Shown: positions 1-64,000 of the stretch, piece by piece | Layout: every line of letters starts with the position of its first letter | How positions within the stretch are numbered: position 1 is the first letter of the stretch | Source: Takakia lepidozioides | Taxonomy: Eukaryota; Plantae; Bryophyta | Assembly (NCBI GenBank): GCA_030704615.1 | Contig: CM060733.1 | Span: 34,596,001-34,660,000, forward strand | Length of the DNA stretch: 64,000 nucleotides | Direction of reading: 5' to 3' | Program-made: the position numbers and the translations under genes | The notes under the pieces: model-generated | The model's input: only the letters and a program-made list of their open reading frames with translations | Databases searched by the model: none | What the model was told of the DNA's origin: nothing

Positions 1-3000
1 ATTCTAATAGTGACACCTATTGCAGTTTAAGGGTCATATCCCAGTGGCTCAGGGCACTTGTACCTGCATCCACCGCAACAACTCCCATGGTTGGCTGGTC
101 ATCAACCCAGTCTCACCATAGAAAAAACACTGGTGGTCTTGCTGGTCATCACTCTTGCCTCACCACCGACAACATACTCTAGGATTGACCGGTGATCAAA
201 TCCGGCCTAATCCCTATGAAAGCAAGCGCCCACACAAAACCAACATGGCGCACAGTCAAGCATGCAGGTGTTGGGGGGGGGATCCAAACACAAGAAATCA
301 AAACATCAACACCCCCACACCAAAATCCATCTGCAATGCTGATCCTGCAGAATATCCCAGCCCAAAACCCCGGACTGACTGGCCTCCATCAAGAGAGGCT
401 TTGGCAACTACAAGTACAAAGTAATGAAAATAATAAAGAGATGGAGAGGAAGAATAGAAGCCCGACCAAGCAAGATCTAATCCTGATCTATGCTATCAAT
501 TGCCAGACTTCTCTCAAAGTGCCTCGCTCTGCATGATGGTAAGGTGTAGGCGGTATATCTATGTCCAGAAACCTGCCACTAACCCTGTCCCAAGCTACAG
601 TAGCTCGCTCTAACCAACCCTCCTCCTCTTTCTGCCAGGTAGAGACAAAGCAATACTCCCCTATCTCCCGCTCACTGAACACTAAAGAAAATAAAGGTAG
701 GGTGTGACAGTCTCTCAACTCGAAAGCTTTGAGACGGTTGCGGGTGTCCTCATTGCGAATGACTGCATCTCCTTCAAGCAAACTTGTCATTGCCAATGAA
801 CCCCCGCTCGTGGTTGCCTTGTGCAGAGCGTATCCGGCTGCAACCATGTCTGGCTGCATAAACTTGTGTAGCTCCTGCTCCTCTGCTCCAGTACACCACG
901 GCCTTGTGGCTGAACACCTTGGTCCCCGGGGCTGTCTTTGGCTGTGTTCCAAGCCTAGCTTTCACCCACTTTGGTATTTCACCTACAGCTGCAGAACTGC
1001 TGGCTCCAGCAGAGTTCTGATTGTCCAAAGCGATATTGAGGCCCTCAACGCCAACTACAACAGTTTGTTGTCTACTGCTAATGCCTGACTCCCAGTATGC
1101 AATCAACTTGTCCAACTGTTCTCCACTCAAATCAGTCTGAGTTCCTTGGGAAACATAAATCCTGTCCCCTTGTGTGCACAGGCTAAGAGAAGAGACCTGC
1201 CCTTCAATGACGTCCTCATTTCCCCCAGCCATACAAGGAGTACATCCCCAGATTTATCTCTCATGTAGACCAGAACAAGTTCTAGAAACAGAATTGTGGA
1301 TCTTTCATGGCACACTCACACTCTAAAAATTCCATAGATTTTTAGGAGAGTCCCAAAAACTAAAAGGTCTGGATAGGTAGATTTCCCCTTTCTGTAGGTC
1401 CCTGCGCAAGTTTTGGGTCAAACGGCCTTGGTAGGCCAAAGTTATGGCCAAACAGGCTCTATCTAATTTAAATTAGATCAAAGAACGACCCCCAACCTGT
1501 ATTAAATCACTATATGGCGTTCCCCTGTAATGGAGTCCCCCACAAAGGCCACAGTTTTTCCTCTCATTGACTCTAGGAAGGATCTGCCATCAAGCCGAGG
1601 CAGCTCACAATCATTTGGCTTCCATTTCCAGTGCAAATACCCACTGTCAGGCCGTCCATTCTTCATGCAGTTTTGATCCTCTCCAATTTACTGGCACGTT
1701 TCATTCGTGTACAGAGGGGGTTGGGGATCAGGCACCCAGGTCCCTATGGACAGGTCACATGCTCCTGTGCCAGCCAGAACAGTGACATTCGATCCCTTCG
1801 TCTCCAGAAATAAGCTTCCAACTTCCTTGGTGATGTAAGTCTCCTTGGTTGTTAAACCTTGAGCTGTGGTCACAAAGTTGATGGTACTGGACCCCTTCGT
1901 CTTCAGGGACAAGCTGGTGTTTTCCTTGATGTCGTCAGGTTCTGTGGTGCTTGGACCTTGAACTGCAACCGCCAAATCGGTGAGATTGGATACATTAGAA
2001 TATGGACACAAGCTGCCAGTTTCCTTCGTGTCATGACGGACAAATGGCCTCGTATGGAACACGAATGCACGGATCACTGCAACCGGAAGTAGGGCAGCAA
2101 GCACACACGCGTAAACCAAGCTTTTAAATCGGATTACACTTCGTGGCTCGAAAATGGGCTGGACCCGTTGTTGGGAAGAGAGGGTGCTGAAATCTTGCGA
2201 ATCGCCTGCCTCTCCTTGCTGGGTTTCGAACTGCAGCTCTACGAGGGGGCCATGGCACCCAGCCGATTACACCTGCCTTGTCTTTGTCAGAAAATGAGCA
2301 AGCCAAAGAATTCGCTCAAGGAGACCAAAAAGTCCAGCATTGTTGACAGTCCAGGCGTACTGACTCGACACCACACCTGAGCTGCAAATACAACGGACCA
2401 CACAAGTTGGGCACGACTGGCCTACTGGGTGCTCAGCCTGTCCCAGCGCTCAGGCAGCAGGGCTGCCAGGGCCCCCTGCGCGCACCCGCCACCACAAACA
2501 GGGATCACTACATCCTGATCACCACCAACGCCAATGTGTAAACAACAAGCGCATACCCATGGCAACAGCAGGGCCAGATGGACTCCTGCCCCAAGATATA
2601 TATTATAATAGTGCTAAAACAAACTCACCTCTGGCACTCACAGATGCAAGCATCATCTCTCTCGAGTGATAAGAAAGCTAAGGACACACTGTTCACACAA
2701 GAAACATGAAATCCATCAACATCACTCTTTAAGATAATAGTCGAGCCAGGGGCACCCCAAGCTATGGGGACTCCACCCCACAACAACCTATACCCCTACA
2801 TAAGCACACTCAGATTCTAAAGCATGAAGGAGCTCGGTCGCGCAGGCTCAACTCGAGAGAGATGAGCTGTGTGACTGACGCTCTCGTGAAGATAAGACGG
2901 TTCAGGTGTCAAACTAAACTTGACACCTGATTTAACACTTGACCTAAATCCAAGTGTTAAATACAAATAACTAGCTTTATTCTAGTTAGTTTCACACTGT

Positions 3001-3017
3001 GCTTATTTAACTTGACA
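1..3017 (-). mobile_element. 5' part (terminal repeat A', putative self-priming site, long leader) of a Ty3/Gypsy element related to the DNMT-carrying element at 27463-40183; inserted in Copia integrase and running off the window
   Basis: The minus strand starts TGTCAAGTTAAATAAGCACAGTGTGAAACTAACTAG at 3017, homologous to 27463 TGTCAAGTTATTTTACCACTAGTGTGAAACTAGCTAG. A' spans 2667-3017. Positions ~55-420 are the reverse-complement homolog of the pre-gag leader at ~31500-31820. The element interrupts the Copia ORF right after ISRDVVFDEG. Confidence 0.85.
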
Positions 3018-5705
3018 GATCCCTCATCAAACACAACATCTCGGCTGATTATCACCTTCTTAGTGTCATTATGCCAGAGCCGATATGCTTTGCTCTCGGT
3101 GCAATATCCTATGAATGCACATTTCTTGCACTTAGGATCAAGTTTGGATCTCATCTGCTTTGGAATGTGAGAATAGACATCTGATCCAAAAATCTTGAAA
3201 TGAACAACAGATGGTCTTGCTCCTGACCATGCTTCGATCGGTGTCTTTCCATCCAGTAACCGTGTTTCTGTTCTATTCAGGATGTAAGCACTCGTTAGTA
3301 CCGCCTCTACCCAGAATTCCAGGCCAATATTGCTTATATGCAACATACTCCTTGTTGACTCCATGATGGTTCTATTTTCTCTTTCGGCAACACTGTTCTG
3401 CTCCGGTGTATAAGGAGCTGTCAGCTCATGACAGATTCCCTCTTTCTCACAAAGCTCTTTAAAAGCTGAACTCATAAACTCTCCCCCTCGGTCACTATGA
3501 ACTATCTTGACATTGTTCTTTGTTTCTTGTTGTGTCTGCTTAAGGACCTTTCGAAAGTGCTCTATGATTTCAGACTTCTTCTTCATGCAGAAAACCATTC
3601 TGTACCCTGAGAAATCATCTTTGAAAACAACATAATACCTTGACCCTCCGATGGAGTCTATTTTCATCGGTCCACACACATCCGTGTGTAAGAAATCTCC
3701 AGCTTTCTCAGCTTTTACTCTCTCATCATTGACAGGAAAGGTCTGTCTATGGCTCTTGCCATAGGCACATCCTTCACAGAAGGTAGATGCCTCACTCAAA
3801 CTGCCTATCTTCAGACCTTCTACACTCTGTGATGCCTCCATTTTCTTGATCATAACATGATTTAGATATCCCAAATGACAATGCCAAAGATGTAGATTGC
3901 TAGGGTTTGACTCACTCAAGAAAACGATGCTCTTATTTTTGCCACTTAACAAACCCTTGTCGATATTCTTAGGTATAATGACCTTCAATTGCAGCTTATA
4001 CAGTTTCCCTTCATGCAAACCTACCATCACAATTCTTCCTCGTTAATTTGCAACTCTCTTTGTTATAGGTAGTGACAATTCCCTTGTCTGCTGCCTGTCC
4101 GATTGAGAATAGATTCTTTTTTAACTTAGGGACATACAAAGCCTTTGTAATCACTCATCTCTCCCACCTATCTCCAACAAGACTCAGAATCTCGATATCC
4201 CCAACTCCCTCAACCCACACAGACTCATTGTTAGCAACCACGACATGCCACTTCCCCTTAGTTATTGGTTCCAAATTCTTGAACCACTCTCTCTTATCGG
4301 TCATGTGCTCACTTGCACCGCCATCAGCATACCAACAGTTACTCTCAGCCATGGTAGCTCTAGAAGATTGAGCCCCGTGAACAGTGTATGCAGTGCTAAT
4401 ATTGACCTCTGAAGACATACTCTCCACTTGATTTGCTTGACTTGTCTCTGCTGCCTTCTTATCAGGACACTCGCGCTCCCAGTGTCCTCTTCTTCCGCAA
4501 CCATTGCAATGAGTTCGTTTCTTCAATTCCTCGATTCTCCTTCTCTTTTCCTGACGTTCAGCATACGTCAATCTTGGCTTACCATCACCGCTTCCGCTGT
4601 TGTTCATATTACCTGGCCTACCAACAAAAAATGCCTTATCTCTGACTTCATCAAATGCTCCTCGTTCTTTGTTCAGGGTTTCTTCTTTTAGCAGTCTTAC
4701 GGTAAGTTTCTCGATCGTCTGCTCATCTTTCGGAACACTGTCCCACGCTGAGATCATGTGTCGGTATGAAGGACGTAAACTGCAAATAATCTTGGTGATT
4801 ACTGCTCGATCTGTTGTGGCCTCCCCAAGATTGTTAAGCTAGCAGGCCATTGACTCTATGGTGCTAATGTTTTCAGCTACATCATCACCATCACTCATCT
4901 TGTATTCAAAAAATTTCTGCTGTAGCATATGGATATTTTCGCTTGCGCACTGCTCATGAATGGTGATGAGACGACTCCACATCTCTGCTGATGTCTTGCA
5001 TGCAATGAGTTGCTACATGCGCTTCTTGTCTACCGACCTGCAGATGTACAAAGAAGCACAGTTATCTTTGTCATCCCACTCATCCTGATCCAAAGCTTCT
5101 TCTCTCAATTCTATTCCCTCAACAACACGTAAAAGCTTATTTGCTCGGAATATCACTTGCATTTGGAACTTCCATAGTTGGAAGTTATCTCCCGTGAACT
5201 TCTCAATATTCGTCACGTTCTTAGAATCTGTCTTCACTGACGCCATTTCTTCTATCACCCTTACAAAAAGAAAACCTCTGACACAACATTAAGCGATTGT
5301 GGGCCCATAACCTCTTGAAAATACTGATTTCACTGCTTGTTCATAGCTGTTTCCAGAGTAGCCAGTAAGTTATGAGGAAGCTATCCAACACTATTGAAAC
5401 ACTGAGAAGTACGCGGCTTATCAATCTACAAGGCAATCCATCGAAATCAATGATGCTCACGCATCTGTAAGCTTAACTACACCACGCTATGAACATACAT
5501 AAAAACTAACTAAGTATCGTCTACCACCAAAAAATACAAGTACTACTACTAAGTGCGGGAGATCCAACTAGCTAGAGATTCAAAATGTGACTGACTGGCA
5601 TTTGTGATTGTGACTGCTCGGTGGACTGCCACCTAGTTGCTGACTATGACTATTCGACCAGCATGGTCCAGATGTCAATGACGGACTGGATCTTCGATTT
5701 CAACA
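3018..5705 (-). mobile_element. Ty1/Copia LTR retrotransposon, 5' half (LTR, PBS, gag, protease, GAG-pre-integrase, integrase), degenerate
   Basis: LTR 5316-5705 (TG...CA on minus) followed by PBS GGTTATGGGCCCA. Gag KFTGDNFQLWKFQM, knuckle CNGCGRRGHWEREC, protease WYADGGASEHM, integrase HCHLGY/CEGC, HTDVCGP, SDRGGEF, TPEQNSVAER, SKLDPK. Contains stops and a frameshift. Confidence 0.95.
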
Positions 5706-7179
5706 GACAATCCGGCAAAAGCGATAAGAGAGGCACTTTCCAAGGTACTTGTCCCGTATTACCCTCTAGCAGGAAGGCTTCAGATCAGTTTGGAGGGGGA
5801 ACTCGAAGTCAACTGTAATGGCAAAGGGGTCGTGTTTGTGGAAGCTGAGGCAGATGCCGCCATATCTGACTTGGTGAAATTCAAGTCTGGTAAGCCCGAT
5901 CCAAGATTGATGCAACTCGTCTACTCAGTTCCAGAGGCAATGAATCAGGAGGCATTGCATCGGCAACTTGTGACCCCTTCCTTGGTTATTCAGGTAACTC
6001 ATAACTGAAGTCAAAATTTTGCTTCATATAGTACCAGATGAAAACTTCCTGCTCACTGTAAGAGCTTAAAAAACCTTACAGATTAGAGGAAATTTTCATT
6101 AATGTATACTAGATTTGGATGTGAATGCATCTTTCTTCAAATGCTTGCACTCTTGATGAGGTCCAATGGTGATTTTGCTCTGTAGATCGTAGACGACGAC
6201 CCAACTAGTTTTATAGATTCGATATCATATGGCACAATACTGTATGTCGGACATGCTCAATACTGCATGTCTGAATCCTCCAGGCGAATCAGGAACAGCT
6301 GAGTTTTGGTTTTAAGAATCCCCCCCTCTATGGTAGCAGGTGACAAGCTTCAGGTGTGGTGGGTTCGCATTCGGCTTCGGCCTTAACCATCCGTTTATGG
6401 ACGGCGTCGCACTCATGCAGTTCCTAAATGCTTGGGGTGCTATAGCGCGTGGAGACAGTACCACTTTGAGTGCTCCATTCTTGGACCGTACAATCTTTCG
6501 CCCAAGATCTCCACTTCGGATTGACTTCCCACACCATGAATTAGACAACATGCTGTCAGATAATCTCTTGGTTGGTGATTTTGTGTACAACTCTTTCTGT
6601 TTCACCCGTGAAACCATCGCAGAGCTAAGACAACAAATATTGGGATAGCCGGGCTATGTGAGCAAGTGCTCCACTTTTGAGACGCTCGCAGCCCATGTGT
6701 GGCGGCACGCACGAAAGCACTTGAAATGGAGCCATCCCAAAAAACCAGAGTCCTCGTGGCAGTTGATGTGTTTTTCCCGCCCGTTCCCGACTATGTTGGT
6801 AACGTACTTTCCCCAGCGACCACAGCTGGTGAGCTCCTATCCAAGCCTCTGTCTTATGCAGTGCAGCTTATACAAGAAGGGAGTGCTTTGATCACAGACA
6901 AATACTTGAGGACTTAAAGATGAGGCCATCTTTGATCAAATTCTCCGCCTTTACGATTACCAACTGGTCCCGGTTGCCTGCGTATGAGATGACTTTGGGT
7001 GGGGAAAGCCAATTTACTATGGACCTGTCATCACTCCAGGCCGCCACGCAGTGTACGTTACATTGCCCGATGGAAGTGAGGGGGAAAAGAAGAATTTGAC
7101 AATGGTGATTGGACTGCCTCCGAGAGCTATGGAGAAGTTTAAAGAGGCAATACGTACTGGAGTTACAGCTCGCCTTTAG
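5706..7179 (+). pseudogene. BAHD acyltransferase (HXXXD family) pseudogene; 5' end cut off by the Copia insertion
   Basis: [16 protein letters not shown] and [10 protein letters not shown] from 5706. Conserved Q-intron 5994-6339 (LVIQ|VTSFRCGG). HPFMD catalytic motif and DFGWGKP near 6990. Premature TAG at 6646 plus frameshifts. Confidence 0.9.
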
Positions 7180-8769
7180 TTGCTAAGGCCCCGGCCGCAC
7201 GGGGCTGCTAACGGATGTTAGGTTAGTGCTAACTACTGCTAGCTTGAAAAATCCGGCCGCACTGCCCTGTTTTACAAATTTTAGCTCCGACTATTGCTTA
7301 AATAACCCGTTAGAGTTTATGGCAACTTTAGCAGTACCCTAGTGCCAGATCTAAACTGGCACACCAATTTCGGGCAGCGGCCCGTGCCATTTCGCCGTTT
7401 TCGCCATTTTCGCCGTCTCCGTCTCCTCCAAGATAATAGGAATTGGCCACCAAAGTCCCAGAAGACTTCACTGTGGCTATCACTGTTGTGGACGAAACCA
7501 TACTCTCCTATATTATCGGGGATTTGTCCGTTGCTCTCAATATAGAAAAGTTATCTCACCGATGTTCTTCTCATTGTCCAATTTTTTGGGGAGAATGGCT
7601 AGATCAAACAGTGTATCTCCCTGCCAGTTGATTTTGTCAGCTAAGCGGTACTCAACTCAATTCCTTCTCCCTGCTTTGCATTGAGATATTTGAAGGCTGA
7701 GAAGGTAGTAGCATTACCAGATATGCAAAGTGAGGAACAGATCACAGACAATCAAGTTCCATTAAAATCGTTGTACTGGAGAGTACAAATTTGGAGTAAT
7801 ATGAAAGAACCAGCGACCTGAGGAAAGCCAGACATTGAGTGAGAGGAGTATTGGTCTTTGGAAAGGTGATCTCGATCGTACCCAGTAGATTAGTTCTTAC
7901 GGGTGATCCAACACCCATGTCTAATTTCTTGATAGCATATTGTCTTTTCCGTTAAAACAGGACAAGACACGCCCTTTTCTGTGGAAAATCATACTTCATT
8001 TCCAATGCCATTGAAAGAGCCACCCTGAATATGTTCCATTTTTCTCTCATTATGGATGACCAACATTTTGTGAAATTAAGCACTTAGCAAGGTTCAAAAA
8101 TTAGAACTCTGGATTCAAACTTGTCTGGCGATAACCTTTCAAAGACGTGACATTTAGCTTTCTCTGTACCCCAGACTTCCTATTGATATGAAGCTAATGA
8201 GAAGAATAAGCTGGAAAGGGGAGAAGGATCCATGTCCTAGAAGCAACCCAGGAGTGTAGGACTACGGCAGCGAGAGAGACGAAGCGACCGTTCGGGCCCC
8301 GCTCCGCCATCGCTCTCAGGGCACTTTCCACTGATCATTTTGGTTTTGACAAATACCCTCAGTTTTTTCTATCATCTTCTTGAGTGTATTTGTCTAGTGC
8401 AAACCAATAATAATCAAGAAGATGATAGAAAACAATTTACTTAATAAAATTAAAAAAATTAAAAAACCACATAATATCTCTATTCATCTCAATGCTGATG
8501 GGACACGTGTGCCCAACTGGACCTACTCAAGCTGCCAAAGGCAGGAGCCATAAGTTTCGGTTAATCATCACCCCTGCACAGACCATCCTTCTGTTCAGTT
8601 AGTCTCGAATTTGCAACATGTCTGTGTACACACCACATGGCTGCGTGTGGTATGATGATCACTGCTCTACTTAGACAAGTTAGACTGGCATGCTGGAACA
8701 GGCTGTGCTCGACCTTGCCAATATTGCGAGACAATATGACCCACAATAAGATTTCCTAAAAGTTCTCAT

Positions 8770-9590
8770 AGGTGATCGCAATGCTGCTGCTTTGAACTAA
8801 TCTCTACTGTGGGGAGATTGCACAGACGCATCCGCCGCATCATAATGACCTTCCTCAATCCTGAATCGATCCAGAGCTTTGTGCCAAGAATGGAGGTATT
8901 TGCAGCTGCCCACATATCCAAGCATTGGGAGAATAAAGACCAAGTGACAGGATCTGAGTGCATCAGACAATTTGCATTTGTTTCGGCATGCGATCTCTTC
9001 TTGAGCTTAAAGGAGGGCTCTGAACTCAACAATCTTTGGGATGCATTCACTATTATGGTGGATGGCCTTATGGACTTTCCCTTTGATATCTCGGGCACTC
9101 GTTTCTGGAAAGCTAAACGCGCTCGTAAGATGCTCCTCAGTGGCCTCGGCGCCAGGTAACAAGACAACCCCAAAGTGGAATCCACCATATAATCTCCCGC
9201 TTGCTACATATTGCAACTCAAGCTCATTAGTTGGATGACCGATATTTATGAGATGTACTTGCAGTCAGGGGTGAATTTAGTTATCTTAGTTGCTGTCTTC
9301 CTTTCTTTCAAGAGATCAGGGACTGTTCTTGAAAGTATTGTTATGACCATGGATGATCTGTACAGTGTCAGGAACTCGAAGACAAACTTGCATAGCGCGC
9401 ACATCAAGACCTTCTGCCCAGTGCTCCTGACGACGCCGGACGAGAATGGACAGTTCCTCACCGAGGCTGCCATCCTAGACAACCTCATCGTCCTCATGTT
9501 TGCTGGCCACGAGACCACTGCCTCCGCCATTTCCATGACGTTGCGCCTCTTGACTGAAAATTCGACCTGCGTGAACGAGATTTTGAAAGG
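8770..9590 (+). pseudogene. Cytochrome P450 fragment, CYP85 clan (CYP716/720/725-like)
   Basis: HRRIRRIIMTFLNPESIQSFVPRME, FPFDISGTRFWKAKRAR and I-helix DNLIVLMFAGHETTAS. No EXXR, PERF or heme-Cys exon follows, and frameshifts are present. Confidence 0.8.
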
Positions 9591-9685
9591 TAGCCTTCAT
9601 CCCATGCCACCACCATCTTTTCCCAGATTCCTTCCGTGTTTCCATCTCGGTCCCCCTCTCCAGCCCCTTGGTCACCATGAACGGA

Positions 9686-10108
9686 CGTCCTACACAGGAG
9701 TAGGTTCCCGAAGGTCCTGCACCCTTAACCCACGGCTTCAGCCGCCGCTGCTGCTCTGCTGCTGCAAGGTGTTCAACTGGAGGGCCACGTTTTCTTGACT
9801 CACTTTGGGACACATTCTTTCTCAGGACAGCTCCAAAATTTCTTAGAGAGATCTATAATTAGAACAGGCGCAAACTGTCAAGTTTCTCAACTAAATTTCC
9901 CAAGCGATGTTATAGATCATTGTTATGTTCGCATTCTAAGCAGCCAATAGCACTTAACCGTCTTTGGATAACGATCTAGTCAGTAGTAGGTCTACACATA
10001 TGCTCTTGAACAGCAAGGGACAAGAGCATAACCTGATCTTTAGGGCTACTAACAGTTCTGGAAAGTACTTCATAGATCGAGGGACTACTCGGCCAGATTC
10101 AGAGGCTT
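9686..10108. repeat. Diverged duplicate of LRR-RLK intron plus start of the TM exon (copy of 14817-15296)
   Basis: Collinear similarity from TACACAGGAGTAG.TTCCCGAAGGTCCTGCACCC through CAGATTCAGAGGCTT. Confidence 0.85.
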
Positions 10109-10709
10109 TACATAAGAGGATGCAGAAGAAATCGGTATCTAGGCGTGGCCTTCAATCATGGGCTTGATCAAATCTGGGTGTGGGACCTGTACAGTCTGAA
10201 GTGCTGCCTTACTGATTTGTGCACCAGCTTGTTGCGGAACTGCATCCGAGCATGATATAGAACTGGTCTCCAAACAAAGTTGAGACTTCGGACCATAAAA
10301 ACTGCACAGGAGAGATCATCCATGGACCATGATTGTCCGTTCCACCATCCCAGCAATTTCCGATCTCGACCTGGGTAGGTGAGTCCTTGTAGCTCAGACC
10401 CGAGAAGGACACGTAACAAAATCCTTATTTGGGAGTGCACCGTCGCGCCTTACAGTGGACTTAACACTGTGGGCGACCCCCACCCTCCCTTCCCTGCGGT
10501 AGTGTAGTGTAGGTGATATCAAACTGGAGGAACGATTGTGAGATTGCCCAGTGTGCCGTGAAGTGAGCAAAGGTTGAGAATATCTTGGAAGCTCCCTCGA
10601 AGATCCTCTCCTTCACAAAGTCACAAACCCATTAATTTACAGAAGCCCATTCCTGACTTTGGGAGTACTCCTATTCCTGAGAATGGAGAAAGAGGAGTAT
10701 TATCACCAT

Positions 10710-13700
10710 CTACCTTGCACTGGGATTCGAAAGGATTTCATGAATATCATCGGGGGCATAGGAAGTAATCTCCACTGAACTCTGTGAAAATTCTGCACTG
10801 GATTGCAAGCTGCTAAGTTCTCCGTTCCCAACAGCTGTTGGATGGGGGTCAGACAAGCTTGACGAGGTGGCAGACATTTCTGGAGATGGATCCCCAAGAT
10901 ATTCCAACGCCATTGCATCCCCTAGACCCTGTACCACTTCTCTCATTGTTGGCCTGCGGAGGCCTATGGGTTCCAAACTATTTAGTGCCAACTCTACAAC
11001 CTTCCGCATACCCGTCACGTTGAAATTTTGACCCAGTTTTGGGTCCACAATCTCTTGAAGCTGTCCTGATTGTAGATGCGGTCTCACCTGTAATTTATGA
11101 TTTCATCCACATCAAAAACACGCTGTCAGAAACTACTAGATGGCCACCAGGATACATTCTGCTTGCAAGAATTTATGTTTGAGCGAAAGGAGTAACAAGT
11201 GCTTGCCAAAGTATGCGAACGCCGAAACTAGAGAAGTAAGGGTGATCATTGTCGCGAGATCGTTTCAGTCTCCTCTAGGCCCACTAAGTCCACTGAACTC
11301 AATCTGACTAGGAATCGATGGCTAACCGGAAAGGCAAGTAGACAATAGAGTCGCAATCATGGAATGATGAAATCATGAATATATTGAAACATATATTCTG
11401 GTATAGCTGGGCATTTTAACACTTCAAATGAAGTGGCTGAATCTCAACAAAGGCACGTTACATTAACTGCATTAACTTACCCAATCGACTAGGATTACTT
11501 TAGAGTCGACAGCCCGGTAGTTAATAGGTGGTCGGCCGGAGATAATCTCCAACAACACAACGCCAAAGCTGTAAACGTCGCTCTTTCCTGTCAACTTTAA
11601 AGTTGAGAAATACCTGTTACAGTTTTAATGTCATGCAAGGGATTGCATATTGCTTTATGAGAGCAGTTAGCTACTAATTATCTACCAGCCATTGACCTAG
11701 GCGACCTGTAGATGTCTATAGCACGATAAAAAAGCTGCAGTAGAACCCGTCCAAAACCCCATTTGACGCTCATTTGAGGAAAATTGAAGTAGACATATAT
11801 TAGACAGTATTATAAGTTGGTTAGGAATGTACGAGGAATGCACGTACTCAGGATCGAGGTAACCGAGAGTGCCCTTAACGAAGGTGGATACGTGACTGAC
11901 CCCCTCCTCTGCCAACTTGGAGAGTCCGAAATCAGCAACTTTAGCTACCATCTTGTTCGTAAGCAAAATGTTGTTGCTCTTCACATCACGGTGAATGATG
12001 TTCGGACTGCAACCTGTGTGCAGATACTCTAACCCTGTGCGCCCAATTAGACTACATCAGAGCCATTTCTATGAGTCTATATAGTATGTATTCTATGACA
12101 TGAGTGTCATAGAATGACAAAAGTGTAATCTAAGTATAGCCCCATGAAATCTGAAATTTAAACAACATTCAGAAAAAAAGTTAGAAGTCTAGAATGAAAG
12201 CGAAAAATTGTTACCTTGTGCTGCATTGAATGCAATATTTAGGCGCGTTTTCCAGTCAAGTGCAGGCTGATCACTTGCGATGTGCATTTCTGGACCTGTG
12301 CCTATTTGACAACAAAGAGGGTTTTTTAAGTCTTAAAAATCTTTCGGGGTCCTGTTTGATCCAGGTTTCTAAATCTATATAGCATGGGAATCATACCATA
12401 TAACCAAAAATCTAACATCGTGCTTGAGGTGAGTGTGGATTATACCCACAGAATTGGTGGGGAGGTTGTCTTAAAAATGAACCCTTGTGTACTGCATGTG
12501 TGTCTATATACACATGGGGTACTGGGTGAAGTTGTCAAGAAAATATGTAAGCCCTGGGTCATACTAAACGCTCTAGTCAATGTACTACATTAGAGGTACA
12601 GTGAATCCATGACCGGCCAGTGGTTATAAGATTGAGAAGGTCTACAGATACAAACTAGATTATATCCTTTAGGAGAAAAGATCAACCTTAGTGCATTGCA
12701 GTGATACAATATAAGCCTGATCAACAGGTTTTTTTTTACCTCTCAAATAATTAGTAGGATTAGTAAAGTAAGGCCATAGATCTACATATATCAACCACTT
12801 TCCACCATGTCGATGGAGGGATATTATACATGTATCTCTGAGTATAGCCGTACTGCACTCTACTCTAGCGTCCGAGCGTGAAATGACTTTATACATTCCC
12901 TTTAGGAAGTCAGAATTCACACCATAGAGATGTTTCCGCAGGTCGCCCATCGGAAGATACTCATAGATCAACATTCGCTGGCTGTTCTCTTGGCAGTACC
13001 CAATTAATGACACGAGGTTTTTGTGGCGCGCTCTGGAGAGAAGGTCGACCTGATACATAATGCGGTCACAGATGCAGTGGAAATCCTGTTAAATTTTAAA
13101 ATCACCTAGAGCTGCTATTCAAAACCATTGGCTCGATAGCAGCGTAAGCATCCAAACTGGCCAGAGTAAACTGTGCATTAAGTCCTGGATATGAATGTTT
13201 GCAGAGACTAGTAAGTTAACTGAGTCAATGAGAAGTAATTTTCGTGTGTCTTTTCTCAGCTATATAAAATATATGTTACAAAGTTTGTGCACAATTTGGG
13301 AAGTATTGCGTAGTACATAGATTCTATTACATTGACGAAAAACTCCGAAAAGCAGACAAGCAATACGTGAAGTGTATACAGTGTACATTAAACATTGGGC
13401 TGTCAGTATTGAACCTCATTGAAGAACTCTTTCATCCCTTGTTGAGACTTGACGTCCAATTTTTTGACTGCCACCTCTTGTCCATGAGGAAGCTTGCCAT
13501 AGAACACTGGGCCAAAACCTCCTTTTCCAATTTTCCTCCTAAAGTTGTCGGTAGCAATTTTCACCTGGTGAAAAGAAAATTCGTGTGCTCGCTTCTGTCT
13601 CAAACATGAGGCATCTCCTTCTGTACCTATTCAAGCGCTTCCCCATTAATTATTGAAGATGTCCTGACTCATATTATCCTGAACAACTTTGTGTACTCTC

Positions 13701-16700
13701 AAGGGATTTCCGACTTTAATCAAAATGGATCTAGATTCAGAAACTATAGCTGTGGTTTGTTCTTGCGCATAGTAACAAGTACATATTTTATGACTAATAG
13801 TCCATTCAGAGTCCATTCAGAGCAAAAAGTCTAACTAGACTCATGAAGACGTGACTTTCAGCAGGTTATGCAGTTGAATGGCCTATTCTCGGCAACACCA
13901 ACACGTCACTGCTCTCTCTAGATCTGCTCTCTAGATCAGTGCCAGCTTAATAGGAGGGCACCACCTACTAGCGGTGATTTAACTAGGACTCCTATAAATC
14001 AGCAATACTATGAGGCAGGATGGGAGAAGCAGTCCTGCAGCTCTTTACATACAGGTGCTGGTGCGGAGCGATCTCCATCTCTCTTGATTGTTATATGTTA
14101 GCCAGCCTACACAGGTCCTTAGTGTTAAGCAAGCCTGCTGCAGGGTTCCAGCTTTGTCAGCAGCAAGTGTGAAGTGGTGCGTCAAGTGACAGAGGAAGGT
14201 CCAGTATTGTATTACTTGGCTCTATAGTACTTTTCTTCATTGCACTCTTCACTGTTTTCTGTGTGGAGTTTTGTGTCATGTATGTTCCAATTTTAGTGAA
14301 CCACTACACGCATTCAATAGGTGACTATCTAAGCCTCATCTCGCAGGCTGAAAACAGATTTCCTCCGAAAGTTCATACGTCTGAAGAACTAATATGAACT
14401 GCCGGGAGTCACCATCAGGAATTGAACGGCATTTAACCTTCCATTCGATGTCACAAAAAGTGGACATCTGCTAGCATGCAGCATACCATACAGTGCACTT
14501 TAATGTAGTCTCTGAATAATAGCTGGCTGACTGAGCGCGACAGCTCTTTGAAACTAGGTCGGAGAACTAGTGTTTACTCGGATCGGATCTGATCTGCTAC
14601 ATCTCAGAACTTCAGAGAGTTCACATATACAGACCTGGCAGCTTGTTTTCACGCTTGGGGCTCGAATGTTGGCCGACACAGCAGCAGCGCCAGTATATCA
14701 ATCCTGTAACTGCGCCGGCTACTACTATGGCCCCTGCAATGACACAACCGATAATGATGCCCAGGTTGCTCTTTTTCCCTGGGGATGCGGGGCGGAGTGC
14801 GGGGCACGGCTGGGACGTCGTACACAGGAGTAGATTCCCGAAGGTCCTGCACCCACATGAAAACAATGACTTAACCCACGGCTTCGGCCGTTGCTGCTGC
14901 AGGGTGTTCTCCTGGAGGGCCAAGTTTTCTTTACTCACTTTGGGAAACATTCTTTTCCAGGACAGCTCAAAGATTTCTTAGAGAGATCTAAACATCCAGA
15001 CACCGCCTCAAACCCTTATTAGAACGATCTGCAATAATAGAACAGGCGCAAACCGTCAAGTTTCTAAACTAAATTTTCCAAGCGATATATAGATCATTGC
15101 CTTGTTCTCGTTCTAAGCAGCTCACAGCACTTAACTGTCTTTGGATAACGATCTAGTCTGTAGTGGGTCTACACATATGCTCTTGACCAGCAAGGGACAA
15201 GCCTGGGACAAGAGCATAAATCTGATCTTTAGGGCTACTAACAGTTCTGGAAACTACTTCATAGATCGAGGGACTACTCGGCCAGATTCAGAGGCTTCCT
15301 GGACTTTGTAAGGGGGCGTTAAGAAAGATCTGCAATATCAAACATATGATGATGTTTCTATTCTAAGATACATGTGATGAATAGATAGATGATAGATCTA
15401 TAGATAGATAGATAGATGATGTTTCAATAACAAACATCTTAGAATTATAGAAACATCTTCTATTAGTGATTACCTTGCTCCTACTCGTGAAAATTGTACA
15501 AGCAATTAGTACTCTATCAAAACCCATCGAGAAAAGCGAGGCCTTAAGATACACAATCTAGCCAACAATTAGCTTTGTTACGACACCTGTCCAACAAACC
15601 ACAGGCTTGACATCAAAGGGTCTGCATAGAGAAGGCAATAACTGGTCTGCTGCAACTACTACAAATCAAAGGTTCAAAACGGGAATCTATTAGGAAGTAT
15701 TGAAACATTGAAAACTGAAATTCGACACCAGGTAACATGACCAGTGGAAAAATTTACTCCAACTTCAAGTTGCTTTTGTTGATAAGAGCTTGGGGAATGT
15801 CTCCACTCAGGTTGTTGTTTTGCAAAAATCTGTCCACCATCCAACAGGCACCTTACATGTTTATCAGATCTTAGCAGAAGGGTCACCGAAGAACACACCA
15901 TAAACTCATCTGTACCCTTGCTCAGCCCTTGCTTCGGAAAAAGTTCAACTTACTACAATGTGGTCCGTGGGAGATACTATTGTCTATCCGGCACTGTAGC
16001 TTAGGTGTCTCATTTTGAGAATATGAAATTCTTAGCAGCATGTGCATGAGGCGTTTATGACCCTTAGACAATCCATCAGTTTAGTTGTATCTAGAGGCCC
16101 CGCTCTCTTTCTTGTTTCATGCTTTCACTTGTCCCATAAGCTCTTTGAGCTTCCAGCAGAGGTTACAAAGTATCGTTTGTTTCCTAATTTCTCTTTTTTT
16201 CATGTCCGAAGCAGCCACAAACTACATATGCTGGAGAGGAACCTGGATATCATTTCCAAATTAATTAGGAAGCTGCTCAAGCATACTGTGCCAAATTGAT
16301 TTCCGAATTATATAGGCAGCCGAATCATTGAGGGAGACTGCAGAATCTTCCGGGGATCTTCAAGATTGAAATGGGCACCCGATGAAGTAGACATATGTTC
16401 AGCTAGAAGTTCAAAATAGTCAAAATCCCAAGACAAAAGGTGATGTAAGTCGCAACTTTTACTTTCAGTTCCTGATCCTCAACGCATATTACTCGCCAAT
16501 AACATTTTGTAGACAATAGCCCGGAGCAAAGAGGTACTTTCGGGAGAATCTCATCTGATAGCTCATGACAAAGAACTCACAGTTGTTGGAGATTTGTCAA
16601 TTGACTCAGCTGCTCCGGAATGCTCCCTGTTAGTTTGTTGTTTTCCAGCCGCCTAAACACCAAACCACAAGGATCTAATTAAGAGTGGCTTAATTATCAA

Positions 16701-19700
16701 AGGATTCTGAACCACTAGATTTTCTGCAGTTAATCATACCTCTAGCAGAGTACAGTGCTGACCAACTGGTAAAAATGGTTCCTACGTGCAACCCAGTTCC
16801 TTGCACGCAGATGCGATAGATGGCAGGCAGAGAACTCACAGTTGCTGGAGATTTGTCAGTTCACTCAGCTGCTCCGGTATGCTCCCTGATATTGTGTTGT
16901 TATCCAACCACCTGAACTCCACACCTCAATCTTCTACTGATAATACTTACTAAAGACCAGAAAGTCACATGTATCGAGGTGCACCAGAAAGACCAAACGT
17001 GAAAGAAATCCGTCTGCCACATACTTTGAGCCATGCAGCATATGGATACTATCTATGTAGATTAAAGCATTCGCTTGATCTCCTACAGCTGCTCAACTGT
17101 AGAACTGTATGCAAATACAGATTGGTTCAAATTAATACATGAACCTCAAAGAACGAACAACTACTACGATAAGAATGAGCACTTGGTTTGCAAAGGAAGC
17201 GACTTTTTGGAAATGGAAGGTTTTGGGACAAAGGAAATTAAAAAACGGGACTGTATAGAGCAACACCTGGGAAAACTACAGTACCCTGCAACAACCATCG
17301 CCCACCACAATACCCTTAAAGGTACCTACAGTCAACTACGAGAGGCATTTTGAGGAGGTTTCTGGGATAGAGCAGCTACCTAGTGCTGCTGTATGACGAG
17401 TACTCGATATTGAGTCCTAGTATCAAGCACACATTCGAGAATTTGAGGTAGAAAATGCTTACAAGGCATTTAGAGCGGAAAGCTTTCCAATCTCCAAGGG
17501 TATGGACCCAGTCAGATTCATGTTTGAGACCTTCCTGTGGATTCAAGAGGCAATAAAATCGTTGAAATCCCTTAATTCCCTTGATCCAAAGGTCTCGAAA
17601 AACAAGACGAGTTCACACTATGTTACACACAAGACGGTCCCCTTTCATATGCCCAGGGTTCGTTACAGTGGACCGTGATATCTAACCAGCATAGACATAC
17701 ATGATGTACGATTTGTAGTTTTCAGATACAATCAACAGCAGAAAAAACAATTAGGCTGCTTACAGAGTATAGACTCTGGGAGGCGTGTCAGAAGTACAAG
17801 CTATCCAATCATACGGAGTTGGCGAGCAAGGATCCCCAGTCCAATCGGTCAGATTGAAGGCTATCTTGACAATGTCAATCACGTTTTCTGCAAGATCCAT
17901 TCCACACGCATGTTCCGATGAGTAGGAGCCATGAAAATGTTAATCCCCAACCCTCGAGATCCAAAGATGTACAAGGAACGTTCCAGAACCGACAAAAAGA
18001 CATCAACCCGCTAAAGATAATCAAGCTTCCTCAATCCTTATCACATCTTCATTTTCATTTGAATCACCGTTTGCTTGGGTTTCCAGCCGAATTAAACCGC
18101 TGCACAGAACTTTCGACGATCACTTACCATCTGCATAGTATGTCCTCGGAGAAACAGATTGAGAAATCTCATAAATTTCGGCGGCATTCAGAATGGGACC
18201 CAGAGTCGAGTTAGAATCTGGAACGAAGCTGAAATACGACTGGTCATTCATGGGCTTGTTGGGTGAGATGATGATATGAGAGTTGTGAATAGCTTCGACA
18301 CTATCAGAAACAGTGTATGCATTGATACAAGTACCGTATAATGCGTCATTCGTCAGTATGTGAGTACAGAAGTCAAAGTAACGTGACTCGTTGCTTGACA
18401 ACTGTTGTATCTCAGCAAAGTAGAAAAGGATATTGTAGAAAGAGTTTGCTTGATAATTTGAATCCGGAAAGCTGAAATTGAAACTTTTGTCCCGAGAACA
18501 GGTTATGGCAGTTTGCATGACGGTCGTGGGTGGATTTTGAAGAAGATCAGCTACATTCACTACATGGGATGTGCTGAGAAATTCATAATTGGACCCTGTG
18601 CGCCCCGAACCACGCCACTTGCGATCGTAAAGGTCGTCAGGATACCTGGTGACATGCAGTACAAACGAGGCATAAGGTCCATGATCCAAGAGACTCGGGA
18701 CTGAATTTCAAAAACTGTGGTTGAGCCATTTGTGCCTTGGACATCTTATATGAATCCAAACCTAGAAATATGTGCGAATTTCTGCCTTTCCTAGGTACAC
18801 TGATCCTGCAGAAGTGGTGCACGCTACCTAATTTCCTGAAGTCCTATCCATGGACCGCATTCTAGCCCCATTATAGCCTTGGAGACCCCTCGCGACAGTC
18901 TCTCTAACTAGGCCTACAAGTTGCGGATATTCATTTGCAATTCTAACCAGAGGAAAATGAGGATGCCCTACCTTCTACCTTGTTTCATGAGGTTAAGAAA
19001 ATACTGACCTTACAACTGTGTTTGCATCAGCTCCGAGGTCCACTCTACCGTGGCCATACAAGTAGACTGATCCGGGAGATGTACCTTCGAACAAGTAGCT
19101 ACTGTTCATTGCAAATATAGGGCGCAACTCCAGGGAAGAAATGAAAGGGGTCTCTGACGGTGATATGCGGGAAAGACAGACGAAAATGCTGTTGTTTGTG
19201 GCAAGAATAATTGTTTCGAGTTCCACCCAGTCACCGCTCTTGTTGAAGGTCAATGTGCTCCTCCTGCTCGCCTCTATGTCAAGGTAAAAGGTGGGAGGTG
19301 GGAGGCCGTCGTATGAACCATATGAGAATGTTGCACGAATCAAGTAAGTGTTGTCTGCCTGTACAGGCTGCAAAATATAGCAGTCCTTCCCCCGCGACTC
19401 GGGGAAGTATCGAAGAGTCTGAAGAGTGGTGTCATTACTGCCCATAACGTTTTTCCAATTTTTCCCGGTTGCAATGTAGCCATCATCAGGGACCCAGGAG
19501 ATGTTAGTCACAGGATCGACATATGCTTGACTGGCTCCACAGTCGATGCTGATAAACTCTGAAATTCAGCCCACAATCGCACGCACATTTTACTACTCCT
19601 TTTGATTTCCACGAGGGCCTGATCAGTGGTCACATCATGCAGTGATCATACCAGATGAACTGCTTGAATTGCTTCCACGGACCAAAAAGCCCAATAATCC

Positions 19701-19981
19701 GCCAAATCTGTTTGCCTCTGAGGCTCAATATCAGCAATTACAGATCATAGTCCAATTCTCACTAATTGATGACACTTGAGTGCTGTATTACATTTCTAGA
19801 ACTTTCTGGAGTCTAGCTCAGTTTTAGGAAAGCGGGATGAAGAACAAACCAGCTTGTTGGGCCCATGTCCGTGACACGCCAATAGCAATGCAATCATCAA
19901 TCCCACTCCCACTGTGATCAGGGACAGCGGAACCCGCATGCTTCTGCGGAGTTGAAACCTTGTCCCCGCCTCCATCTTCAC
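10710..19981 (-). CDS. Malectin-like LRR receptor-like Ser/Thr kinase (LRR-I/IOS1-type), multi-exon
   Basis: Approximate exons: 19981-19849 (signal), 19558-19011 (FISIDCG...LRYFP...YLIRATF...ISSLELRP), 18647-18126 ([10 protein letters not shown]...[10 protein letters not shown]), 17889-17765 (WTGDPC). 72-bp LRR exons at ~17534-17463, 16911-16840, 16652-16581, 15829-15758. TM exon 14846-14635. Kinase exons 13626-13415 (GKGGFG, VAVK), ~13050-12921, ~12295-12215, ~12034-11848 ([17 protein letters not shown]), ~11612-11481 (SDVYSFG), 11087-10710. Confidence 0.93.
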
Positions 19982-22900
19982 ATCTCGACTTCCTTTACAA
20001 GCCCACTTCCCGTGCCAAGGTCAAAAGACCCCGAGATCACTAGCAGACGAAGAAAACATTGAATCCATAACACCATGACATAACTCACACCAAGGCTGAA
20101 GGAAGCCATGGATACACACCCACCTACTGCATGCTCACGTAAGACACGAGACCTTCGAAAGGAAAAGTAGCGAAAAGATCAGTTACGCTGGCTTTGGTCA
20201 AAGTCTTCTGTGGCTAGTGCTACTTCTACTAAAGGCCCCGCCCACTGGTATGCTAGTGCTAGCCTGCACTGCCCTGCTCCAGATATTTTAGCTCTAACTA
20301 CTGCTATCTACACTAAGGATCTCGGTCATAGTTTAGGGCGAAATTTAGCAGTACCCCCACCCTAGCACTATATATAAGAGGGAATGGTATTTCACTCCTT
20401 CAAAAAGGGTAGAGGATCGGTTCCCCCCTTCACTGACTACCGGGTGTGGCCTCATGGTGTCCCAGGGGTTTTATTTTTTTCCCCACAATTAAAAAAAATT
20501 CCAGGGCCTCAGTCCCTTCCAAAGGCCTTTCCAGGCTTTCCAGGCCTCTGTCCCCTGTCCTGTGTCCCCTGGAAGGTACCCTTTGGAATTGTGAATGGAA
20601 TCCCTTAAATGTGTTGGGCTAGCAACCTGTGTTGCTATGAGTGTGGTTGAAATATTCAAGTATAGGGCAATGAGGCCCTTCCGCCCATTTTCAAACACAT
20701 GAACCGAGGCTCACGCACGCAAGGGCGGCAGCCAGAATTCATGTGTTCCAAAGCCGTGGAAGGACCGAGTCAGCTGCCCCTCACCAGCATAAAAACCAAC
20801 CTGCCCTCCTCATTGCCCCACCCTCCAGAAAAATTGTCACCTTACTCATTCCATAAGGCCCTAGAAGTCTTACGCCTCACGTAAGGTACGTCCTCCTCCT
20901 GTAGGATGAAGACTTCATGTCTGAAAAGGTAACGGATGTAACAAAGGAAGGTTTAGGGTACTCAATAATTATGTGTGAGGCCTTTTCCTTTTTGTTGACT
21001 TTGTAGTGCTGTGCGGTCCCAGCACAAAAATACTTATCCAGAAAACGAAAATAGTGACCACTCAAGATCTAATCCCTGCTGACAAATTTGCATGAGAATC
21101 AGAAAACATCCACGGGTGGATGTTGAGGGGTTGTTTGGTCAACTTTACTACACTATAGAGTTTTCACTACTTTTCACTACTTACTACCTTTTTTTTTCTT
21201 TTTTTTTACTTTTGACTTGGACATTCGTAAAGAACCGTGATATTTTTCTTAGTTCATTTTTAGGTCAGATAGGGCAGAAGATTTGCACTATACCTTCCAG
21301 CCTCCGTAAGGACCTTGCCACGCTGGCAAAATACCTTACGGGGGCTCTGGAAGGTACTCAAAATATCATGGTTCTTTACGCCGGAGAAGGGCCTCAAGAG
21401 AGACCCATCTCCTATACAAATCGCCCCCACCCAAATTTCACATTAGGTTTAGGCAGCATTTTTTTCCCCCTTTTTTTTTTGTTTTTGTTGGGAACAGCGG
21501 AGGAAGCCCTTTTTGAGCCTTATTGATGATTATTGAAGGGCATTTTGTTTCTTATTTTTCAAAAGTAGCGCAAGCGGCCACCTGCGTATTCTACCCAGGG
21601 CCAGGTCACGAAAATAACGGTGGCGTACCTGCCCTGGCCAATAGGTAGGTGGCAACAACTTTTGTGGCACCTCTAGAATAGGTGGTGACAACGACATAGG
21701 TCCCTACCGATGCCAATAAGTAAGTTGATTTATTGAGGGACATGGTCATAGGCCTTCCTACCTTTACCAAATGCCGAATAGATCGAAGGTTCAAAATAAT
21801 TTCAAAGGATCTAAAAATCTACAGAGAATATTTGATGAACAAGTGGGATGACGAGATGGGCATTTGATACACCTCCGCATACTATTTGCCCATTAAATCA
21901 ACCATCGATAAATCATCTACACCCACTAGTGGTTGAGTTAGCAGGGGGTTATCGATGATGTGTGAGAGGCTTTTACATGTGGGACTCCTGATTTCAATCC
22001 ACCGGAGTGTCAGATGCTAGAGTTGACCTTACAGTGTTTCCGTCCCAGTAAATCAAACAAACATCTTGGCGGCACCTGGTCGGTGAACCCACATACCCTG
22101 AAATTTTCACTGTATTTGCACATTATTCTCTATGGGCTGCTTTGTAGGCATATGTAGGGGGGTCAAATTTGAACCTTTTGAACTGGCAGGATGTAAAATT
22201 ACAAAAAAACATGTGCCTACAAATTTTACCATCAAAATGTCAATCCCTCTGGTCCACCTTTTCCCGACACCCTTTTGCTGCCCCTCAATTTTTTTCATCC
22301 GAATTGAAAACAAAACTTTTTGCAACCTGTGCACTATTTTCTTATATAAGGCTCATGCGCCTACTAAATTCTTCCTAGCCCTGGGTGAGTTGTCTATTGT
22401 TTGTCGGGAAGAACTTGGAGAGATGTGACAATTCACCATGTGAAACTTTCACACCTAGTGTTTATCAATCTGAATATTGGTTGTATGACTTTCAGTTTGT
22501 GAGGTTTGTGATTTCCAGAGGATACATATAAGGTGTTGCATGATGAACATTCTTGAGCTATTTAAATAATGTTGATAATCAAATTCTTTTTTTCTTTTTT
22601 CTTTGAGAGAAAGGGGATAGAGGCCCTTTTAATCAAATTAAAAGTATAAAGGTTCACATTGGGTGGAAAAAATAACCACGAGGGAGGCCGTGAGGCACAC
22701 TGTGGAGGAACATCCCCGAAACCGAAGCATACTAGCTACAAGCAAGAGGAGATGTAAGAGGGCAGGTAGAGAGCAGTTGGAGAATGAAGAGAATACTATG
22801 AGCCTGAGCAAGAAATATTACTAGAAAAACAAGCATGAGGAGAGAAGCAAACTAGCAAAAAATTCTAGAAGCTTGAGTGAATCAAGACAGGGAGCATGGA

Positions 22901-23739
22901 GAAAAGTGGAGGAAAGAGACAACTACTACACACTAAAATCTCAGCTGGGTCCCAAACTTGGTCACGCAGGGTTTTTTGTGCCTCCAATTAAAGTCTGCGT
23001 CGTTGCCCTCACCAGGGGACATCCCAAGCTATGGGAGTGGAGACATTCCAGCGGAACCGTATGTTGGGAAGACAAGTTCCGAGAGTGTCGTTTTGCCCCA
23101 GGATTGCTAAAAGTCATTGACGAGCTGTCTGCCCTGTTCTTCAAAAGATCTGGAAACAACTGCACACAATATGTCCCATGCTTTCCTCCTCTCGGTAAGC
23201 AGGTCATGGTATATACAAAAAAGAATTGACCTTCCCCTAGGGGGTTTCCCCTCATACATGAAACAACATCTAACCTTCCAAAGGTTCCACAAGGTTAGAG
23301 TCCTGAGATTGTCTCACATTGGGCATGAAGAAAGCAAGCGAGGAGGAAGGAAATTCAGCAACAGCAAAGAGGAAGGGGTGGGGATGATGTCCCAATTGGA
23401 GTAGAAGCTGAACACAGCTTTCCAACTCTGGCTGGAAAAGAGCATTCTGCCAGACAATGCTCGATGGTCTCAGGCTGTGTCAAGCATAAACTGCAAGTAG
23501 AGTTGTTGCACGAGGTCTTAGCATTGACTGGCAGGATCCTGTGAGCCAATTTCCACAAAAAACCGGAGATCTTAGCTGCCCTATGTTTTTTCCAGATGTC
23601 TTTCCAAATCGAGTCCCAGTTAGCCGATGTCAGATTGAGGTAGTTCCACTTTTCAGACCATCTAGATAGGAAGGAAGTGGTTGGCCTTAATATAGAGTAA
23701 CCCAACCTAACCGAGTAAGCAAAGAAAGGGGAGTGGAGA

Positions 23740-24933
23740 CACTACAGCAAATGGGGGGGTTTGCGACGCCAGCCGCGCCCCCACGCCCCGCGCATCGCTA
23801 AGCCCGCGACGCTTTTTTGCGACGCCCCCCGCTGCGACACCATTACGACGCCCAACCGTCGTAAGGTGGCATGAAGGGGGAAAGATGGCCCTCGTTGCGA
23901 CGGATTTTTTTTCTTGCGACTCCCGGGCGTCGGAAATTTAAAAAATAAAATAAAATAAAACGTTGCGACGCCTCGGCGTCACAAAAGCGTCACTAAGGGC
24001 GCCCCAACGCCTCTGCGTCGCAACAGCATCACCAGAGTGGAAGTTTTTTTTTTTTTTTTTTTTTTGGGCTTTGCGGCCCTTAACTTCACAAAAGCGTCGC
24101 TGGGGGCGCCCCGCGCTAGAACGCCCAACGTTGCGACGCCAGGGGGTCGCAACGGCATCGCCACAGGGGGTCACAATGGTGTTGTGGTCAGCTTAGGTCA
24201 TCACAATGACGTCACTTTGGGCGCCTGACGGTGGGGGGGTACAACAACGGTGACGATGTTGGGGCTGGGGCTGGGGCTGGGCACTAAGGCTGTGAAGGTT
24301 GCAATTCCCCGGCGTCACAAGAGAGACCCCTTAGAAGGAACTTGAAGGAACTTGAAGGAAATCTTTATATGTATATATATATTTAGATTGCTTTTGTGAT
24401 ACATAGATGTAGCGTAGGTGTGTTGGTTAGTTTGTAATGTCTTAGAAATGTTATAACGTGGAGGTCTTAGGTTCATGTATGCATTGCATAATATATGTAG
24501 AACAATGAACATATCGCCATTAGACAGAACCGGAGTCAATGGTCCACAAGTTTTTGAAATTCGAATTCCAAATTCAAATTTTCCCGCCTAAATTCAAATG
24601 TACCCCCTTAAATTGTGACGTCCGGGCGTCGCACTTTGCGACCCCCGGACGGTGCTGATTCTGCATTGCAGAGTAGGTTTTTTTTTTTAATCCTCCGACG
24701 TCCAGACGTCGGAAATCGCGTCGGCGTCACAAATCGCGGTTTCGCATATTTGCGACCCTCATTGGTCGCATATTTGCGACGTTTTTTTGGCGACGGACTG
24801 GCGACGCCCGAACGTCGCAAATTTGGTTCTTCCCCCCCTGCTCGAAAAAGGCTGTTTTACGACGCCGTGGCGTGGCTGCGGCGTCGAGAAACCCCCCCCC
24901 CCCCCCCCCTTTTTTTTTTTTTTTCTTATAGTG
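23740..24933. mobile_element. Small non-autonomous CACTA element
   Basis: Termini CACTAC...ATAGTG, 3-bp TSD AGA (23737-39 / 24934-36), dense GCGACG/CGTCGC subterminal repeats. Confidence 0.85.
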
Positions 24934-26879
24934 AGATCATCACTCCAACTCCATTCCCCCGGGTCAAATTGCAGAGCAGCCAATGGATAAGAAAGAAACC
25001 AAGAGAAGGTTGAGTGCAATTGCATTTTCTGCCCTAGCGGTGGGGCTGGGTTAGCCATCCCCTTCCCATCCAACACTCTGATCGGATAAATGAACTGTTT
25101 CTGGATCTTGTAAGTAGGAGGTTGCCCTCACAATCTGCAACAGAAGCAATTCCCGAAGCCAAACTATCATTCATTGAGAGCACCAGTAGGACCGTGTTAC
25201 CGCCATTGCCTGTGGCAGCTGTCTAGCTGGGCAGGGACTAGCACGTCTGTTGCCCACAATTTGAGACACTATACCTGCAGGAAGAAAACTGTCTTGCTCC
25301 CAAATATTGCTGCAAATGAATAATGCACCACAATGTTCCCAATAAGCCCACTTTGGTTTTTGAAGGGATAACCTTTCAGAGCTGAGTATATTGTTCCCAA
25401 AAAAGGGTTGGCGGTAGGCCTCTGCAAAACAGACGGGTCTTCTTTGAACCAGTTTATCCCTGAGTGACTGCCAGACTGCCCAAATAGATTGCCATGGGCG
25501 AGGTCCCAGGATCACTTTCGTATTCTTTCCTTGAACAATCCAATAGAGGGAGTGGGCCCACAGGCCGGGGGATGAGGAGGGCCCCATGAGATAAGGTTGG
25601 ATTAGCTTACTCCACGGGCTGTGGCAGTAAACAATGGTTCTAGGAATCCACTTTGTCAAAAGTGCCTTGATTTGCGTTGTAGGATCCAAAATACCCAGGC
25701 CTCCTTTCTTTTTGGGCTGACATAGTTGCTCCCAAGAAACAAGAGCTCGCACTAGAAGAAAAACGTGGAATAACCACTATGTTAACCACTTATTTTGAGT
25801 GGTAAAAGACACTAAACCACTCTGGCCCCAAGAACCAGTGGATTAGGACAAATGAGTGGTAAAAGACATTATGTGGCATCAGTGGTTGAGGACAGTGGTT
25901 CGAACCACTCACGTCCGGGTCCACCTGTTCACTAACATGTCACAGTGGTAAATTAACCACTGTGACGTGTAAACTCACCAATGTGACGTGTCAATGGCGT
26001 GTCATTGAGATAAACCAACCACTTCTGACGTGTCACAGTGGTAAATTGACGTGTCATAGTGGTAAGTAACCACTTCCGTTTTCAAGTGGACACGTGGAAG
26101 TCAGTGGTCCGTGGATGATATTGGAGATTATGTTGACACGTGGCGACACTCTCAGCATGGACACGTGTCCTGTGTCGGTGCTACGAAATGGATGGAGTGA
26201 AAAATTCAATGACTTCTGAAACCACTTGTTGAGTGATCGCGAAATGACTCATAGAGTCATTCTATGAAAACTGAGAATATACAATATTACTCAAACCGTG
26301 GTTATGTGAGTGGATGACGTCTCTCAGCAGGTCATTGGAATGATTACCCACATAGTGGTATGTAAGCTATTTGAATCATCCATGGTGTCTCTCTCAGTGG
26401 GAACTATGGATTGGAATGATTACTAACAGAGCGGTGTGTAAGTGATTAGGAATACCATTGGATGAATTCATACCACTAATACAGTAAAATATAGGTGATT
26501 ACTTATACCACTACAAGAGTGGTAATGGAGGCAATTGTGTGTATTTGGCTACTCTTACAGTTTTAAATTATACCACTATTACAATGGCGTGCAAGTGATT
26601 ATGAACATGACTAGAGGAACACATACCACTATTGTGGTGAAAGAAGTACCATTGGGGATTCAAGCTCCACAAAATAAAATAAAATCCCAGAGAGTAAGTG
26701 CTGGAACACTGTCAACAAAATCCAGCCATGATAAAAGTCTGAGCCTAACTTCTACACGGCGTCTCCGCATGCATGCTAGGAACACTGAACTGCTTTCCTG
26801 CCTTCTTCTCATTGCCAGCAATGTCTACGCCCGGACGAACGAATTTGTAAGCCCTCTTCATGTTCTTCTCTAGCCAGGG

Positions 26880-27160
26880 CTGCCAAGCTCACATTTGATG
26901 TAGATGTACACCAGGGGAATGTTCAGAATGACATCTGGTACAGTTCCAGCTTTGATAATGTCACCATGAAGCTCTTTGCCCCTTCCCAGGGCTGCTAGGC
27001 TCCCATATGTATATTACAAACACAAATAAACATGACCTGGTCTTGCTTCATCCCATCCCACATCATTTGCTCCTAGGTTTCCAAAGCATTAATCCCATAC
27101 CCATGCTGCACATACCTTGCAATCATGGCACTCCAAAACACCACATCTCGTTCAGCCACC
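26880..27160 (-). pseudogene. PLS-class PPR gene fragment inside CACTA
   Basis: DVVFWSAMIARYVQHGYGINAL followed by LAALGRGKELHGDIIKAG-type motif remnants, with stops. Confidence 0.7.
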
Positions 27161-27462
27161 TCTCTTGATCCTCTTTCAGAAGCTGTGGTCATGGTTGAGG
27201 TGCCTGATTTTATCAACTGTGCCGCTGCAGCTGCTACCTTTAGTTGACCATCTACCCATGCAGCAGGTTTCTTGTAGCTATTGATCCACATGGAATCATA
27301 GGTAATCTGGAGCTTGAAGTTCGGCCATCTTGGATGAATCTGCACCCAGACTCTATCCCTGCTCCTTCAGCTATCCATGCCGCTACACAAAATCATGCAT
27401 ACATCATTGTCTTGCTGCTAGCACCTAACAATGACAGCCTAGATTTGTTCTAGGAAACACCC

Positions 27463-27789
27463 TGTCAAGTTATTTTACCACTAGTGTGAAACTAGCTAGG
27501 AAATAGCTAGCTTTTACATATTGACATTTGGGATTGGCCCAAGTGTCAATCCAGGGGTCAAGGCAGATTTAGGCCTTGGAGTGGTTATCTTCACGGCAAG
27601 CGCGGGAGGCTCATCTTTCTCGAGTTGAGCCTCACCGCGCCTAGCTATGGCGCCGTAGTGTGGATTCCCCATGGCGTGGGGTGCACTTGGCTTGACTTGT
27701 ATTTGAGTGATGAGGTTATATATGCATGAGTTTATGCTTCAGCTTTGTGAGCTCGCATGAGCTTGTGCTTGTATTCTTCTTCTTTATCA
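27463..27789 (+). repeat. Terminal repeat A1 (327 bp, TG...CA)
   Basis: Matches 39668-39994 with one substitution seen by eye (AGGCCTTGG vs AGGCCCTGG). Confidence 0.95.
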
Positions 27790-27805
27790 CTCGAGAAAGA
27801 TGAGC
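27789..27805 (+). promoter_or_regulatory. Putative self-priming primer-binding site (Tf1-like)
   Basis: ACTCGAGAAAGATGAGC at the end of A1 is the exact reverse complement of 27609-27625 inside A. No TGG-starting tRNA PBS is present. Confidence 0.7.
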
Positions 27806-29339
27806 TCGTATCTATGAGTGCTAGATACGAGTTAGTTGTAGCACTTGTGGTTTTTGCTTGAGAATGAGAGAAACCAAGTTGTTATGCAAGGAGCACCGTG
27901 GAGCTCTTGGTTGTTAGAAGCGGAGGCGATGTGGTTACGAGGTGGTAAACCTTGGCATTCGATCTTCAGCTTCAGAGATGAAAGCACCATACTGTAGGTA
28001 ATTCCAGAGCACCTTGATGGTTTCAGATTGTGTACATGCATGAGCAAGCACGATTGGGAAGAGGACCAGTCAAGAGCAGGTTATAGTGGCTTTGGTGGCA
28101 AAGCTGAGAACTGGACTTGGGAATGCGAGCTGTCATTGTGTGAAGGATTGCAAGACCAAGCGAAAGGGCTGATTTGGCTTGGGGCAAATCAGTGCACTTT
28201 GTGGAGTATGGTGAGATTGGGTTTCAATCTCGAGCTTCAGCATTGAGAGGGCTCTTGTCATGGCAAGAGCAGGGCTGGAACAGGAGCTAAGAGGTGCGGC
28301 AAGGCCATGGAATGTGCACCTAGGGTTTCAGAGCTTGGAAGAAGAGCTCTTGCACCACAAGAGAAGTGTCTTGTGGCTGGAAATGTAAGCCTTAGGGTTT
28401 CAGGAGCTTGGCAAAGGCTGTGGAGTGCTTAGTCTTGTCTTAGAGAGCATCAAGGAGCCAAGGAGCCAAGATAGGGGGCTGATATCTCTTGTGTGAAGAG
28501 GTTGCATGTGTGGAGCATGTATTCAGCTCATTGAAGCTTCCATCTTCAAGCTTGGAGGGCAAGCAAGGAAGAGGGAAGGGCTGACTTCCCTTATGAGGGC
28601 AAGTATGTGGAGCAGCTATCAGCCTGTGAAGGCTTGCACTTTAGGTGTGGGAGTGCAAGAAAGGAAGGAAGGGGCTGGTTTCCCTGTAGGGCATATTAGA
28701 GCATGCTTTCAGCTGCTGAAGCTGATTCTCTTATGGTGAGAGTGGGGCATGTGTGGAGCAAGGTTTGTGGGGTGCAAGAATTAAGCAAAGGAGCTTATTC
28801 TCTTATGGTGAGAGTGGGGCATGTGTGGGATCATGCCCTTCAGCCCATTGAGGCTCTTGTTTTCAAGCCTTAGAGAGCTAGAAGTGAAGGTCTAGGGCTG
28901 GTTTCCACTTGGAGTGAAAGAACAGCACTTGTAGGCCTTGTGAGTTGGTTTTCAAACTTCAAAGCTTGAAAGTGCGCCAACTCTTGAAGCAACAGGTGTA
29001 GAGGGCTGGAATAGGCTCTAGACAGATGTTATGGCCAATGAGGGGAGTGCTTGAATGAGTGCTCACAGGGCTGGGAACCACAGGGCTTTGGTTGTTTGCC
29101 ATGGAGTTTAGTGTCGTGTTTGGGGAGGCTAAGTGAGAAAGAAGGCTTGGGTTTGTGGCAACCACCTCATGGCTTAGGCTACATTGTGGTGGTGTGTGGA
29201 GCCGAAAGAGCAAGGATACCTTGCTGATTTCCTCACATCCACCATAAGCTCGGTGGAAGAAGCTAGAGTCCAAGGACACAAACCCTAGCTTGGCGTGGGC
29301 TAACCCCTTGGAGAAATGCTAAACTGCCAGAGCGGCCAT

Positions 29340-31260
29340 GTGTGGGGCTGTGACAGGCTGTGGCAAATCTTGACGGGCTGTGTCAAGCTGTGACAGGCTG
29401 TGATGGGCTGTGTCAGGCTTGACACAGGCTGTGCCCAGTGCCTTTGGGGCTGTGACGGGCTTGCGGGGCTGTGCCAAGGCTGTGCCCTGAGGCCTGTGGG
29501 GCTGTGACGGGCTGTGACAAGCTGTGCCCATGGCCTGTGGGCTGGTGACGGGCTGTGACAGCTGTGATGGGTGTGCTGTGGATGGGCTGTGACAAAAGCT
29601 GTGTCCCTGTGCCCTGTGGGGCTGTGACGGCTGTGACAGGCTTGCCTGAGGCCTTTGGGGCTGTGACGGGCCCTGTGTGGGTCTGTGACATGCGTGCCCT
29701 GTGCCCTGTGGGGCTTGACGGGCTGTTCGCTGTGGCGAGCTGGGACGGGCTGTCGGGTCTGTGACAGGCTGTGCCCTTGAGGCCTGTTGGGATGTGAAGG
29801 GCTGTGACAGGCTGTGCGAGCTTTGACGTGTTTCCCCTTGCCTTTGGGGCTGTGGCTGTGAAGGGCTGTGACAGGCTGTGGGCCATTGGCCTTGTGGGGC
29901 TGTGGAACGGGCTGTTAAAGGCTGTGATGGCTGTGATGGCTGTGTACAGGCTGTGTCCCTGTGCCCTGTGGGGCTGTGAACGGGTGTGTCAGGCTGTGAC
30001 AGGCTGGCCCAGTGGCCTTTGGGGCTGGACGGGGCTGTTACAGGCCGTGCCTGAGGCCTTTGGGTGTGACGGGCTGTAGGGCTTGTGACGGCTGTGCCCT
30101 GTGCCCTTGGGCGTGACGGGCTTGGTCAGGCTGTGGGAGCTGTGACGGGCTGTGAGGGGCTGTGACAGGCTGTGCCCAGGGCCTGTTGGGGCTGTTGACG
30201 GGCTGTACCGGCTGTGGCAAGCTTTGACCGGTTGGATGGGCTGTGAGGGGCTGTGACAGGGTGTGCCCTGTGCCCTGTGGGGCTGTGACGGGCTGTGTGG
30301 CTGTGACATTGCGTGCCCATGGCCTTTGGGGCTGTGACGGGCTGTGCGGGGCTGTGACAGGCTGTGCCCTGAGGCCTTGGGCTGTGACGGGCTGTGACAG
30401 GCTGTGCCCATGGCCTTTGGGGCTGTGACGGGCTTTGATGGGCTGTGACAGGCCGTGCCTGATGGCCTTTGAGGCTGTGACGGGCTGTGAGGGGCTGTGA
30501 CAGCCTGTGCCCATGGCCTTTGGGGCTGTGACGCTGGAGGTGTGCTGTGACAGGCCGTGCCTGGGGCCTTTGGGGCTGTGAGGGCTGTGAGGGCTGTGAC
30601 AGGCCGTGCCCATGGCCTTTGGGGCTGTGACGGGCTGTGAGGGGCTGTGACAGGCCGTGCCTGAGGCCTTTGGGGCTGTGAGGGGCTGTGAGGGGCTGTG
30701 ACAGGCCGTGCCCTAGGCCCTTTGAGGCGTGACGGGCTGTGATGGGCTGTGGCAGCTGTGACATGCCTGTGATGGCTGTGATGGGCTGTGACAGGCTGTG
30801 CCCTGTGCCCTGTGACAGGCTGTGAGGGGCTGTGACAGGCCGTGCCCATGGCCTTTGGGGCTGTGACGGGCTGTGAGGGGCTGTGACAGGCCGTGCCCAT
30901 GGCCTTTGGGGCTGTGAGGGGCTGTGAGGGGCTGTGACAGGCCGTGCCTGAGGCCTTTGGGGCTGTGACGGGCTGTGAGGGGCTGTGACAGGCCGTGCCC
31001 ATGGCCTTTGGGGCTGTGACGGGCTGTGACGGGCTGTGACAGGCCGTGCCTGAGGCCTTTGAGGCTGTGAGGGCTGTGAGGGGCTGTGACAGGCCGTGCC
31101 TGAGGCCTTTGAGGCTGTGACAGGCTGTGAGGGGCTGTGCACAGGCTGTGCCCAGTGGCCTGTGGGACTGTGACGGCTGTGACCAGTGAGCTGTGTGGGC
31201 CTGTGCTGGTCTGTGGTGGCCCGTGTTGACCTGTGGACGGCCTGTGCTGACTCGTGGAGG
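29340..31260. repeat. Minisatellite in the retroelement leader: 10-bp GGCTGTGACR subunits forming a 51-bp higher-order unit
   Basis: Unit GGCCTTTGGGGCTGTGACGGGCTGTGAGGGGCTGTGACAGGCCGTGCCCAT recurs at 30850, 30901, 30952 and onward. Most homogeneous at 30300-31130. Confidence 0.95.
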
Positions 31261-31919
31261 CACTGGTGGACTGCCTAAGGACTGGCATGTGGTCTGGAAG
31301 GCCGAATTTTGAAGCTCGTGGAGGGCGGTTTGAGGAGTATCTTCATGATATTCCCATGGTCATGCAAGTGAGGATAGAGAGGAGAGGCAGAGTGTTGGGA
31401 TGAGAGCATGCTGGGGTTAGGCATTGCTTTAGCTTCTCTTCCTCGTAGTTTCCACCCTCTCATTAGGCCAAGACCTTTCCGTAGGTGGAGGCAAGAGTCA
31501 GTCCGGGTTTGGGCTGGGGTGTCCTTGCAGGAGCAACACCGTGGAGTTGTTTTTGGTGTGGGGAGTTGTCGTTCTGATTTCTTGTGTTTGGATCCCCTCC
31601 ATACCTGCATGCTTGACTGTGCGCCATGCTAGTTTTGTGTGGGCGCTTGTTTTTATAGGTGATTGGTCCGGATTTGATCACCGGCCAGTCCTAGAGCATG
31701 CTGTCGATGGTGAGGCTGGGGTGATGACCAGCCAGACCATCATTGTTTCTCCTGTGGTGAGGTTGGAGGTGATGACCAGCCAACCATAGGAGTGCTTGCG
31801 GTGGATGCAGGTACAGGTGTAGGCTATGTTAGGAACTTAGTATTCCAAACCATAAGCCGCAACAGGTTCTCTACCCGGTTACCTTGTGGAGAGGGGGTTA
31901 GGGACATGTTCATGACCGG

Positions 31920-33190
31920 TTGAGTGTCAACACGGAGGTGCCACTAGTTGCTGGGGACAGTGCCGGTTCGAGCACTAGCGATACTAGTGGGTACACGAGA
32001 CGAGGTGTGCGGTTTAGGCCACCTTCACCTCCTGTGTCTTCCACGGAAGGTTCTGATTCGGATTGTGAATCAGGAGGGCTCATACCGGCGGTGCAAGTTG
32101 TTTCTTTGCCATTGTTGTGGGACACAATGGAGGAGATGTATGGAGCTACCAAGGGGCCACGAAGGTACTCTGGGGCGGTGGGCACCATTGAGTTGGATGA
32201 TTTTATCCAAGAGTTTGATAGTTGGTGTGATTTGCAGCAAATGCGCAATCCACAACTATTTACGCCGTTCATGGCATGGAAAGGGCTGTTTCAGCACCTT
32301 GAGGGGCCGCCTATGGATGATTACCATGAGTTCAGGCGGGGGCATGAGGTTGAGATCGAGGAGTGGAGGATGTACTGGTCACCCGACTATGTCTCCATCA
32401 CTAGGGGCACTAGAGCCACGAGGGCAGTGGCTACACCTGCCGCTGCACCGGCAGCTTCAGCAAGCAGCAGTGGGACTGGTGGTACAGTAGCTACGACGTC
32501 CACCCAAGCCACTACCGCACCAGCACTAGCACCCGTGCCTGCCTTCAACCCTGTTGTGGAGTTCTTCGAAGAGTTGAGAGGGAACTACCAAGGGGTGAGG
32601 ACAGAGAAGTTGCGGAGCTTGCAAGAGTTCCAACGGAAGCCGACCGAGAGCTTGAGGGAGGCTTTCACTCGCATGAGGCGCTTGATAAATGTAACCCAAG
32701 GGGTTACGGAAGCTCAGGCAGTCCAATTCTGGTATGGGATATTGGACAAGGAGCTGAGGAGAAGGGTGCGGGATGCAACTCTCCTACAAGCGGCCCAACC
32801 CACCTTAGCAAATGTGTTTTTGCTGGCAGAGCGGATAGAGCTCAACATGGTGGAGGAACGAGTGGTCATGGTGGGATTTGCTAAGGAGACACCACGGGGT
32901 AGTGGTGCTCCTAGCCAACCACTACCTCAACGTGCTCAAGGCAACAAGGGGGCTCAGGTGAAGCTCAGGGAAGGGCAGAGAGGACCTCAGATGCAGGGGT
33001 CTCTCCCTTCATTTGCTGGCCAACAACGGGCGGATGTGGTGTGCTGGACATGTGGAGGACCCCATGTCAAGAAGGATTGTCCAGAGGGAGGCAAAGGGCC
33101 GGCACATGCACAGCCTGCACAGTTACAGTGTGGGCATTGTGGCAACACGGGCATGGAGAGGCTCAGTGTTATGGTTTGCATCCTGAGTTG
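31920..33190 (+). CDS. Retrotransposon Gag with two zinc knuckles
   Basis: LDDFIQEFDSWC, FQRKPTESLREAFTRMRRL, CWTCGGPHVKKDC, and CGHCGNT/GHGEAQC completed across a 1-nt frameshift near 33150. Confidence 0.9.
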
Positions 33191-34790
33191 CGCCCAGGCC
33201 AGTTCCAAGGGAACAATGGTGGCCGGGGGCGAGGTGGAGCAGCCCAGAGGGGACGAGGTGGCCAGCCACGAGGTGCAGGCCAAGGGCAAGCTCAACGTGG
33301 CCAAGGACGCGGAGGTCAGGGTGTTGACCAAGGCATGGCCAACCGGCTTCAGCAGCTAGAGCAGAGGCTCGCTGCCATGGCTACAGCTCAGGTGGTACCG
33401 GCTCTAAGGCCGGATGGTCCACCTCCTGCTCCTGAGGGAGGAGATATGGGAGGCATGGGATTCATGTGTGGAGCAGCACTACCACTAGTGCAGGTGGAGT
33501 CTGCTGCAGCCGTGACTCGAGGAGCAGCACGAGTTCCTGAGCCACGAGGTGCAGAGGTGGAGTTGGATCCACAGCGTGGGGAGGCAAGCCGTCAGGCTAG
33601 GCTTCCTCAGTCATTCACATTGGCGGAGACAGTGTCGACGCCATCCATGGCACCTAGTTCTCGCCCGACTGTTACCGAGGCGGAGGTCACTATGCCATTG
33701 GGGAGAGCTACACGGGTAGCACCACTACCTAGTGTTGCCAAGGCTACGGCAGCTAGTGTGCTGCTAGGAGCGGCCACATCTGTGTGCCAGGCTCCATTGT
33801 TCTCGGCTACCATGATTGCGACGCCGGGGGTAAGACCAGCTGAGGTGTTCAGGCTGGCAGCTACACTCTGTGAGAGTGGGGAGGTTACTTCATCTTCTGC
33901 GGAGATAGTGGGAGGTGTAGTGCCGGAGGGATCCTCGGATTTGAGGGTCAAGACTGCCACGGCGGCGCCATGGCAAGCTGCAGCTGCCAGGTTGATGGAG
34001 CTGCCAGCTAGGCCAGCCATTGAGCGCGCCATGGTGACACCTGGAGTTGTCATGTTAGACAACCAGGATGGCATTTTCTGTTTGAGTGGACCGGCAGGCA
34101 AGAGGTACCGGCCACTGCGAGTCTTGTTGGACTCGGGAGCTCAGCCACTGATGCTGGGCAGAGCTGCTATTGCAGGCTTGGGCCTCACGGAGGCGGATAT
34201 GGAGCCTTGTCCTTTCCAGATACAGACGTCTCTGGGAGGATCGGAGCAGGCTCGGGGCATGACACGGCATGAGTTGGCTATCAGACTACGGCCGGATCAC
34301 CCTACAGATGGCTCAGTGATGCGAGCCAAGGCCATTGTGACAGACGCAGTCTCATACGATGTCCTGGTTGGTGGGGCAGTGTTGTACCCCATGGGCTTCA
34401 CCCTGGATTTTTGGGAGGAGTCAGCTTCCTATAGGCCTGCATGGCAGTCAGGGGAGGGCCGGCGTGTGCAGCTCCCTGTGACGTTCATAGGAGGAGTTGC
34501 GGTTGCCCAGCGAGGCAAGATGCCGACACTAGCAGCATTCACAGCGGCAGTGAGTTGGCCTAGAGAGTTGCTTGAGGGCAATGCTCATTCAGAGGATGTA
34601 CCACCTCCGGGAGAGCAGGATGACATGTATGGTATGGCGGAGTTGCCTACCATGGTTGCTCAGACTCCATTGTGGGGCACGAGCAAGGATTTGCAGCGGG
34701 ATGCTGATCGACGGGTGCAACAAGCCTGGGTGGAGGCTTTTGTACCGTCAGGAGAGGAGGAGAGTGTGGGATTGCACCAGGACCACCTCA
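33041..34790 (+). CDS. Gag-Pol linker and aspartic protease
   Basis: RVLLDSGAQPLML (Asp codon at 34130) and YDVLVGGAVLY, preceded by an RGG-rich segment. Confidence 0.85.
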
Positions 34791-34791
34791 A

Positions 34792-36090
34792 TTGTCTCCA
34801 TTGGACACCACACCTATTGTGTGGCAGTCTCCGGATGAAGGCATTTGTCTTCTGGACTTGTTTGGCGGGATCAGCACCGGATTGGCTGCTGTGTTACAGG
34901 CAGGTGTACGAGTTCGGCGTTACCTGTATGTGGAGAGGGATGAGACTGCACGACGCGTTTCACTTCGCCATGTTGCTCAGTTGGTGCAGCGGTACCCTGA
35001 GTTGTTGTCGGTGTCTGCAATTCGTGGATATCAGCAGGCCTTGCCAGCAGACATTTCGTTGCTGGGGGCGCAGGATTTGGAGCGGGTTGGCTCCATTGAT
35101 CTGGTAGTGGCAGGTTGGCCCTGCCAAGGGCATTCATCAGCCGGGCATGGCAATGGATTGCGAGACTCGAGGTCGGGTCTGTTTTGGGAGATGGTGCGGG
35201 TTTTGCGCCACTTGCAGCTTCATCAAGCTGTATCTCCAGCATACATCTTGGAGAATGTGCCACTGATGGGCGATTCTCGGGCCAGGGTGATGGCCAGTGT
35301 GCATCAAGTCCGGTCGTGGCTTGGGTCAGCAGTGTTGCTAGATGCAGCTACAGTGGGGTCACGGGCTCATCGTCCACGGCTATGGTGGACTAACATGATG
35401 CCACCCGCACTGCTCAAGCGTGCATTTGATGGGGTGCAGCGGCCAGCACATCTCACAGTGGATAACATTCTGGACACAGGGAGGCAGTCTCAACGTGTGA
35501 GACACGATGACCGTTCGCCTTTGGCAGTGGTCAACAAGGTGGGTCAACCACGAGCAGCATTACCTACACTGCTCAGCTTCCCAGGATCGCATGCTTTCCG
35601 GGATAGTGGACCTGGCCTCCTGTGGGATGCTCAGTTGCAGCAGTTAGTGGAGCCTAATGCTGACGAGCGTGAGCGGGCAATGGGTTTTACCACTGGTACC
35701 ACGGCGGTGTCGTCTCTTTCTGAGGCATCACGTCGTCAAGTGTTGGGGCAAGCAATGGATCTCAATTGCTTGACCTGGATTATCAGCTTGGCTCTAGCTG
35801 AGCAACGCAGAGTGCGGAATACACTTCCCTCAATGGTCTCTCTGCCTACCGAGACGGTACAGGCAGTGAGTGGGGGCGAGCATATGAGGACCACGGGGTG
35901 CATGCATCCATGGCACACGTGGGAGGTGCTCGAGGTTCAGAGGGAGTTGGCAGCCAAGGCGGCTGTGATGGATGAGGTTGGGGATTCTTCTCGAGTTGAG
36001 GAGGTCCTCAAGGATGAGATGATGGGGCAGGATGATGCCTTGTCATTGACTGAGCAGGTAGGGAGTACTGCTCAAGAGGTTGCAGCATAG
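34792..36090 (+). CDS. C5 cytosine DNA methyltransferase domain (DNMT3-like, non-permuted) embedded in pol
   Basis: Motif I LDLFGGI, II YVERD, III ADI, IV GWPCQG (Cys codon 35122), VI ENV, VIII AHRPRLWWTN, IX ERERAMGF, X RRQVLGQAMD, all in one uninterrupted frame. Confidence 0.95.
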   Translation: MSPLDTTPIVWQSPDEGICLLDLFGGISTGLAAVLQAGVRVRRYLYVERDETARRVSLRHVAQLVQRYPELLSVSAIRGYQQALPADISLLGAQDLERVGSIDLVVAGWPCQGHSSAGHGNGLRDSRSGLFWEMVRVLRHLQLHQAVSPAYILENVPLMGDSRARVMASVHQVRSWLGSAVLLDAATVGSRAHRPRLWWTNMMPPALLKRAFDGVQRPAHLTVDNILDTGRQSQRVRHDDRSPLAVVNKVGQPRAALPTLLSFPGSHAFRDSGPGLLWDAQLQQLVEPNADERERAMGFTTGTTAVSSLSEASRRQVLGQAMDLNCLTWIISLALAEQRRVRNTLPSMVSLPTETVQAVSGGEHMRTTGCMHPWHTWEVLEVQRELAAKAAVMDEVGDSSRVEEVLKDEMMGQDDALSLTEQVGSTAQEVAA

Positions 36091-37575
36091 CAACCACGGG
36101 ACGCGTCCTCTACCTCTAAGCCCACTGGACTTAAGGTTGCAGTTACGGAGGACAATTGGGAGCCTGACATTGGACCCATTGTCACCGGAGGAGAGAGACG
36201 ACGTATACGGCGGTTCCTGAGGGCTTACAGGAATTGCTTTGCCTTCAGTTTGAAGGACTTGGGAGCACTGAAGGGTCAAGAGATCCGTATTGAGTTGGCC
36301 ACTGACACGCCAATCTTTCGGAGACCCTATAGATACAGTGACATGGAGAGGTCTTTGATTCAGATGAGGACTCAAGATCTCTGGGAGGCAGGTTTGGTGG
36401 AGCTCTCTGGTGGAGAGTATGCTTCAGCCACAGTGATGCCAGCCAAGAAGGATGTCTATGGCAATTGGACGGAGAGACGTATGTGCGGTGATTACCGGCC
36501 TGTAAATCGTCAGACCAAGTCCGATAAGTATGCCATGCCAACACCAGAGGAGATCTTTGATGCCATCGGGCATGCTAAGGCCTTTAGCACTTTGGATTTA
36601 CGATCCGGATATCACCAGTTGCCAATCAAGGAGGCGGACAAGCAGAAGACGGCATTCTGGGGGATCAATGAGCACGGCAAGGATTGCCTATATCAGTGGC
36701 GGTTCTTACCATTTGGGCTTAAGAATGCTCCTGCAGAGTTTCAGAGAGTCATGGATAGGATTCTAGCAGGGGTGGACTTTGCTCGGTGCTACATAGATGA
36801 CATCATCATCTTTAGTGTTACGATGGAGGAGCATGAGAGACACCTTCAGGTGGTATTGGAGCGCTTGAGAGCGCACGGATTGAAGTTGCATCCGGGGAAG
36901 TGCAAGTTTTTCCACAACCAGATTGAGTATCTGGGTCACATGATATATCCTGGAGGATTGGGGGTACAGCAGACTAAGGTAGAGGCCATTGCACAAATTC
37001 CACGCCCCACGGATGTGAGCCGAGTTCGAGCTTTCATGGGGTTGGCAAACTATTATAGACGGTTTGTCAAGGGATTTAGTACCATTGCAAAGGCTCTAAC
37101 CAAGCTGACCAAGGTGGACCAGGAGTGGCAGTGGGAAGATGAGCAGGAACGAGCTTTTCAAGAGCTCAAGGCGAGGTTGACCTCGGCGCCTATCTTGAGA
37201 CGACCTATCAGGGGGCGTCCCTTTCAGCTGCATACGGATTGGAGCATGCTGGGGCTTGGAGCGGTGCTCACACAGGTGGATGATGAGGGAAGAGAGTTCG
37301 TAGTGGCTTACGCTAGCCGCTCGAACAACGCTGCAGAGGCTAAGTACAGCTCATATGAGGGAGAGTGCTTAGCTGCAGTGTGGGCCGTGGCACACTTCAG
37401 GTGCTATCTATACGGCAATCTTTTCACCCTTGTCACGGATCACCAGCCACTCAAGTGGTTGATGGAGTCAGACAAGCTTACGGGAAGCTTGCACGGTGGG
37501 CACTTATACTCCAGGAGTATGACTTTCAGGTTGTGCATCGACCGGGTTTGGTCAATCGGGATGCGGATGGATTGA
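36091..37575 (+). CDS. Reverse transcriptase and RNase H (Ty3/Gypsy), same frame as the DNMT after a single TAG
   Basis: RMCGDYRPVN, LDLRSGYHQ, PFGLKNAPAEFQ, YIDD (36790), FQLHTDWS, VAYASR, YSSYEGECLA, VTDHQPL. Confidence 0.96.
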   Translation, partial: QPRDASSTSKPTGLKVAVTEDNWEPDIGPIVTGGERRRIRRFLRAYRNCFAFSLKDLGALKGQEIRIELATDTPIFRRPYRYSDMERSLIQMRTQDLWEAGLVELSGGEYASATVMPAKKDVYGNWTERRMCGDYRPVNRQTKSDKYAMPTPEEIFDAIGHAKAFSTLDLRSGYHQLPIKEADKQKTAFWGINEHGKDCLYQWRFLPFGLKNAPAEFQRVMDRILAGVDFARCYIDDIIIFSVTMEEHERHLQVVLERLRAHGLKLHPGKCKFFHNQIEYLGHMIYPGGLGVQQTKVEAIAQIPRPTDVSRVRAFMGLANYYRRFVKGFSTIAKALTKLTKVDQEWQWEDEQERAFQELKARLTSAPILRRPIRGRPFQLHTDWSMLGLGAVLTQVDDEGREFVVAYASRSNNAAEAKYSSYEGECLAAVWAVAHFRCYLYGNLFTLVTDHQPLKWLMESDKLTGSLHGGHLYSRSMTFRLCIDRVWSIGMRMD

Positions 37576-39221
37576 GTCGCAATCCATGCATGAGCCAGCA
37601 GGATGACACTGGAGCTCGGTGGCATGGTGAGACGGACGAGGAGATGGTGCCGGGATGGCACGCATCTGCATTTTTGTGTATCTTGGCATCGGGAGGTCAG
37701 ATTGGACCTACAACAGGGATGACTGTAGACGGAGTGTCTGAGGACCCTGAGGCTAGTGATGAGCTAGGTGGTGCCAGAGATATACATGAGGATTCGGCTG
37801 TGTTGGACTACCTCCGCACGGGAGACACGGCAGCCATTGTGACTGCCAGGGAGAGGGATCGGATCCTGCAACGAGCCAAGAGGTTCAAGTGGGAGGGGAT
37901 ACACCTACTTCGAGTGTGGGAGGATGGTCGGGTGAGGATTGTGCCTCACCCCACACAGCGTGCACGGTTAGTGCGGCATGCCCATGAGGAGTTGGGGCAT
38001 TTTGGAGTGCGACGCACTCACAGTTTACTGCAGGGGCAGTATTGGTGGCGTGGTATGCATACAGAGGTGCAACAGTTTGTGGCTAGGTGCATGGTGTGTG
38101 ACAGGGTGCGTGCTTCATTCAACGCCCCTACACCACAGTTGCATCCTTTACCTATCATGGGATTGGGCTACAGGTGGAGTCTTGACTTCGCAGGACCGTT
38201 GCCACTGACTATGCGCCACCACAGATATGTGTTGGTGATGGTGGAGCACTTCTCCAAGTGGATTGAGTTGGTTCCATTGCCTGACAAGGCTAGTGAGGGG
38301 GCTGCGTATGCATTCTTGGATCGTGTGCTTAGCCGATTTGGTGCTCCAGCTGAGGTACTCACGGACCAAGGGAGAGAGTTCTTGGGGGAGTTTCAGGCTT
38401 TGTGTGATAAAGCCTTGATAGACCACCGCACCACTTCTCGGGATCATCCTGAGGCCGATGGCTTAGCAGAGAGAGTTGTTCAGACGGTGAAGAGGGGTTT
38501 GCGCAAGTATGGCTTGCAGAAGGGACACCTAGGAGATTGGGATCTTCAGGTTCCTTGGTTAGCCATGGGCTACAGGTTCAGCAAACAAGCATCACTTGCC
38601 TCCTTCTCACCATTTCCTTCTCTTTGGCCGAGAGCCGGATTTGCCTGCAGCCATTCGTAAGGACACTGCTCAAGTCCTTAACCTTGACGATCCGGACGTG
38701 TGGGTACGTGCATGTGATCAGCGTGCAGAGTTGTTCAAGAAAGTCATGCCCATGGCTTTTGAGAACCTTGCCATTGCACAGCACCGTGATACGTTGAGGT
38801 ATGCCACTATACGTGGTGGAGGATATCGTCCTGGGGTTCGGAGGTTTAGCCCTGGTGACTATGTTTATTTGCAGCAGACTGCTCCTACGACTCTGGATGT
38901 TACTGCAGGGCGTGTTATTCTGAGGGTTCGAGAGGTGTTGCCCTCAGGGGTCCTGATCTTAGAGGGTCGGGATGGCATGACTTGGAAAGACCATGTGCGT
39001 AATTGTGCGCCATGTCACCTTCCCAATGTCGATGGCAGAGTTGACCCAAACTTGGCAGTGGTACCTGCAGGTTTGAGGTGCATGCTCTGTGGGTCTGCCA
39101 AAGGGGCAGCCACCATGCTGGTGTTGATCGGTGCTCAAGGGGTTGGCATATGGGATGCTTGACACCACCTCTTGAGAAGGTGCCTGACGGAGATTGGTTG
39201 TGTCCACACTGCTTGGGATAG
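37480..39221 (+). CDS. Integrase (HHCC, DDE core, C-terminal domain) ending in a PHD finger; 1-nt frameshifts near 37480, 38610 and 39125
   Basis: HEELGHFG...CMVC, WSLDFAGP, LTDQGREF, GLAERVVQT. The C-terminus is CMLC...[C]DRCSRGWHMGCLTPPLEKVPDGDWLCPHC (C4HC3) at 39079-39212, stop at 39219. Confidence 0.92.
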
Positions 39222-39480
39222 TGGCAGTGGACATGACTGGAGGCAGCTAACAAGCCATGGGAGGCCAAGCTCATAGGAGTCAATACATAAGATCCAAGCT
39301 CAAGTTCACAGGTTGCAAGACGGCGACTAACGATGGGGCAACTCTTGCACCCGGCCTCTTGATCTATCGAGTTTGAGTGTAGTAGGGATAGTGGTGGAGG
39401 ACTTAGTGAGGCTATGGTCACTATCACATCTTGTGGCTACCTGGACTTAGAGGGACCTAAGCACCAGCTAGGGGGGCGAT

Positions 39481-40183
39481 TGTGTGGACTAGTGACTGCC
39501 ATAGTGGGCAGCGTAGTGGCAGCTAGTGACTGACTAGTGTAGCCTAGTGGTTGACTAGTGGCTGGACTAGTGGTAGACTAGTGGTATACTAGTGTGTGGT
39601 GTGCACATGTGTTGTGTGGTTTTGGACAGCGATGTAGTTGTGTAGCGATATGTATGCGCACGACAGCTGTCAAGTTATTTTACCACTAGTGTGAAACTAG
39701 CTAGGAAATAGCTAGCTTTTACATATTGACATTTGGGATTGGCCCAAGTGTCAATCCAGGGGTCAAGGCAGATTTAGGCCCTGGAGTGGTTATCTTCACG
39801 GCAAGCGCGGGAGGCTCATCTTTCTCGAGTTGAGCCTCACCGCGCCTAGCTATGGCGCCGTAGTGTGGATTCCCCATGGCGTGGGGTGCACTTGGCTTGA
39901 CTTGTATTTGAGTGATGAGGTTATATATGCATGAGTTTATGCTTCAGCTTTGTGAGCTCGCATGAGCTTGTGCTTGTATTCTTCTTCTTTATCATTGTGT
40001 GGACTAGTGACTGCCATAGTGGGCAGCGTAGTGGCAGCCTAGTGACTGACTAGTTGTAGCCTAGTGGTTGGACTAGTGGCTGGACTAGTGGTAGACTAGT
40101 GGTATACTAGTGTGTGGTGTGCACATGTGTTGTGTGGTTTTGGACAGCGATGTAGTTGTGTAGCGATATGTATGCGCACGACA
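39481..40183 (+). repeat. 3' repeat block: B1 (39481-39665), GC, A2 (39668-39994), T, B2 (39996-40183), preceded by a short PPT
   Basis: PPT-like AGGGGGGCGA at 39470-79. B1 and B2 differ only by three 1-nt indels. B is TG...CA and rich in ACTAGT motifs. Confidence 0.95.
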
Positions 40184-41449
40184 ACCCAACTCAACTTATC
40201 ACGATGGTCAATTGCATCTGCTACTCTCTGTAATCCAACAGACAGTCACCTTTTTGCCTCGATTGTCCCACCATTGACTAGGGTCAGAAAAATATTCATT
40301 CCACAGCTTCTCCTCGTCTCAACTGTTACCTGTTTCTGGATACTTCCCTGTTGTCACATTGGGCAGTACCATGTCAAAGTCACTCCAAACTATCAAAGTT
40401 TCACTCAACCAGCTAACTTGCAGAATTCAACATGAAAATTTAGGGCCAATTCTGATAAGAGGAAAAACAGGGTGAAAATGTGTTGAAGAAGGTGCCTTCA
40501 TGAGCAGTGCCTAATTTTATCAATTGTGCCGCTGCTGCTGCGGCTTCCAGTTGACCATCTACCCATGCAAGTTTCTTGCAGCTATCGATCCACAGGGAAT
40601 TATAGGTAATCGTGAGCTTGAAGTCCCGCCCTCTTGGATGAATCTGGACCGGCTAGACTCTACCCTTGCTCCCTCAGCTATCCAAGCTCTGCACAAATCA
40701 TGCATACATCTTTCCCTTGCTACTAGCGGCTGACAATGACAGCCTACAATTGTTCCAGCAAACACCCAACCCTACTTATCACCCATGCAGAATTCAACAT
40801 GCATCTCAGGGCCAAGTCTGATCATGAGAGGGCAAAACAGGCTAAAACGTGCCCTCACCACATTGTCCTTCACCCATGGAGAATTTGACCGACCATCAAC
40901 CCAAAATGACCTCTTGTGTGTGCTGTTTGTCTGTAGTCAGATAATGTCGGATTGGTCTGAGAACCACCACGGTGCAGTTGAGTAGGCAGAGATTGAAACA
41001 CGGCCTGCTAAGACCTGCAAGCTGACTCTCCCAAGAACCTTGTAAACATTAGGAAGAATACCAAATCATGGTACTCACAGGAGTCAAGAGCCCACCTTTG
41101 CAGGATGGACGAACTTCTTAACATCGTACATTAAGAAAAGCCACACCTGGTGATTGCGGTTGTCCCACCATCATGAAGGATCGGTATAAAACTCATGCAA
41201 CCTCACATGACGAACGAGCTAACTTCTACATGAAAATTTAGGGACTACTCTGGTAACAGGGAAAAACAGGGTGAAATGTATTGAAGAAGGTACCTTCATG
41301 CCGCACGCTCAGCCATCTTCACATTGCCATGGATTCTGCAGGCACCAAGCAAGGCCTTCATTTTGCAAACATGTCGACCTCTTTCCCCTTTTCCAGAGCT
41401 GGCAGGCAGTGTTCAGAATGACATTATGTACAATTCCAGCTTTGAACAA

Positions 41450-41975
41450 GGCACGGCCTGCTAAGACCAAGCTGACTCTCTCTTGCACCAACGAGCTATC
41501 TTACAGATTTCAATATCATATCAGGCCCGAGTCTGATAAGAGGGCAAAACAAGCTGAAATAGATTGAAGAAGAAGGTGCCCTCACGGCCTGCTAAGACCA
41601 AGTTGACTCTCTCTCTAGCACCAACGAGCTAACTTACAGAATTCAATATGCATATCAGGCTCGAGTTTGATAAGAGGGCAAAACAGGCTTAAATAGGTTG
41701 AAGAAGAAGGTGCCCTCACGGCCTGCTAAGACCAACCTGACTCTCTCTCTTGCACTGATGAGCTAAACTTAACATAATTCAATATGCATATCAGGCCTGA
41801 GTCTGATAAGAGGGCAAAACAGGCTTAAATAGGTTGAAAAGAAGGTGCCCTCACGGCCTGCTAAGACCAAGCTAACTCTCTCTCTCTTGCACCAACGAGC
41901 TAACTTACAGAATTCAATATGCATATCAGGCCCGAGTCTGATAAGAGGGCAAAACAGGCTGAAATAGGTTGAATC
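41450..41975. repeat. Four tandem ~133-bp repeats inside CACTA
   Basis: CACGGCCTGCTAAGACCAA recurs at ~41452, 41582, 41717 and 41852. Confidence 0.85.
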
Positions 41976-43789
41976 AGGAAATGAATCAGCGGGCTGCTAA
42001 GACCAAGCTGATTCTCCCAAGAACCTTGTAAACATCAGGAAGAAGACCGTACTAACAGAAGCCAAAAGCCCACATTTGCAGGATGGACAAACTTCTTCAC
42101 ATCCTACATTAAGGAAAAGCCACACCTTATTGCGATTGTCCCACCATCGGCAAGGATCGGTAAAAAACTCATGCAAGCTCTGAAATAGGTCGAAGAAGAA
42201 GGTGCCCTCACCACATTGTCCTCGACCTTGTGTCATGACCCATGGAGGATTTGACTCCCCATGAACCCAAACGGACCTCTTGTGTGTTGCTTGTGTCTGT
42301 AGTCTGGTAATGGCGGATTGGTCCATGAGAACCACCACGGTGCAGCTGAGCGAGCAGAGATTGAAACACGACCTTGAAACACAACCTGCTAAGACCAGCC
42401 TGACTTTCCCAAAAACCTTGTAAACATCAGGAAGAATATGAAATCATGGTACGTCTAATAGGAGCCAAGAACCCGCATTTGCAGGATGGACAGACTTCTT
42501 CACATCGTACATTGAGAAAAAGCCACACCTTGTGATCGCGATTGTCCCACCATCGTGCACGCCTTCATGCCCCGATTATAGGGCTTGAGTCCCTGTCTGC
42601 CCCCTATCCACCAGCTCTACTCGTCATCGTACATTGAGAAAAGCCACACCTTGCGATCGCGGTTGTCCCACCATCGTGCACACCTTCATGCCCCGATTCT
42701 AGGTCTTGAGTCCTTGTCTGCCCCTATCCCACCAGCTCCGCTCGTCGTCTCTCATGATCAGACTTGACATTATAAGAAAACAAATCGATACAAAGAAAAC
42801 AAACAAATGCCACAGTGGCAGGGAAAACAAAAAAAACGCTAAGTCCCCTCTAGTCATGACTGGATGGATGAATGTAGCGATACATGGATGGATTTTGGGT
42901 TTTCCATCAACACACAAACCACTAAGTTTTTCAAGTATCACCACAGAAGTAATACCAATCACTGGTGTGTATGTAATCACTCATGCGTAACCACTGACCG
43001 AGTGTTCCAGTTACTAAATGGTCTATAACCACTCACTCTACACCACTCTCAAAGTGGTACCAATCAATGGGGGTCTTTAACCACTCCAGATCTACGTATA
43101 TTGTCCCCATCCACGTGGAATAATATATTTTGAAATGATAAAAATCTAAAAAAAAAAGAATTATTACACGTGGAGTAGAAAGTGGTTTCAACCACTTCCC
43201 ATCACTGAGGTGTCTTTAACCACTCATAATTTATCACTGTACCCGTCCATGTCGGATATTATCATTATTAATATAAATATTTGACCAAATGTTGAATAAT
43301 AAATATAAAATTAAATATTACACATGGATTACTTAGTGGTTGAAACCACTTCCAACCACTCCATATGATGCCACCGTGGCATTTCATCGGAATTAACCAC
43401 TGGCCAGTGGTTACCATTACTTGGAGTGATTTATAGAGTGGTAAGGGGGCCAGTGGTTATTCCGCGTTTTTCTTCTAGTTTTGCCTCACAGGGGATTGAG
43501 TGGTAGCACCCCAAAAAAAATTCCGAATGAGAGCTATGATCTCATTCACCATCGTGGTACTTGGATCCCAGACCGCTACAGAAAACCAACAAGAGGCTAG
43601 AAGCACTTGGTTTGCCACCAGTGCTCCACCAACGATTGATAGCATAGATGAGCTCTAGTGGGCGAGAGATCTTTTCAACCTAAAGACTACACTCTTCATT
43701 CTGCTCCCCTGGGACAGATTTATGCCAATCTTGTGACCTAGCAGCGTATGAGATTCTCCCTCACGAAGCCATTGAAGACCAATGTCTTG

Positions 43790-46700
43790 TGTCGAACGGC
43801 TTTTACTCATCCATCCCTTCGCTATCCGAGGTGGAAACTCCAAGATAGAAGAGTTGGATATCTCTAAGCACTCAGCCCGCTCAGTACTATCAGTCATGAC
43901 CTGCAGCTAGTGAATCATGGTTGTGTTTCCCATTTGTATTCCTTCTTGCCTTCATGTTATCAATTTACCTTATCTGATACTGAAGCATTAGATTGCTTCA
44001 GTATCTACTTAGTTCCAGTTAATCATACATTCAAGTCACATCTTCACTCATGTCTCTCTACACAGTGTGATGGTATCGAATAAGTATCAGATTATGATTT
44101 ATCAGGTATCAGGCCAATGCCATGGTGACTCTAATCCGCCCTACAGTATCACTACAGCTCTGCATGTAATAAGCATCTACTGTTCATCTTTCCTCCTTCT
44201 CTGTGCTCTCGTTCTTGCTCTCCGCCTGATCTCCTCTTCCCATGATCCAGAAGCGCTCCCCGTGAAGTGATCCTCTTTCCGTTGCCGCTCTCCTTATCTG
44301 CCCGCAAGCTGTTCTAACCACCTAACTAACTAACTGTCATCCTGAAGTAACACGTTTCCCTCTGCAGATGTCGTTCCCTCACAGTCGTTCCCTGTCAATG
44401 ATAACTGTTCCCCATGTACTGTGACAGGCTGTGTCAAGCTGTGCCGAACTGTGACTGGCTGTGTAAGGCTGTGTCGGGCTGTGTCGGGTTGTGACTGGCT
44501 GTGTAAGGGTATCGGGCTGTGACTGGCTGTGCGAAGCTGTGTCGGGCTGTGTCGGGCTGTATACCCCCCTTAAAGCCTACTGTTGCCACCCCTAAGGCTC
44601 CTGTTGGTCTCAGTCTGCGCAAAAATTAAGGGTACCCCACAGAACCCGTAAAAGCGTCTAAGTCCCAAGTAGCCCTCTAACATTTATCCCTCCCTCTTTC
44701 AAAAAACCGTGTCCTCACAGTTTACTGTTTGGGATTAGCAAACCTTTGTGAGCGAGCACCCTTCTGACGGTGAGAGTCTCATAAAGGACTCCGTGTGCGA
44801 GCTCAAGTCCTGTCACTGGTTGACAGAGATGATTGAGCACTACCTGGAAATGTCTGACCCTCCTTTGGCTGATAACGAGGTAACCTCTCAGGCATAGGAG
44901 ATCCCCGTCGTTTCTTCTCTGCCATCTGAAGTGCATAGTCCCTCTGCCATGTCAAAAGAGTCCGCTGAAGAAAGAGTTGTATCAGAATCCTCGTCTCCCC
45001 TTAGGTGTTTTAATGGCCGAACTTTAAGTGGAATCCTGTGTGGCATACAATGTGGTCCGACCATATCTGGAAGTTTAAATTGTACAACTTGTTGTAAGCG
45101 CTGGCAAGCAAAATTAGTGAACGTCCTCAACCTTATCTGTATAGGTAAGAGGTGTGCCAATGACTTTGAACAGTGTAAGTATTTCCATGCCTCATGTCCC
45201 TTAAAGAAAATATCCTCAGGGCCGAATTTCTGTGTTGTTAAATTGTTCCAAGCCGAATGAAACCATGAACGAAGTTGGGAATCCTTCTGCATCATAACTT
45301 TTGCATCATATAGGTACATATGAGGCGGCTGAAGGTAAGACCCAATGATCCCCACTGGAATAACTCAGAAATCGGGATTGCATCCTCTGCTACTCAATGT
45401 GATAACGTGCCAGAAAACAAGCAGCATAGTATAATCCACAGCCCATGACAATACTTGATACCTCATTGGTCTTGGTATAAATGTACCCATGTACAATTTG
45501 GAAGGCAATTAATTCCTTCAACATGGACCTGCTTCAGACCAGTACCTCGCAAAGTGATGATCCTCAATGGGTCGATTGTTCGGAAGAACCTTAGTCCTAG
45601 TTGCCACTGGCAGCCAAATGCGCATGATCTGATCACGAAGTATGGTTTCGAAAATGCAATGGCAGTGACGACTCCTGCTGACCCTAATACTCAAATGAGT
45701 TTCTACTCTCTTTCGGGTGACTCAAAGAAAGAAGAAAAGGAAAACATCATGGATTACCAATTTCCATATCAGAAATGGTTGGGAGCTTGATGTTTGCAAG
45801 CATCGGGAGTCGTCCTGACATCTCATATGCAGTAAGTACAGTGGCAAAATACGCATCAAGACACATACCTGTGCACTGCAACGCTGTGAAACGGATCATG
45901 AAATACTTGAAGGGAACATCTCATTTTGTTCTGACCTACAATGGGAAGCAAGACACAAATCTGCTCATAGGATTTTGCGACACAGATTATGCTGGTGACA
46001 TAGATGAAAATCCAGATCGGATGTGTCATTATGTTGAACCAAGGAGCAATTGTTTGGAGCAGTCGGAAACAAGCGTGTACTGCTGGATCGACAACTGAAT
46101 CGGAGTACGTTGCGGCTCACATGGCTACGAGGGAGATTATTTGGTTACGGAGACTCATGGACTCCATTAGACATTCACAGAAGACACCCACCCCACTTCA
46201 CAGCGATAACCAGAGTTGCATCAGACTGGTTCACAATCCAGAGTACCATCGTCGAACAAAGCACATAGACGTTTAGTACCATGTCATTTGCGAGAACCAG
46301 ACGAAGGGAGAAATTGATATTCAGTATGTTCACACGAACGATCAGATTGCCGATATTTTCACGAAGGCTCTTGGTCAAACAAGTTCTTTCGTTTTCGCTC
46401 CATGCTTGGGTTGCATTCCCCAGCAAGTAATCTCTGTGCAAACGATCTTTGAAGCATGCATACAATGTCGGACTGAGTGGGAGTGTTGAAATCGAAGATC
46501 CAGTCCGTCATTGACATCTGGACCATGTTGGTCGAATAGTCATAGTCAGCAACTAGGTGGCAGTCCACCGAGCAGTCACAATCACAGATGCCAGTCAGTC
46601 ACATTTTGAATCTCTAGCCAGTTGGATCTCCCGCACTTAGTAGTACTTGTATTTTTTGGTGGCAGACGATACTTAGTTAGTTTTTATGTATGTTCTTGGG

Positions 46701-48685
46701 ATGCCCTGGTTGTAGTCTCAACCTCAGCTGTTGGGTCTACTTCTTCATACTCTTCCTCTTCCAATTTCTTCTCTTTTTCATCATCCAAGTTCTGCCCTTG
46801 GGTTTCTTCTTCACTCATGTAACTCAACTGCAATGGTGTTGGAGAGTCTGAACTCTCCGTTGGCTCTGCCACATCCTCTCCTCCTTCTTCATCTTCCGTC
46901 TCAGAAACTGGAGTTCCTGCTTTTGGTGTTCCATGCCAACTCTTATCAAAGATTTCTGTCAAATCTTTTATCCAGGGATGTACCTCAGATCTTTCACCTC
47001 GTGGTTGATCTTCTTCCAGTACCAATTCCCTTAATCTTTCTTGCAAAGAAAAAGAAGGAGTGGCATCCAACTCTAGTTCTTCCGGTATGGATGATGTACT
47101 CTCTGATCTTAATGGTGTGAGAGGTCCAGATGATTCCCCTATGTCTATTCCTCTCTCCCAAAGATATGGATAATTAGCTTTCAGATAACTTTCTCTTTTT
47201 GCTGAATATCTCTGGAGTCTAGCTTCTCTTTCATCACTCATGTCCCATGTCTTTCATTTCTTTAATGTGGCAATAACCAAAACTCTCTTCTGTAGTATCT
47301 CTCGTATATGCCTGGGTTTCTTTCAAGCTTCAATGCACCCTTGGCTATACTAGAAGTCTCCGTTACCATATAACCATATGGCAAACAAGTCTAAAAAGCT
47401 GTTCTTGGTGTGAGTTTGATCCACAGAATATCCTTTGGAATCCAATTCTTTACCAGTACAAGCTCTTCATGCATATGAGTATAAATATTCACCTTCCTTT
47501 CCTCCCAGCCTTCAAACTCTACTCGCTTAATGGATAGCAATGCTATCACATAAACCAGTGTTGGTAACCAACGTGCTCTTCCTCTACAGGCCACCTGATA
47601 AATCTTTATCACTCCTTTCTCCAAACCCCACTCAGGGTCAGCATCATGCACTCTCTTAAGAATTTTTTCTTTACAACCATCTGGCAATTCCAAGAACCTC
47701 TGAAAGAATTGTTTGGACAATCTTTCCTTCTCAGTTTCACAGGGAATTTGATTCACATCAAATTCTTTAATTCTCCAACCACCATGATCCCACCAGATGT
47801 CTGTCACATCTGGTTGTTTATGACCCAGGTCCCCAGTATGGTCGCCAAATGTCGAACGGCTTTTACTCACCCATCCCTTCGCTATCCGAGGTGGAAACTC
47901 CAAGATAGAAGAGTTGGATATCTCTAAGCACTCAGCCCGCTCAGTACTATCAGTCATGACCTGCAGCTAGTGAATCATGGTTGTGCTTCCCATTTGTATT
48001 CCTTCTTGCCTTCATGTTATCAATTTACCTTATCTGATACTGAAGCATCAGATTGCTTCAGTATCTACTTAGTTCTAGTTAATCATGCATTCATTTCACA
48101 GCTTCACTCATGTCTCTCTACACAGTGTGATTGTATCGAATAAGTATCAGATTATGATATATCAGGTATCAGGCCAATGCCATGGTGACTCTAATCCGCC
48201 CTACAATATCACTACAGCTCTGCATGTAATAAGCATCTATTGTTCATATTTCCTCCTTCTCTGTGCTCTTGTTCTTGCTCTCCGCCTGATCTCCTTTTCC
48301 CATGACCTTGAAGCGCTCCCCGTGAAGTGATCCTCTTTCCGTTATCGCTCTCCTTATCTGCCCGCAAGCTGTTCTAACCACCTAACTAACTAACTGTCAT
48401 CCCTGAAGTAACACGTTCCCTCTACAGATGTCATTCCCTCACAGTCATTCCCTGTCAATGATAACTGTTCCCCATGTACTATGACAGGCTGTGTCAAGCT
48501 GTGCCGAGCTGTGATTGGCTGTGTAAGGGCTGTGACTGGCTGTGTCGGGCTGTGTCGGGCTGTATACCCCCTCTAAAGCCTGCTGCTGCCACCCTTAAGG
48601 CTCCTGTTGGTCTCAGTCTGCGCAAAAATTAAGGGTACCCCACAGAACCCGTAAAAGCGTCCAAGTCCCAAGCAGCCCTCTAACA
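43790..48685 (-). mobile_element. Non-autonomous or internally deleted LTR retrotransposon inserted in the LINE
   Basis: LTRs 47850-48685 (5') and 43790-44682 (3'), TG...CA on minus. 5-bp TSD TCTTG. PBS TGGCGACCATACTGGGG and PPT GAAAGAGGGAGGGA. No pol of its own recognisable. Confidence 0.92.
45620..46695 (+). mobile_element. Copia RT-end/RNase H, PPT and partial 3' LTR fragment (same family as 3018-5705)
   Basis: SRPDISYAVS, GFCDTDYAGD, STTESEYVA, SDNQSCI, RTKHIDV. PPT GAGTGGGAG. 46484-46695 matches the reverse complement of 5490-5705 with about five differences. Confidence 0.92.
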
Positions 48686-51481
48686 TCTTGCCCCAATCAG
48701 TACAGTGCGAAGAGGTAGCCTGATTTTACAGCACCGAGAGAAGACCCATGGACTTCCTCCGGTTCATCTTCAAACCAGACCCTAAGCAAAAAATGTGCAA
48801 GGCCTGAAGAGCACGGTCTATATTTTCTCGGGATAAATTGTCCAGCAGTAAGAGGTATCATCAGCGTACATGGACAGTTTAACCATTTCCGGTGAGAAGG
48901 TAGGTAAATGAAGACCAATGATATCCTGCCTAGCTCAAAGAGGTGTCTTAGAGAATAATTCTGCTGCAATGAGAAAGAGGAAGGGAGCTAAGGGGCATCC
49001 CTGTCTGACCGACCTTGAGATAGGGAAAGACTGGGAGATGACACCATTGACCATAACCTTGTTATGGGCCGACCGAAGAAGGATCCCAACCCAAGACAAG
49101 AAGTGGCCATTCACGCCAGTCTTTTCCAGCGCAGCTAGGAGGAAAGTCCAATCTATTGAGTCAAAAGCCTTTTCAAAGTCCAGCATTAAGAAAGCAAGGG
49201 GTTGGTTGTTCAAGGTAGCTCGGTGAAGTGCTTCGTGGGCAAGCAAAATGTTATCCAAAATCATGCGGTCTTTAAGGAAGCCAGTTTGTTCTTTCCTAAT
49301 GATTTTTGGCAGTAGGGGTTGGATTCTGAGAGCAAGCGCTTTGGCGATAATTTTCTAAGTAGTATTGAGCAGGGTGATGGGCCGGTAGTTAGCTATATTA
49401 TCTCTCTCCCTTTCTTTGTAGATCAGAGTGATGAGACCTTCTGAAAATCTGAGAAGGCATCAACTATTTGTGGAGAATGTCGTTGGCCATATAGAGGAAA
49501 TCGTCACCCAGGGTAGACCACATAACTTTGAACAGCTCTACAGGTAGACCGTCCGGACCAGGGCTTTAAAGGGAGGGCAGGGCCTCCACAGCTTTCCCAA
49601 GTTCAGACTCAGTAAACGGTTCTACCAGTTTGACTTTATCCTCCTCAGAAAGGGAACATGGGATGTTTCTGAGGAGAGCCCTCCTAGCCTCCACTACCTC
49701 AGAAGTGTGATCTCTTTTCTGAAAAAGCTGTCTGAAGAAGTCAGCAGCAATGTTGGCCATCTTCTTTGGGACAACACTTTGGATACCAAAGACATCAGAC
49801 AGAGAGGGTATCAAAGTAGATGCACGACGTTGGGTAGCTTTGACAAAAAAAATTTAGACATCTTCTCCCCTTTAAGCGACCAATTGACCCCTGCCTTGGT
49901 CCTCATAAACTGCTCCTCGGAATGTGACAGTAATGAGCGGTTCTTCTCAGCAATTCAACGCTTTCTCTTTTCTAGAGGACTCTTCAGCCTTCTTCCTAGA
50001 CAACTCTTGGCAGATGCTTCTCAGATTCTGCAGTTTGGAGAGAAAAAGAAGAGTGGGGGAAGAGAAGGGGCGGTCAGCAGAGGACCAAACCCTTTGAAGC
50101 TCAAGAACCACCTCTGGGTCTTTGAGGAGTAGGGGGTTTAATTTAAAGAAACCCCTACCCCTCACCCTTGCCCCGGGGTGTGGAGAGAGAGCTAGACAAT
50201 AGAGTGATCGAAACCAGGAGCTATGGGAACAATGAGAGATATGACAATCCACTTTAACAAATGCTCAGAGCAGTAGAACCTATCCAAACGAGCTAGCTAG
50301 GGAGATGTTTGGAGCATGTAAATTTCAGCTCTCCTACATTGGGGGGGTAGCATCCAACAAACTAACCACCAAGCAAAGCGAATCCCATGCATCTCTTTCA
50401 ACAGCAGAAAGACCATGGACGTTTGAGCCAAAGCGTCATTGTCACACTCCATCATATTAAAATCCCCTCCCAATATCCAATGTTGAATGTCCATACGCTG
50501 CATCATTCTCAACCTTACAGTAGACCAAATATCAATATGTTCGACTTCATTGTTAGGGGCATAACCCTATTTTAACTAATTCTGGACTTTTGGCTTAAAT
50601 CCGGACCAAACTTAATATATATTTGAATTAAAATTAATTCAAATGTTAATAATATAGGTCATCTTCATCAAGTTATTTTAATATTTTACTGCCCTTCTCA
50701 CACCCAAAACATTATTTCAATGGCATCGTCTCTGAATATTGTGCTTGTCAACATGAAGATTCAATGAAAATTACTATCAAGTTGTATCGAGTATGGTAGA
50801 GTAGGAGTCTACCCCATGTTCGATTCGACACATTTATTTATCGTGATTACATAATGTAATATTACATCATTCGATTTCCCAATGGACGTTCAATGAATTG
50901 TTCAGTATTGCAACTTCACAAGCACTTCAATGTCAAATGGACATCTTATATGTCACATTTTGAAGCAAGTATAACATCACCTGTAATTTCACAAAGTTCA
51001 ATCACACAGAGGGAGTGCACTTGTCTCTCCCCCCTACTGCGCCAAGATGCCAGCTTCGTTGAGAAGCGGCGGGGTTGCATGGAGCATCTGCATGCAAGAC
51101 ACGTCGTCCCTGAACGGTCCAGAGTCGCGCTAAAATAAGGTTGTTTCAAAACAGACGTACGCGCCTAGGGGAAATTTTGGTTGTCGCTTCAGTGGTGGTC
51201 TCTTCTCCACGTCCTCTGCTCATACAATTTCATCCTAGCTGCTTTTCATCTTCAGTTATGACACATCACATCTTAAGATAGAATGAACAGCTGGCTGGAC
51301 GGCTGGTGTATGTAAAAAACCGTTGGATACAGGCAGTTAATGATTACATATGATACCTTGTCAGATGGGTAATGTGGATGGATGAGGATAGATGGCCTAG
51401 TGCAAAGTGGAATGAAACTGCTCATCCAGCTAGCCGTGCATCGGCAGTGACGTTCCTGTATGGGCGCTTCGATCATGTTGT

Positions 51482-53600
51482 TTGATGCTATCCCCAGACG
51501 TACGGCTCGTTGCTCCAGTGCTGGCACACTTTGTTGGACACTGTTCCGTACTCTTCTCTGCTTTACGAATGGCTCTCACAGGAGAGTTGGTAAAATTCTA
51601 CTGTGCTTACAAATCGCTCCCCCTCACCAAAGTGCCAGATGCCAATGGGATGGCAACCGTGGGAGAGGATGTCCTCTGTAGAAGCTTGGATCTGCAAGTT
51701 GGAACTGTGCATGTAGAGAAAGAAGTGCACGACTCCGCCGGTAGGGTTAACAATATGATGATTCTGGAGCCATTCGTGTGCGATGACCGTATTAGACAAT
51801 GGAGAGTTCCAACAAGCACTTACCGCATGCACGGGGATCAACGATATTCATCTGCAGGTTCTACACTCACACCAGGAACTACCGCTTCGGTGGCTCCGGC
51901 CTTCACACCTACTACAATTAAAAAAGAGGACACTAGCACATCGACGGCTTTTGTCCTCCTCTCGGAAAGCTCGGGTGATGACGACATCTCTGAGATTCCA
52001 CCACCTCCAACACACCTATCTTTTGTCGAAGAACTAGATGTGCAGGAGATAGGCAGTGTCGTTCCAAAGTTGCAGTCTATGAAAGGCTTGCCAAACTGCA
52101 GAAATGACGTGCGTGGAATTGCATGGGGGACAATAAATATTATAAGAGCAAAATACCTTCCCGCAGAATTGATGGAGATGTGGTTTTTAAGCTGCCACCT
52201 CTGACGTCCTGTGGAGGTTTGCGGGGACTCATGCAAGGGATGGACAAGAAGCACGACGGACACCCTTGGTGTCGAACTAAGACAACCAACATACATAACC
52301 CTCATGGCTTGTCTTTCCGTAGATCAGTCTGCGTTGGGCACCTACGTTGTGGAAATGAAGCCTGCAACTGCCTGACATTGAGAGGCTCTCCAAACGAGAC
52401 AGAGTGGGAGGGTTGCACGGATAACCCATTCGAGGTTGGGTGCCCACCTCCTAAAAACACGACGTTGCTCTGCAAATATTGCAAAACGGCTCCAACATGC
52501 ATTGGCGCATGCAAGGCCCGCATGTACTATGTGCTCCATCGTTTTCGCGGCCTTACCCGAGCTTGTATTCATCTCGGCAATCATACCCACCCCGTATCGA
52601 AAGGGGATTGTCAAGAAAGTCTTGAAACAATTCGGGGACTTCTACGGCACGAGGTGGAGAATGCTCCTTATGCACCGCCATCTGCAATTGCACTTTCTGC
52701 AAGCAAGAGCTTCTTGCAAAAACACATTCTAGGAGGAGCGGAAGAGAACATAGAGAAATTGGACAGCGAAAAACTGGACGTCATTATGGACTATTTCTCG
52801 ACCCTTAATTCACCAAATGTACGCAACCAGATCAACGCACTCAGAATGGGAACAGGGAGCACATGTTATGTGGATAGCATCCTAGAATTGAAGCGGAGAA
52901 GCATGTACGACTTCATTCAAGACAATGTTTTTCCTAGTGAGGGGTCGTTGAAAGTGTTCTTATTCAAGATGTCCACAGTTGCGGAATGAAGTGGAATTAG
53001 CTTGGTCCGCAGAATGCAGCCCGGTGGCGATCTCCAGAAATCCTGACTCATGTTTGATCATGTGAAACGTGTGAAGGGTCGGATAACCATGGTTGCCCAT
53101 GTGTACGATCCTTCTTACCAAAGAGTTATGACAATTGTAGTGTGTGACATACAATCCGAAGACACTGAGTCTCAAATCCTGATGTGGAAGTCCCTTGTGA
53201 AAGTCATGAGAAATCATGGTGTCTCAGATCCAAACTTTCATGGATTTATGGCCGATAGCGCGCGGGCAAATTGGAATGCAGTCCGGTCTGTTTTTGGAAG
53301 TGGTGATCCGAAAATACCCATGATGGGCAGGGAGCGCACTTGCCTGTTCCATTGGACTCAGTTCCTCCGAAGGCACACCAAGAATTGCATAAAACCAGAG
53401 TTGCAGGAGGAACACATGAGACTCTGCCGGCTGTATAAAGATGTGACAAGCAAGATCGAAGCAAACTCCTTATACCAAACTATAAGGGCATGGTGATACT
53501 CCTCCGATGCAGCAAGTCAGGATGGCCTCAAAGAACTTGACGACTGGATGGGATTCTGACACTTCAGATACAAACAGTGGGGAGGGTTCATGACAAGAGT
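51482..53600 (+). mobile_element. Degenerate Mutator-like (MULE) transposase with a GCM/WRKY-superfamily-like Zn domain
   Basis: DGHPWCRTKTTN...CVGHLRCGNEAC...CKYC...C...HLGNHTHP, then MFDHVKR, FHGFMADSA..NWNAVR and CLFHW (DDE/CxxH pattern). In-frame stops at 52987, ~53044 and 53494. TIRs not identified. Confidence 0.65.
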
Positions 53601-53854
53601 AAGGTCCCTTCTAAATTTCCGATGTTTGCATAAGTTCAATTTGAAATGAACCTTGTGTTAACACGAGGTTGATTTCAAGTTCCGAGAATGTTTATTTGAA
53701 TGTGACTTGATGTGTTCGCAAGTGAACAAATGAGTTTGAGGAACAAATGCAACAAATGGTAGATGCATGCACAATACGATTGATGATGTGACATACACCG
53801 ATAGACATACGACTTCATTTTTTTTTATAAAAATTATTATTATTATTTTAAAAT

Positions 53855-54112
53855 CCCTGGGGGTGATGCAAATCAACCTTGCGTTGACGCAACCTTGATT
53901 TGAGAAATGAAAGCATCATTATATATATATATATATATTTCCTCCCCTGGGGGTGATGCAAATCAACCTTGCATTGACGCAACCTTAATTTGAGAAATGA
54001 AAGCATCTTATATATATATATATATATATATTTCCTCCATGGGGGGTGATGCAAATCAATCTTGCGTTGACGCAACATTGATTTGAGAAATGAAAGCATC
54101 ATTTTTTGAAGT

Positions 54113-54143
<31 letters not shown>

Positions 54144-54410
54144 TTTCCGTCGGGGATGATGCAAATCAACCTTGCGTTGACGCAACATTAATTTGAGAAA
54201 TGAAAGCATAAATTTTTGAATTTGTTTTTTTTTCTCCCTGGGGGGTGATATAAATCAACATTGGGTTGACGCAACCTTGATTTGAGAAATGAAAACATCT
54301 TTTCTTGAAGGTTTTTTTTTCTTTTTTCTTTTTTTTTCTTTTCCTAGGAGGTTGATGCAAATCAACCTTGCGTTGACGCAACCTTGATTTAAGAAATGAA
54401 AGCATCCTTA
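53855..54410. repeat. Array of six ~60-bp palindromic repeats with low-complexity spacers
   Basis: GGGGTGATGCAAATCAACCTTGCGTTGACGCAACCTTGATTTGAGAAATGAAAGCAT at ~53858, 53947, 54040, 54152, 54239 and 54347. Confidence 0.9.
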
Positions 54411-54909
54411 TTTGAGGACTGTTTTTTGTATTTGTATGGTTGCTAGCCATGTTGTTCTTCGTTTCGTGTCTTACATTGCAAGTCTTGCCAACCTGTTTTG
54501 CACCATGTTTTTTCATAAACCGCAAAGTCGCTTTAGGAATTTCCTGGTGTTTGTCCGGAGAACATCTATCAATGAAAGGTTGGGGGGGAGGAACTTTGAT
54601 AGAACAAACTCATTCTCCTTCGTGTTCATTACGTAACAAGACATTGTACTCTCTGCAATATCTTGTGCCCGTGGACAAAAACCATCCACAAACCACCCGT
54701 GATTTCTCATCCAACCAAGATTTGGATGAGGGAGGAGACTTCTTGGAAAATAAAGTTGGCAAATCTGGGGCGTGGTAGTCGCCTACAATTCCGCAGAAAT
54801 AGGTGGCATCCACGGAATTAGGTCCTACACGTGGGAAACCTTGCTGACGTGGCGTGAGCCTAGCTAGGCTCACGCACTCCACGCGGCCAGGCTCACGCGC
54901 AAGCATTTC

Positions 54910-55576
54910 CCATCCAAAGTATACTATGGGGGAAGACTTTGATCAGTATTTACAAATGTTTGAAGATATTGCTGCAGTTAATGGAGTCCTTCAAAATTTT
55001 AAAATCGCTATATTTAGGATGAGCATGAAGGGGGCTGCTAGGAATCTATTGTATGCAGCTGTTATGTATGATCCTCAACTTAGTTGGGCATCTGTAGTTG
55101 AGTGGGCCTGGACCTTGTTCAAACCCACGGAGCGTCCATTGGACTGCTTCACCAAATTCTCCTTGCGCACCTACAAGCCAGGTGAGTCGCTATGGCAGTA
55201 GTACCTTGACCTGAAATTTGCTGCAGCAGAAAATATTACTGATGTACCTGAGAGAGATCGCATGGTTAGAGTGTTCTTTTTTCTTGGCTTACCTCCTGCT
55301 ATCTAGGCTTGGGCTCAACGCCGCTATTTTGTAAATGATAAGACCATGCTAGCAGATATTAGCTTAAAAATGGCAAACTTCAGCAAATCAATCCAGCGGC
55401 CCCATCCCAAGTTTCAAGCTCTCGTGGGCTTAGAGCTTGGCATGAATGCAACATCTCCTCCATATGTTCCTGCTGCTATGCAATGCAAACCAGGTGAATT
55501 CACCCTCCAAGGGTTGACTAATACTGTGGGTAGTCTTAGTGAGTCGGTAGCTACTCAACGCTGCCATGCAGGTTAA
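54910..55576 (+). pseudogene. Retrotransposon gag-like fragment
   Basis: GEDFDQYLQMFEDIAAVNG...MKGAARN...YKPGESLWQ*Y...FFLGLP resembles the retrotransposon capsid pattern; stops present. Confidence 0.5.
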
Positions 55577-56926
55577 TCAGCGTGCCAATTGGCCAATTGC
55601 CGTACGGAAGTAAACATGACAGAAATCATCCGCCGCAGTCGATTAAAATATTTATTTTGAAGTTGAAATTTGAATTTATGTGTGACGGTCCATGCATCTA
55701 TGTCGAGGTGTCATATCTTGGTAATGATGGATGGCTGTGCTACATAGAACATGTTGAACATGCATGATATATGGCTGTGACATGATTAATGTACAACGGG
55801 TTTGAAGCGGAGGCGGACGGGCGGGCGAATGGGGAGCGACTGGTCGCGACCAACGCAGGAGCCGCCACGGGGGGTGAGGGGGAGGGGGAAGGGCGGGCCA
55901 CGCAGGCAGCCCGCTGAGGGCGCGTAAAGAACTGGGCCACATTTCCCCTAGTGTATTTAGGGGGCGCCTATTTAGCGGATTCTCTCGTCTGTTAGGGGCT
56001 GTACATTCTCTGGAAATGACAGTGTACATTACGGCCGATGTAATGCACTGCTGCTCATCTTTTACAAAAAGAACAAGAAATGTGCCCAGTTCTTTACGCT
56101 GGGGATGGCCTCTCGTGTCGGGCCCTCCACTAATTTTCTGCTTCTGCCCTGGCGCCTGGGGCTACCGCCCTTGGGCAGAAAATTAGTGGAGGGCCCTCCG
56201 CTCGAGGCCCTCCCGTTAGCCCTATACATTGCAGAAACCCTTCATTATTAAGCACTTGTACCATGAAGGGTTCATTGAGGCTTGAACCCTTCACTATTAA
56301 ACTTAGACTTTCATTTGCAAGTTTCCTTTTTCTTAGCCCTTCATGATGAAAGGTTCAGATTTTATCTGGCCTTTCTTTTGAAGGGCCCTGATTTTTTTGC
56401 CCTTCATATGGAGCATTTTTGCAAATACTGTGCAGATTGTTGCACCCAAAACAGAAAAATTAGTAGGCTGCCCGTGCCAAGAGGAAGGCAACTTGCAAGG
56501 CGTAGAGAGGTGGAGGAAAAGGGTGCCGGGCTCCAAGAGCAGTATGGTTGCACGGGAGATGGCCCATAATTTACGCTTCCTTGGGGGGGTGTCAAATAGT
56601 AAATATTAATATCGATATTATTAATTGGTGATAGCCCGTGCCACGTAGGCTACCTAGTGACACCGGGAACAACCATAGTAAAATGATGATTTACCGATGT
56701 TGATAACATCAGGTCTGAACTGACCCTAATAATTAGGGTCTCTTACAATTCAATCTGGCAATTATGTAAAGCACAATGGGCAGCTCTGCAGCCTTGGATC
56801 GCTGTACATCGTTTTGAGAGTGAAAGGGTATAATGCATACTGCCTATTCTGCTTCTTAATTTGTCTCTAAAGCGCATAATCTGCCTCAAAGATCCTTCAT
56901 GATTTCGGAAGCCAAAGGGAAGGGAG

Positions 56927-57204
56927 CAGTGATTTTTTTCTGAAATTTGAAAAATAGCACGAGTGGCTACAAGAAATAGCTATATATTTTGTTCATCCAC
57001 TGAAAAATTTGGATAGAATCATCCTCCTATGTACTTTCATCCATTTATATCATCCACATTTGGCAAATTCATCCATCTTTTTTTTCCCTTGTAGAAGTTT
57101 GGCGATTTCATCCATGAAAAAACAGGGAATTTTCGACAGAATATTCCATTTTAATGTTTTGAGGTCGCCATTTGGCGATTTTTCGCCAGGAAAAAAAAAC
57201 ACTG
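56927..57204. mobile_element. hAT-type MITE, copy 1
   Basis: TIR CAGTG(A)TTTTTT...AAAAAACACTG with 8-bp TSD GAAGGGAG. Confidence 0.9.
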
Positions 57205-57575
57205 GAAGGGAGAAGTTAGACACACCACACACAACAAGGCAGTGTTTTTTTTTCTCATTTTTCGAAAGTAGCGGGAGTGTACTCTACCTGGTGCGCCAAG
57301 TGGCCGGAAAACATGAGCTGGCACCTCTAGAAATTCCGCTTACTGACAACTGGCAAGTGTTAACAGGTCCACGTTGACAATCATACGAATTTTTCCTCTC
57401 GTTCATCTCTCCCGTTTTGGCGGACAATGGGAAAAAAATGCCGAAGGTGACTGGTGTACTTTGATGTTAATCATTTGTGCATGTACTAAATGTTGGCCGA
57501 AGGGTATCACATTTTGAGGGAACGACAACTTGTTCCAAGGAAACAAACTGCATCTAAGTTATGTCGTCTGACGGA

Positions 57576-57764
57576 AAGGATTTTGGGGGCAGATTCTGCC
57601 TTTTTTTAAGCAAATTAAAATGCAGAAGATCGACGTTCCACGGCGCTGGCGCATTCTGCATTCCTAATCGGCTGCTTGACTGCCATAATCGGCAGTTTGA
57701 CTTTTAATGGCTCATTATGGCCTGCAGCCAATCAGGGCCTCGCAGAATCTGCCCCAAAATTCCT
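57576..57764. mobile_element. MITE-like element with ~25-bp inverted ends
   Basis: AAGGATTTTGGGGGCAGATTCTGC / GCAGAATCTGCCCCAAAATTCCTT; TSD not clear. Confidence 0.55.
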
Positions 57765-58216
57765 TTATTCATATTTTTGTTTTCTTATTTCCACATTTTC
57801 TACATTTATGTGTTTTTATTTCCTTTTTCATTTGACAAGTGACAACCATTACGCTTGAGGGGATCGGAGACTTTCCAACTTCAAGCCCACATCCAATTCA
57901 ATGAATTTAGGGCTCAAACCAGCCCCCGCCCAACTTAAAAATTCATATCTCCCTCCAAATTAGGGATCGAGGAAGGATGAAAGTTCATTTGTCTGTGTGC
58001 CTAAACATTTTGTGGATAGTTTTTCTATCTAATTTCTTATTGTTTTGCTTGTATGTTTGGATGATAAAGTAGACCTATTGTACCCATAATCATCCAATTG
58101 GATGCTTAACTCATCCTGAGGACGTCTTGTGGGATCAAAATCATGAAACACATTTTCAAAGTTTTGTTTTTGAGGGAGAATTTATGGGATAAATAAAACC
58201 CTACCCTCATACTCTG

Positions 58217-58462
58217 CAGTGATTTTTTTCTTAAATTTGAAAAATAGCACGAGTGGCTACAAGAAATAGCTATATCATCCTCCTATGTACTTTCATCCAT
58301 TTATATCATCCACATTTGGCAAATTCATCCATTGTTTTTTTTCCCCTTGTAGAAGATTGGCGATTTCATCCATGAAAAAACTGGGAATTTACGACAGAAT
58401 ATTCTATTTTAATGTTTTGAGGTCGCCATTTGGCGATTTTTCGCCAAAAAAAAAAAACACTG
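58217..58462. mobile_element. hAT-type MITE, copy 2
   Basis: Same family as 56927-57204, with 8-bp TSD ATACTCTG. Confidence 0.9.
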
Positions 58463-58647
58463 ATACTCTGTTTCCATACGATAATGCCCATTGCGACGCA
58501 CAATCTCCCTTCGGCCTGCATCAGTCAGTTCCACAGTGAGGTTGTGCCTGCCCAAAGCGATGGAACTGCAGCTTTCGTGCTCAAACAATCGGAACGGCTC
58601 CTCCCTCAAAAATGAGCTTTTTGGCGAGCAAAAAAACACGGTGCAAC

Positions 58648-58718
58648 AAGGTAGCAGGATTTGAACAAAAGAATCACTGGGTGACAGTCACTGCTTTACC
58701 AGACTGAGCTAATGGACT
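58648..58718 (-). other. tRNA-like remnant (pseudo-tRNA or SINE head)
   Basis: The minus strand has an A box TAGCTCAGTCTGGTA and a B box GTTCAAATCC, but the stems pair poorly. Confidence 0.45.
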
Positions 58719-59199
58719 GGATGTCATAATGCCCAAGTACTACTCTAAATTATCACATGTGCTGTAAATTAGTACAGTGCCAAACAATCATGGGCCATGG
58801 CAGGGACGCGCGTTGATAGAGAAATGATGTGGCGACTTGAAAGTTTACAAAGAGATTCCAGCGAAGCAAGATCGGTAGCTCATCACGTTTTCATGGGCGT
58901 TATAGCTCGAATGCTTATTGCCAAGAGACACAAGGAAGAACGATATTGAGGATAGGCCCAGACAGAAAGTTGTACAGCTGAAAGTTCAAGTCCGAAGATC
59001 TGCAAGTGGGTCGAGGACGGAGGAAGGTCCGAAGTACTAACCTCGTAATTTCCGTTTTGAGGTTATTGAATGCTCTCAGCTTCCGAAACATCTTAGACAT
59101 AGATTTGCAGTGACCCATTGACGTACTCGCTTCCCTTCTGGAGGAAAAAGACTTCCAGAAAGCATGGGAATCGTAGCTGAGCCAAAGCTGCAAGTGATC

Positions 59200-62100
59200 T
59201 TGAAAGACCGAACTGTGGTTGCTCTAGCTGTTCCTACCAAAAATCATGTGATGTATCTTTCAAGAAAACAAGTGAATGGTATGCAAGATTCCCTGATAAT
59301 CATTTCCTAACCTGGAATGGCTTGAATACAGCATTCCGAAATAGGTTCAGGACAAGTAAAACTGAGGATGAAGTGTATGGAAGTTTACAACAGTTAAAGC
59401 AAAAGAAGCATGAAACTGTTGAGGAGTATATGGAAAAGATGGAATTGATGATGAAAAGCTGGCTGTTGTACCAGCACCAGGTTTACAGAAGACTTGGTTT
59501 GTGAGTGGACTAAGACCAGAGTTGCAAAAGAAAGTGGATATGTTACCCCATAATTCAGTGGAGGAGGCATTTGAAACAGCGAACAGAATTGAGCAATTGG
59601 GAATGCTCAGGAGAGAGAAAAGGGATGATGAGGACTCTGAGGATGAGTCAGATGAGGAAGAAGAGCAAGAGCTGAAAAGGAAGAGTAAGAGGAAGGAGAA
59701 GTTGAAGAGGGATAACTATGAGAAAAGATTAGAAGAAATCTTGAAGAAGTATGCCACAGAGGAGGCTGCAACACATTGGAGGAAGGGTGTTGGTGTGCAA
59801 AGTGCCAGAATGAAGGCCATACCACCACTGAATGCCACATGAAGGAGAAACACTGTACTATCTGTAAAATGGATAACCATTCTACTGAGAATTGTTACTA
59901 CAACAGAAGGACAGCAGCTAGAGAACCTAGGCAAGTAAGGGTGCATCAAGTGCAGCCCCAGCCAAGAAGAAACAGTGATCAGGACCACTATGGTAGGCCT
60001 GGTGGTTATAACAATGGCATGGAAGGGAGAGGTAATCCAAGAGGGAATTACCAAGGAAATTCCAGAGGCAACTATCAGGGTAATCCAAGGGGGAATTACC
60101 AGCCAGGGAATCAGGATTACAGAAACAATTCCAGAACAGACCAAGGGCGAGGACCTAATGGGGAAGAACTATGTTACTATTGTAATCAGGCAGGCCATCG
60201 CAAGGCAGCTTGTCCATTCTAGATCAGACACCAGAATGAGATGAGAGCTCCTGTGAATGAGGGGCCGGTGATGGCAGCTCACATGGTTAGGCCATGTGTT
60301 GTACCAGAAGTAAGTACAATGATAGTAACGAGAAGCAAAGCCAAACTAATACCTCCAGTAGATGAGGAAGATGATGATATGATGAAGATGGCAGTGATGT
60401 GCCTGAAGATGATGAGGCTTAGAGAGATGAGAAGGAACTGCACAAGGAAGTGGCAGATACCATAAGGGAAATGCAGAAGAGTACTGATATTCCTATGGCA
60501 GATTCCTTGATTCTGAAAGAGAAGAGGAAGTGAGTGAGGATGAAGGGAAGAAAGAAGCTGCAGACATGCAGAGGTAATGCAGGGACTTTGGCTGAAGTAA
60601 TATGCCAGTCCAAAGCGGAGATTACCATTGGACAACTATTGGTTGTGGCACCTTATTGTAGACACAGGCTGTATCAAGCAATCAATCGAATTGCCCATGT
60701 GACAGGGAACACAGACCTGAACAGCAAGGTGACCAGTTATAATGTGAAGCCGGAAGGGCGAGAAACAGTCATGGACTTTGATGATTCTATGTCAGTAATC
60801 CAGTTGAGAATTGGAAGCACAGAACTAACTGATATACTGATAGATGGAGGCTCTGGAGTGAATATCATGACAGACCAATTAAGGCAGAAGCTTGGTCTAA
60901 GTAACATGAAACCGGCCCCATTTACAATAACAATGGCAGATCAAAGAAGTGTACAGCCATTGGGATTGATAAGAGGAGATTCAAAAGATGATCTTTATGA
61001 TCACAGTAACTGTATTGAAAATGGATGAAGTCATGGAAGCTTACTCCTTATTGTTGGGACGTCCATGGCTGAAACAGGCCAGGGTATTCCATGACTGGAA
61101 TTCCCAGTTACTAACTGTGCATGATGGGATGCACAAGATACAAATTACCACTAAGAAATCTAGTAGATTACCTGCTACGAGAAGACCTCGAGGGGTCAGG
61201 GAGTATAACTGGAGGGGAGGACTTGATGAGGAGCAAGAAGCTACCTTGTTCGCTGCACACCCAGAGTGGGAGCAGGTTGCAGAGATGCAGCGCCTAAGTT
61301 GTTTAAAAGGTATCTATTGCGGTGTAGTGACAGCAACATCAATTGAAGGTGAAACAAGCAGTTACCCACCACATTTCTATGAAGAAGAAATAAGGGAGAG
61401 AAATGGAAATCCTAGAGGAACCAGCCACTGTGAGTTTACAGGATGAAGTGGTGACTGTTGGACAATCACAGCTGATGAGCAGGTGAGAGAAGTGAATGTG
61501 GGAACTTAGAAGAACGAGGATGGTGAAGGTAGGGGCTGATTTGGAGCGAGAATTCTTTGAGGAAGCTAAGAGTTTGTTCATCAAATACAGAGATGTATTT
61601 GCTTGGAGCTACAAAGATCTAAAAGGGATACCACCTGAGATCTGTCAGCATAAGATTGAACTGGAACCGGGGTCAGTACCAATCAAACAGGCAAGGTACA
61701 GAATGAATCCCAACTATGCACAGAAGGTTGGAAAAGAGATCAAGAAGTTGGCTGAGGCTAAGTTTATATACCCGATAGAGTATACAACTTGGTTGTCACC
61801 CATTGTGATAGTTCCCAAGAAGAATGGTATAACTGAGAGTTTGTGTGAACTATAAGAAGTTGAATGCTTGCACGAAGAAAGATCATTTCCCTTGCCATTC
61901 ACAGAAGCGGTATTGGACACTGTGGCAGGCCATGAGATGTACTCATTCATGGATGGCTTCAGTGGTTATAATCAAGTGCAAGTGGCAGAAGAAGACCAAG
62001 GGAAGACAACTTTCATCACAGACTGGGGTGCTTATGCATACAAAGTCATGCCTTTTGGACTTTGTAATGCACCAGCAACCTTTCAGAGAGTGATAAGTGA

Positions 62101-64000
62101 ATCTTTTCATGAGTATCTGGATGATTTCATGCAGTGTTCTTGGATGATTTCAGTGTGTACAGCTCTAAGAATGAGCACTTGCATAAATTGGAGTTATGTT
62201 TGGCCAGATGCAGGATGAGAGGTCTGGGCCTGAATCCAGAGAAGTACTTTCTGTGTGAACTCAGGGGTGCTTTGGGACACATTGTGTGTAAGAGGGACTT
62301 CTTGTGGATCCCAGGAAGACAGAGGCCATTAAAGCCTCTCCACCACCAGTAAATGTTAAGAGTCTAAGGAGATTCCTTGACAAACCAGTTATACAGAAGA
62401 TTTGTCAAAAGTATGCACAGATAGCAGCACCATTGAGCAAGCTTCTGAAGAAAGATGCAGTGTTTGCATGGACAGCTGAATGTCAACAGGCTTTTGAGGA
62501 ACTTACATTGTCAGTAACAACTACACCTGTGCTGATTAACCCTCACTGGCATGTAGTATTTCATGTTCACTGTGATGCCTCAGGAGAAGCGTTGGGAGCG
62601 GTGTTAGCCCAAAATGTTACAGGAAATATAGATTCACCTGTGTACTATGCTAGCAGGTTGATGAACAGTGCTGAAAGGAACTATAGCACAACTGAAAGAG
62701 AAGCACTGGCAATGATTTATGCAGTCAAGAAATTCAGGCATTACCTATTGGGAAGAAAGTTTATGTTTTATGTGGATCACCAGGCTCTGATATATCTGGT
62801 GAACAAACCTTTGATAAGTGGAAGGATAGCAAGGTGTTAATAATCTTGCACAAGTTTGAGTTCGAAGTTGTTTACAAGCCTGGCCGTTTGCATCTTGTGG
62901 TAGATCATTTGTCACGCCTAACAACAGGAGAGTCCACCACAGGAGTAGACGACCAATTACCTGATGCGAGTTTATTTGCAATGGAGGTGCAGGGAAGTGC
63001 AGATGAATGGTTAGATTGGCAGTGGCCAATCAGATACTACCTTACTCATGGTCAGTTCCCACCTAGTTATGGTAAGGAGCAGAGGAAGAGAATCGCTATC
63101 AAGGCTTTACCTTATACTATGGTAGGGGGCAGAATGTATAAGCTAGGACCTGGTGGAGTACTTAAACGATGCTTGTATCACCATGAAGTAAATAAAGTTT
63201 TGGAGGAAGTTCATAAAGGAGTGGCTGGAGGACATTTTGGAGAAGAGACTACCAGTAGGAAGATACTACTTGCAGGTTACTAGTGGCCTACTTTGTTCAA
63301 AGATGTACACAAGTATTGTCAGAGTTGTGATGAATGTCAGAGGCTAGGACCTTTGCAGAGATCCAGGAAGATGGCTTTGCATCCTACGATGCCTACTGAA
63401 CCATTTCAGAAATGGGGACTAGACTTTGTTGGACCAATTAACCCACCAGCCAAGAATACACAGAACAAGTACATAATTACAGCCACTGATTATACTACGA
63501 AGTGGGTGGAAGCTCAAGCTCTGAGGGACAACACAGCCAAGTCCACAGCAAGGTTCCTGTATAAGAACATACTTACACGATTTGGCTGTCCCCTGGAATT
63601 TATCAGTGACAGGGAAGTCACTTCATTAATGAGACCATTGAACTATTGACTAAAGAGTTCATGATTGTGCATAGGAAAAGTACAACATATTACCCACAGG
63701 GTAATGGGCAGGCAGAGGCTACCAACAAAATACTATGTACTATCTTGGCTAAGATAGTCAATGCAAACAACGGATTGGGATACAAAGCTGCTGACAGCTT
63801 TGTGGTCATACATGACTTCATATAAAGTCACCACTACACCATTCCAATTAGTTTATGGTATGGAAGCTTTACTTCCAGTGGAATTCTTGTTACCTACCAT
63901 GAGAACTGAATGGGGAAAGAGAATGGAATTGGAAGATTCAATTAAGGTCAGGAAACATGAATTATACCATGTGGAAGAAGTACGTGCTGATGCAGCTAAT
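59200..64000 (+). mobile_element. Degenerate conventional Ty3/Gypsy gag-pol with no DNMT, running off the window
   Basis: Gag QLKQKKHETVEEY, knuckles CAKCQNEGH/CTICKMDNH/CYYCNQAGH, protease LIDGGSGVN, RT MDGFSGYNQ/MPFGLCNAPATFQ/FLDD, RH VHCDASG/NYSTTEREAL, IN WGLDFVGP/ISD. Many frameshifts; LTR not delimited. Confidence 0.93.

Follow-up and report, generated by a model that had tools for sequence, protein, structure and literature searches.

How a retrotransposon that lacks a complete pair of long terminal repeats (LTRs) starts its DNA synthesis, and from which ends it re-enters the genome, is the question raised by the 64-kb window (the whole stretch of DNA analysed here). The element lies at 27463-40183, flanked by two copies of ACCC on the + strand (27459-27462 and 40184-40187) that form a 4-bp target duplication, and a paralogous empty site at about 40700-40850 carries a single ACCC. 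A sequence-only reading had proposed that the element primes minus-strand synthesis with its own RNA. Such self-priming is established for Tf1, where it involves 11 bases and an RNase H cut (accessible parts of PMC7175516 and PMC4600332), and is predicted, in the available text of PMC6317226, for 12% of plant LTR elements and for Tcn1 and TAR. For SM-Tcn1, the accessible part of the description reports that no primer site was found (PMC2864245).

Structure of the element

Features of the element are given on the + strand of the window. The repeats are arranged in the order A1 (327 nt), internal region, B1, the dinucleotide GC, A2 and B2. A1 (27463-27789) opens with TGTC at the left end, contains promoter-like, R-like and U5-like sequence, and differs from A2 (39668-39994) by one mismatch; the starts at 27463 and 39668 correct the repeat boundaries drawn earlier. 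B1 (39479-39665), the U3-like part, ends in GACA and is 98.4% identical to B2 (39994-40183), with three 1-nt gaps between them. B2 closes the right end, again with GACA, and its joint with A2 reads TTATC-A-TTGTG, one A being common to both repeats. Since A1 and A2 differ at one base and B1 and B2 by three 1-nt gaps, the insertion is young. B1 is adjoined by a polypurine tract, AGGGGGGCG (39470-39478), and AGGGGGGCG-A is conserved in relatives. At the B1/A2 junction stands the palindrome GACA-GC-TGTC (39662-39671), a predicted integrase site whose two halves equal the two element ends.

The long 5' leader contains a GGCTGTGAC-type tandem array (29300-31360), and the coding region is broken over several frames. 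It comprises a gag-like frame (31902-33359; Retrotrans_gag E 0.0023, below the curated cut-off), a protease-like frame whose translation has an LLDSGA motif and no Pfam match (32915-35107), a Dnmt3-like C5 cytosine methyltransferase domain (34708-36090; PF00145 E 6e-13, best PDB match DNMT3A E 8e-11) in whose predicted sequence the motifs PCQ and ENV are both present, a reverse transcriptase with RNase H (36091-37575; best PDB match Ty3 RT E 3e-69), and a DDE integrase (H2C2, rve) with a C-terminal PHD finger, spread over several frames (37359-39221; PF00628 E 6e-6).

Outside the element, short arrays resembling the leader array occur at 44399-44560 and 48459-48570 within an unrelated 900-nt repeat pair (43790-44683 and 47850-48686, 90% identical). 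The window also holds a second, distant Gypsy RT-integrase remnant (61592-63613, +), a cytochrome P450 fragment (9193-9798), and inverted repeats at 43180-43351 and 55922-56099 with perfect 16-17 nt arms about 150 nt apart, possibly the ends of small DNA elements.

Relationship to known elements

The element is of the KnitGypsy-Dnmt3 type; it is Tf1-like at the priming step, is not assigned to the Tf1/sushi clade and is not a DIRS element. KnitGypsy-Dnmt3 from Klebsormidium nitens combines Gypsy domains with a Dnmt3-like domain in Pol and, according to the legend of Fig. 4c, has DIRS-like repeats (de Mendoza 2018, PMC5890265). As far as the accessible text goes, the window element has the same domain order (gag, protease-like, DNMT, RT, RH, IN, PHD) and shares the DIRS-like arrangement, here A1-internal-B1-A2-B2; it differs in that the window comes from a probable land plant (nearest named relatives in Marchantia, Calypogeia and Sphagnum). 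Named relatives altogether come from Calypogeia, Sphagnum, Marchantia, Riccia, Closterium and Klebsormidium. In its accessible text, PMC5890265 contains no primer, polypurine tract or replication model, and the text of three supplements gives 0 matches for primer, PBS and polypurine; its figures may show more. Later papers mention streptophyte elements in passing only, in the parts available (10.64898/2026.05.21.726589, PMC12344493).

A quick reverse-transcriptase tree of 55 rows, built without Tf1 or Tcn1 rows, placed the window element among rows from Marchantia and metagenome loci, separate from the Gypsy rows of seed plants and animals. Its 39-row green-lineage clade (SH-aLRT 99) also includes Marchantia, Closterium and a single K. 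nitens row, the latter on a long branch, 46% identical and without DNMT annotation.

According to the accessible parts of the sources, Tf1/Tf2, the Tf1/sushi group, Tcn1 and TAR resemble the window element in having a binding site directly after U5 that can pair with a part of the LTR close to the RNA start. The Tf1/sushi group (Tcn1) carries a chromodomain after the integrase, whereas the window element has a PHD finger (PF00628) and no chromodomain match, its relatives likewise having PF00628. Furthermore, that group has two complete flanking LTRs, in contrast to the order A...B-A-B with no complete LTR pair seen here, and the window element adds a Dnmt3-like domain and has element ends that differ from the primer-defined ends.

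DIRS-order elements (Ngaro, PAT, SymbioDIRS-Dnmt3) share the order A-coding-B-A-B and a B/A junction matching the joined element ends, but the window element has a DDE integrase (rve, H2C2), a binding site, a polypurine tract and a 4-bp target duplication. No tyrosine recombinase was found in the 18 frames scanned (17 of the 58 listed and one short frame). DIRS and Ngaro elements are not known to carry a target-site duplication, whereas one of 4 bp is present here. Two other candidates were set aside: Odin elements as a split-repeat parallel, the word 'split' being absent from PMC9040795, and Troyka, which is unrelated as far as the available part of PMC12440569 goes.

Primer segment and primer-binding site

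The proposal of self-priming started from a 17-nt complementarity, which was confirmed in full: 27609-27625 (GCTCATCTTTCTCGAGT), inside A1, is the exact reverse complement of 27789-27805 (17/17). The latter, the putative primer-binding site (PBS), begins at the last base of A1, and the right edge of repeat A coincides with the last paired base to within one base. When the 42 nt following A were compared with dinucleotide-shuffled A, the longest match in 2000 shuffles was at most 9 nt, against 17 observed. The window also contains two non-microsatellite perfect inverted repeats of 16-17 nt at spacings within 60-450 nt (43180/43335 and 55922/56084), so pairing length is not diagnostic by itself; the case rests on position, the binding site standing exactly where A ends, rather than on length. 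For comparison, self-priming is assigned in the accessible text of PMC6317226 when at least 10 nt directly 3' of the LTR are complementary to an LTR-internal segment; here 17 nt are, at an offset of -1.

The same pairing had been described for a sister element, and it holds there as well: on the - strand, the primer segment at 2851-2865 pairs with the primer-binding site at 2653-2667 over 15/15 positions, with the T/A pair of the window element replaced by C/G, the compensatory change that had been pointed out. The corresponding shuffle test gave matches of at most 11 nt in 2000 shuffles, against 15 observed. Repeat A1 of the sister (2667-3017, -) starts with TGTC at 3017 and is inserted in a Copia integrase frame; the Copia gag-pol remnant that it interrupts spans 2957-4838 (-). 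At 1502-1760 (-), the 5' leader of the sister has captured part of a trichome-birefringence-like host gene, recognised by PMR5N and PC-Esterase matches. Similarity to the main element resumes at about 55-388 versus 31486-31819 (83%), and the sister runs off the window start.

Covariation of the pairing among relatives

Relatives were collected by scanning metagenome contigs with a DNMT alignment of 40 sequences, the best 80 of 171 being taken, and one further locus, L081, was added from genome contigs. L081 comes from a bin titled as a cyanobacterium, where it is probably a eukaryotic contaminant; its contig closes on itself (127-nt overlap) with the order PPT-B-palindrome-A-PBS, which would fit either a circle or a collapsed repeat. 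Viral contigs yielded no relative with either the RT query or the DNMT alignment. Together, the best 80 of 171 and L081 fall into one large family, which holds most loci, and a smaller one (L059, L064, L081); L064 is without A1 and was left out of the A/primer comparison. In addition, L046:16580-17246 is a second, nested relative with other repeat sequences and the same PPT-B1-GACA-GT-TGTC-A2-B2 end, likely a fourth family.

In every family, a segment of A is complementary to the bases right after A, at a distance of 146-184 nt. The pairing is ATCTTTCTCGAGT with ACTCGAGAAAGAT in the window element, AGTTCTTTGAGT with ACTCAAAGAACT in the large family, ATTCTTGTCAAGT with ACTTGACAAGAAT in L059 and ATCTTTGTCAAGT with ACTTGACAAAGAT in L081. 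There were 26 non-redundant candidates, loci present in two assemblies being counted once, and four were left out because the primer is deleted or missing (L041, L051, L054, L072). Covariation was evident across 22 aligned copies from three families, in which 7 of the 10 pairs changed on both sides. Paired cells numbered 200/220 (22 copies x 10 columns), against 31-47% in slid registers, and the covariation score was reached by 0 of 500 shuffles, a test that is inflated by kinship of the rows. Only 10 columns could be aligned free of gaps, and the 22 rows correspond to about four independent lineages, 18 of the 22 belonging to one family of decayed copies; the pairing is broken in several such copies (L010, L017, L019, L044). 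If plus-strand synthesis copied the primer, matching changes on both sides could also arise as a mechanical by-product.

Of 23 aligned A1 copies, 5 (L051:1905-1945, L041, L017, L054 and L010) show deletions within the primer-bearing hairpin; two of these remove it cleanly, and in L051 it is retained in the A2 copy. Hairpin-induced deletion, a slip in reverse transcription and assembly are all possible causes.

Family comparison also bears on the idea that a host tRNA fragment or another small RNA serves as primer, with the LTR-internal complement acting solely as a structural helix. Plant Copia lineages do include cases of half-tRNA priming (accessible text of PMC6317226), yet none of the six sites checked, that of the window element included, has TGG in its first 8 nt, as a binding site of the tRNA-3'-end type would. 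The binding site differs among families at most positions and stays complementary to the LTR segment, a change that one conserved tRNA could not follow, and priming of this kind is therefore considered extremely unlikely. No tRNA gene was found within the window, and an Rfam search returned two matches only, both at chance level (E 5-6).

RNA start and predicted folds

A TATA-like motif, TTATCTT (27585-27591), lies 40 nt upstream of the last primer base; it is not canonical. TATA or TTATC occurs 40-44 nt before the last primer base in 19/22 copies, TTATC, the form in the window pair, having been joined to the search pattern by eye. The usual distance from TATA to the RNA start is about 30 nt, which together with this spacing points to a primer of 11-14 nt. 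The pairing of L081 has its limit exactly at TATA+29, and binding sites of the large family vary past position 12, where they do not pair. The core that pairs in every family measures 11-13 nt, so the comparison suggests an RNA start near 27613 (range 27609-27615) rather than at 27609 as first proposed, and a predicted self-primer of 12-13 nt (27613-27625) within the maximal 17-nt pairing; a 17-nt primer was rejected, as only 11-13 positions pair across families. The equivalent start base in the window is A27613, preceded by C.

Taken together, the covariation in three families, the six binding sites without TGG, the TATA-like spacing and the edge of A at the last paired base support self-priming of the Tf1 type. 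On these sequence comparisons, it is very likely that the element primes minus-strand DNA with the 5' end of its own RNA, a judgment that concerns self-priming alone.

A competing hairpin enclosing the primer (27600-27640) had also been claimed, and it is indeed the predicted fold for RNA starting at 27599; with the start set at 27609, it yields to the primer:PBS duplex. Analogous hairpins are predicted in both other families, so that the enclosing hairpin is present in all three with differing sequence. RNA with the predicted start would lack the 5' arm, which is encoded farther upstream, so the hairpin would be expected in A2 or in read-through RNA; in A2 it may hide the second copy of the primer, a role with only partial support. 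Folds begun at a 13-nt primer gave a mean probability of 0.67-0.99 for the primer:PBS duplex in 8 of 9 sequences and 0 in L042. Upstream bases, when added, abolished the duplex in four of the nine, lowered it in two and left it unchanged in three, and the hairpin as a universal switch is accordingly only partly supported.

The region folds far better than shuffled sequence (z -7.1 and -7.8; sister z -4.3). A second helix, 27623-27631 (AGTTGAGCC) with 27689-27697 (GGCTTGACT), is predicted in the window, the sister, L059 and L070, and a third, U5-IR-like helix (27705-27715 with 27782-27792) is predicted to close on the A/PBS boundary; both are presumably comparable to the U5-IR structure of Tf1. 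The 10-bp stem reported after the binding site is present (27805-27814/27822-27831) and partly kept in the sister, but it is absent from the two other families and was dropped as a general part of the signal.

Split repeats and the internal palindrome

Under standard LTR reverse transcription, the LTR is delimited by the binding site and the polypurine tract. With the former directly next to A and the latter next to B, reverse transcription likely produces an LTR of the form B+A, and the primer signal, by fixing the LTR in this way, would explain the split repeats. The A/PBS, PPT/B and A2/B2 boundaries each share a single A, both in the window and in L008. The palindrome GACA-NN-TGTC stands at the B/A junction in the window and in seven related loci from at least three families, with the spacer GC five times, GT twice and AT once. 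A reading in which the LTR is cut internally at this site was set out before the relatives were collected. Its expectations that repeat-less A-internal-B copies would occur and that A2/B2 joints would look end-joined were borne out; a third, that A-B-A-internal-B copies would occur as well, failed.

Proposed replication and integration route

The arrangement of signals makes it reasonably probable that this is a self-primed, Dnmt3-carrying Ty3/gypsy element whose integrase cuts the palindrome inside the LTR rather than the cDNA ends. The RNA would start near 27613, fold back and be cut, leaving a primer that ends at 27625. Strong-stop DNA would then jump to A2, the plus strand would start at the polypurine tract, and the resulting cDNA would carry B+A as its LTR. 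A staggered integrase cut at GACA-NN-TGTC would generate ends resembling those of processed retroviral DNA, with CA-3' termini and 5' overhangs of 2 nt. Opened in this way, a single-LTR circle would insert as A-internal-B, which has no repeats and would be a dead copy. If the ends of a two-LTR molecule were joined, whether before strand transfer or after it, the insertion would be A-internal-B-A-B, able to copy again; this form would correspond to an end-joined B-A...B-A cDNA opened at the palindrome upstream of the binding site.

The model needs an asymmetry between the two palindromes, because a freely cut two-LTR circle should also give A-B-A-internal-B, a form that was not found: B stands upstream of A1 in 0 of 22 related copies and in neither window copy. 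Only the palindrome upstream of the binding site would be used, perhaps because it becomes double-stranded first, on plus-strand strong stop, which is speculation.

Parallels exist for single parts of this route. In the IS3 and IS30 families, circle junctions are cut by a DDE enzyme. In retroviruses, the LTR-LTR junction arises by joining of the cDNA ends, and its use for integration is minor or disputed; the palindrome found here, in contrast, is part of the LTR itself, and all insertions seen terminate at it. A DDE enzyme that cuts a palindromic CA-spacer-TG circle junction into integration-ready ends is predicted here as in foamy virus and IS3/IS30. Cleavage of the palindromic LTR-LTR junction by foamy-virus integrase is described in the accessible part of PMC1180852.

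Copy forms and alternative explanations

Two kinds of insertion were found among relatives. The best 80 of 171 and L081 include 22 non-redundant loci with B, of which 13 are A-internal-B, 5 have A2 and 4 are unclassifiable, the presence of A2 in L058 and L067 having been judged by eye. The repeat-less form thus accounts for 13/18 classifiable loci, its flank beginning directly after PPT-B, and the order A-internal-B-A-B recurs in L008 and L051. At the nine related loci with both ends, the 4-bp target duplication is exact in six, has one mismatch in two and is absent in one. Assembly collapse is a less likely source of A-internal-B, since B1 and B2 differ by about 9% in two complete old copies and since two of the repeat-less loci (L042/L080, L048/L049) recur unchanged in a second assembly.

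The repeat-less copies might instead have arisen after integration: self-priming and the internal cut would be as proposed, only A-internal-B-A-B would be inserted, and later recombination between B1 and B2 would produce A-internal-B in the way solo LTRs form. In its favour, only about 340-500 nt separate the direct repeats B1 and B2, the relatives are old copies (81-96% identity to the B of L008, used as query), and the target duplication would survive such recombination. Yet B measures only 115 nt in the main related family and repeat-less copies are nevertheless the majority of classifiable loci, B identity does not separate the two forms, and the repeat-less L015 is 98.3% identical to another copy over 2.9 kb. 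None of these three points is decisive, and later recombination is regarded as unlikely.

The A2/B2 joints bear on a further alternative, copying of the DIRS/Ngaro kind. Here the transcript would run into B2, the B1-A2 junction would serve to rebuild both ends, and the A2/B2 joint would be copied from RNA into linear or circular A-internal-B-A-B, with the primer pairing starting only part of the process or forming a packaging structure. The repeat order is that of DIRS-type split repeats (accessible text of PMC5890265), two of four A2/B2 joints (window and L008) are exact to the base, and the absence of A-B-A-internal-B would be accounted for. However, synthesis from a primer at the binding site runs leftwards into A, so that B2 cannot be copied from it, and the joint is made of exactly the PBS-defined and PPT-defined edges. 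The other two joints carry extra bases, namely an 18-nt filler in L051 and 14 nt beginning with a binding-site copy in L067/L069. The lack of a tyrosine recombinase in the scanned frames and the presence of target duplications also stand against it, and this explanation is considered very unlikely.

As for the joint in L067/L069, a binding-site copy is retained at the 3' end of roughly half of Tf1 cDNA and also in HIV circles (accessible part of PMC11042837); the same joint can also be read as a deletion from the binding site to the polypurine tract. The copy concerned (L067:12587-13483, L069:4923-5819) is rearranged, with a truncated RNase H, an inverted A piece, foreign sequence, a partial A2, a binding-site copy and B2, and it retains an exact CACA duplication.

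Internal cutting of circular or end-joined cDNA is the preferred reading. More tentatively, with doubt slightly outweighing confidence, a green-plant Ty3/gypsy lineage could have uncoupled its reverse-transcription ends from its integration ends and could routinely integrate circular cDNA at an LTR-internal, IS30-like CA-NN-TG junction. One-LTR circles would then produce the repeat-less dead copies, which are the majority, and end-joined two-LTR molecules the DIRS-like masters.

Implications for the lineage

Self-priming (Tf1; predicted for Tcn1 and TAR) and the DIRS-like repeats of Gypsy-Dnmt3 elements were already known, whereas no published description of the primer and internal-integration route was found. 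In the full-text literature covered, with most subscription journals and Repbase reports outside it, no paper was found on these elements' primer, internal site or repeat-less form. For the DIRS-like repeats of Gypsy-Dnmt3 elements, so far unexplained, the analysis provides a model of replication, and it adds a self-priming plant lineage apart from Tcn1 and TAR. Furthermore, LTR finders would miss these elements in bryophyte and algal genomes because most copies are without paired LTRs.

Retrovirologists have long asked whether DDE integrases can use circular cDNA as a true precursor. The whole lineage may use the circle integration route, via a 10-bp site that is testable on oligonucleotides. 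A possible design reason is that an unremoved self-primer or ragged cDNA ends would be harmless if integration uses an internal site. If the route is true, this would be a retroelement whose normal integration precursor is a circle.

Follow-up and report, generated by a model that had tools for sequence, protein, structure and literature searches.

A conserved in-frame UAG separates a DNMT3-like methyltransferase from reverse transcriptase in a clade of Ty3/Gypsy elements and is a likely site of programmed readthrough

Why should a retrotransposon keep a single stop codon after its methyltransferase and ahead of its reverse transcriptase (RT)? In the 64-kb stretch of DNA analyzed here (the window), a Ty3/Gypsy element at 27462-40183 contains an open reading frame (ORF; 34708-36090; DNA_methylase, E 5.7e-13) that terminates at the TAG at 36088-36090, and the next ORF (36091-37575; RVT_1, RNase H), whose N-terminus reads QPRDASS, shares its frame. 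Read directly, 36085-36099 is GCA TAG CAA CCA CGG. The preliminary description, according to which the DNMT ORF ends TAG CAA CCA with the frame open into RT, is confirmed by both the sequence and the two ORFs. We consider it likely that this UAG, a conserved in-frame stop of a DNMT3-carrying Ty3/Gypsy clade, serves programmed readthrough. The element and its junction comprise the following features.

27462..27789, +, repeat A1 at the 5' terminus, starting TG, preceded by the target-site duplication ACCC; 327/328 identical to A2
29320..31360 (ends approximate), +, tandem-repeat array of 10/41/51-nt units in the 5' untranslated part
32127..33150, +, Gag (Retrotrans_gag, under the curated cut-off) with a CCHC-type zinc knuckle at 33042-33080; 59% to P0001
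33151..34767, +, Gag tail and aspartic protease, by the motif LLDSGA (34124-34141) and by the Pfam aspartyl protease match, below cut-off, of the L016 homologue
34768..36087, +, DNMT3-like cytosine methyltransferase and a linker of about 93 aa (Pfam PF00145, E 5.7e-13)
36088..36090, +, conserved in-frame UAG closing Gag-PR-DNMT (sequence, family contigs, relatives)
36091..36096, +, hexamer CAA CCA, a TMV-type CAR-YYA readthrough context (sequence; consensus as given in PMC3542737)
36091..37481, +, RT (YIDD at 36790) and RNase H (Pfam; frame break near 37481)
36101..36116, +, 5' arm of a predicted long-range RNA stem, 10 nt past the stop (folding)
36188..36204, +, 3' arm of the same predicted stem, falling on codons GERRR at the N-terminus of RT (folding)
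37482..39218, +, integrase (H2C2 zinc finger, rve core), C-terminal domain and PHD finger (PHD E 4.4e-7)
39479..39665, +, repeat B1, followed by GC and then repeat A2, with the junction CACGACA-GC-TGTCAAG (repeat comparison)
39667..40183, +, repeats A2 (39667-39994) and B2 (39994-40183), 3' terminus CA, followed by ACCC

The element starts with TG, ends with CA and has ACCC on either flank; its repeats are split in the arrangement A...B-GC-A-B, with a 4-bp target-site duplication, and the 64-kb window holds no second copy of the family. With one difference in 328 bases between A1 and A2, the window copy is a young insertion; B1 and B2 differ solely by three one-base indels. The reading frame of this copy is broken five times (at about 33150, 34767, 37481, 38620 and 39125). 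So many one-base indels in so young an insertion point to long-read assembly errors, as we infer them to be, and family contigs carry an extra base at the breaks near 34767 and 37481, the only two inside the compared stretch. Because the window copy is frame-broken, the layouts Gag-PR-DNMT and RT-RH-IN-PHD, which the preliminary description read from it, are taken here from L016, L111 and P0001, where they are borne out. The methyltransferase carries motifs FGG (34852), PCQ (35110), ENV (35245), RPR (35371) and motif X (35743), and its closest PDB matches are DNMT3A chains (E 1.3e-11).

The TAG is the sole stop between the DNMT3-like domain and RT in the window element, and it lies in frame with the downstream RT ORF, as does the stop of a type I readthrough site. 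The hexamer CAA CCA fits CAR-YYA, as had been proposed. UAG-CAR-YYA is the consensus of TMV-type readthrough sites, and 3' stems at readthrough sites are also described (PMC3542737, PMC3159437, PMC3441728). CARYYA comes directly after 14 of 5755 stop triplets across all frames on both strands of the window and after 14 of 9312 in nine related loci, about 0.2% in each case; TAG-CARYYA occurs four times in the 64 kb, counting both strands.

Conservation of the junction was examined within the family and across lineages. Among 675 contigs of run X3 over 36050-36130, from which rare variants are dropped by assembly and changes near stretch ends go unlisted, no alternative letter reaches 1% at 36086-36097, and the neighboring positions vary (about 10% at 36084, 20% at 36085 and about 8% at 36098). 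The contigs of X5 (five), X6 (one) and X12 (one) are unchanged at 36086-36097; X3 may share a sample with the window, and X6 is near-identical to it and its possible source. As a separate observation, X12, which is only guessed to be RNA, provides one unspliced contig over 35716-37700 and is uninformative on expression or splicing.

More distant relatives were taken from the best 80 of 311 confirmed loci of a metagenome scan, to which a genome scan added L111. In lineage G2, with 51-53% DNMT identity to the window, an in-frame TAG stands at the junction in all five of these loci that reach it (L016, L017, L029, L068 and L111; L056 stops short). It is followed by CAG TTA in L016 and L017 and by CAA TCA in L029, L068 and L111. 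Locus L016 reads as one frame interrupted just once by a stop, encoding 1369 aa in the order Gag-PR-DNMT and then 1047 aa in the order RT-RH-IN-PHD; L111, its 5' part cut by the contig end, is likewise one frame with one stop, and in L016, L029 and L111 alike ORF2 stays open over a length of exactly 1047 aa. A further locus, L033 (60% DNMT identity), has TAG CAA CCA in the DNMT frame; this copy has decayed, two further stops preceding the junction, and its contig does not extend as far as RT. The hexamers of the window, L033 and G2 differ only at the degenerate places of CAR-YYA, and since the second codon is Pro, Ser or Leu, it is the YYA nucleotide pattern that is kept and not the residue. 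Between lineages the flanks of the junction are mostly 27-50% identical, and the distance from stop to RT is 96, 78 or 99 nt, with the frame kept in all.

Lineage G1 comprises 38 moss-type loci that group with a Sphagnum protein, many of which may be one insertion seen in multiple assemblies. Among the best 80 of 311, 32 G1 loci span the junction, and 31 of them have a stop there (22 TAG, 9 TAA), the remaining one reading TAC and none CAG or CAA. This is the highest stop frequency of 1592 codon positions, the runner-up reaching 42%; G1 CAG sites have decayed to stops at a median of 18% and at up to 33%. The G1 hexamer is CAACCC in 30 of these 32, with ATG next in nearly all copies (CAA CCC ATG), and its sixth base deviates from the TMV consensus. 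The idea that the hexamer is conserved across relatives thus holds for the window, L033 and all five G2 loci and fails in G1, which misses base 6. In G3 (36 loci among the best 80 of 311; 36-44% identity) the linker is open: no shared stop occurs at the junction in the 22 aligned copies, 12 of which have a stop in common at a particular CAG site of the DNMT.

The preliminary description had asked whether the stop recurs in copies and relatives, and had allowed that other copies might read CAG here. The stop recurs down to 51% DNMT identity, CAG or CAA is found at none of the 32 moss-type and six other junctions, and the family contigs show no variant there at the level of 1% or more. A private C-to-T mutation and a sequencing error at the stop were both discarded on these data.

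Downstream of the hexamer, folding predicts a long-range stem. The window stem has 15 predicted pairs after a 10-nt spacer and encloses a loop of about 70 nt; by prediction it falls within the at least 10 pairs after an 8-12 nt spacer specified in PMC3159437, which describes such a spacer combined with a long loop in viral readthrough stems. G1 and G2 also fold a predicted stem at the same place, with the 3' arm on the same RT codons. The 120-nt windows after the stop gave fold z-scores of -2.4 to -4.5 in six of nine elements, and those of L012, L013 and L017 folded no better than shuffles; sliding-window z-scores alone fail to single out the junction, as other windows in the same elements are similar. 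The pairing of cognate arms is more specific: in all six elements it lies in the best 0-2.2% of same-element controls (0-17 of 418-796 stretches). The 5' arms of the window and G1 pair with window and G1 3' arms at -17.4 to -27.4 kcal/mol and with those of G2 at -8.7 to -17.4, and G2 arms pair among themselves at -15.0 to -35.5 kcal/mol and with those of the window and G1 at -7.2 to -17.3, so that by folding both arms shift jointly from window/G1 to G2. Median pairing at the homologous place is -10.5 kcal/mol in G3 (26 loci), -19.4 in G1 (25) and -24.9 in G2 (5), compared with -22.6 in the window; the predicted stem is missing in the open-linker G3, which is a weaker control because it is AT-richer. 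Within the 11-pair G2 stem, 54 of 55 cells are paired, four pairs vary one-sidedly and one cell breaks; two-sided (compensatory) change was not seen in this stem among the five loci.

To place the stop in the history of these elements, we compared DNMT proteins. Matches numbered 42, 5 and 48, partly overlapping; those that carry species names are Marchantia polymorpha proteins (about 60-77% in the DNMT), for which the junction is known from protein ends alone, and one Sphagnum fallax protein, which makes a bryophyte the likely host. A FastTree phylogeny of 75 DNMT domains, with 13 loci as representatives (midpoint root; SH-like supports, no bootstrap; 16 proteins that were near-duplicates or had long branches, and every match below 270 aa, left out), falls into three layers. 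The first consists of 25 RT-RH-DNMT-IN proteins and the second of 14 rows in which an open linker joins DNMT to RT. The third is a 36-row clade (SH-like 99) that includes all 10 stop-bearing loci, and a quick IQ-TREE run on 53 rows gave the same stop-bearing clade a support of 88. Of the 26 proteins in the 36-row clade, 21 end after DNMT, one is truncated and four are NCBI gene models that skip the junction. On the simplest reading of these trees, the stop would have arisen once, among descendants of single-ORF elements. Methyltransferase matches among viral contigs were weak and phage-like in 30 of 30 cases (E 2e-15 or weaker).

The four NCBI models (P0004, P0007, P0009 and P0024, from Marchantia and Sphagnum), which join DNMT to RT past the stop, bear on a different way of expressing the downstream ORF, namely partial splicing of the kind used by Ogre at its GAG-PROT/RT border (PMC6317226). 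A minority of transcripts would lose an intron whose 3' end is the UAG or lies past it, so that ORF1 is fused to RT; TAG fits a YAG acceptor, and the sequence upstream is pyrimidine-rich in several lineages. However, the upstream break point differs in each of the four models, and P0004 deletes the conserved RT N-terminus. The ORFs meet here without a spacer, as against about 274 bp in Ogre as described, and splicing gives no reason for retaining CAR-YYA or a stem after the AG. We did not count the TAA of 9 of 32 G1 loci against splicing, because G-to-A decay is common at similar sites. On this evidence splicing appears improbable.

Separate production of pol, whether through reinitiation after termination, internal entry or a weak internal promoter, the stem serving to direct initiation, is about equally unlikely for the clade as a whole. 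It would accommodate the G1 ATG, which is the third codon past the stop and has the context CCC ATG G, as well as a Met at codon 5 in L017 and at codon 14 in L029, and a junction promoter is described in Tca2 (PMC2194720). It leaves the hexamer unexplained, however, and the first in-frame Met falls at codon 85 in the window and at codons 85-117 across the window, L016, L068 and L111, inside RT. Separate production could still be the mode in G1 alone. Finally, the stop might be a nonsense mutation handed down in a non-autonomous lineage, or might mark a methylated CAG that is a C-to-T hot spot. This reading has precedents in the G1 CAG sites that become stops at up to 33% and in the CAG site at which 12 of 22 G3 copies share a stop, but is largely refuted already and very unlikely, given CAG or CAA at none of 38 junctions (best 80 of 311 loci plus L111), an ORF2 open for exactly 1047 aa in three G2 loci and a window copy that is young (repeat A 327/328) and belongs to a family matched by tens of thousands of contigs.

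Our preferred reading remains programmed readthrough, and the interpretation given in the preliminary description is largely supported. The majority of ribosomes would halt at the UAG, setting Gag-PR-DNMT free; in a few cases a residue would be inserted there and translation would continue, yielding Gag-PR-DNMT-RT-RH-IN-PHD, which the protease of the element would then presumably cleave. CAR-YYA and the predicted stem 10-12 nt downstream may jointly stimulate this event, at a rate that by analogy might be a few percent; readthrough in MuLV is given as 5% (PMC2194720). If readthrough is occasional, as is likely, the copying enzymes would be made in small amounts. The description had also placed DNMT near Gag stoichiometry. 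DNMT does lie on the Gag side, but the stop did not create this ratio: since single-ORF relatives also tie DNMT 1:1 to Gag, a stop that arose once from single-ORF ancestors would have lowered RT and integrase relative to Gag, PR and DNMT, and would not have raised DNMT. Against the model, the G1 hexamer misses the TMV consensus at its sixth base and has AUG next, and Tca2 illustrates that an in-frame gag stop with 3' structure need not yield readthrough from the junction sequence alone (PMC2194720). Judged from sequence, the stop is real and conserved, and it is probably functional.

Alpharetroviruses likewise switch expression after Gag-PR. Ogre, described together with two-ORF GAG-PROT elements in PMC6317226, has its switch after protease and before RT-RH-INT, as here; unlike in Ogre, with its intron of about 274 bp, the ORFs of the present elements abut, with one stop codon between them and DNMT before the switch. 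The placement of the Gag/Pol switch, which had been called unusual, is therefore new in part: a split after protease is known, and readthrough at that place with DNMT upstream was not found described. Retroelement ORFs split by one in-frame stop are also reported for SIRE1, MuLV and Tca2 (PMC2194720, PMC3414828, PMC3441728). The parallel drawn earlier with SIRE1 extends to the single stop but not to its position, which in that Copia element is a pol/env-like and not a gag/pol border (PMC2194720, PMC3414828). MuLV has its stop at gag/pol together with a pseudoknot (PMC2194720, PMC3414828, PMC3441728), and Tca2 uses UGA without CARYYA, readthrough not having been shown from its junction alone (PMC2194720).

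The junction resembles TMV-type (type I) sites, as these are outlined in PMC3542737, in its UAG, its hexamer, the in-frame polymerase downstream and the plant host; it differs in belonging to a retrotransposon rather than an RNA virus and in having one lineage off consensus at the sixth base. An added stem after a short spacer is described for the benyvirus CP extension, and the long-range pairing across a loop of about 70 nt comes closer to the extended stems known from type II sites (PMC3159437).

The element itself has a known counterpart. KnitGypsy-Dnmt3 of Klebsormidium nitens has DIRS-like repeats and, by its text description, DNMT in the Pol ORF (PMC5890265). The window-type element shares the Gypsy order RT-RH-integrase with a DDE core, an intronless, unpermuted Dnmt3-like domain with catalytic motifs and, compared with the figure legend description only, DIRS-like repeats, here A...B-GC-A-B; it differs in that DNMT ends ORF1, with a stop before RT. 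It is a related variant of Gypsy-DNMT3 and not of the KnitGypsy-Dnmt3 family itself, and none of our protein hits is named Klebsormidium. A term search of the main text of PMC5890265 returned no mention of readthrough, and the accessible text of bioRxiv 10.64898/2026.05.21.726589, in which streptophyte Gypsy-DNMT3 is named, mentions neither readthrough nor stop codons. In literature outside subscription papers and Repbase we found no report of DNMT/RT readthrough or of this clade in bryophytes. The junction is a known type of signal in a known type of element; its border and stem were not found described.

These elements offer a naturally occurring candidate for programmed readthrough in plant Ty3/Gypsy, shared across a whole clade and lying at a border for which we found only splicing described. 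With the enzyme on the abundant, Gag-linked side, the arrangement also touches on the role of transposon-borne DNMTs and fits action on cDNA inside the particle. We tentatively put forward a wider scenario, to which we give somewhat less than even weight. A split-repeat Gypsy clade of liverworts, mosses and other hosts may have acquired its Gag/Pol switch a single time, starting from single-ORF elements, through a hybrid signal (TMV hexamer plus long-range stem) placed behind a captured DNMT3. Its particles would hold DNMT at capsid level with few RT and integrase molecules and would methylate cDNA before integration, and the moss lineage may since have moved to reinitiation. The signal is short and testable and comes with natural controls, the open-linker relatives and the CAA CCC ATG lineage. 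Because the stop is conserved, gene models in this clade end after DNMT or splice around the junction.

The direct repeats of the window element, a DNMT3-carrying Ty3/Gypsy retrotransposon, are split in the order A...B-xx-A-B (27458-27789 and 39479-40187) and occur together with a DDE integrase. The same arrangement, again with a DDE integrase, was observed in the related loci L031, L044, L048 and L055. Insertion is accompanied by a 4-bp target duplication, ACCC in the window, AAGG in L031 and CATA in L044, and the inner B|A junction resembles a two-LTR circle junction plus two additional bases. Together these features suggest that split-repeat Gypsy elements combine DIRS-like replication with integrase-type insertion, a mechanism for which no description was found in the literature searched.

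At the stop between DNMT and RT, the moss-type lineage (the L001-L044 group) reads stop-CAA-CCC-ATG-G (2686-2697 in L014), departing from the CARYYA readthrough hexamer. This lineage may use weaker readthrough or reinitiation at the junction.

The location of the DNMT domain also varies. In a sister group, which includes one protein named Scenedesmus, it lies between RNase H and integrase, a placement indicating that the domain has shifted within the polyprotein. The proteins with this order are:

P0026-P0031, P0034, P0037
P0043-P0044, P0046-P0047
P0078-P0088

Among 22 aligned copies of the relatives with an open linker, 12 share a stop at one CAG codon early in the DNMT (L048:6067). Either this codon is a hot spot of decay, or the 12 copies belong to a subfamily with a dead DNMT.

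The window copy is very young and has five frame breaks (33150, 34767, 37481, 38620 and 39125), and one-base indels are the sole differences between its B repeats. Both observations point to an unpolished long-read assembly. Separately, a record whose title announces the genome assembly of a cyanobacterium contains a nearly complete eukaryotic Gypsy-DNMT3 element (L111); binning contamination is the likely cause.

Besides the DNMT3-carrying element, the window contains two further Gypsy elements as fragments:

55-388, minus strand, other Gypsy fragment
2610-3020, minus strand, other Gypsy fragment
3236-3865, minus strand, other Gypsy fragment
61523-63937, plus strand, other Gypsy fragment

The first matches the leader at 31486-31819 at 83% and repeat A at 71%. 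The 5' region of the DNMT3-carrying element holds a GC-skewed 2-kb tandem array (29320-31360); similar units recur at 44400-44560 and 48460-48560, within a repeat pair spaced 4 kb apart (43790-44690 and 47850-48690).

Follow-up and report, generated by a model that had tools for sequence, protein, structure and literature searches.

How does a Ty3/Gypsy element with a DDE integrase come to be bounded by split terminal repeats? The window analysed here, a stretch of 64,000 nucleotides from the bryophyte Takakia lepidozioides, contains such an element of 12.7 kb (27463-40183), whose order, with its target-site duplication (TSD), reads ACCC/A...PPT-B-GC-A-B/ACCC. The original prediction held that this layout is typical of tyrosine-recombinase elements and not of Gypsy elements with a DDE integrase. 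We found that the layout is not confined to the former, as the Gypsy element KnitGypsy-Dnmt3 also has it according to a figure legend (PMC5890265, Fig. 4c legend).

Layout of the element and its target site

Self-comparison of the window gave coordinates for A1, A2, B1 and B2 (Table 1) that bear out the predicted A...B-A-B arrangement. The predicted lengths of 327 bp for A and 514 bp for B-GC-A did not stand; the correct values are 326 bp and 515 bp, because the primer-binding site (PBS) already begins with the A at 27789. A1 and A2 differ by 1 substitution, while B1 and B2 differ by 0 substitutions and three one-base gaps. This near-identity therefore indicates a young insertion.

As predicted, ACCC flanks A1 and B2. 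The element is surrounded by a host repeat, and an adjacent copy of this repeat contains ACCC once and aligns without gaps to both flanks if the 4-mer is counted once, which makes the duplication 4 bp long. The alternative of 5 bp with a mismatch was rejected, as the empty-site alignment favours 4. The GC spacer (39666-67) is missing from both element ends, such that the element ends in the left part of the junction and starts with the right part. Among host short-read contigs, none ran from B1 into the flank of exactly this insertion. B2 is unlikely to be an assembly duplication because B-A-B recurs at 22 sites in other assemblies.

Table 1. Positions of the element's features and of a second family member in the window.
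Feature	Position	Strand	Remarks
Second, diverged family member	55..3017	-	A (3017 to about 2668), self-priming PBS, internal region; 3′ end outside window
Left target-site duplication ACCC	27459..27462	+	
A1	27463..27788	+	326 bp; sole 5′ terminal repeat; begins TGTC, the right palindrome half
Predicted self-primer (predicted RNA 5′ end)	27609..27625	+	17-nt perfect complement of PBS
Self-priming primer-binding site	27789..27805	+	directly 3′ of A1
Internal 10/51-bp satellite	29345..31183	+	5′ non-coding region
gag frame	31902..33359	+	weak Retrotrans_gag match (E 0.002), under curated cut-off; CCHC knuckles by eye
Aspartic-protease motif frame	32915..35107	+	LLDSGA by eye; without Pfam match
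C5 cytosine methyltransferase	34708..36090	+	DNMT3-like, PCQ motif; PF00145, E 6e-13
Reverse transcriptase and RNase H	36091..37575	+	
DDE integrase (H2C2 + rve) and C-terminal region	37359..39162	+	two frames
PHD finger	39069..39221	+	second half, other frame; PF00628, E 1.5e-6
Polypurine tract	39470..39478	+	directly 5′ of B1
B1	39479..39665	+	187 bp; ends CACGACA
att-like junction CACGACA-GC-TGTCA	39659..39672	.	contains palindrome GACAGCTGTC (39662-71); putative integrase cut site
A2	39668..39993	+	326 bp
A2/B2 joint	39993..39994	+	PBS-defined end to PPT-defined end, no extra base; variable in relatives
B2	39994..40183	+	190 bp; right terminus GACA
Right target-site duplication ACCC	40184..40187	+	

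Coding content

Six overlapping frames, which were read one by one, encode gag, a protease motif, a C5 methyltransferase, reverse transcriptase with RNase H, an H2C2-DDE integrase and a PHD finger; breaks in the frames are either real or sequencing errors. The domain order gag-PR-RT-RH-INT with a DDE integrase is that of Ty3/Gypsy elements, with the protease identified by motif. The DDE residues are present in the integrase alignment and the structure match; the best solved-structure match of the integrase was Ty3 Gag-Pol (E 2e-18), and foamy virus was also among the closest. Its named relatives come from Riccia, Calypogeia, Marchantia, Klebsormidium, Closterium and Volvox, and none was found in a scan of viral contigs. 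A chromodomain match was absent at the integrase C-terminus, where there is a PHD finger instead. We found no Pfam match to a tyrosine recombinase in the 6 main frames or in 43 others, namely the PHD piece and 42 frames of 70 aa or longer that do not lie wholly within the satellite.

The best solved-structure match of the methyltransferase was DNMT3A (E 2e-11). Its relatives in Marchantia matched at up to 74% across nearly the full length, and named relatives among the matches listed were from liverworts and Sphagnum. The methyltransferase lies between protease and RT in the window element, whereas in L072 and in proteins P0154 and P0158 it lies between RNase H and integrase. Given this difference in position, the domain has either moved or been gained twice.

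The 10-bp unit of the internal satellite resembles the att half-sites; one match with 2 mismatches was found at 29556, which is within chance. Similar 10-bp units at 44419-44560 and 48487-48563 lie in an 895-bp direct-repeat pair (43790-44683 and 47850-48686, 90%), which is likely to represent the LTRs of another element.

Primer-binding site, polypurine tract and the predicted cDNA

As in Ty3/Gypsy elements, a PBS follows the 5′ repeat and a polypurine tract (PPT) precedes the 3′ repeat. No tRNA gene was found in the 64-kb window, and the PBS is complementary to the element's own A. The predicted self-primer and PBS pair in the predicted RNA fold, and the 16/16 pairing in the window was reached by 0 of 300 shuffles. 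When the self-primer was tested at 10 sites, five with four different primer sequences beat the shuffles (at most 1/300 as good), and the other five, which are older copies, did not. Pairing between self-primer and PBS is kept with different letters in the second family member, L007 and L025. A hairpin with a 9-10 bp stem lies directly 3′ of the PBS (27806-27832), and a diverged version of it is present in the second member.

Self-priming by a PBS complementary to the element's own LTR, rather than to a tRNA, has been described for Tf1/sushi and plant Tcn1 elements in the available part of PMC6317226. Unlike the window element with its PHD finger, DNMT and split LTR, those elements are bounded by ordinary TG...CA LTR pairs and in most cases carry a chromodomain (PMC6317226, same part).

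A G-run directly before B1 was also found in related B-A-B loci. Because the PPT adjoins B1 and the PBS adjoins A1, standard LTR replication would produce a cDNA with a 515-bp LTR of B-GC-A at both ends. That the reverse-transcribed LTR is B-GC-A had been proposed from the start, and is supported by B starting at the PPT and A ending at the self-priming PBS. Across families, the natural cDNA ends are not conserved and are not TG/CA, unlike the internal palindrome, which is conserved.

The internal palindrome marks the element termini

The 14-base B1/A2 junction has a single exact match in the window. In 24 of the 26 B1/A2 junctions examined, C>T or G>A changes are the only departures from the window's sequence, four being exact, and the spacer always has 2 bases; one of the other two has a deletion and one is a copy with other changes. 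The junction is shared by families whose repeats are unrelated in sequence and which fall into several integrase subclades in our tree, a quick version with many open forks and without a distant outgroup.

The claim that the palindrome halves (GACA and TGTC) are the element's termini held in the window, in its relatives and in host contigs. For the last, contigs of public DNA runs were placed on a 76-base stretch that includes the palindrome. Run X2, which may come from the sample that underlies the window, has 35 contigs that depart from the element after 39665, 11 that do so after 39666 and 17 that join it at 39668, and their flanks agree poorly (0.36-0.42). The corresponding numbers in run X6, which belongs to a different study, are 2 and 1, and both runs have contigs bridging the B/A junction. 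Since contigs go into varied flanks at both termini, many host copies end and begin at the palindrome-half bases.

As had been stated, the first bases of the second family member (minus strand, from 3017) are exactly TGTCAAG; this copy lies within a Copia integrase frame. Where the first member has its satellite, the second has a frame (1691-2266, minus strand) ending in a match to the PMR5 N-terminal domain (E 2e-5), which is likely to be a captured host gene fragment. Similarity between the two members stops at about 55; window bases 1-54 are unrelated and resemble what we take to be a phage-promoter adapter, such that the window start may be a read or vector end. Elsewhere in the window we observed a 215-bp inverted pair (5491-5705 and 46484-46695, 97% identical), likely LTR pieces of two Copia copies, and tandem arrays of 134 bp (41452-42016) and about 90 bp (53859-54405).

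Survey of related loci

Related loci were retrieved by integrase alignment from short-read metagenome contigs, and we took the best 80 of 462 confirmed stretches. Pol was followed by PPT-B-A-B in 28 of the 80 loci, corresponding to 22 sites by flank; B2 was interrupted at one of these sites and ran to the contig end at another. A single B, with PPT-B followed by flank, was found in 18 loci (14 sites). A further 7/80 were partial or ambiguous, and 27/80 were without B owing to a contig end, an interrupting insertion or a distant alga. The algal loci L062, L063 and L072 had no B-A-B or att match. The B-A-B loci comprise three families with unrelated repeats, plus the window's own.

Of the distinct 5′ ends that were visible, nine in number, family 1 loci contributed seven and the window two. 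All nine read from flank into the TGTCA start of a lone A and then into the PBS. Paired complete direct LTRs (TG...CA) at both ends, as in canonical Ty3/Gypsy elements, were absent, B being found on 0/9 of these ends; likewise, none of the nine fitted an element bounded on both sides by conventional B-GC-A LTRs and 5-bp TSDs, which would have spoken against the original prediction. A 4-bp TSD flanked 7/7 complete elements, five exact and two with one mismatch. Three of these elements were A..B-A-B, all with exact TSDs, and four were A..B, two with exact and two with one-mismatch TSDs. Thus both the 4-bp TSDs and the A..B forms that had been expected were found among complete elements.

L001 and L002 are 99.4% identical up to B and differ after B, and L002 is probably a chimera with L001 in which the assembly switched inside B; without it, single-B sites number 13. 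Because this pair shows that short-read contigs switch copies inside B, some single-B forms may be assembly artefacts. Three A..B-type 3′ ends recur in two contigs whose pol ends are not among the near-identical pairs listed. L025 (B-att-A-PBS) was considered as a 1-LTR circle and rejected; it is most likely a collapsed assembly and was left out of the count. Weak direct repeats in L013, L052, L053 and L079 were dropped as flank repeats. Two further remnants were observed: a decayed A-B without internal sequence at L027:556-959, which may be a solo form, and, in the flank of L079 (13780-14218), another B-A-B end of family 2, likewise decayed.

The A2/B2 joint is variable

The A2/B2 joint had been read as CA-T-TG. 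Instead, the join is a precise C/A with no inserted base, and CA-T-TG is not conserved in relatives; its candidacy as a second att was rejected. The prediction that A2/B2 joints vary was confirmed in families 1 and 3. In family 1 the joint is precise in 7/9 and alike apart from C>T/G>A changes, the exceptions being L001, with a single additional base from the PPT edge, and L012, where 19 nt are inserted whose last two are the PPT-edge CG. The nine sites of family 3 have five joint states (0, +T, +A, +AT, +AT and +ATC), which differ between the tree neighbours L065/L076 and L061/L067 in the quick tree. Because joint states vary, even between tree neighbours, these data suggest that the joint is made anew in each cycle. 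Slippage in the AT-rich sequence at the family 3 joint may contribute to the variability, and the seven precise joints in family 1 are equally expected of an inherited joint.

A model for integration through the internal palindrome

The model that we consider probable from these sequences is that the clade inserts as A...B-A-B with 4-bp TSDs, with integrase cutting the conserved LTR-internal palindrome and the predicted cDNA ends being joined together. Covarying pairing suggests that the RNA would start in A1 near 27609 and prime itself on the PBS after A1, with plus-strand synthesis from the PPT. Standard LTR replication would yield a cDNA of the form B-GC-A...B-GC-A, with natural ends lacking conserved TG/CA. 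Judging from the termini, integrase would nick after CA on both strands of GACA^GCTGTC, leaving two recessed CA-3′OH ends whose 5′ strands overhang by 2 nt, as in retroviral ends after processing. These recessed ends would be inserted 4 bp apart with loss of GC. The variable joints suggest that the A end and the B start would be end-joined anew in each cycle, either before integration, as a 2-LTR circle, or after it; a circle-first route and a route in which insertion precedes sealing would give the same sequence. A...B copies would arise from one-LTR circles, from cutting of both sites or from later recombination between B1 and B2, and would be dead ends. Retroviral integrases can cleave a palindromic 2-LTR junction, according to the available parts of PMC1905944 and PMC1180852.

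The weak point of the model is that the 5′-LTR site would seemingly be chosen over an identical 3′-LTR site, for which the model gives no reason. Unbiased cutting of a 2-LTR circle predicts that A-B-A..B is as frequent as A..B-A-B. This mirror form, which had been suggested as possible, was seen at 0/9 visible 5′ ends, a small sample from short-read contigs. Known A..B-A-B elements account for 4/9 of the 5′ ends (rough P=0.06 against unbiased cutting), and the single-B elements with a visible 5′ end were all A..B (4/4). At most nine mirror forms are possible against 22 B-A-B sites (P=0.015, a rough value that ignores assembly bias). Therefore, a model in which either LTR can be cut is oversimplified; the 5′ site is favoured, or else mirror copies are lost through decay or collapse to A..B. 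It is a long shot that the element's DNMT marks the CG of CACGACA in the first-made duplex, so that LTRs methylated on opposite strands determine the cut site.

Alternatively, reverse transcriptase itself could make the A/B joint, the plus strand continuing onto the other cDNA end and recopying B; integrase would still use the palindrome, and host end-joining would be unneeded. Reverse transcriptases have a clamp activity, and joints that are precise or carry 0-3 extra or PPT-edge bases fit non-templated addition with jumping. A jump of one strand is also a possible source of the asymmetry. However, two equal palindromes remain, so A-B-A..B is not excluded by a one-strand jump alone, and the 19-nt insert of L012 looks like repair filler. 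We regard this explanation as unlikely.

We give somewhat less credence still to replication of the PAT/Ngaro kind, in which B1-A2-B2 would be present in the RNA, the A2/B2 joint would pass to the progeny, and a circle re-formed from a template at B/A would be integrated by the DDE integrase or by a recombinase acting in trans. The repeat layout is identical as far as PMC7192593 and PMC5890265 describe it in their available parts, the likeness of 7/9 family 1 joints apart from C>T/G>A is as expected, and such replication would account for one arrangement being passed on. Conversely, an intact PPT and a self-priming PBS lie exactly at the B start and the A end, joints differ between tree neighbours, random 4-bp TSDs and loss of the GC spacer fit a staggered cut by a DDE enzyme, and no recombinase frame was found among the 6 main and 43 further frames.

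A local accident, whether through duplication of B during assembly or through nesting or recombination of a conventional LTR element, could draw on the long-read-type indels in the window (three one-base B1/B2 gaps and the pol frameshifts) and on the one short-read chimera among related loci, but is largely refuted and very improbable given 22 independent B-A-B sites in three unrelated repeat families with matching TSDs, no conventional 5′ LTR at any of nine ends, identical termini in host reads from two studies, and the layout already published for Klebsormidium (PMC5890265, in its figure legend).

We therefore retain cleavage at the internal palindrome with joining of the cDNA ends as the preferred model. 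On a broader version of it our judgement is evenly balanced: an old green-plant Ty3 clade (charophyte algae, liverworts and peat mosses) would have moved att from the cDNA ends into an LTR palindrome, its obligate route would be an end-joined 2-LTR circle opened by integrase at the 5′-LTR palindrome, and it would thereby converge on PAT/Ngaro architecture with DDE chemistry.

Comparison with known systems

In insertion sequences of the IS3/IS30/IS21 type, two inverted ends lie 2-3 bp apart in a junction that a DDE enzyme opens; these DNA transposons build the circle junction by strand transfer in each cycle. The window element is alike in the proposed DDE opening of abutted ends, whereas its junction would be copied by reverse transcription.

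The element closest in description is KnitGypsy-Dnmt3 of Klebsormidium nitens (de Mendoza et al. 2018), for which a figure legend gives DIRS-type repeats, A-coding-B-A-B, together with Gypsy domains (PMC5890265). It shares with the window element the Gypsy domain set, a Dnmt3-like domain in Pol and the repeat order (PMC5890265, available part), and the split layout is therefore not new. Unlike it, the window element is in a land plant and not an alga, and its integrase similarities would point to a liverwort as the likely host. Three K. nitens integrase proteins are 49-59% identical to the window integrase and two of them have a PHD finger, with no direct tie to the K. nitens DNMT copies; they lie near the base of the group in the quick tree, which has no distant outgroup. 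K. nitens was not named among all 55 DNMT matches of one listing or the best 120 of 196 of another. Most likely, the window element belongs to the KnitGypsy-Dnmt3 group.

The available description of KnitGypsy-Dnmt3 contains no account of termini, TSD, att palindrome, self-priming, A..B forms or mechanism (PMC5890265). The name KnitGypsy appears in no second paper of the literature searched, and no paper there deals with the termini of split-repeat Gypsy elements or with their mechanism. That literature did not extend to most subscription papers, to Repbase or theses, or to the supplementary figures of PMC5890265, which may contain further accounts. Within it, a conserved internal att, self-priming, a 4-bp TSD, a variable joint and the A..B form were not found for split-repeat Gypsy elements. 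A 2026 preprint already names streptophyte Gypsy-DNMT3. Gypsy-7a_cRei has a PHD finger and 'LTR subparts', and the available part of its description does not include an A...B-A-B layout.

PAT, TOC1 and Ngaro share with the window element the A...B-A-B repeats and a B/A junction that equals the joined termini. Unlike them, it has a DDE integrase rather than a tyrosine recombinase, a Ty3-type Pol, a PPT, a 4-bp TSD and a 2-nt spacer that is lost (both comparisons from the available part of PMC7192593). As proposed here for the window element, the DDE integrases of foamy virus and HIV-1 cut an internal palindrome of two att half-sites to produce processed ends. Their palindrome forms by joining of natural ends (PMC1180852 and PMC1905944, available parts). 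In the window element it is instead encoded within the LTR, and the natural cDNA ends are without att; internal cleavage would thus be the normal route.

Implications

The general view is that retroviruses and LTR elements insert a linear cDNA by its natural ends and that circles arise as by-products. Cleavage of circle junctions by the integrases of foamy virus and HIV-1 has been reported as an added activity (PMC1180852 and PMC1905944, in the parts available). The present clade seems unable to use its natural cDNA ends, and would therefore be a genetic system in which internal cleavage and end-joining are required. The split layout is real and clade-wide, and the mechanistic route is proposed. 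Such a family is likely to be missed or mis-bounded by LTR finders that demand paired TG...CA LTRs (a method of this kind is given in the available part of PMC6317226). It extends DNMT-carrying retrotransposons to bryophytes, beyond the alga of their first description. Its proteins have close relatives in the model plant Marchantia. The family would offer a natural test case for joined or circular copies as the integrating form.
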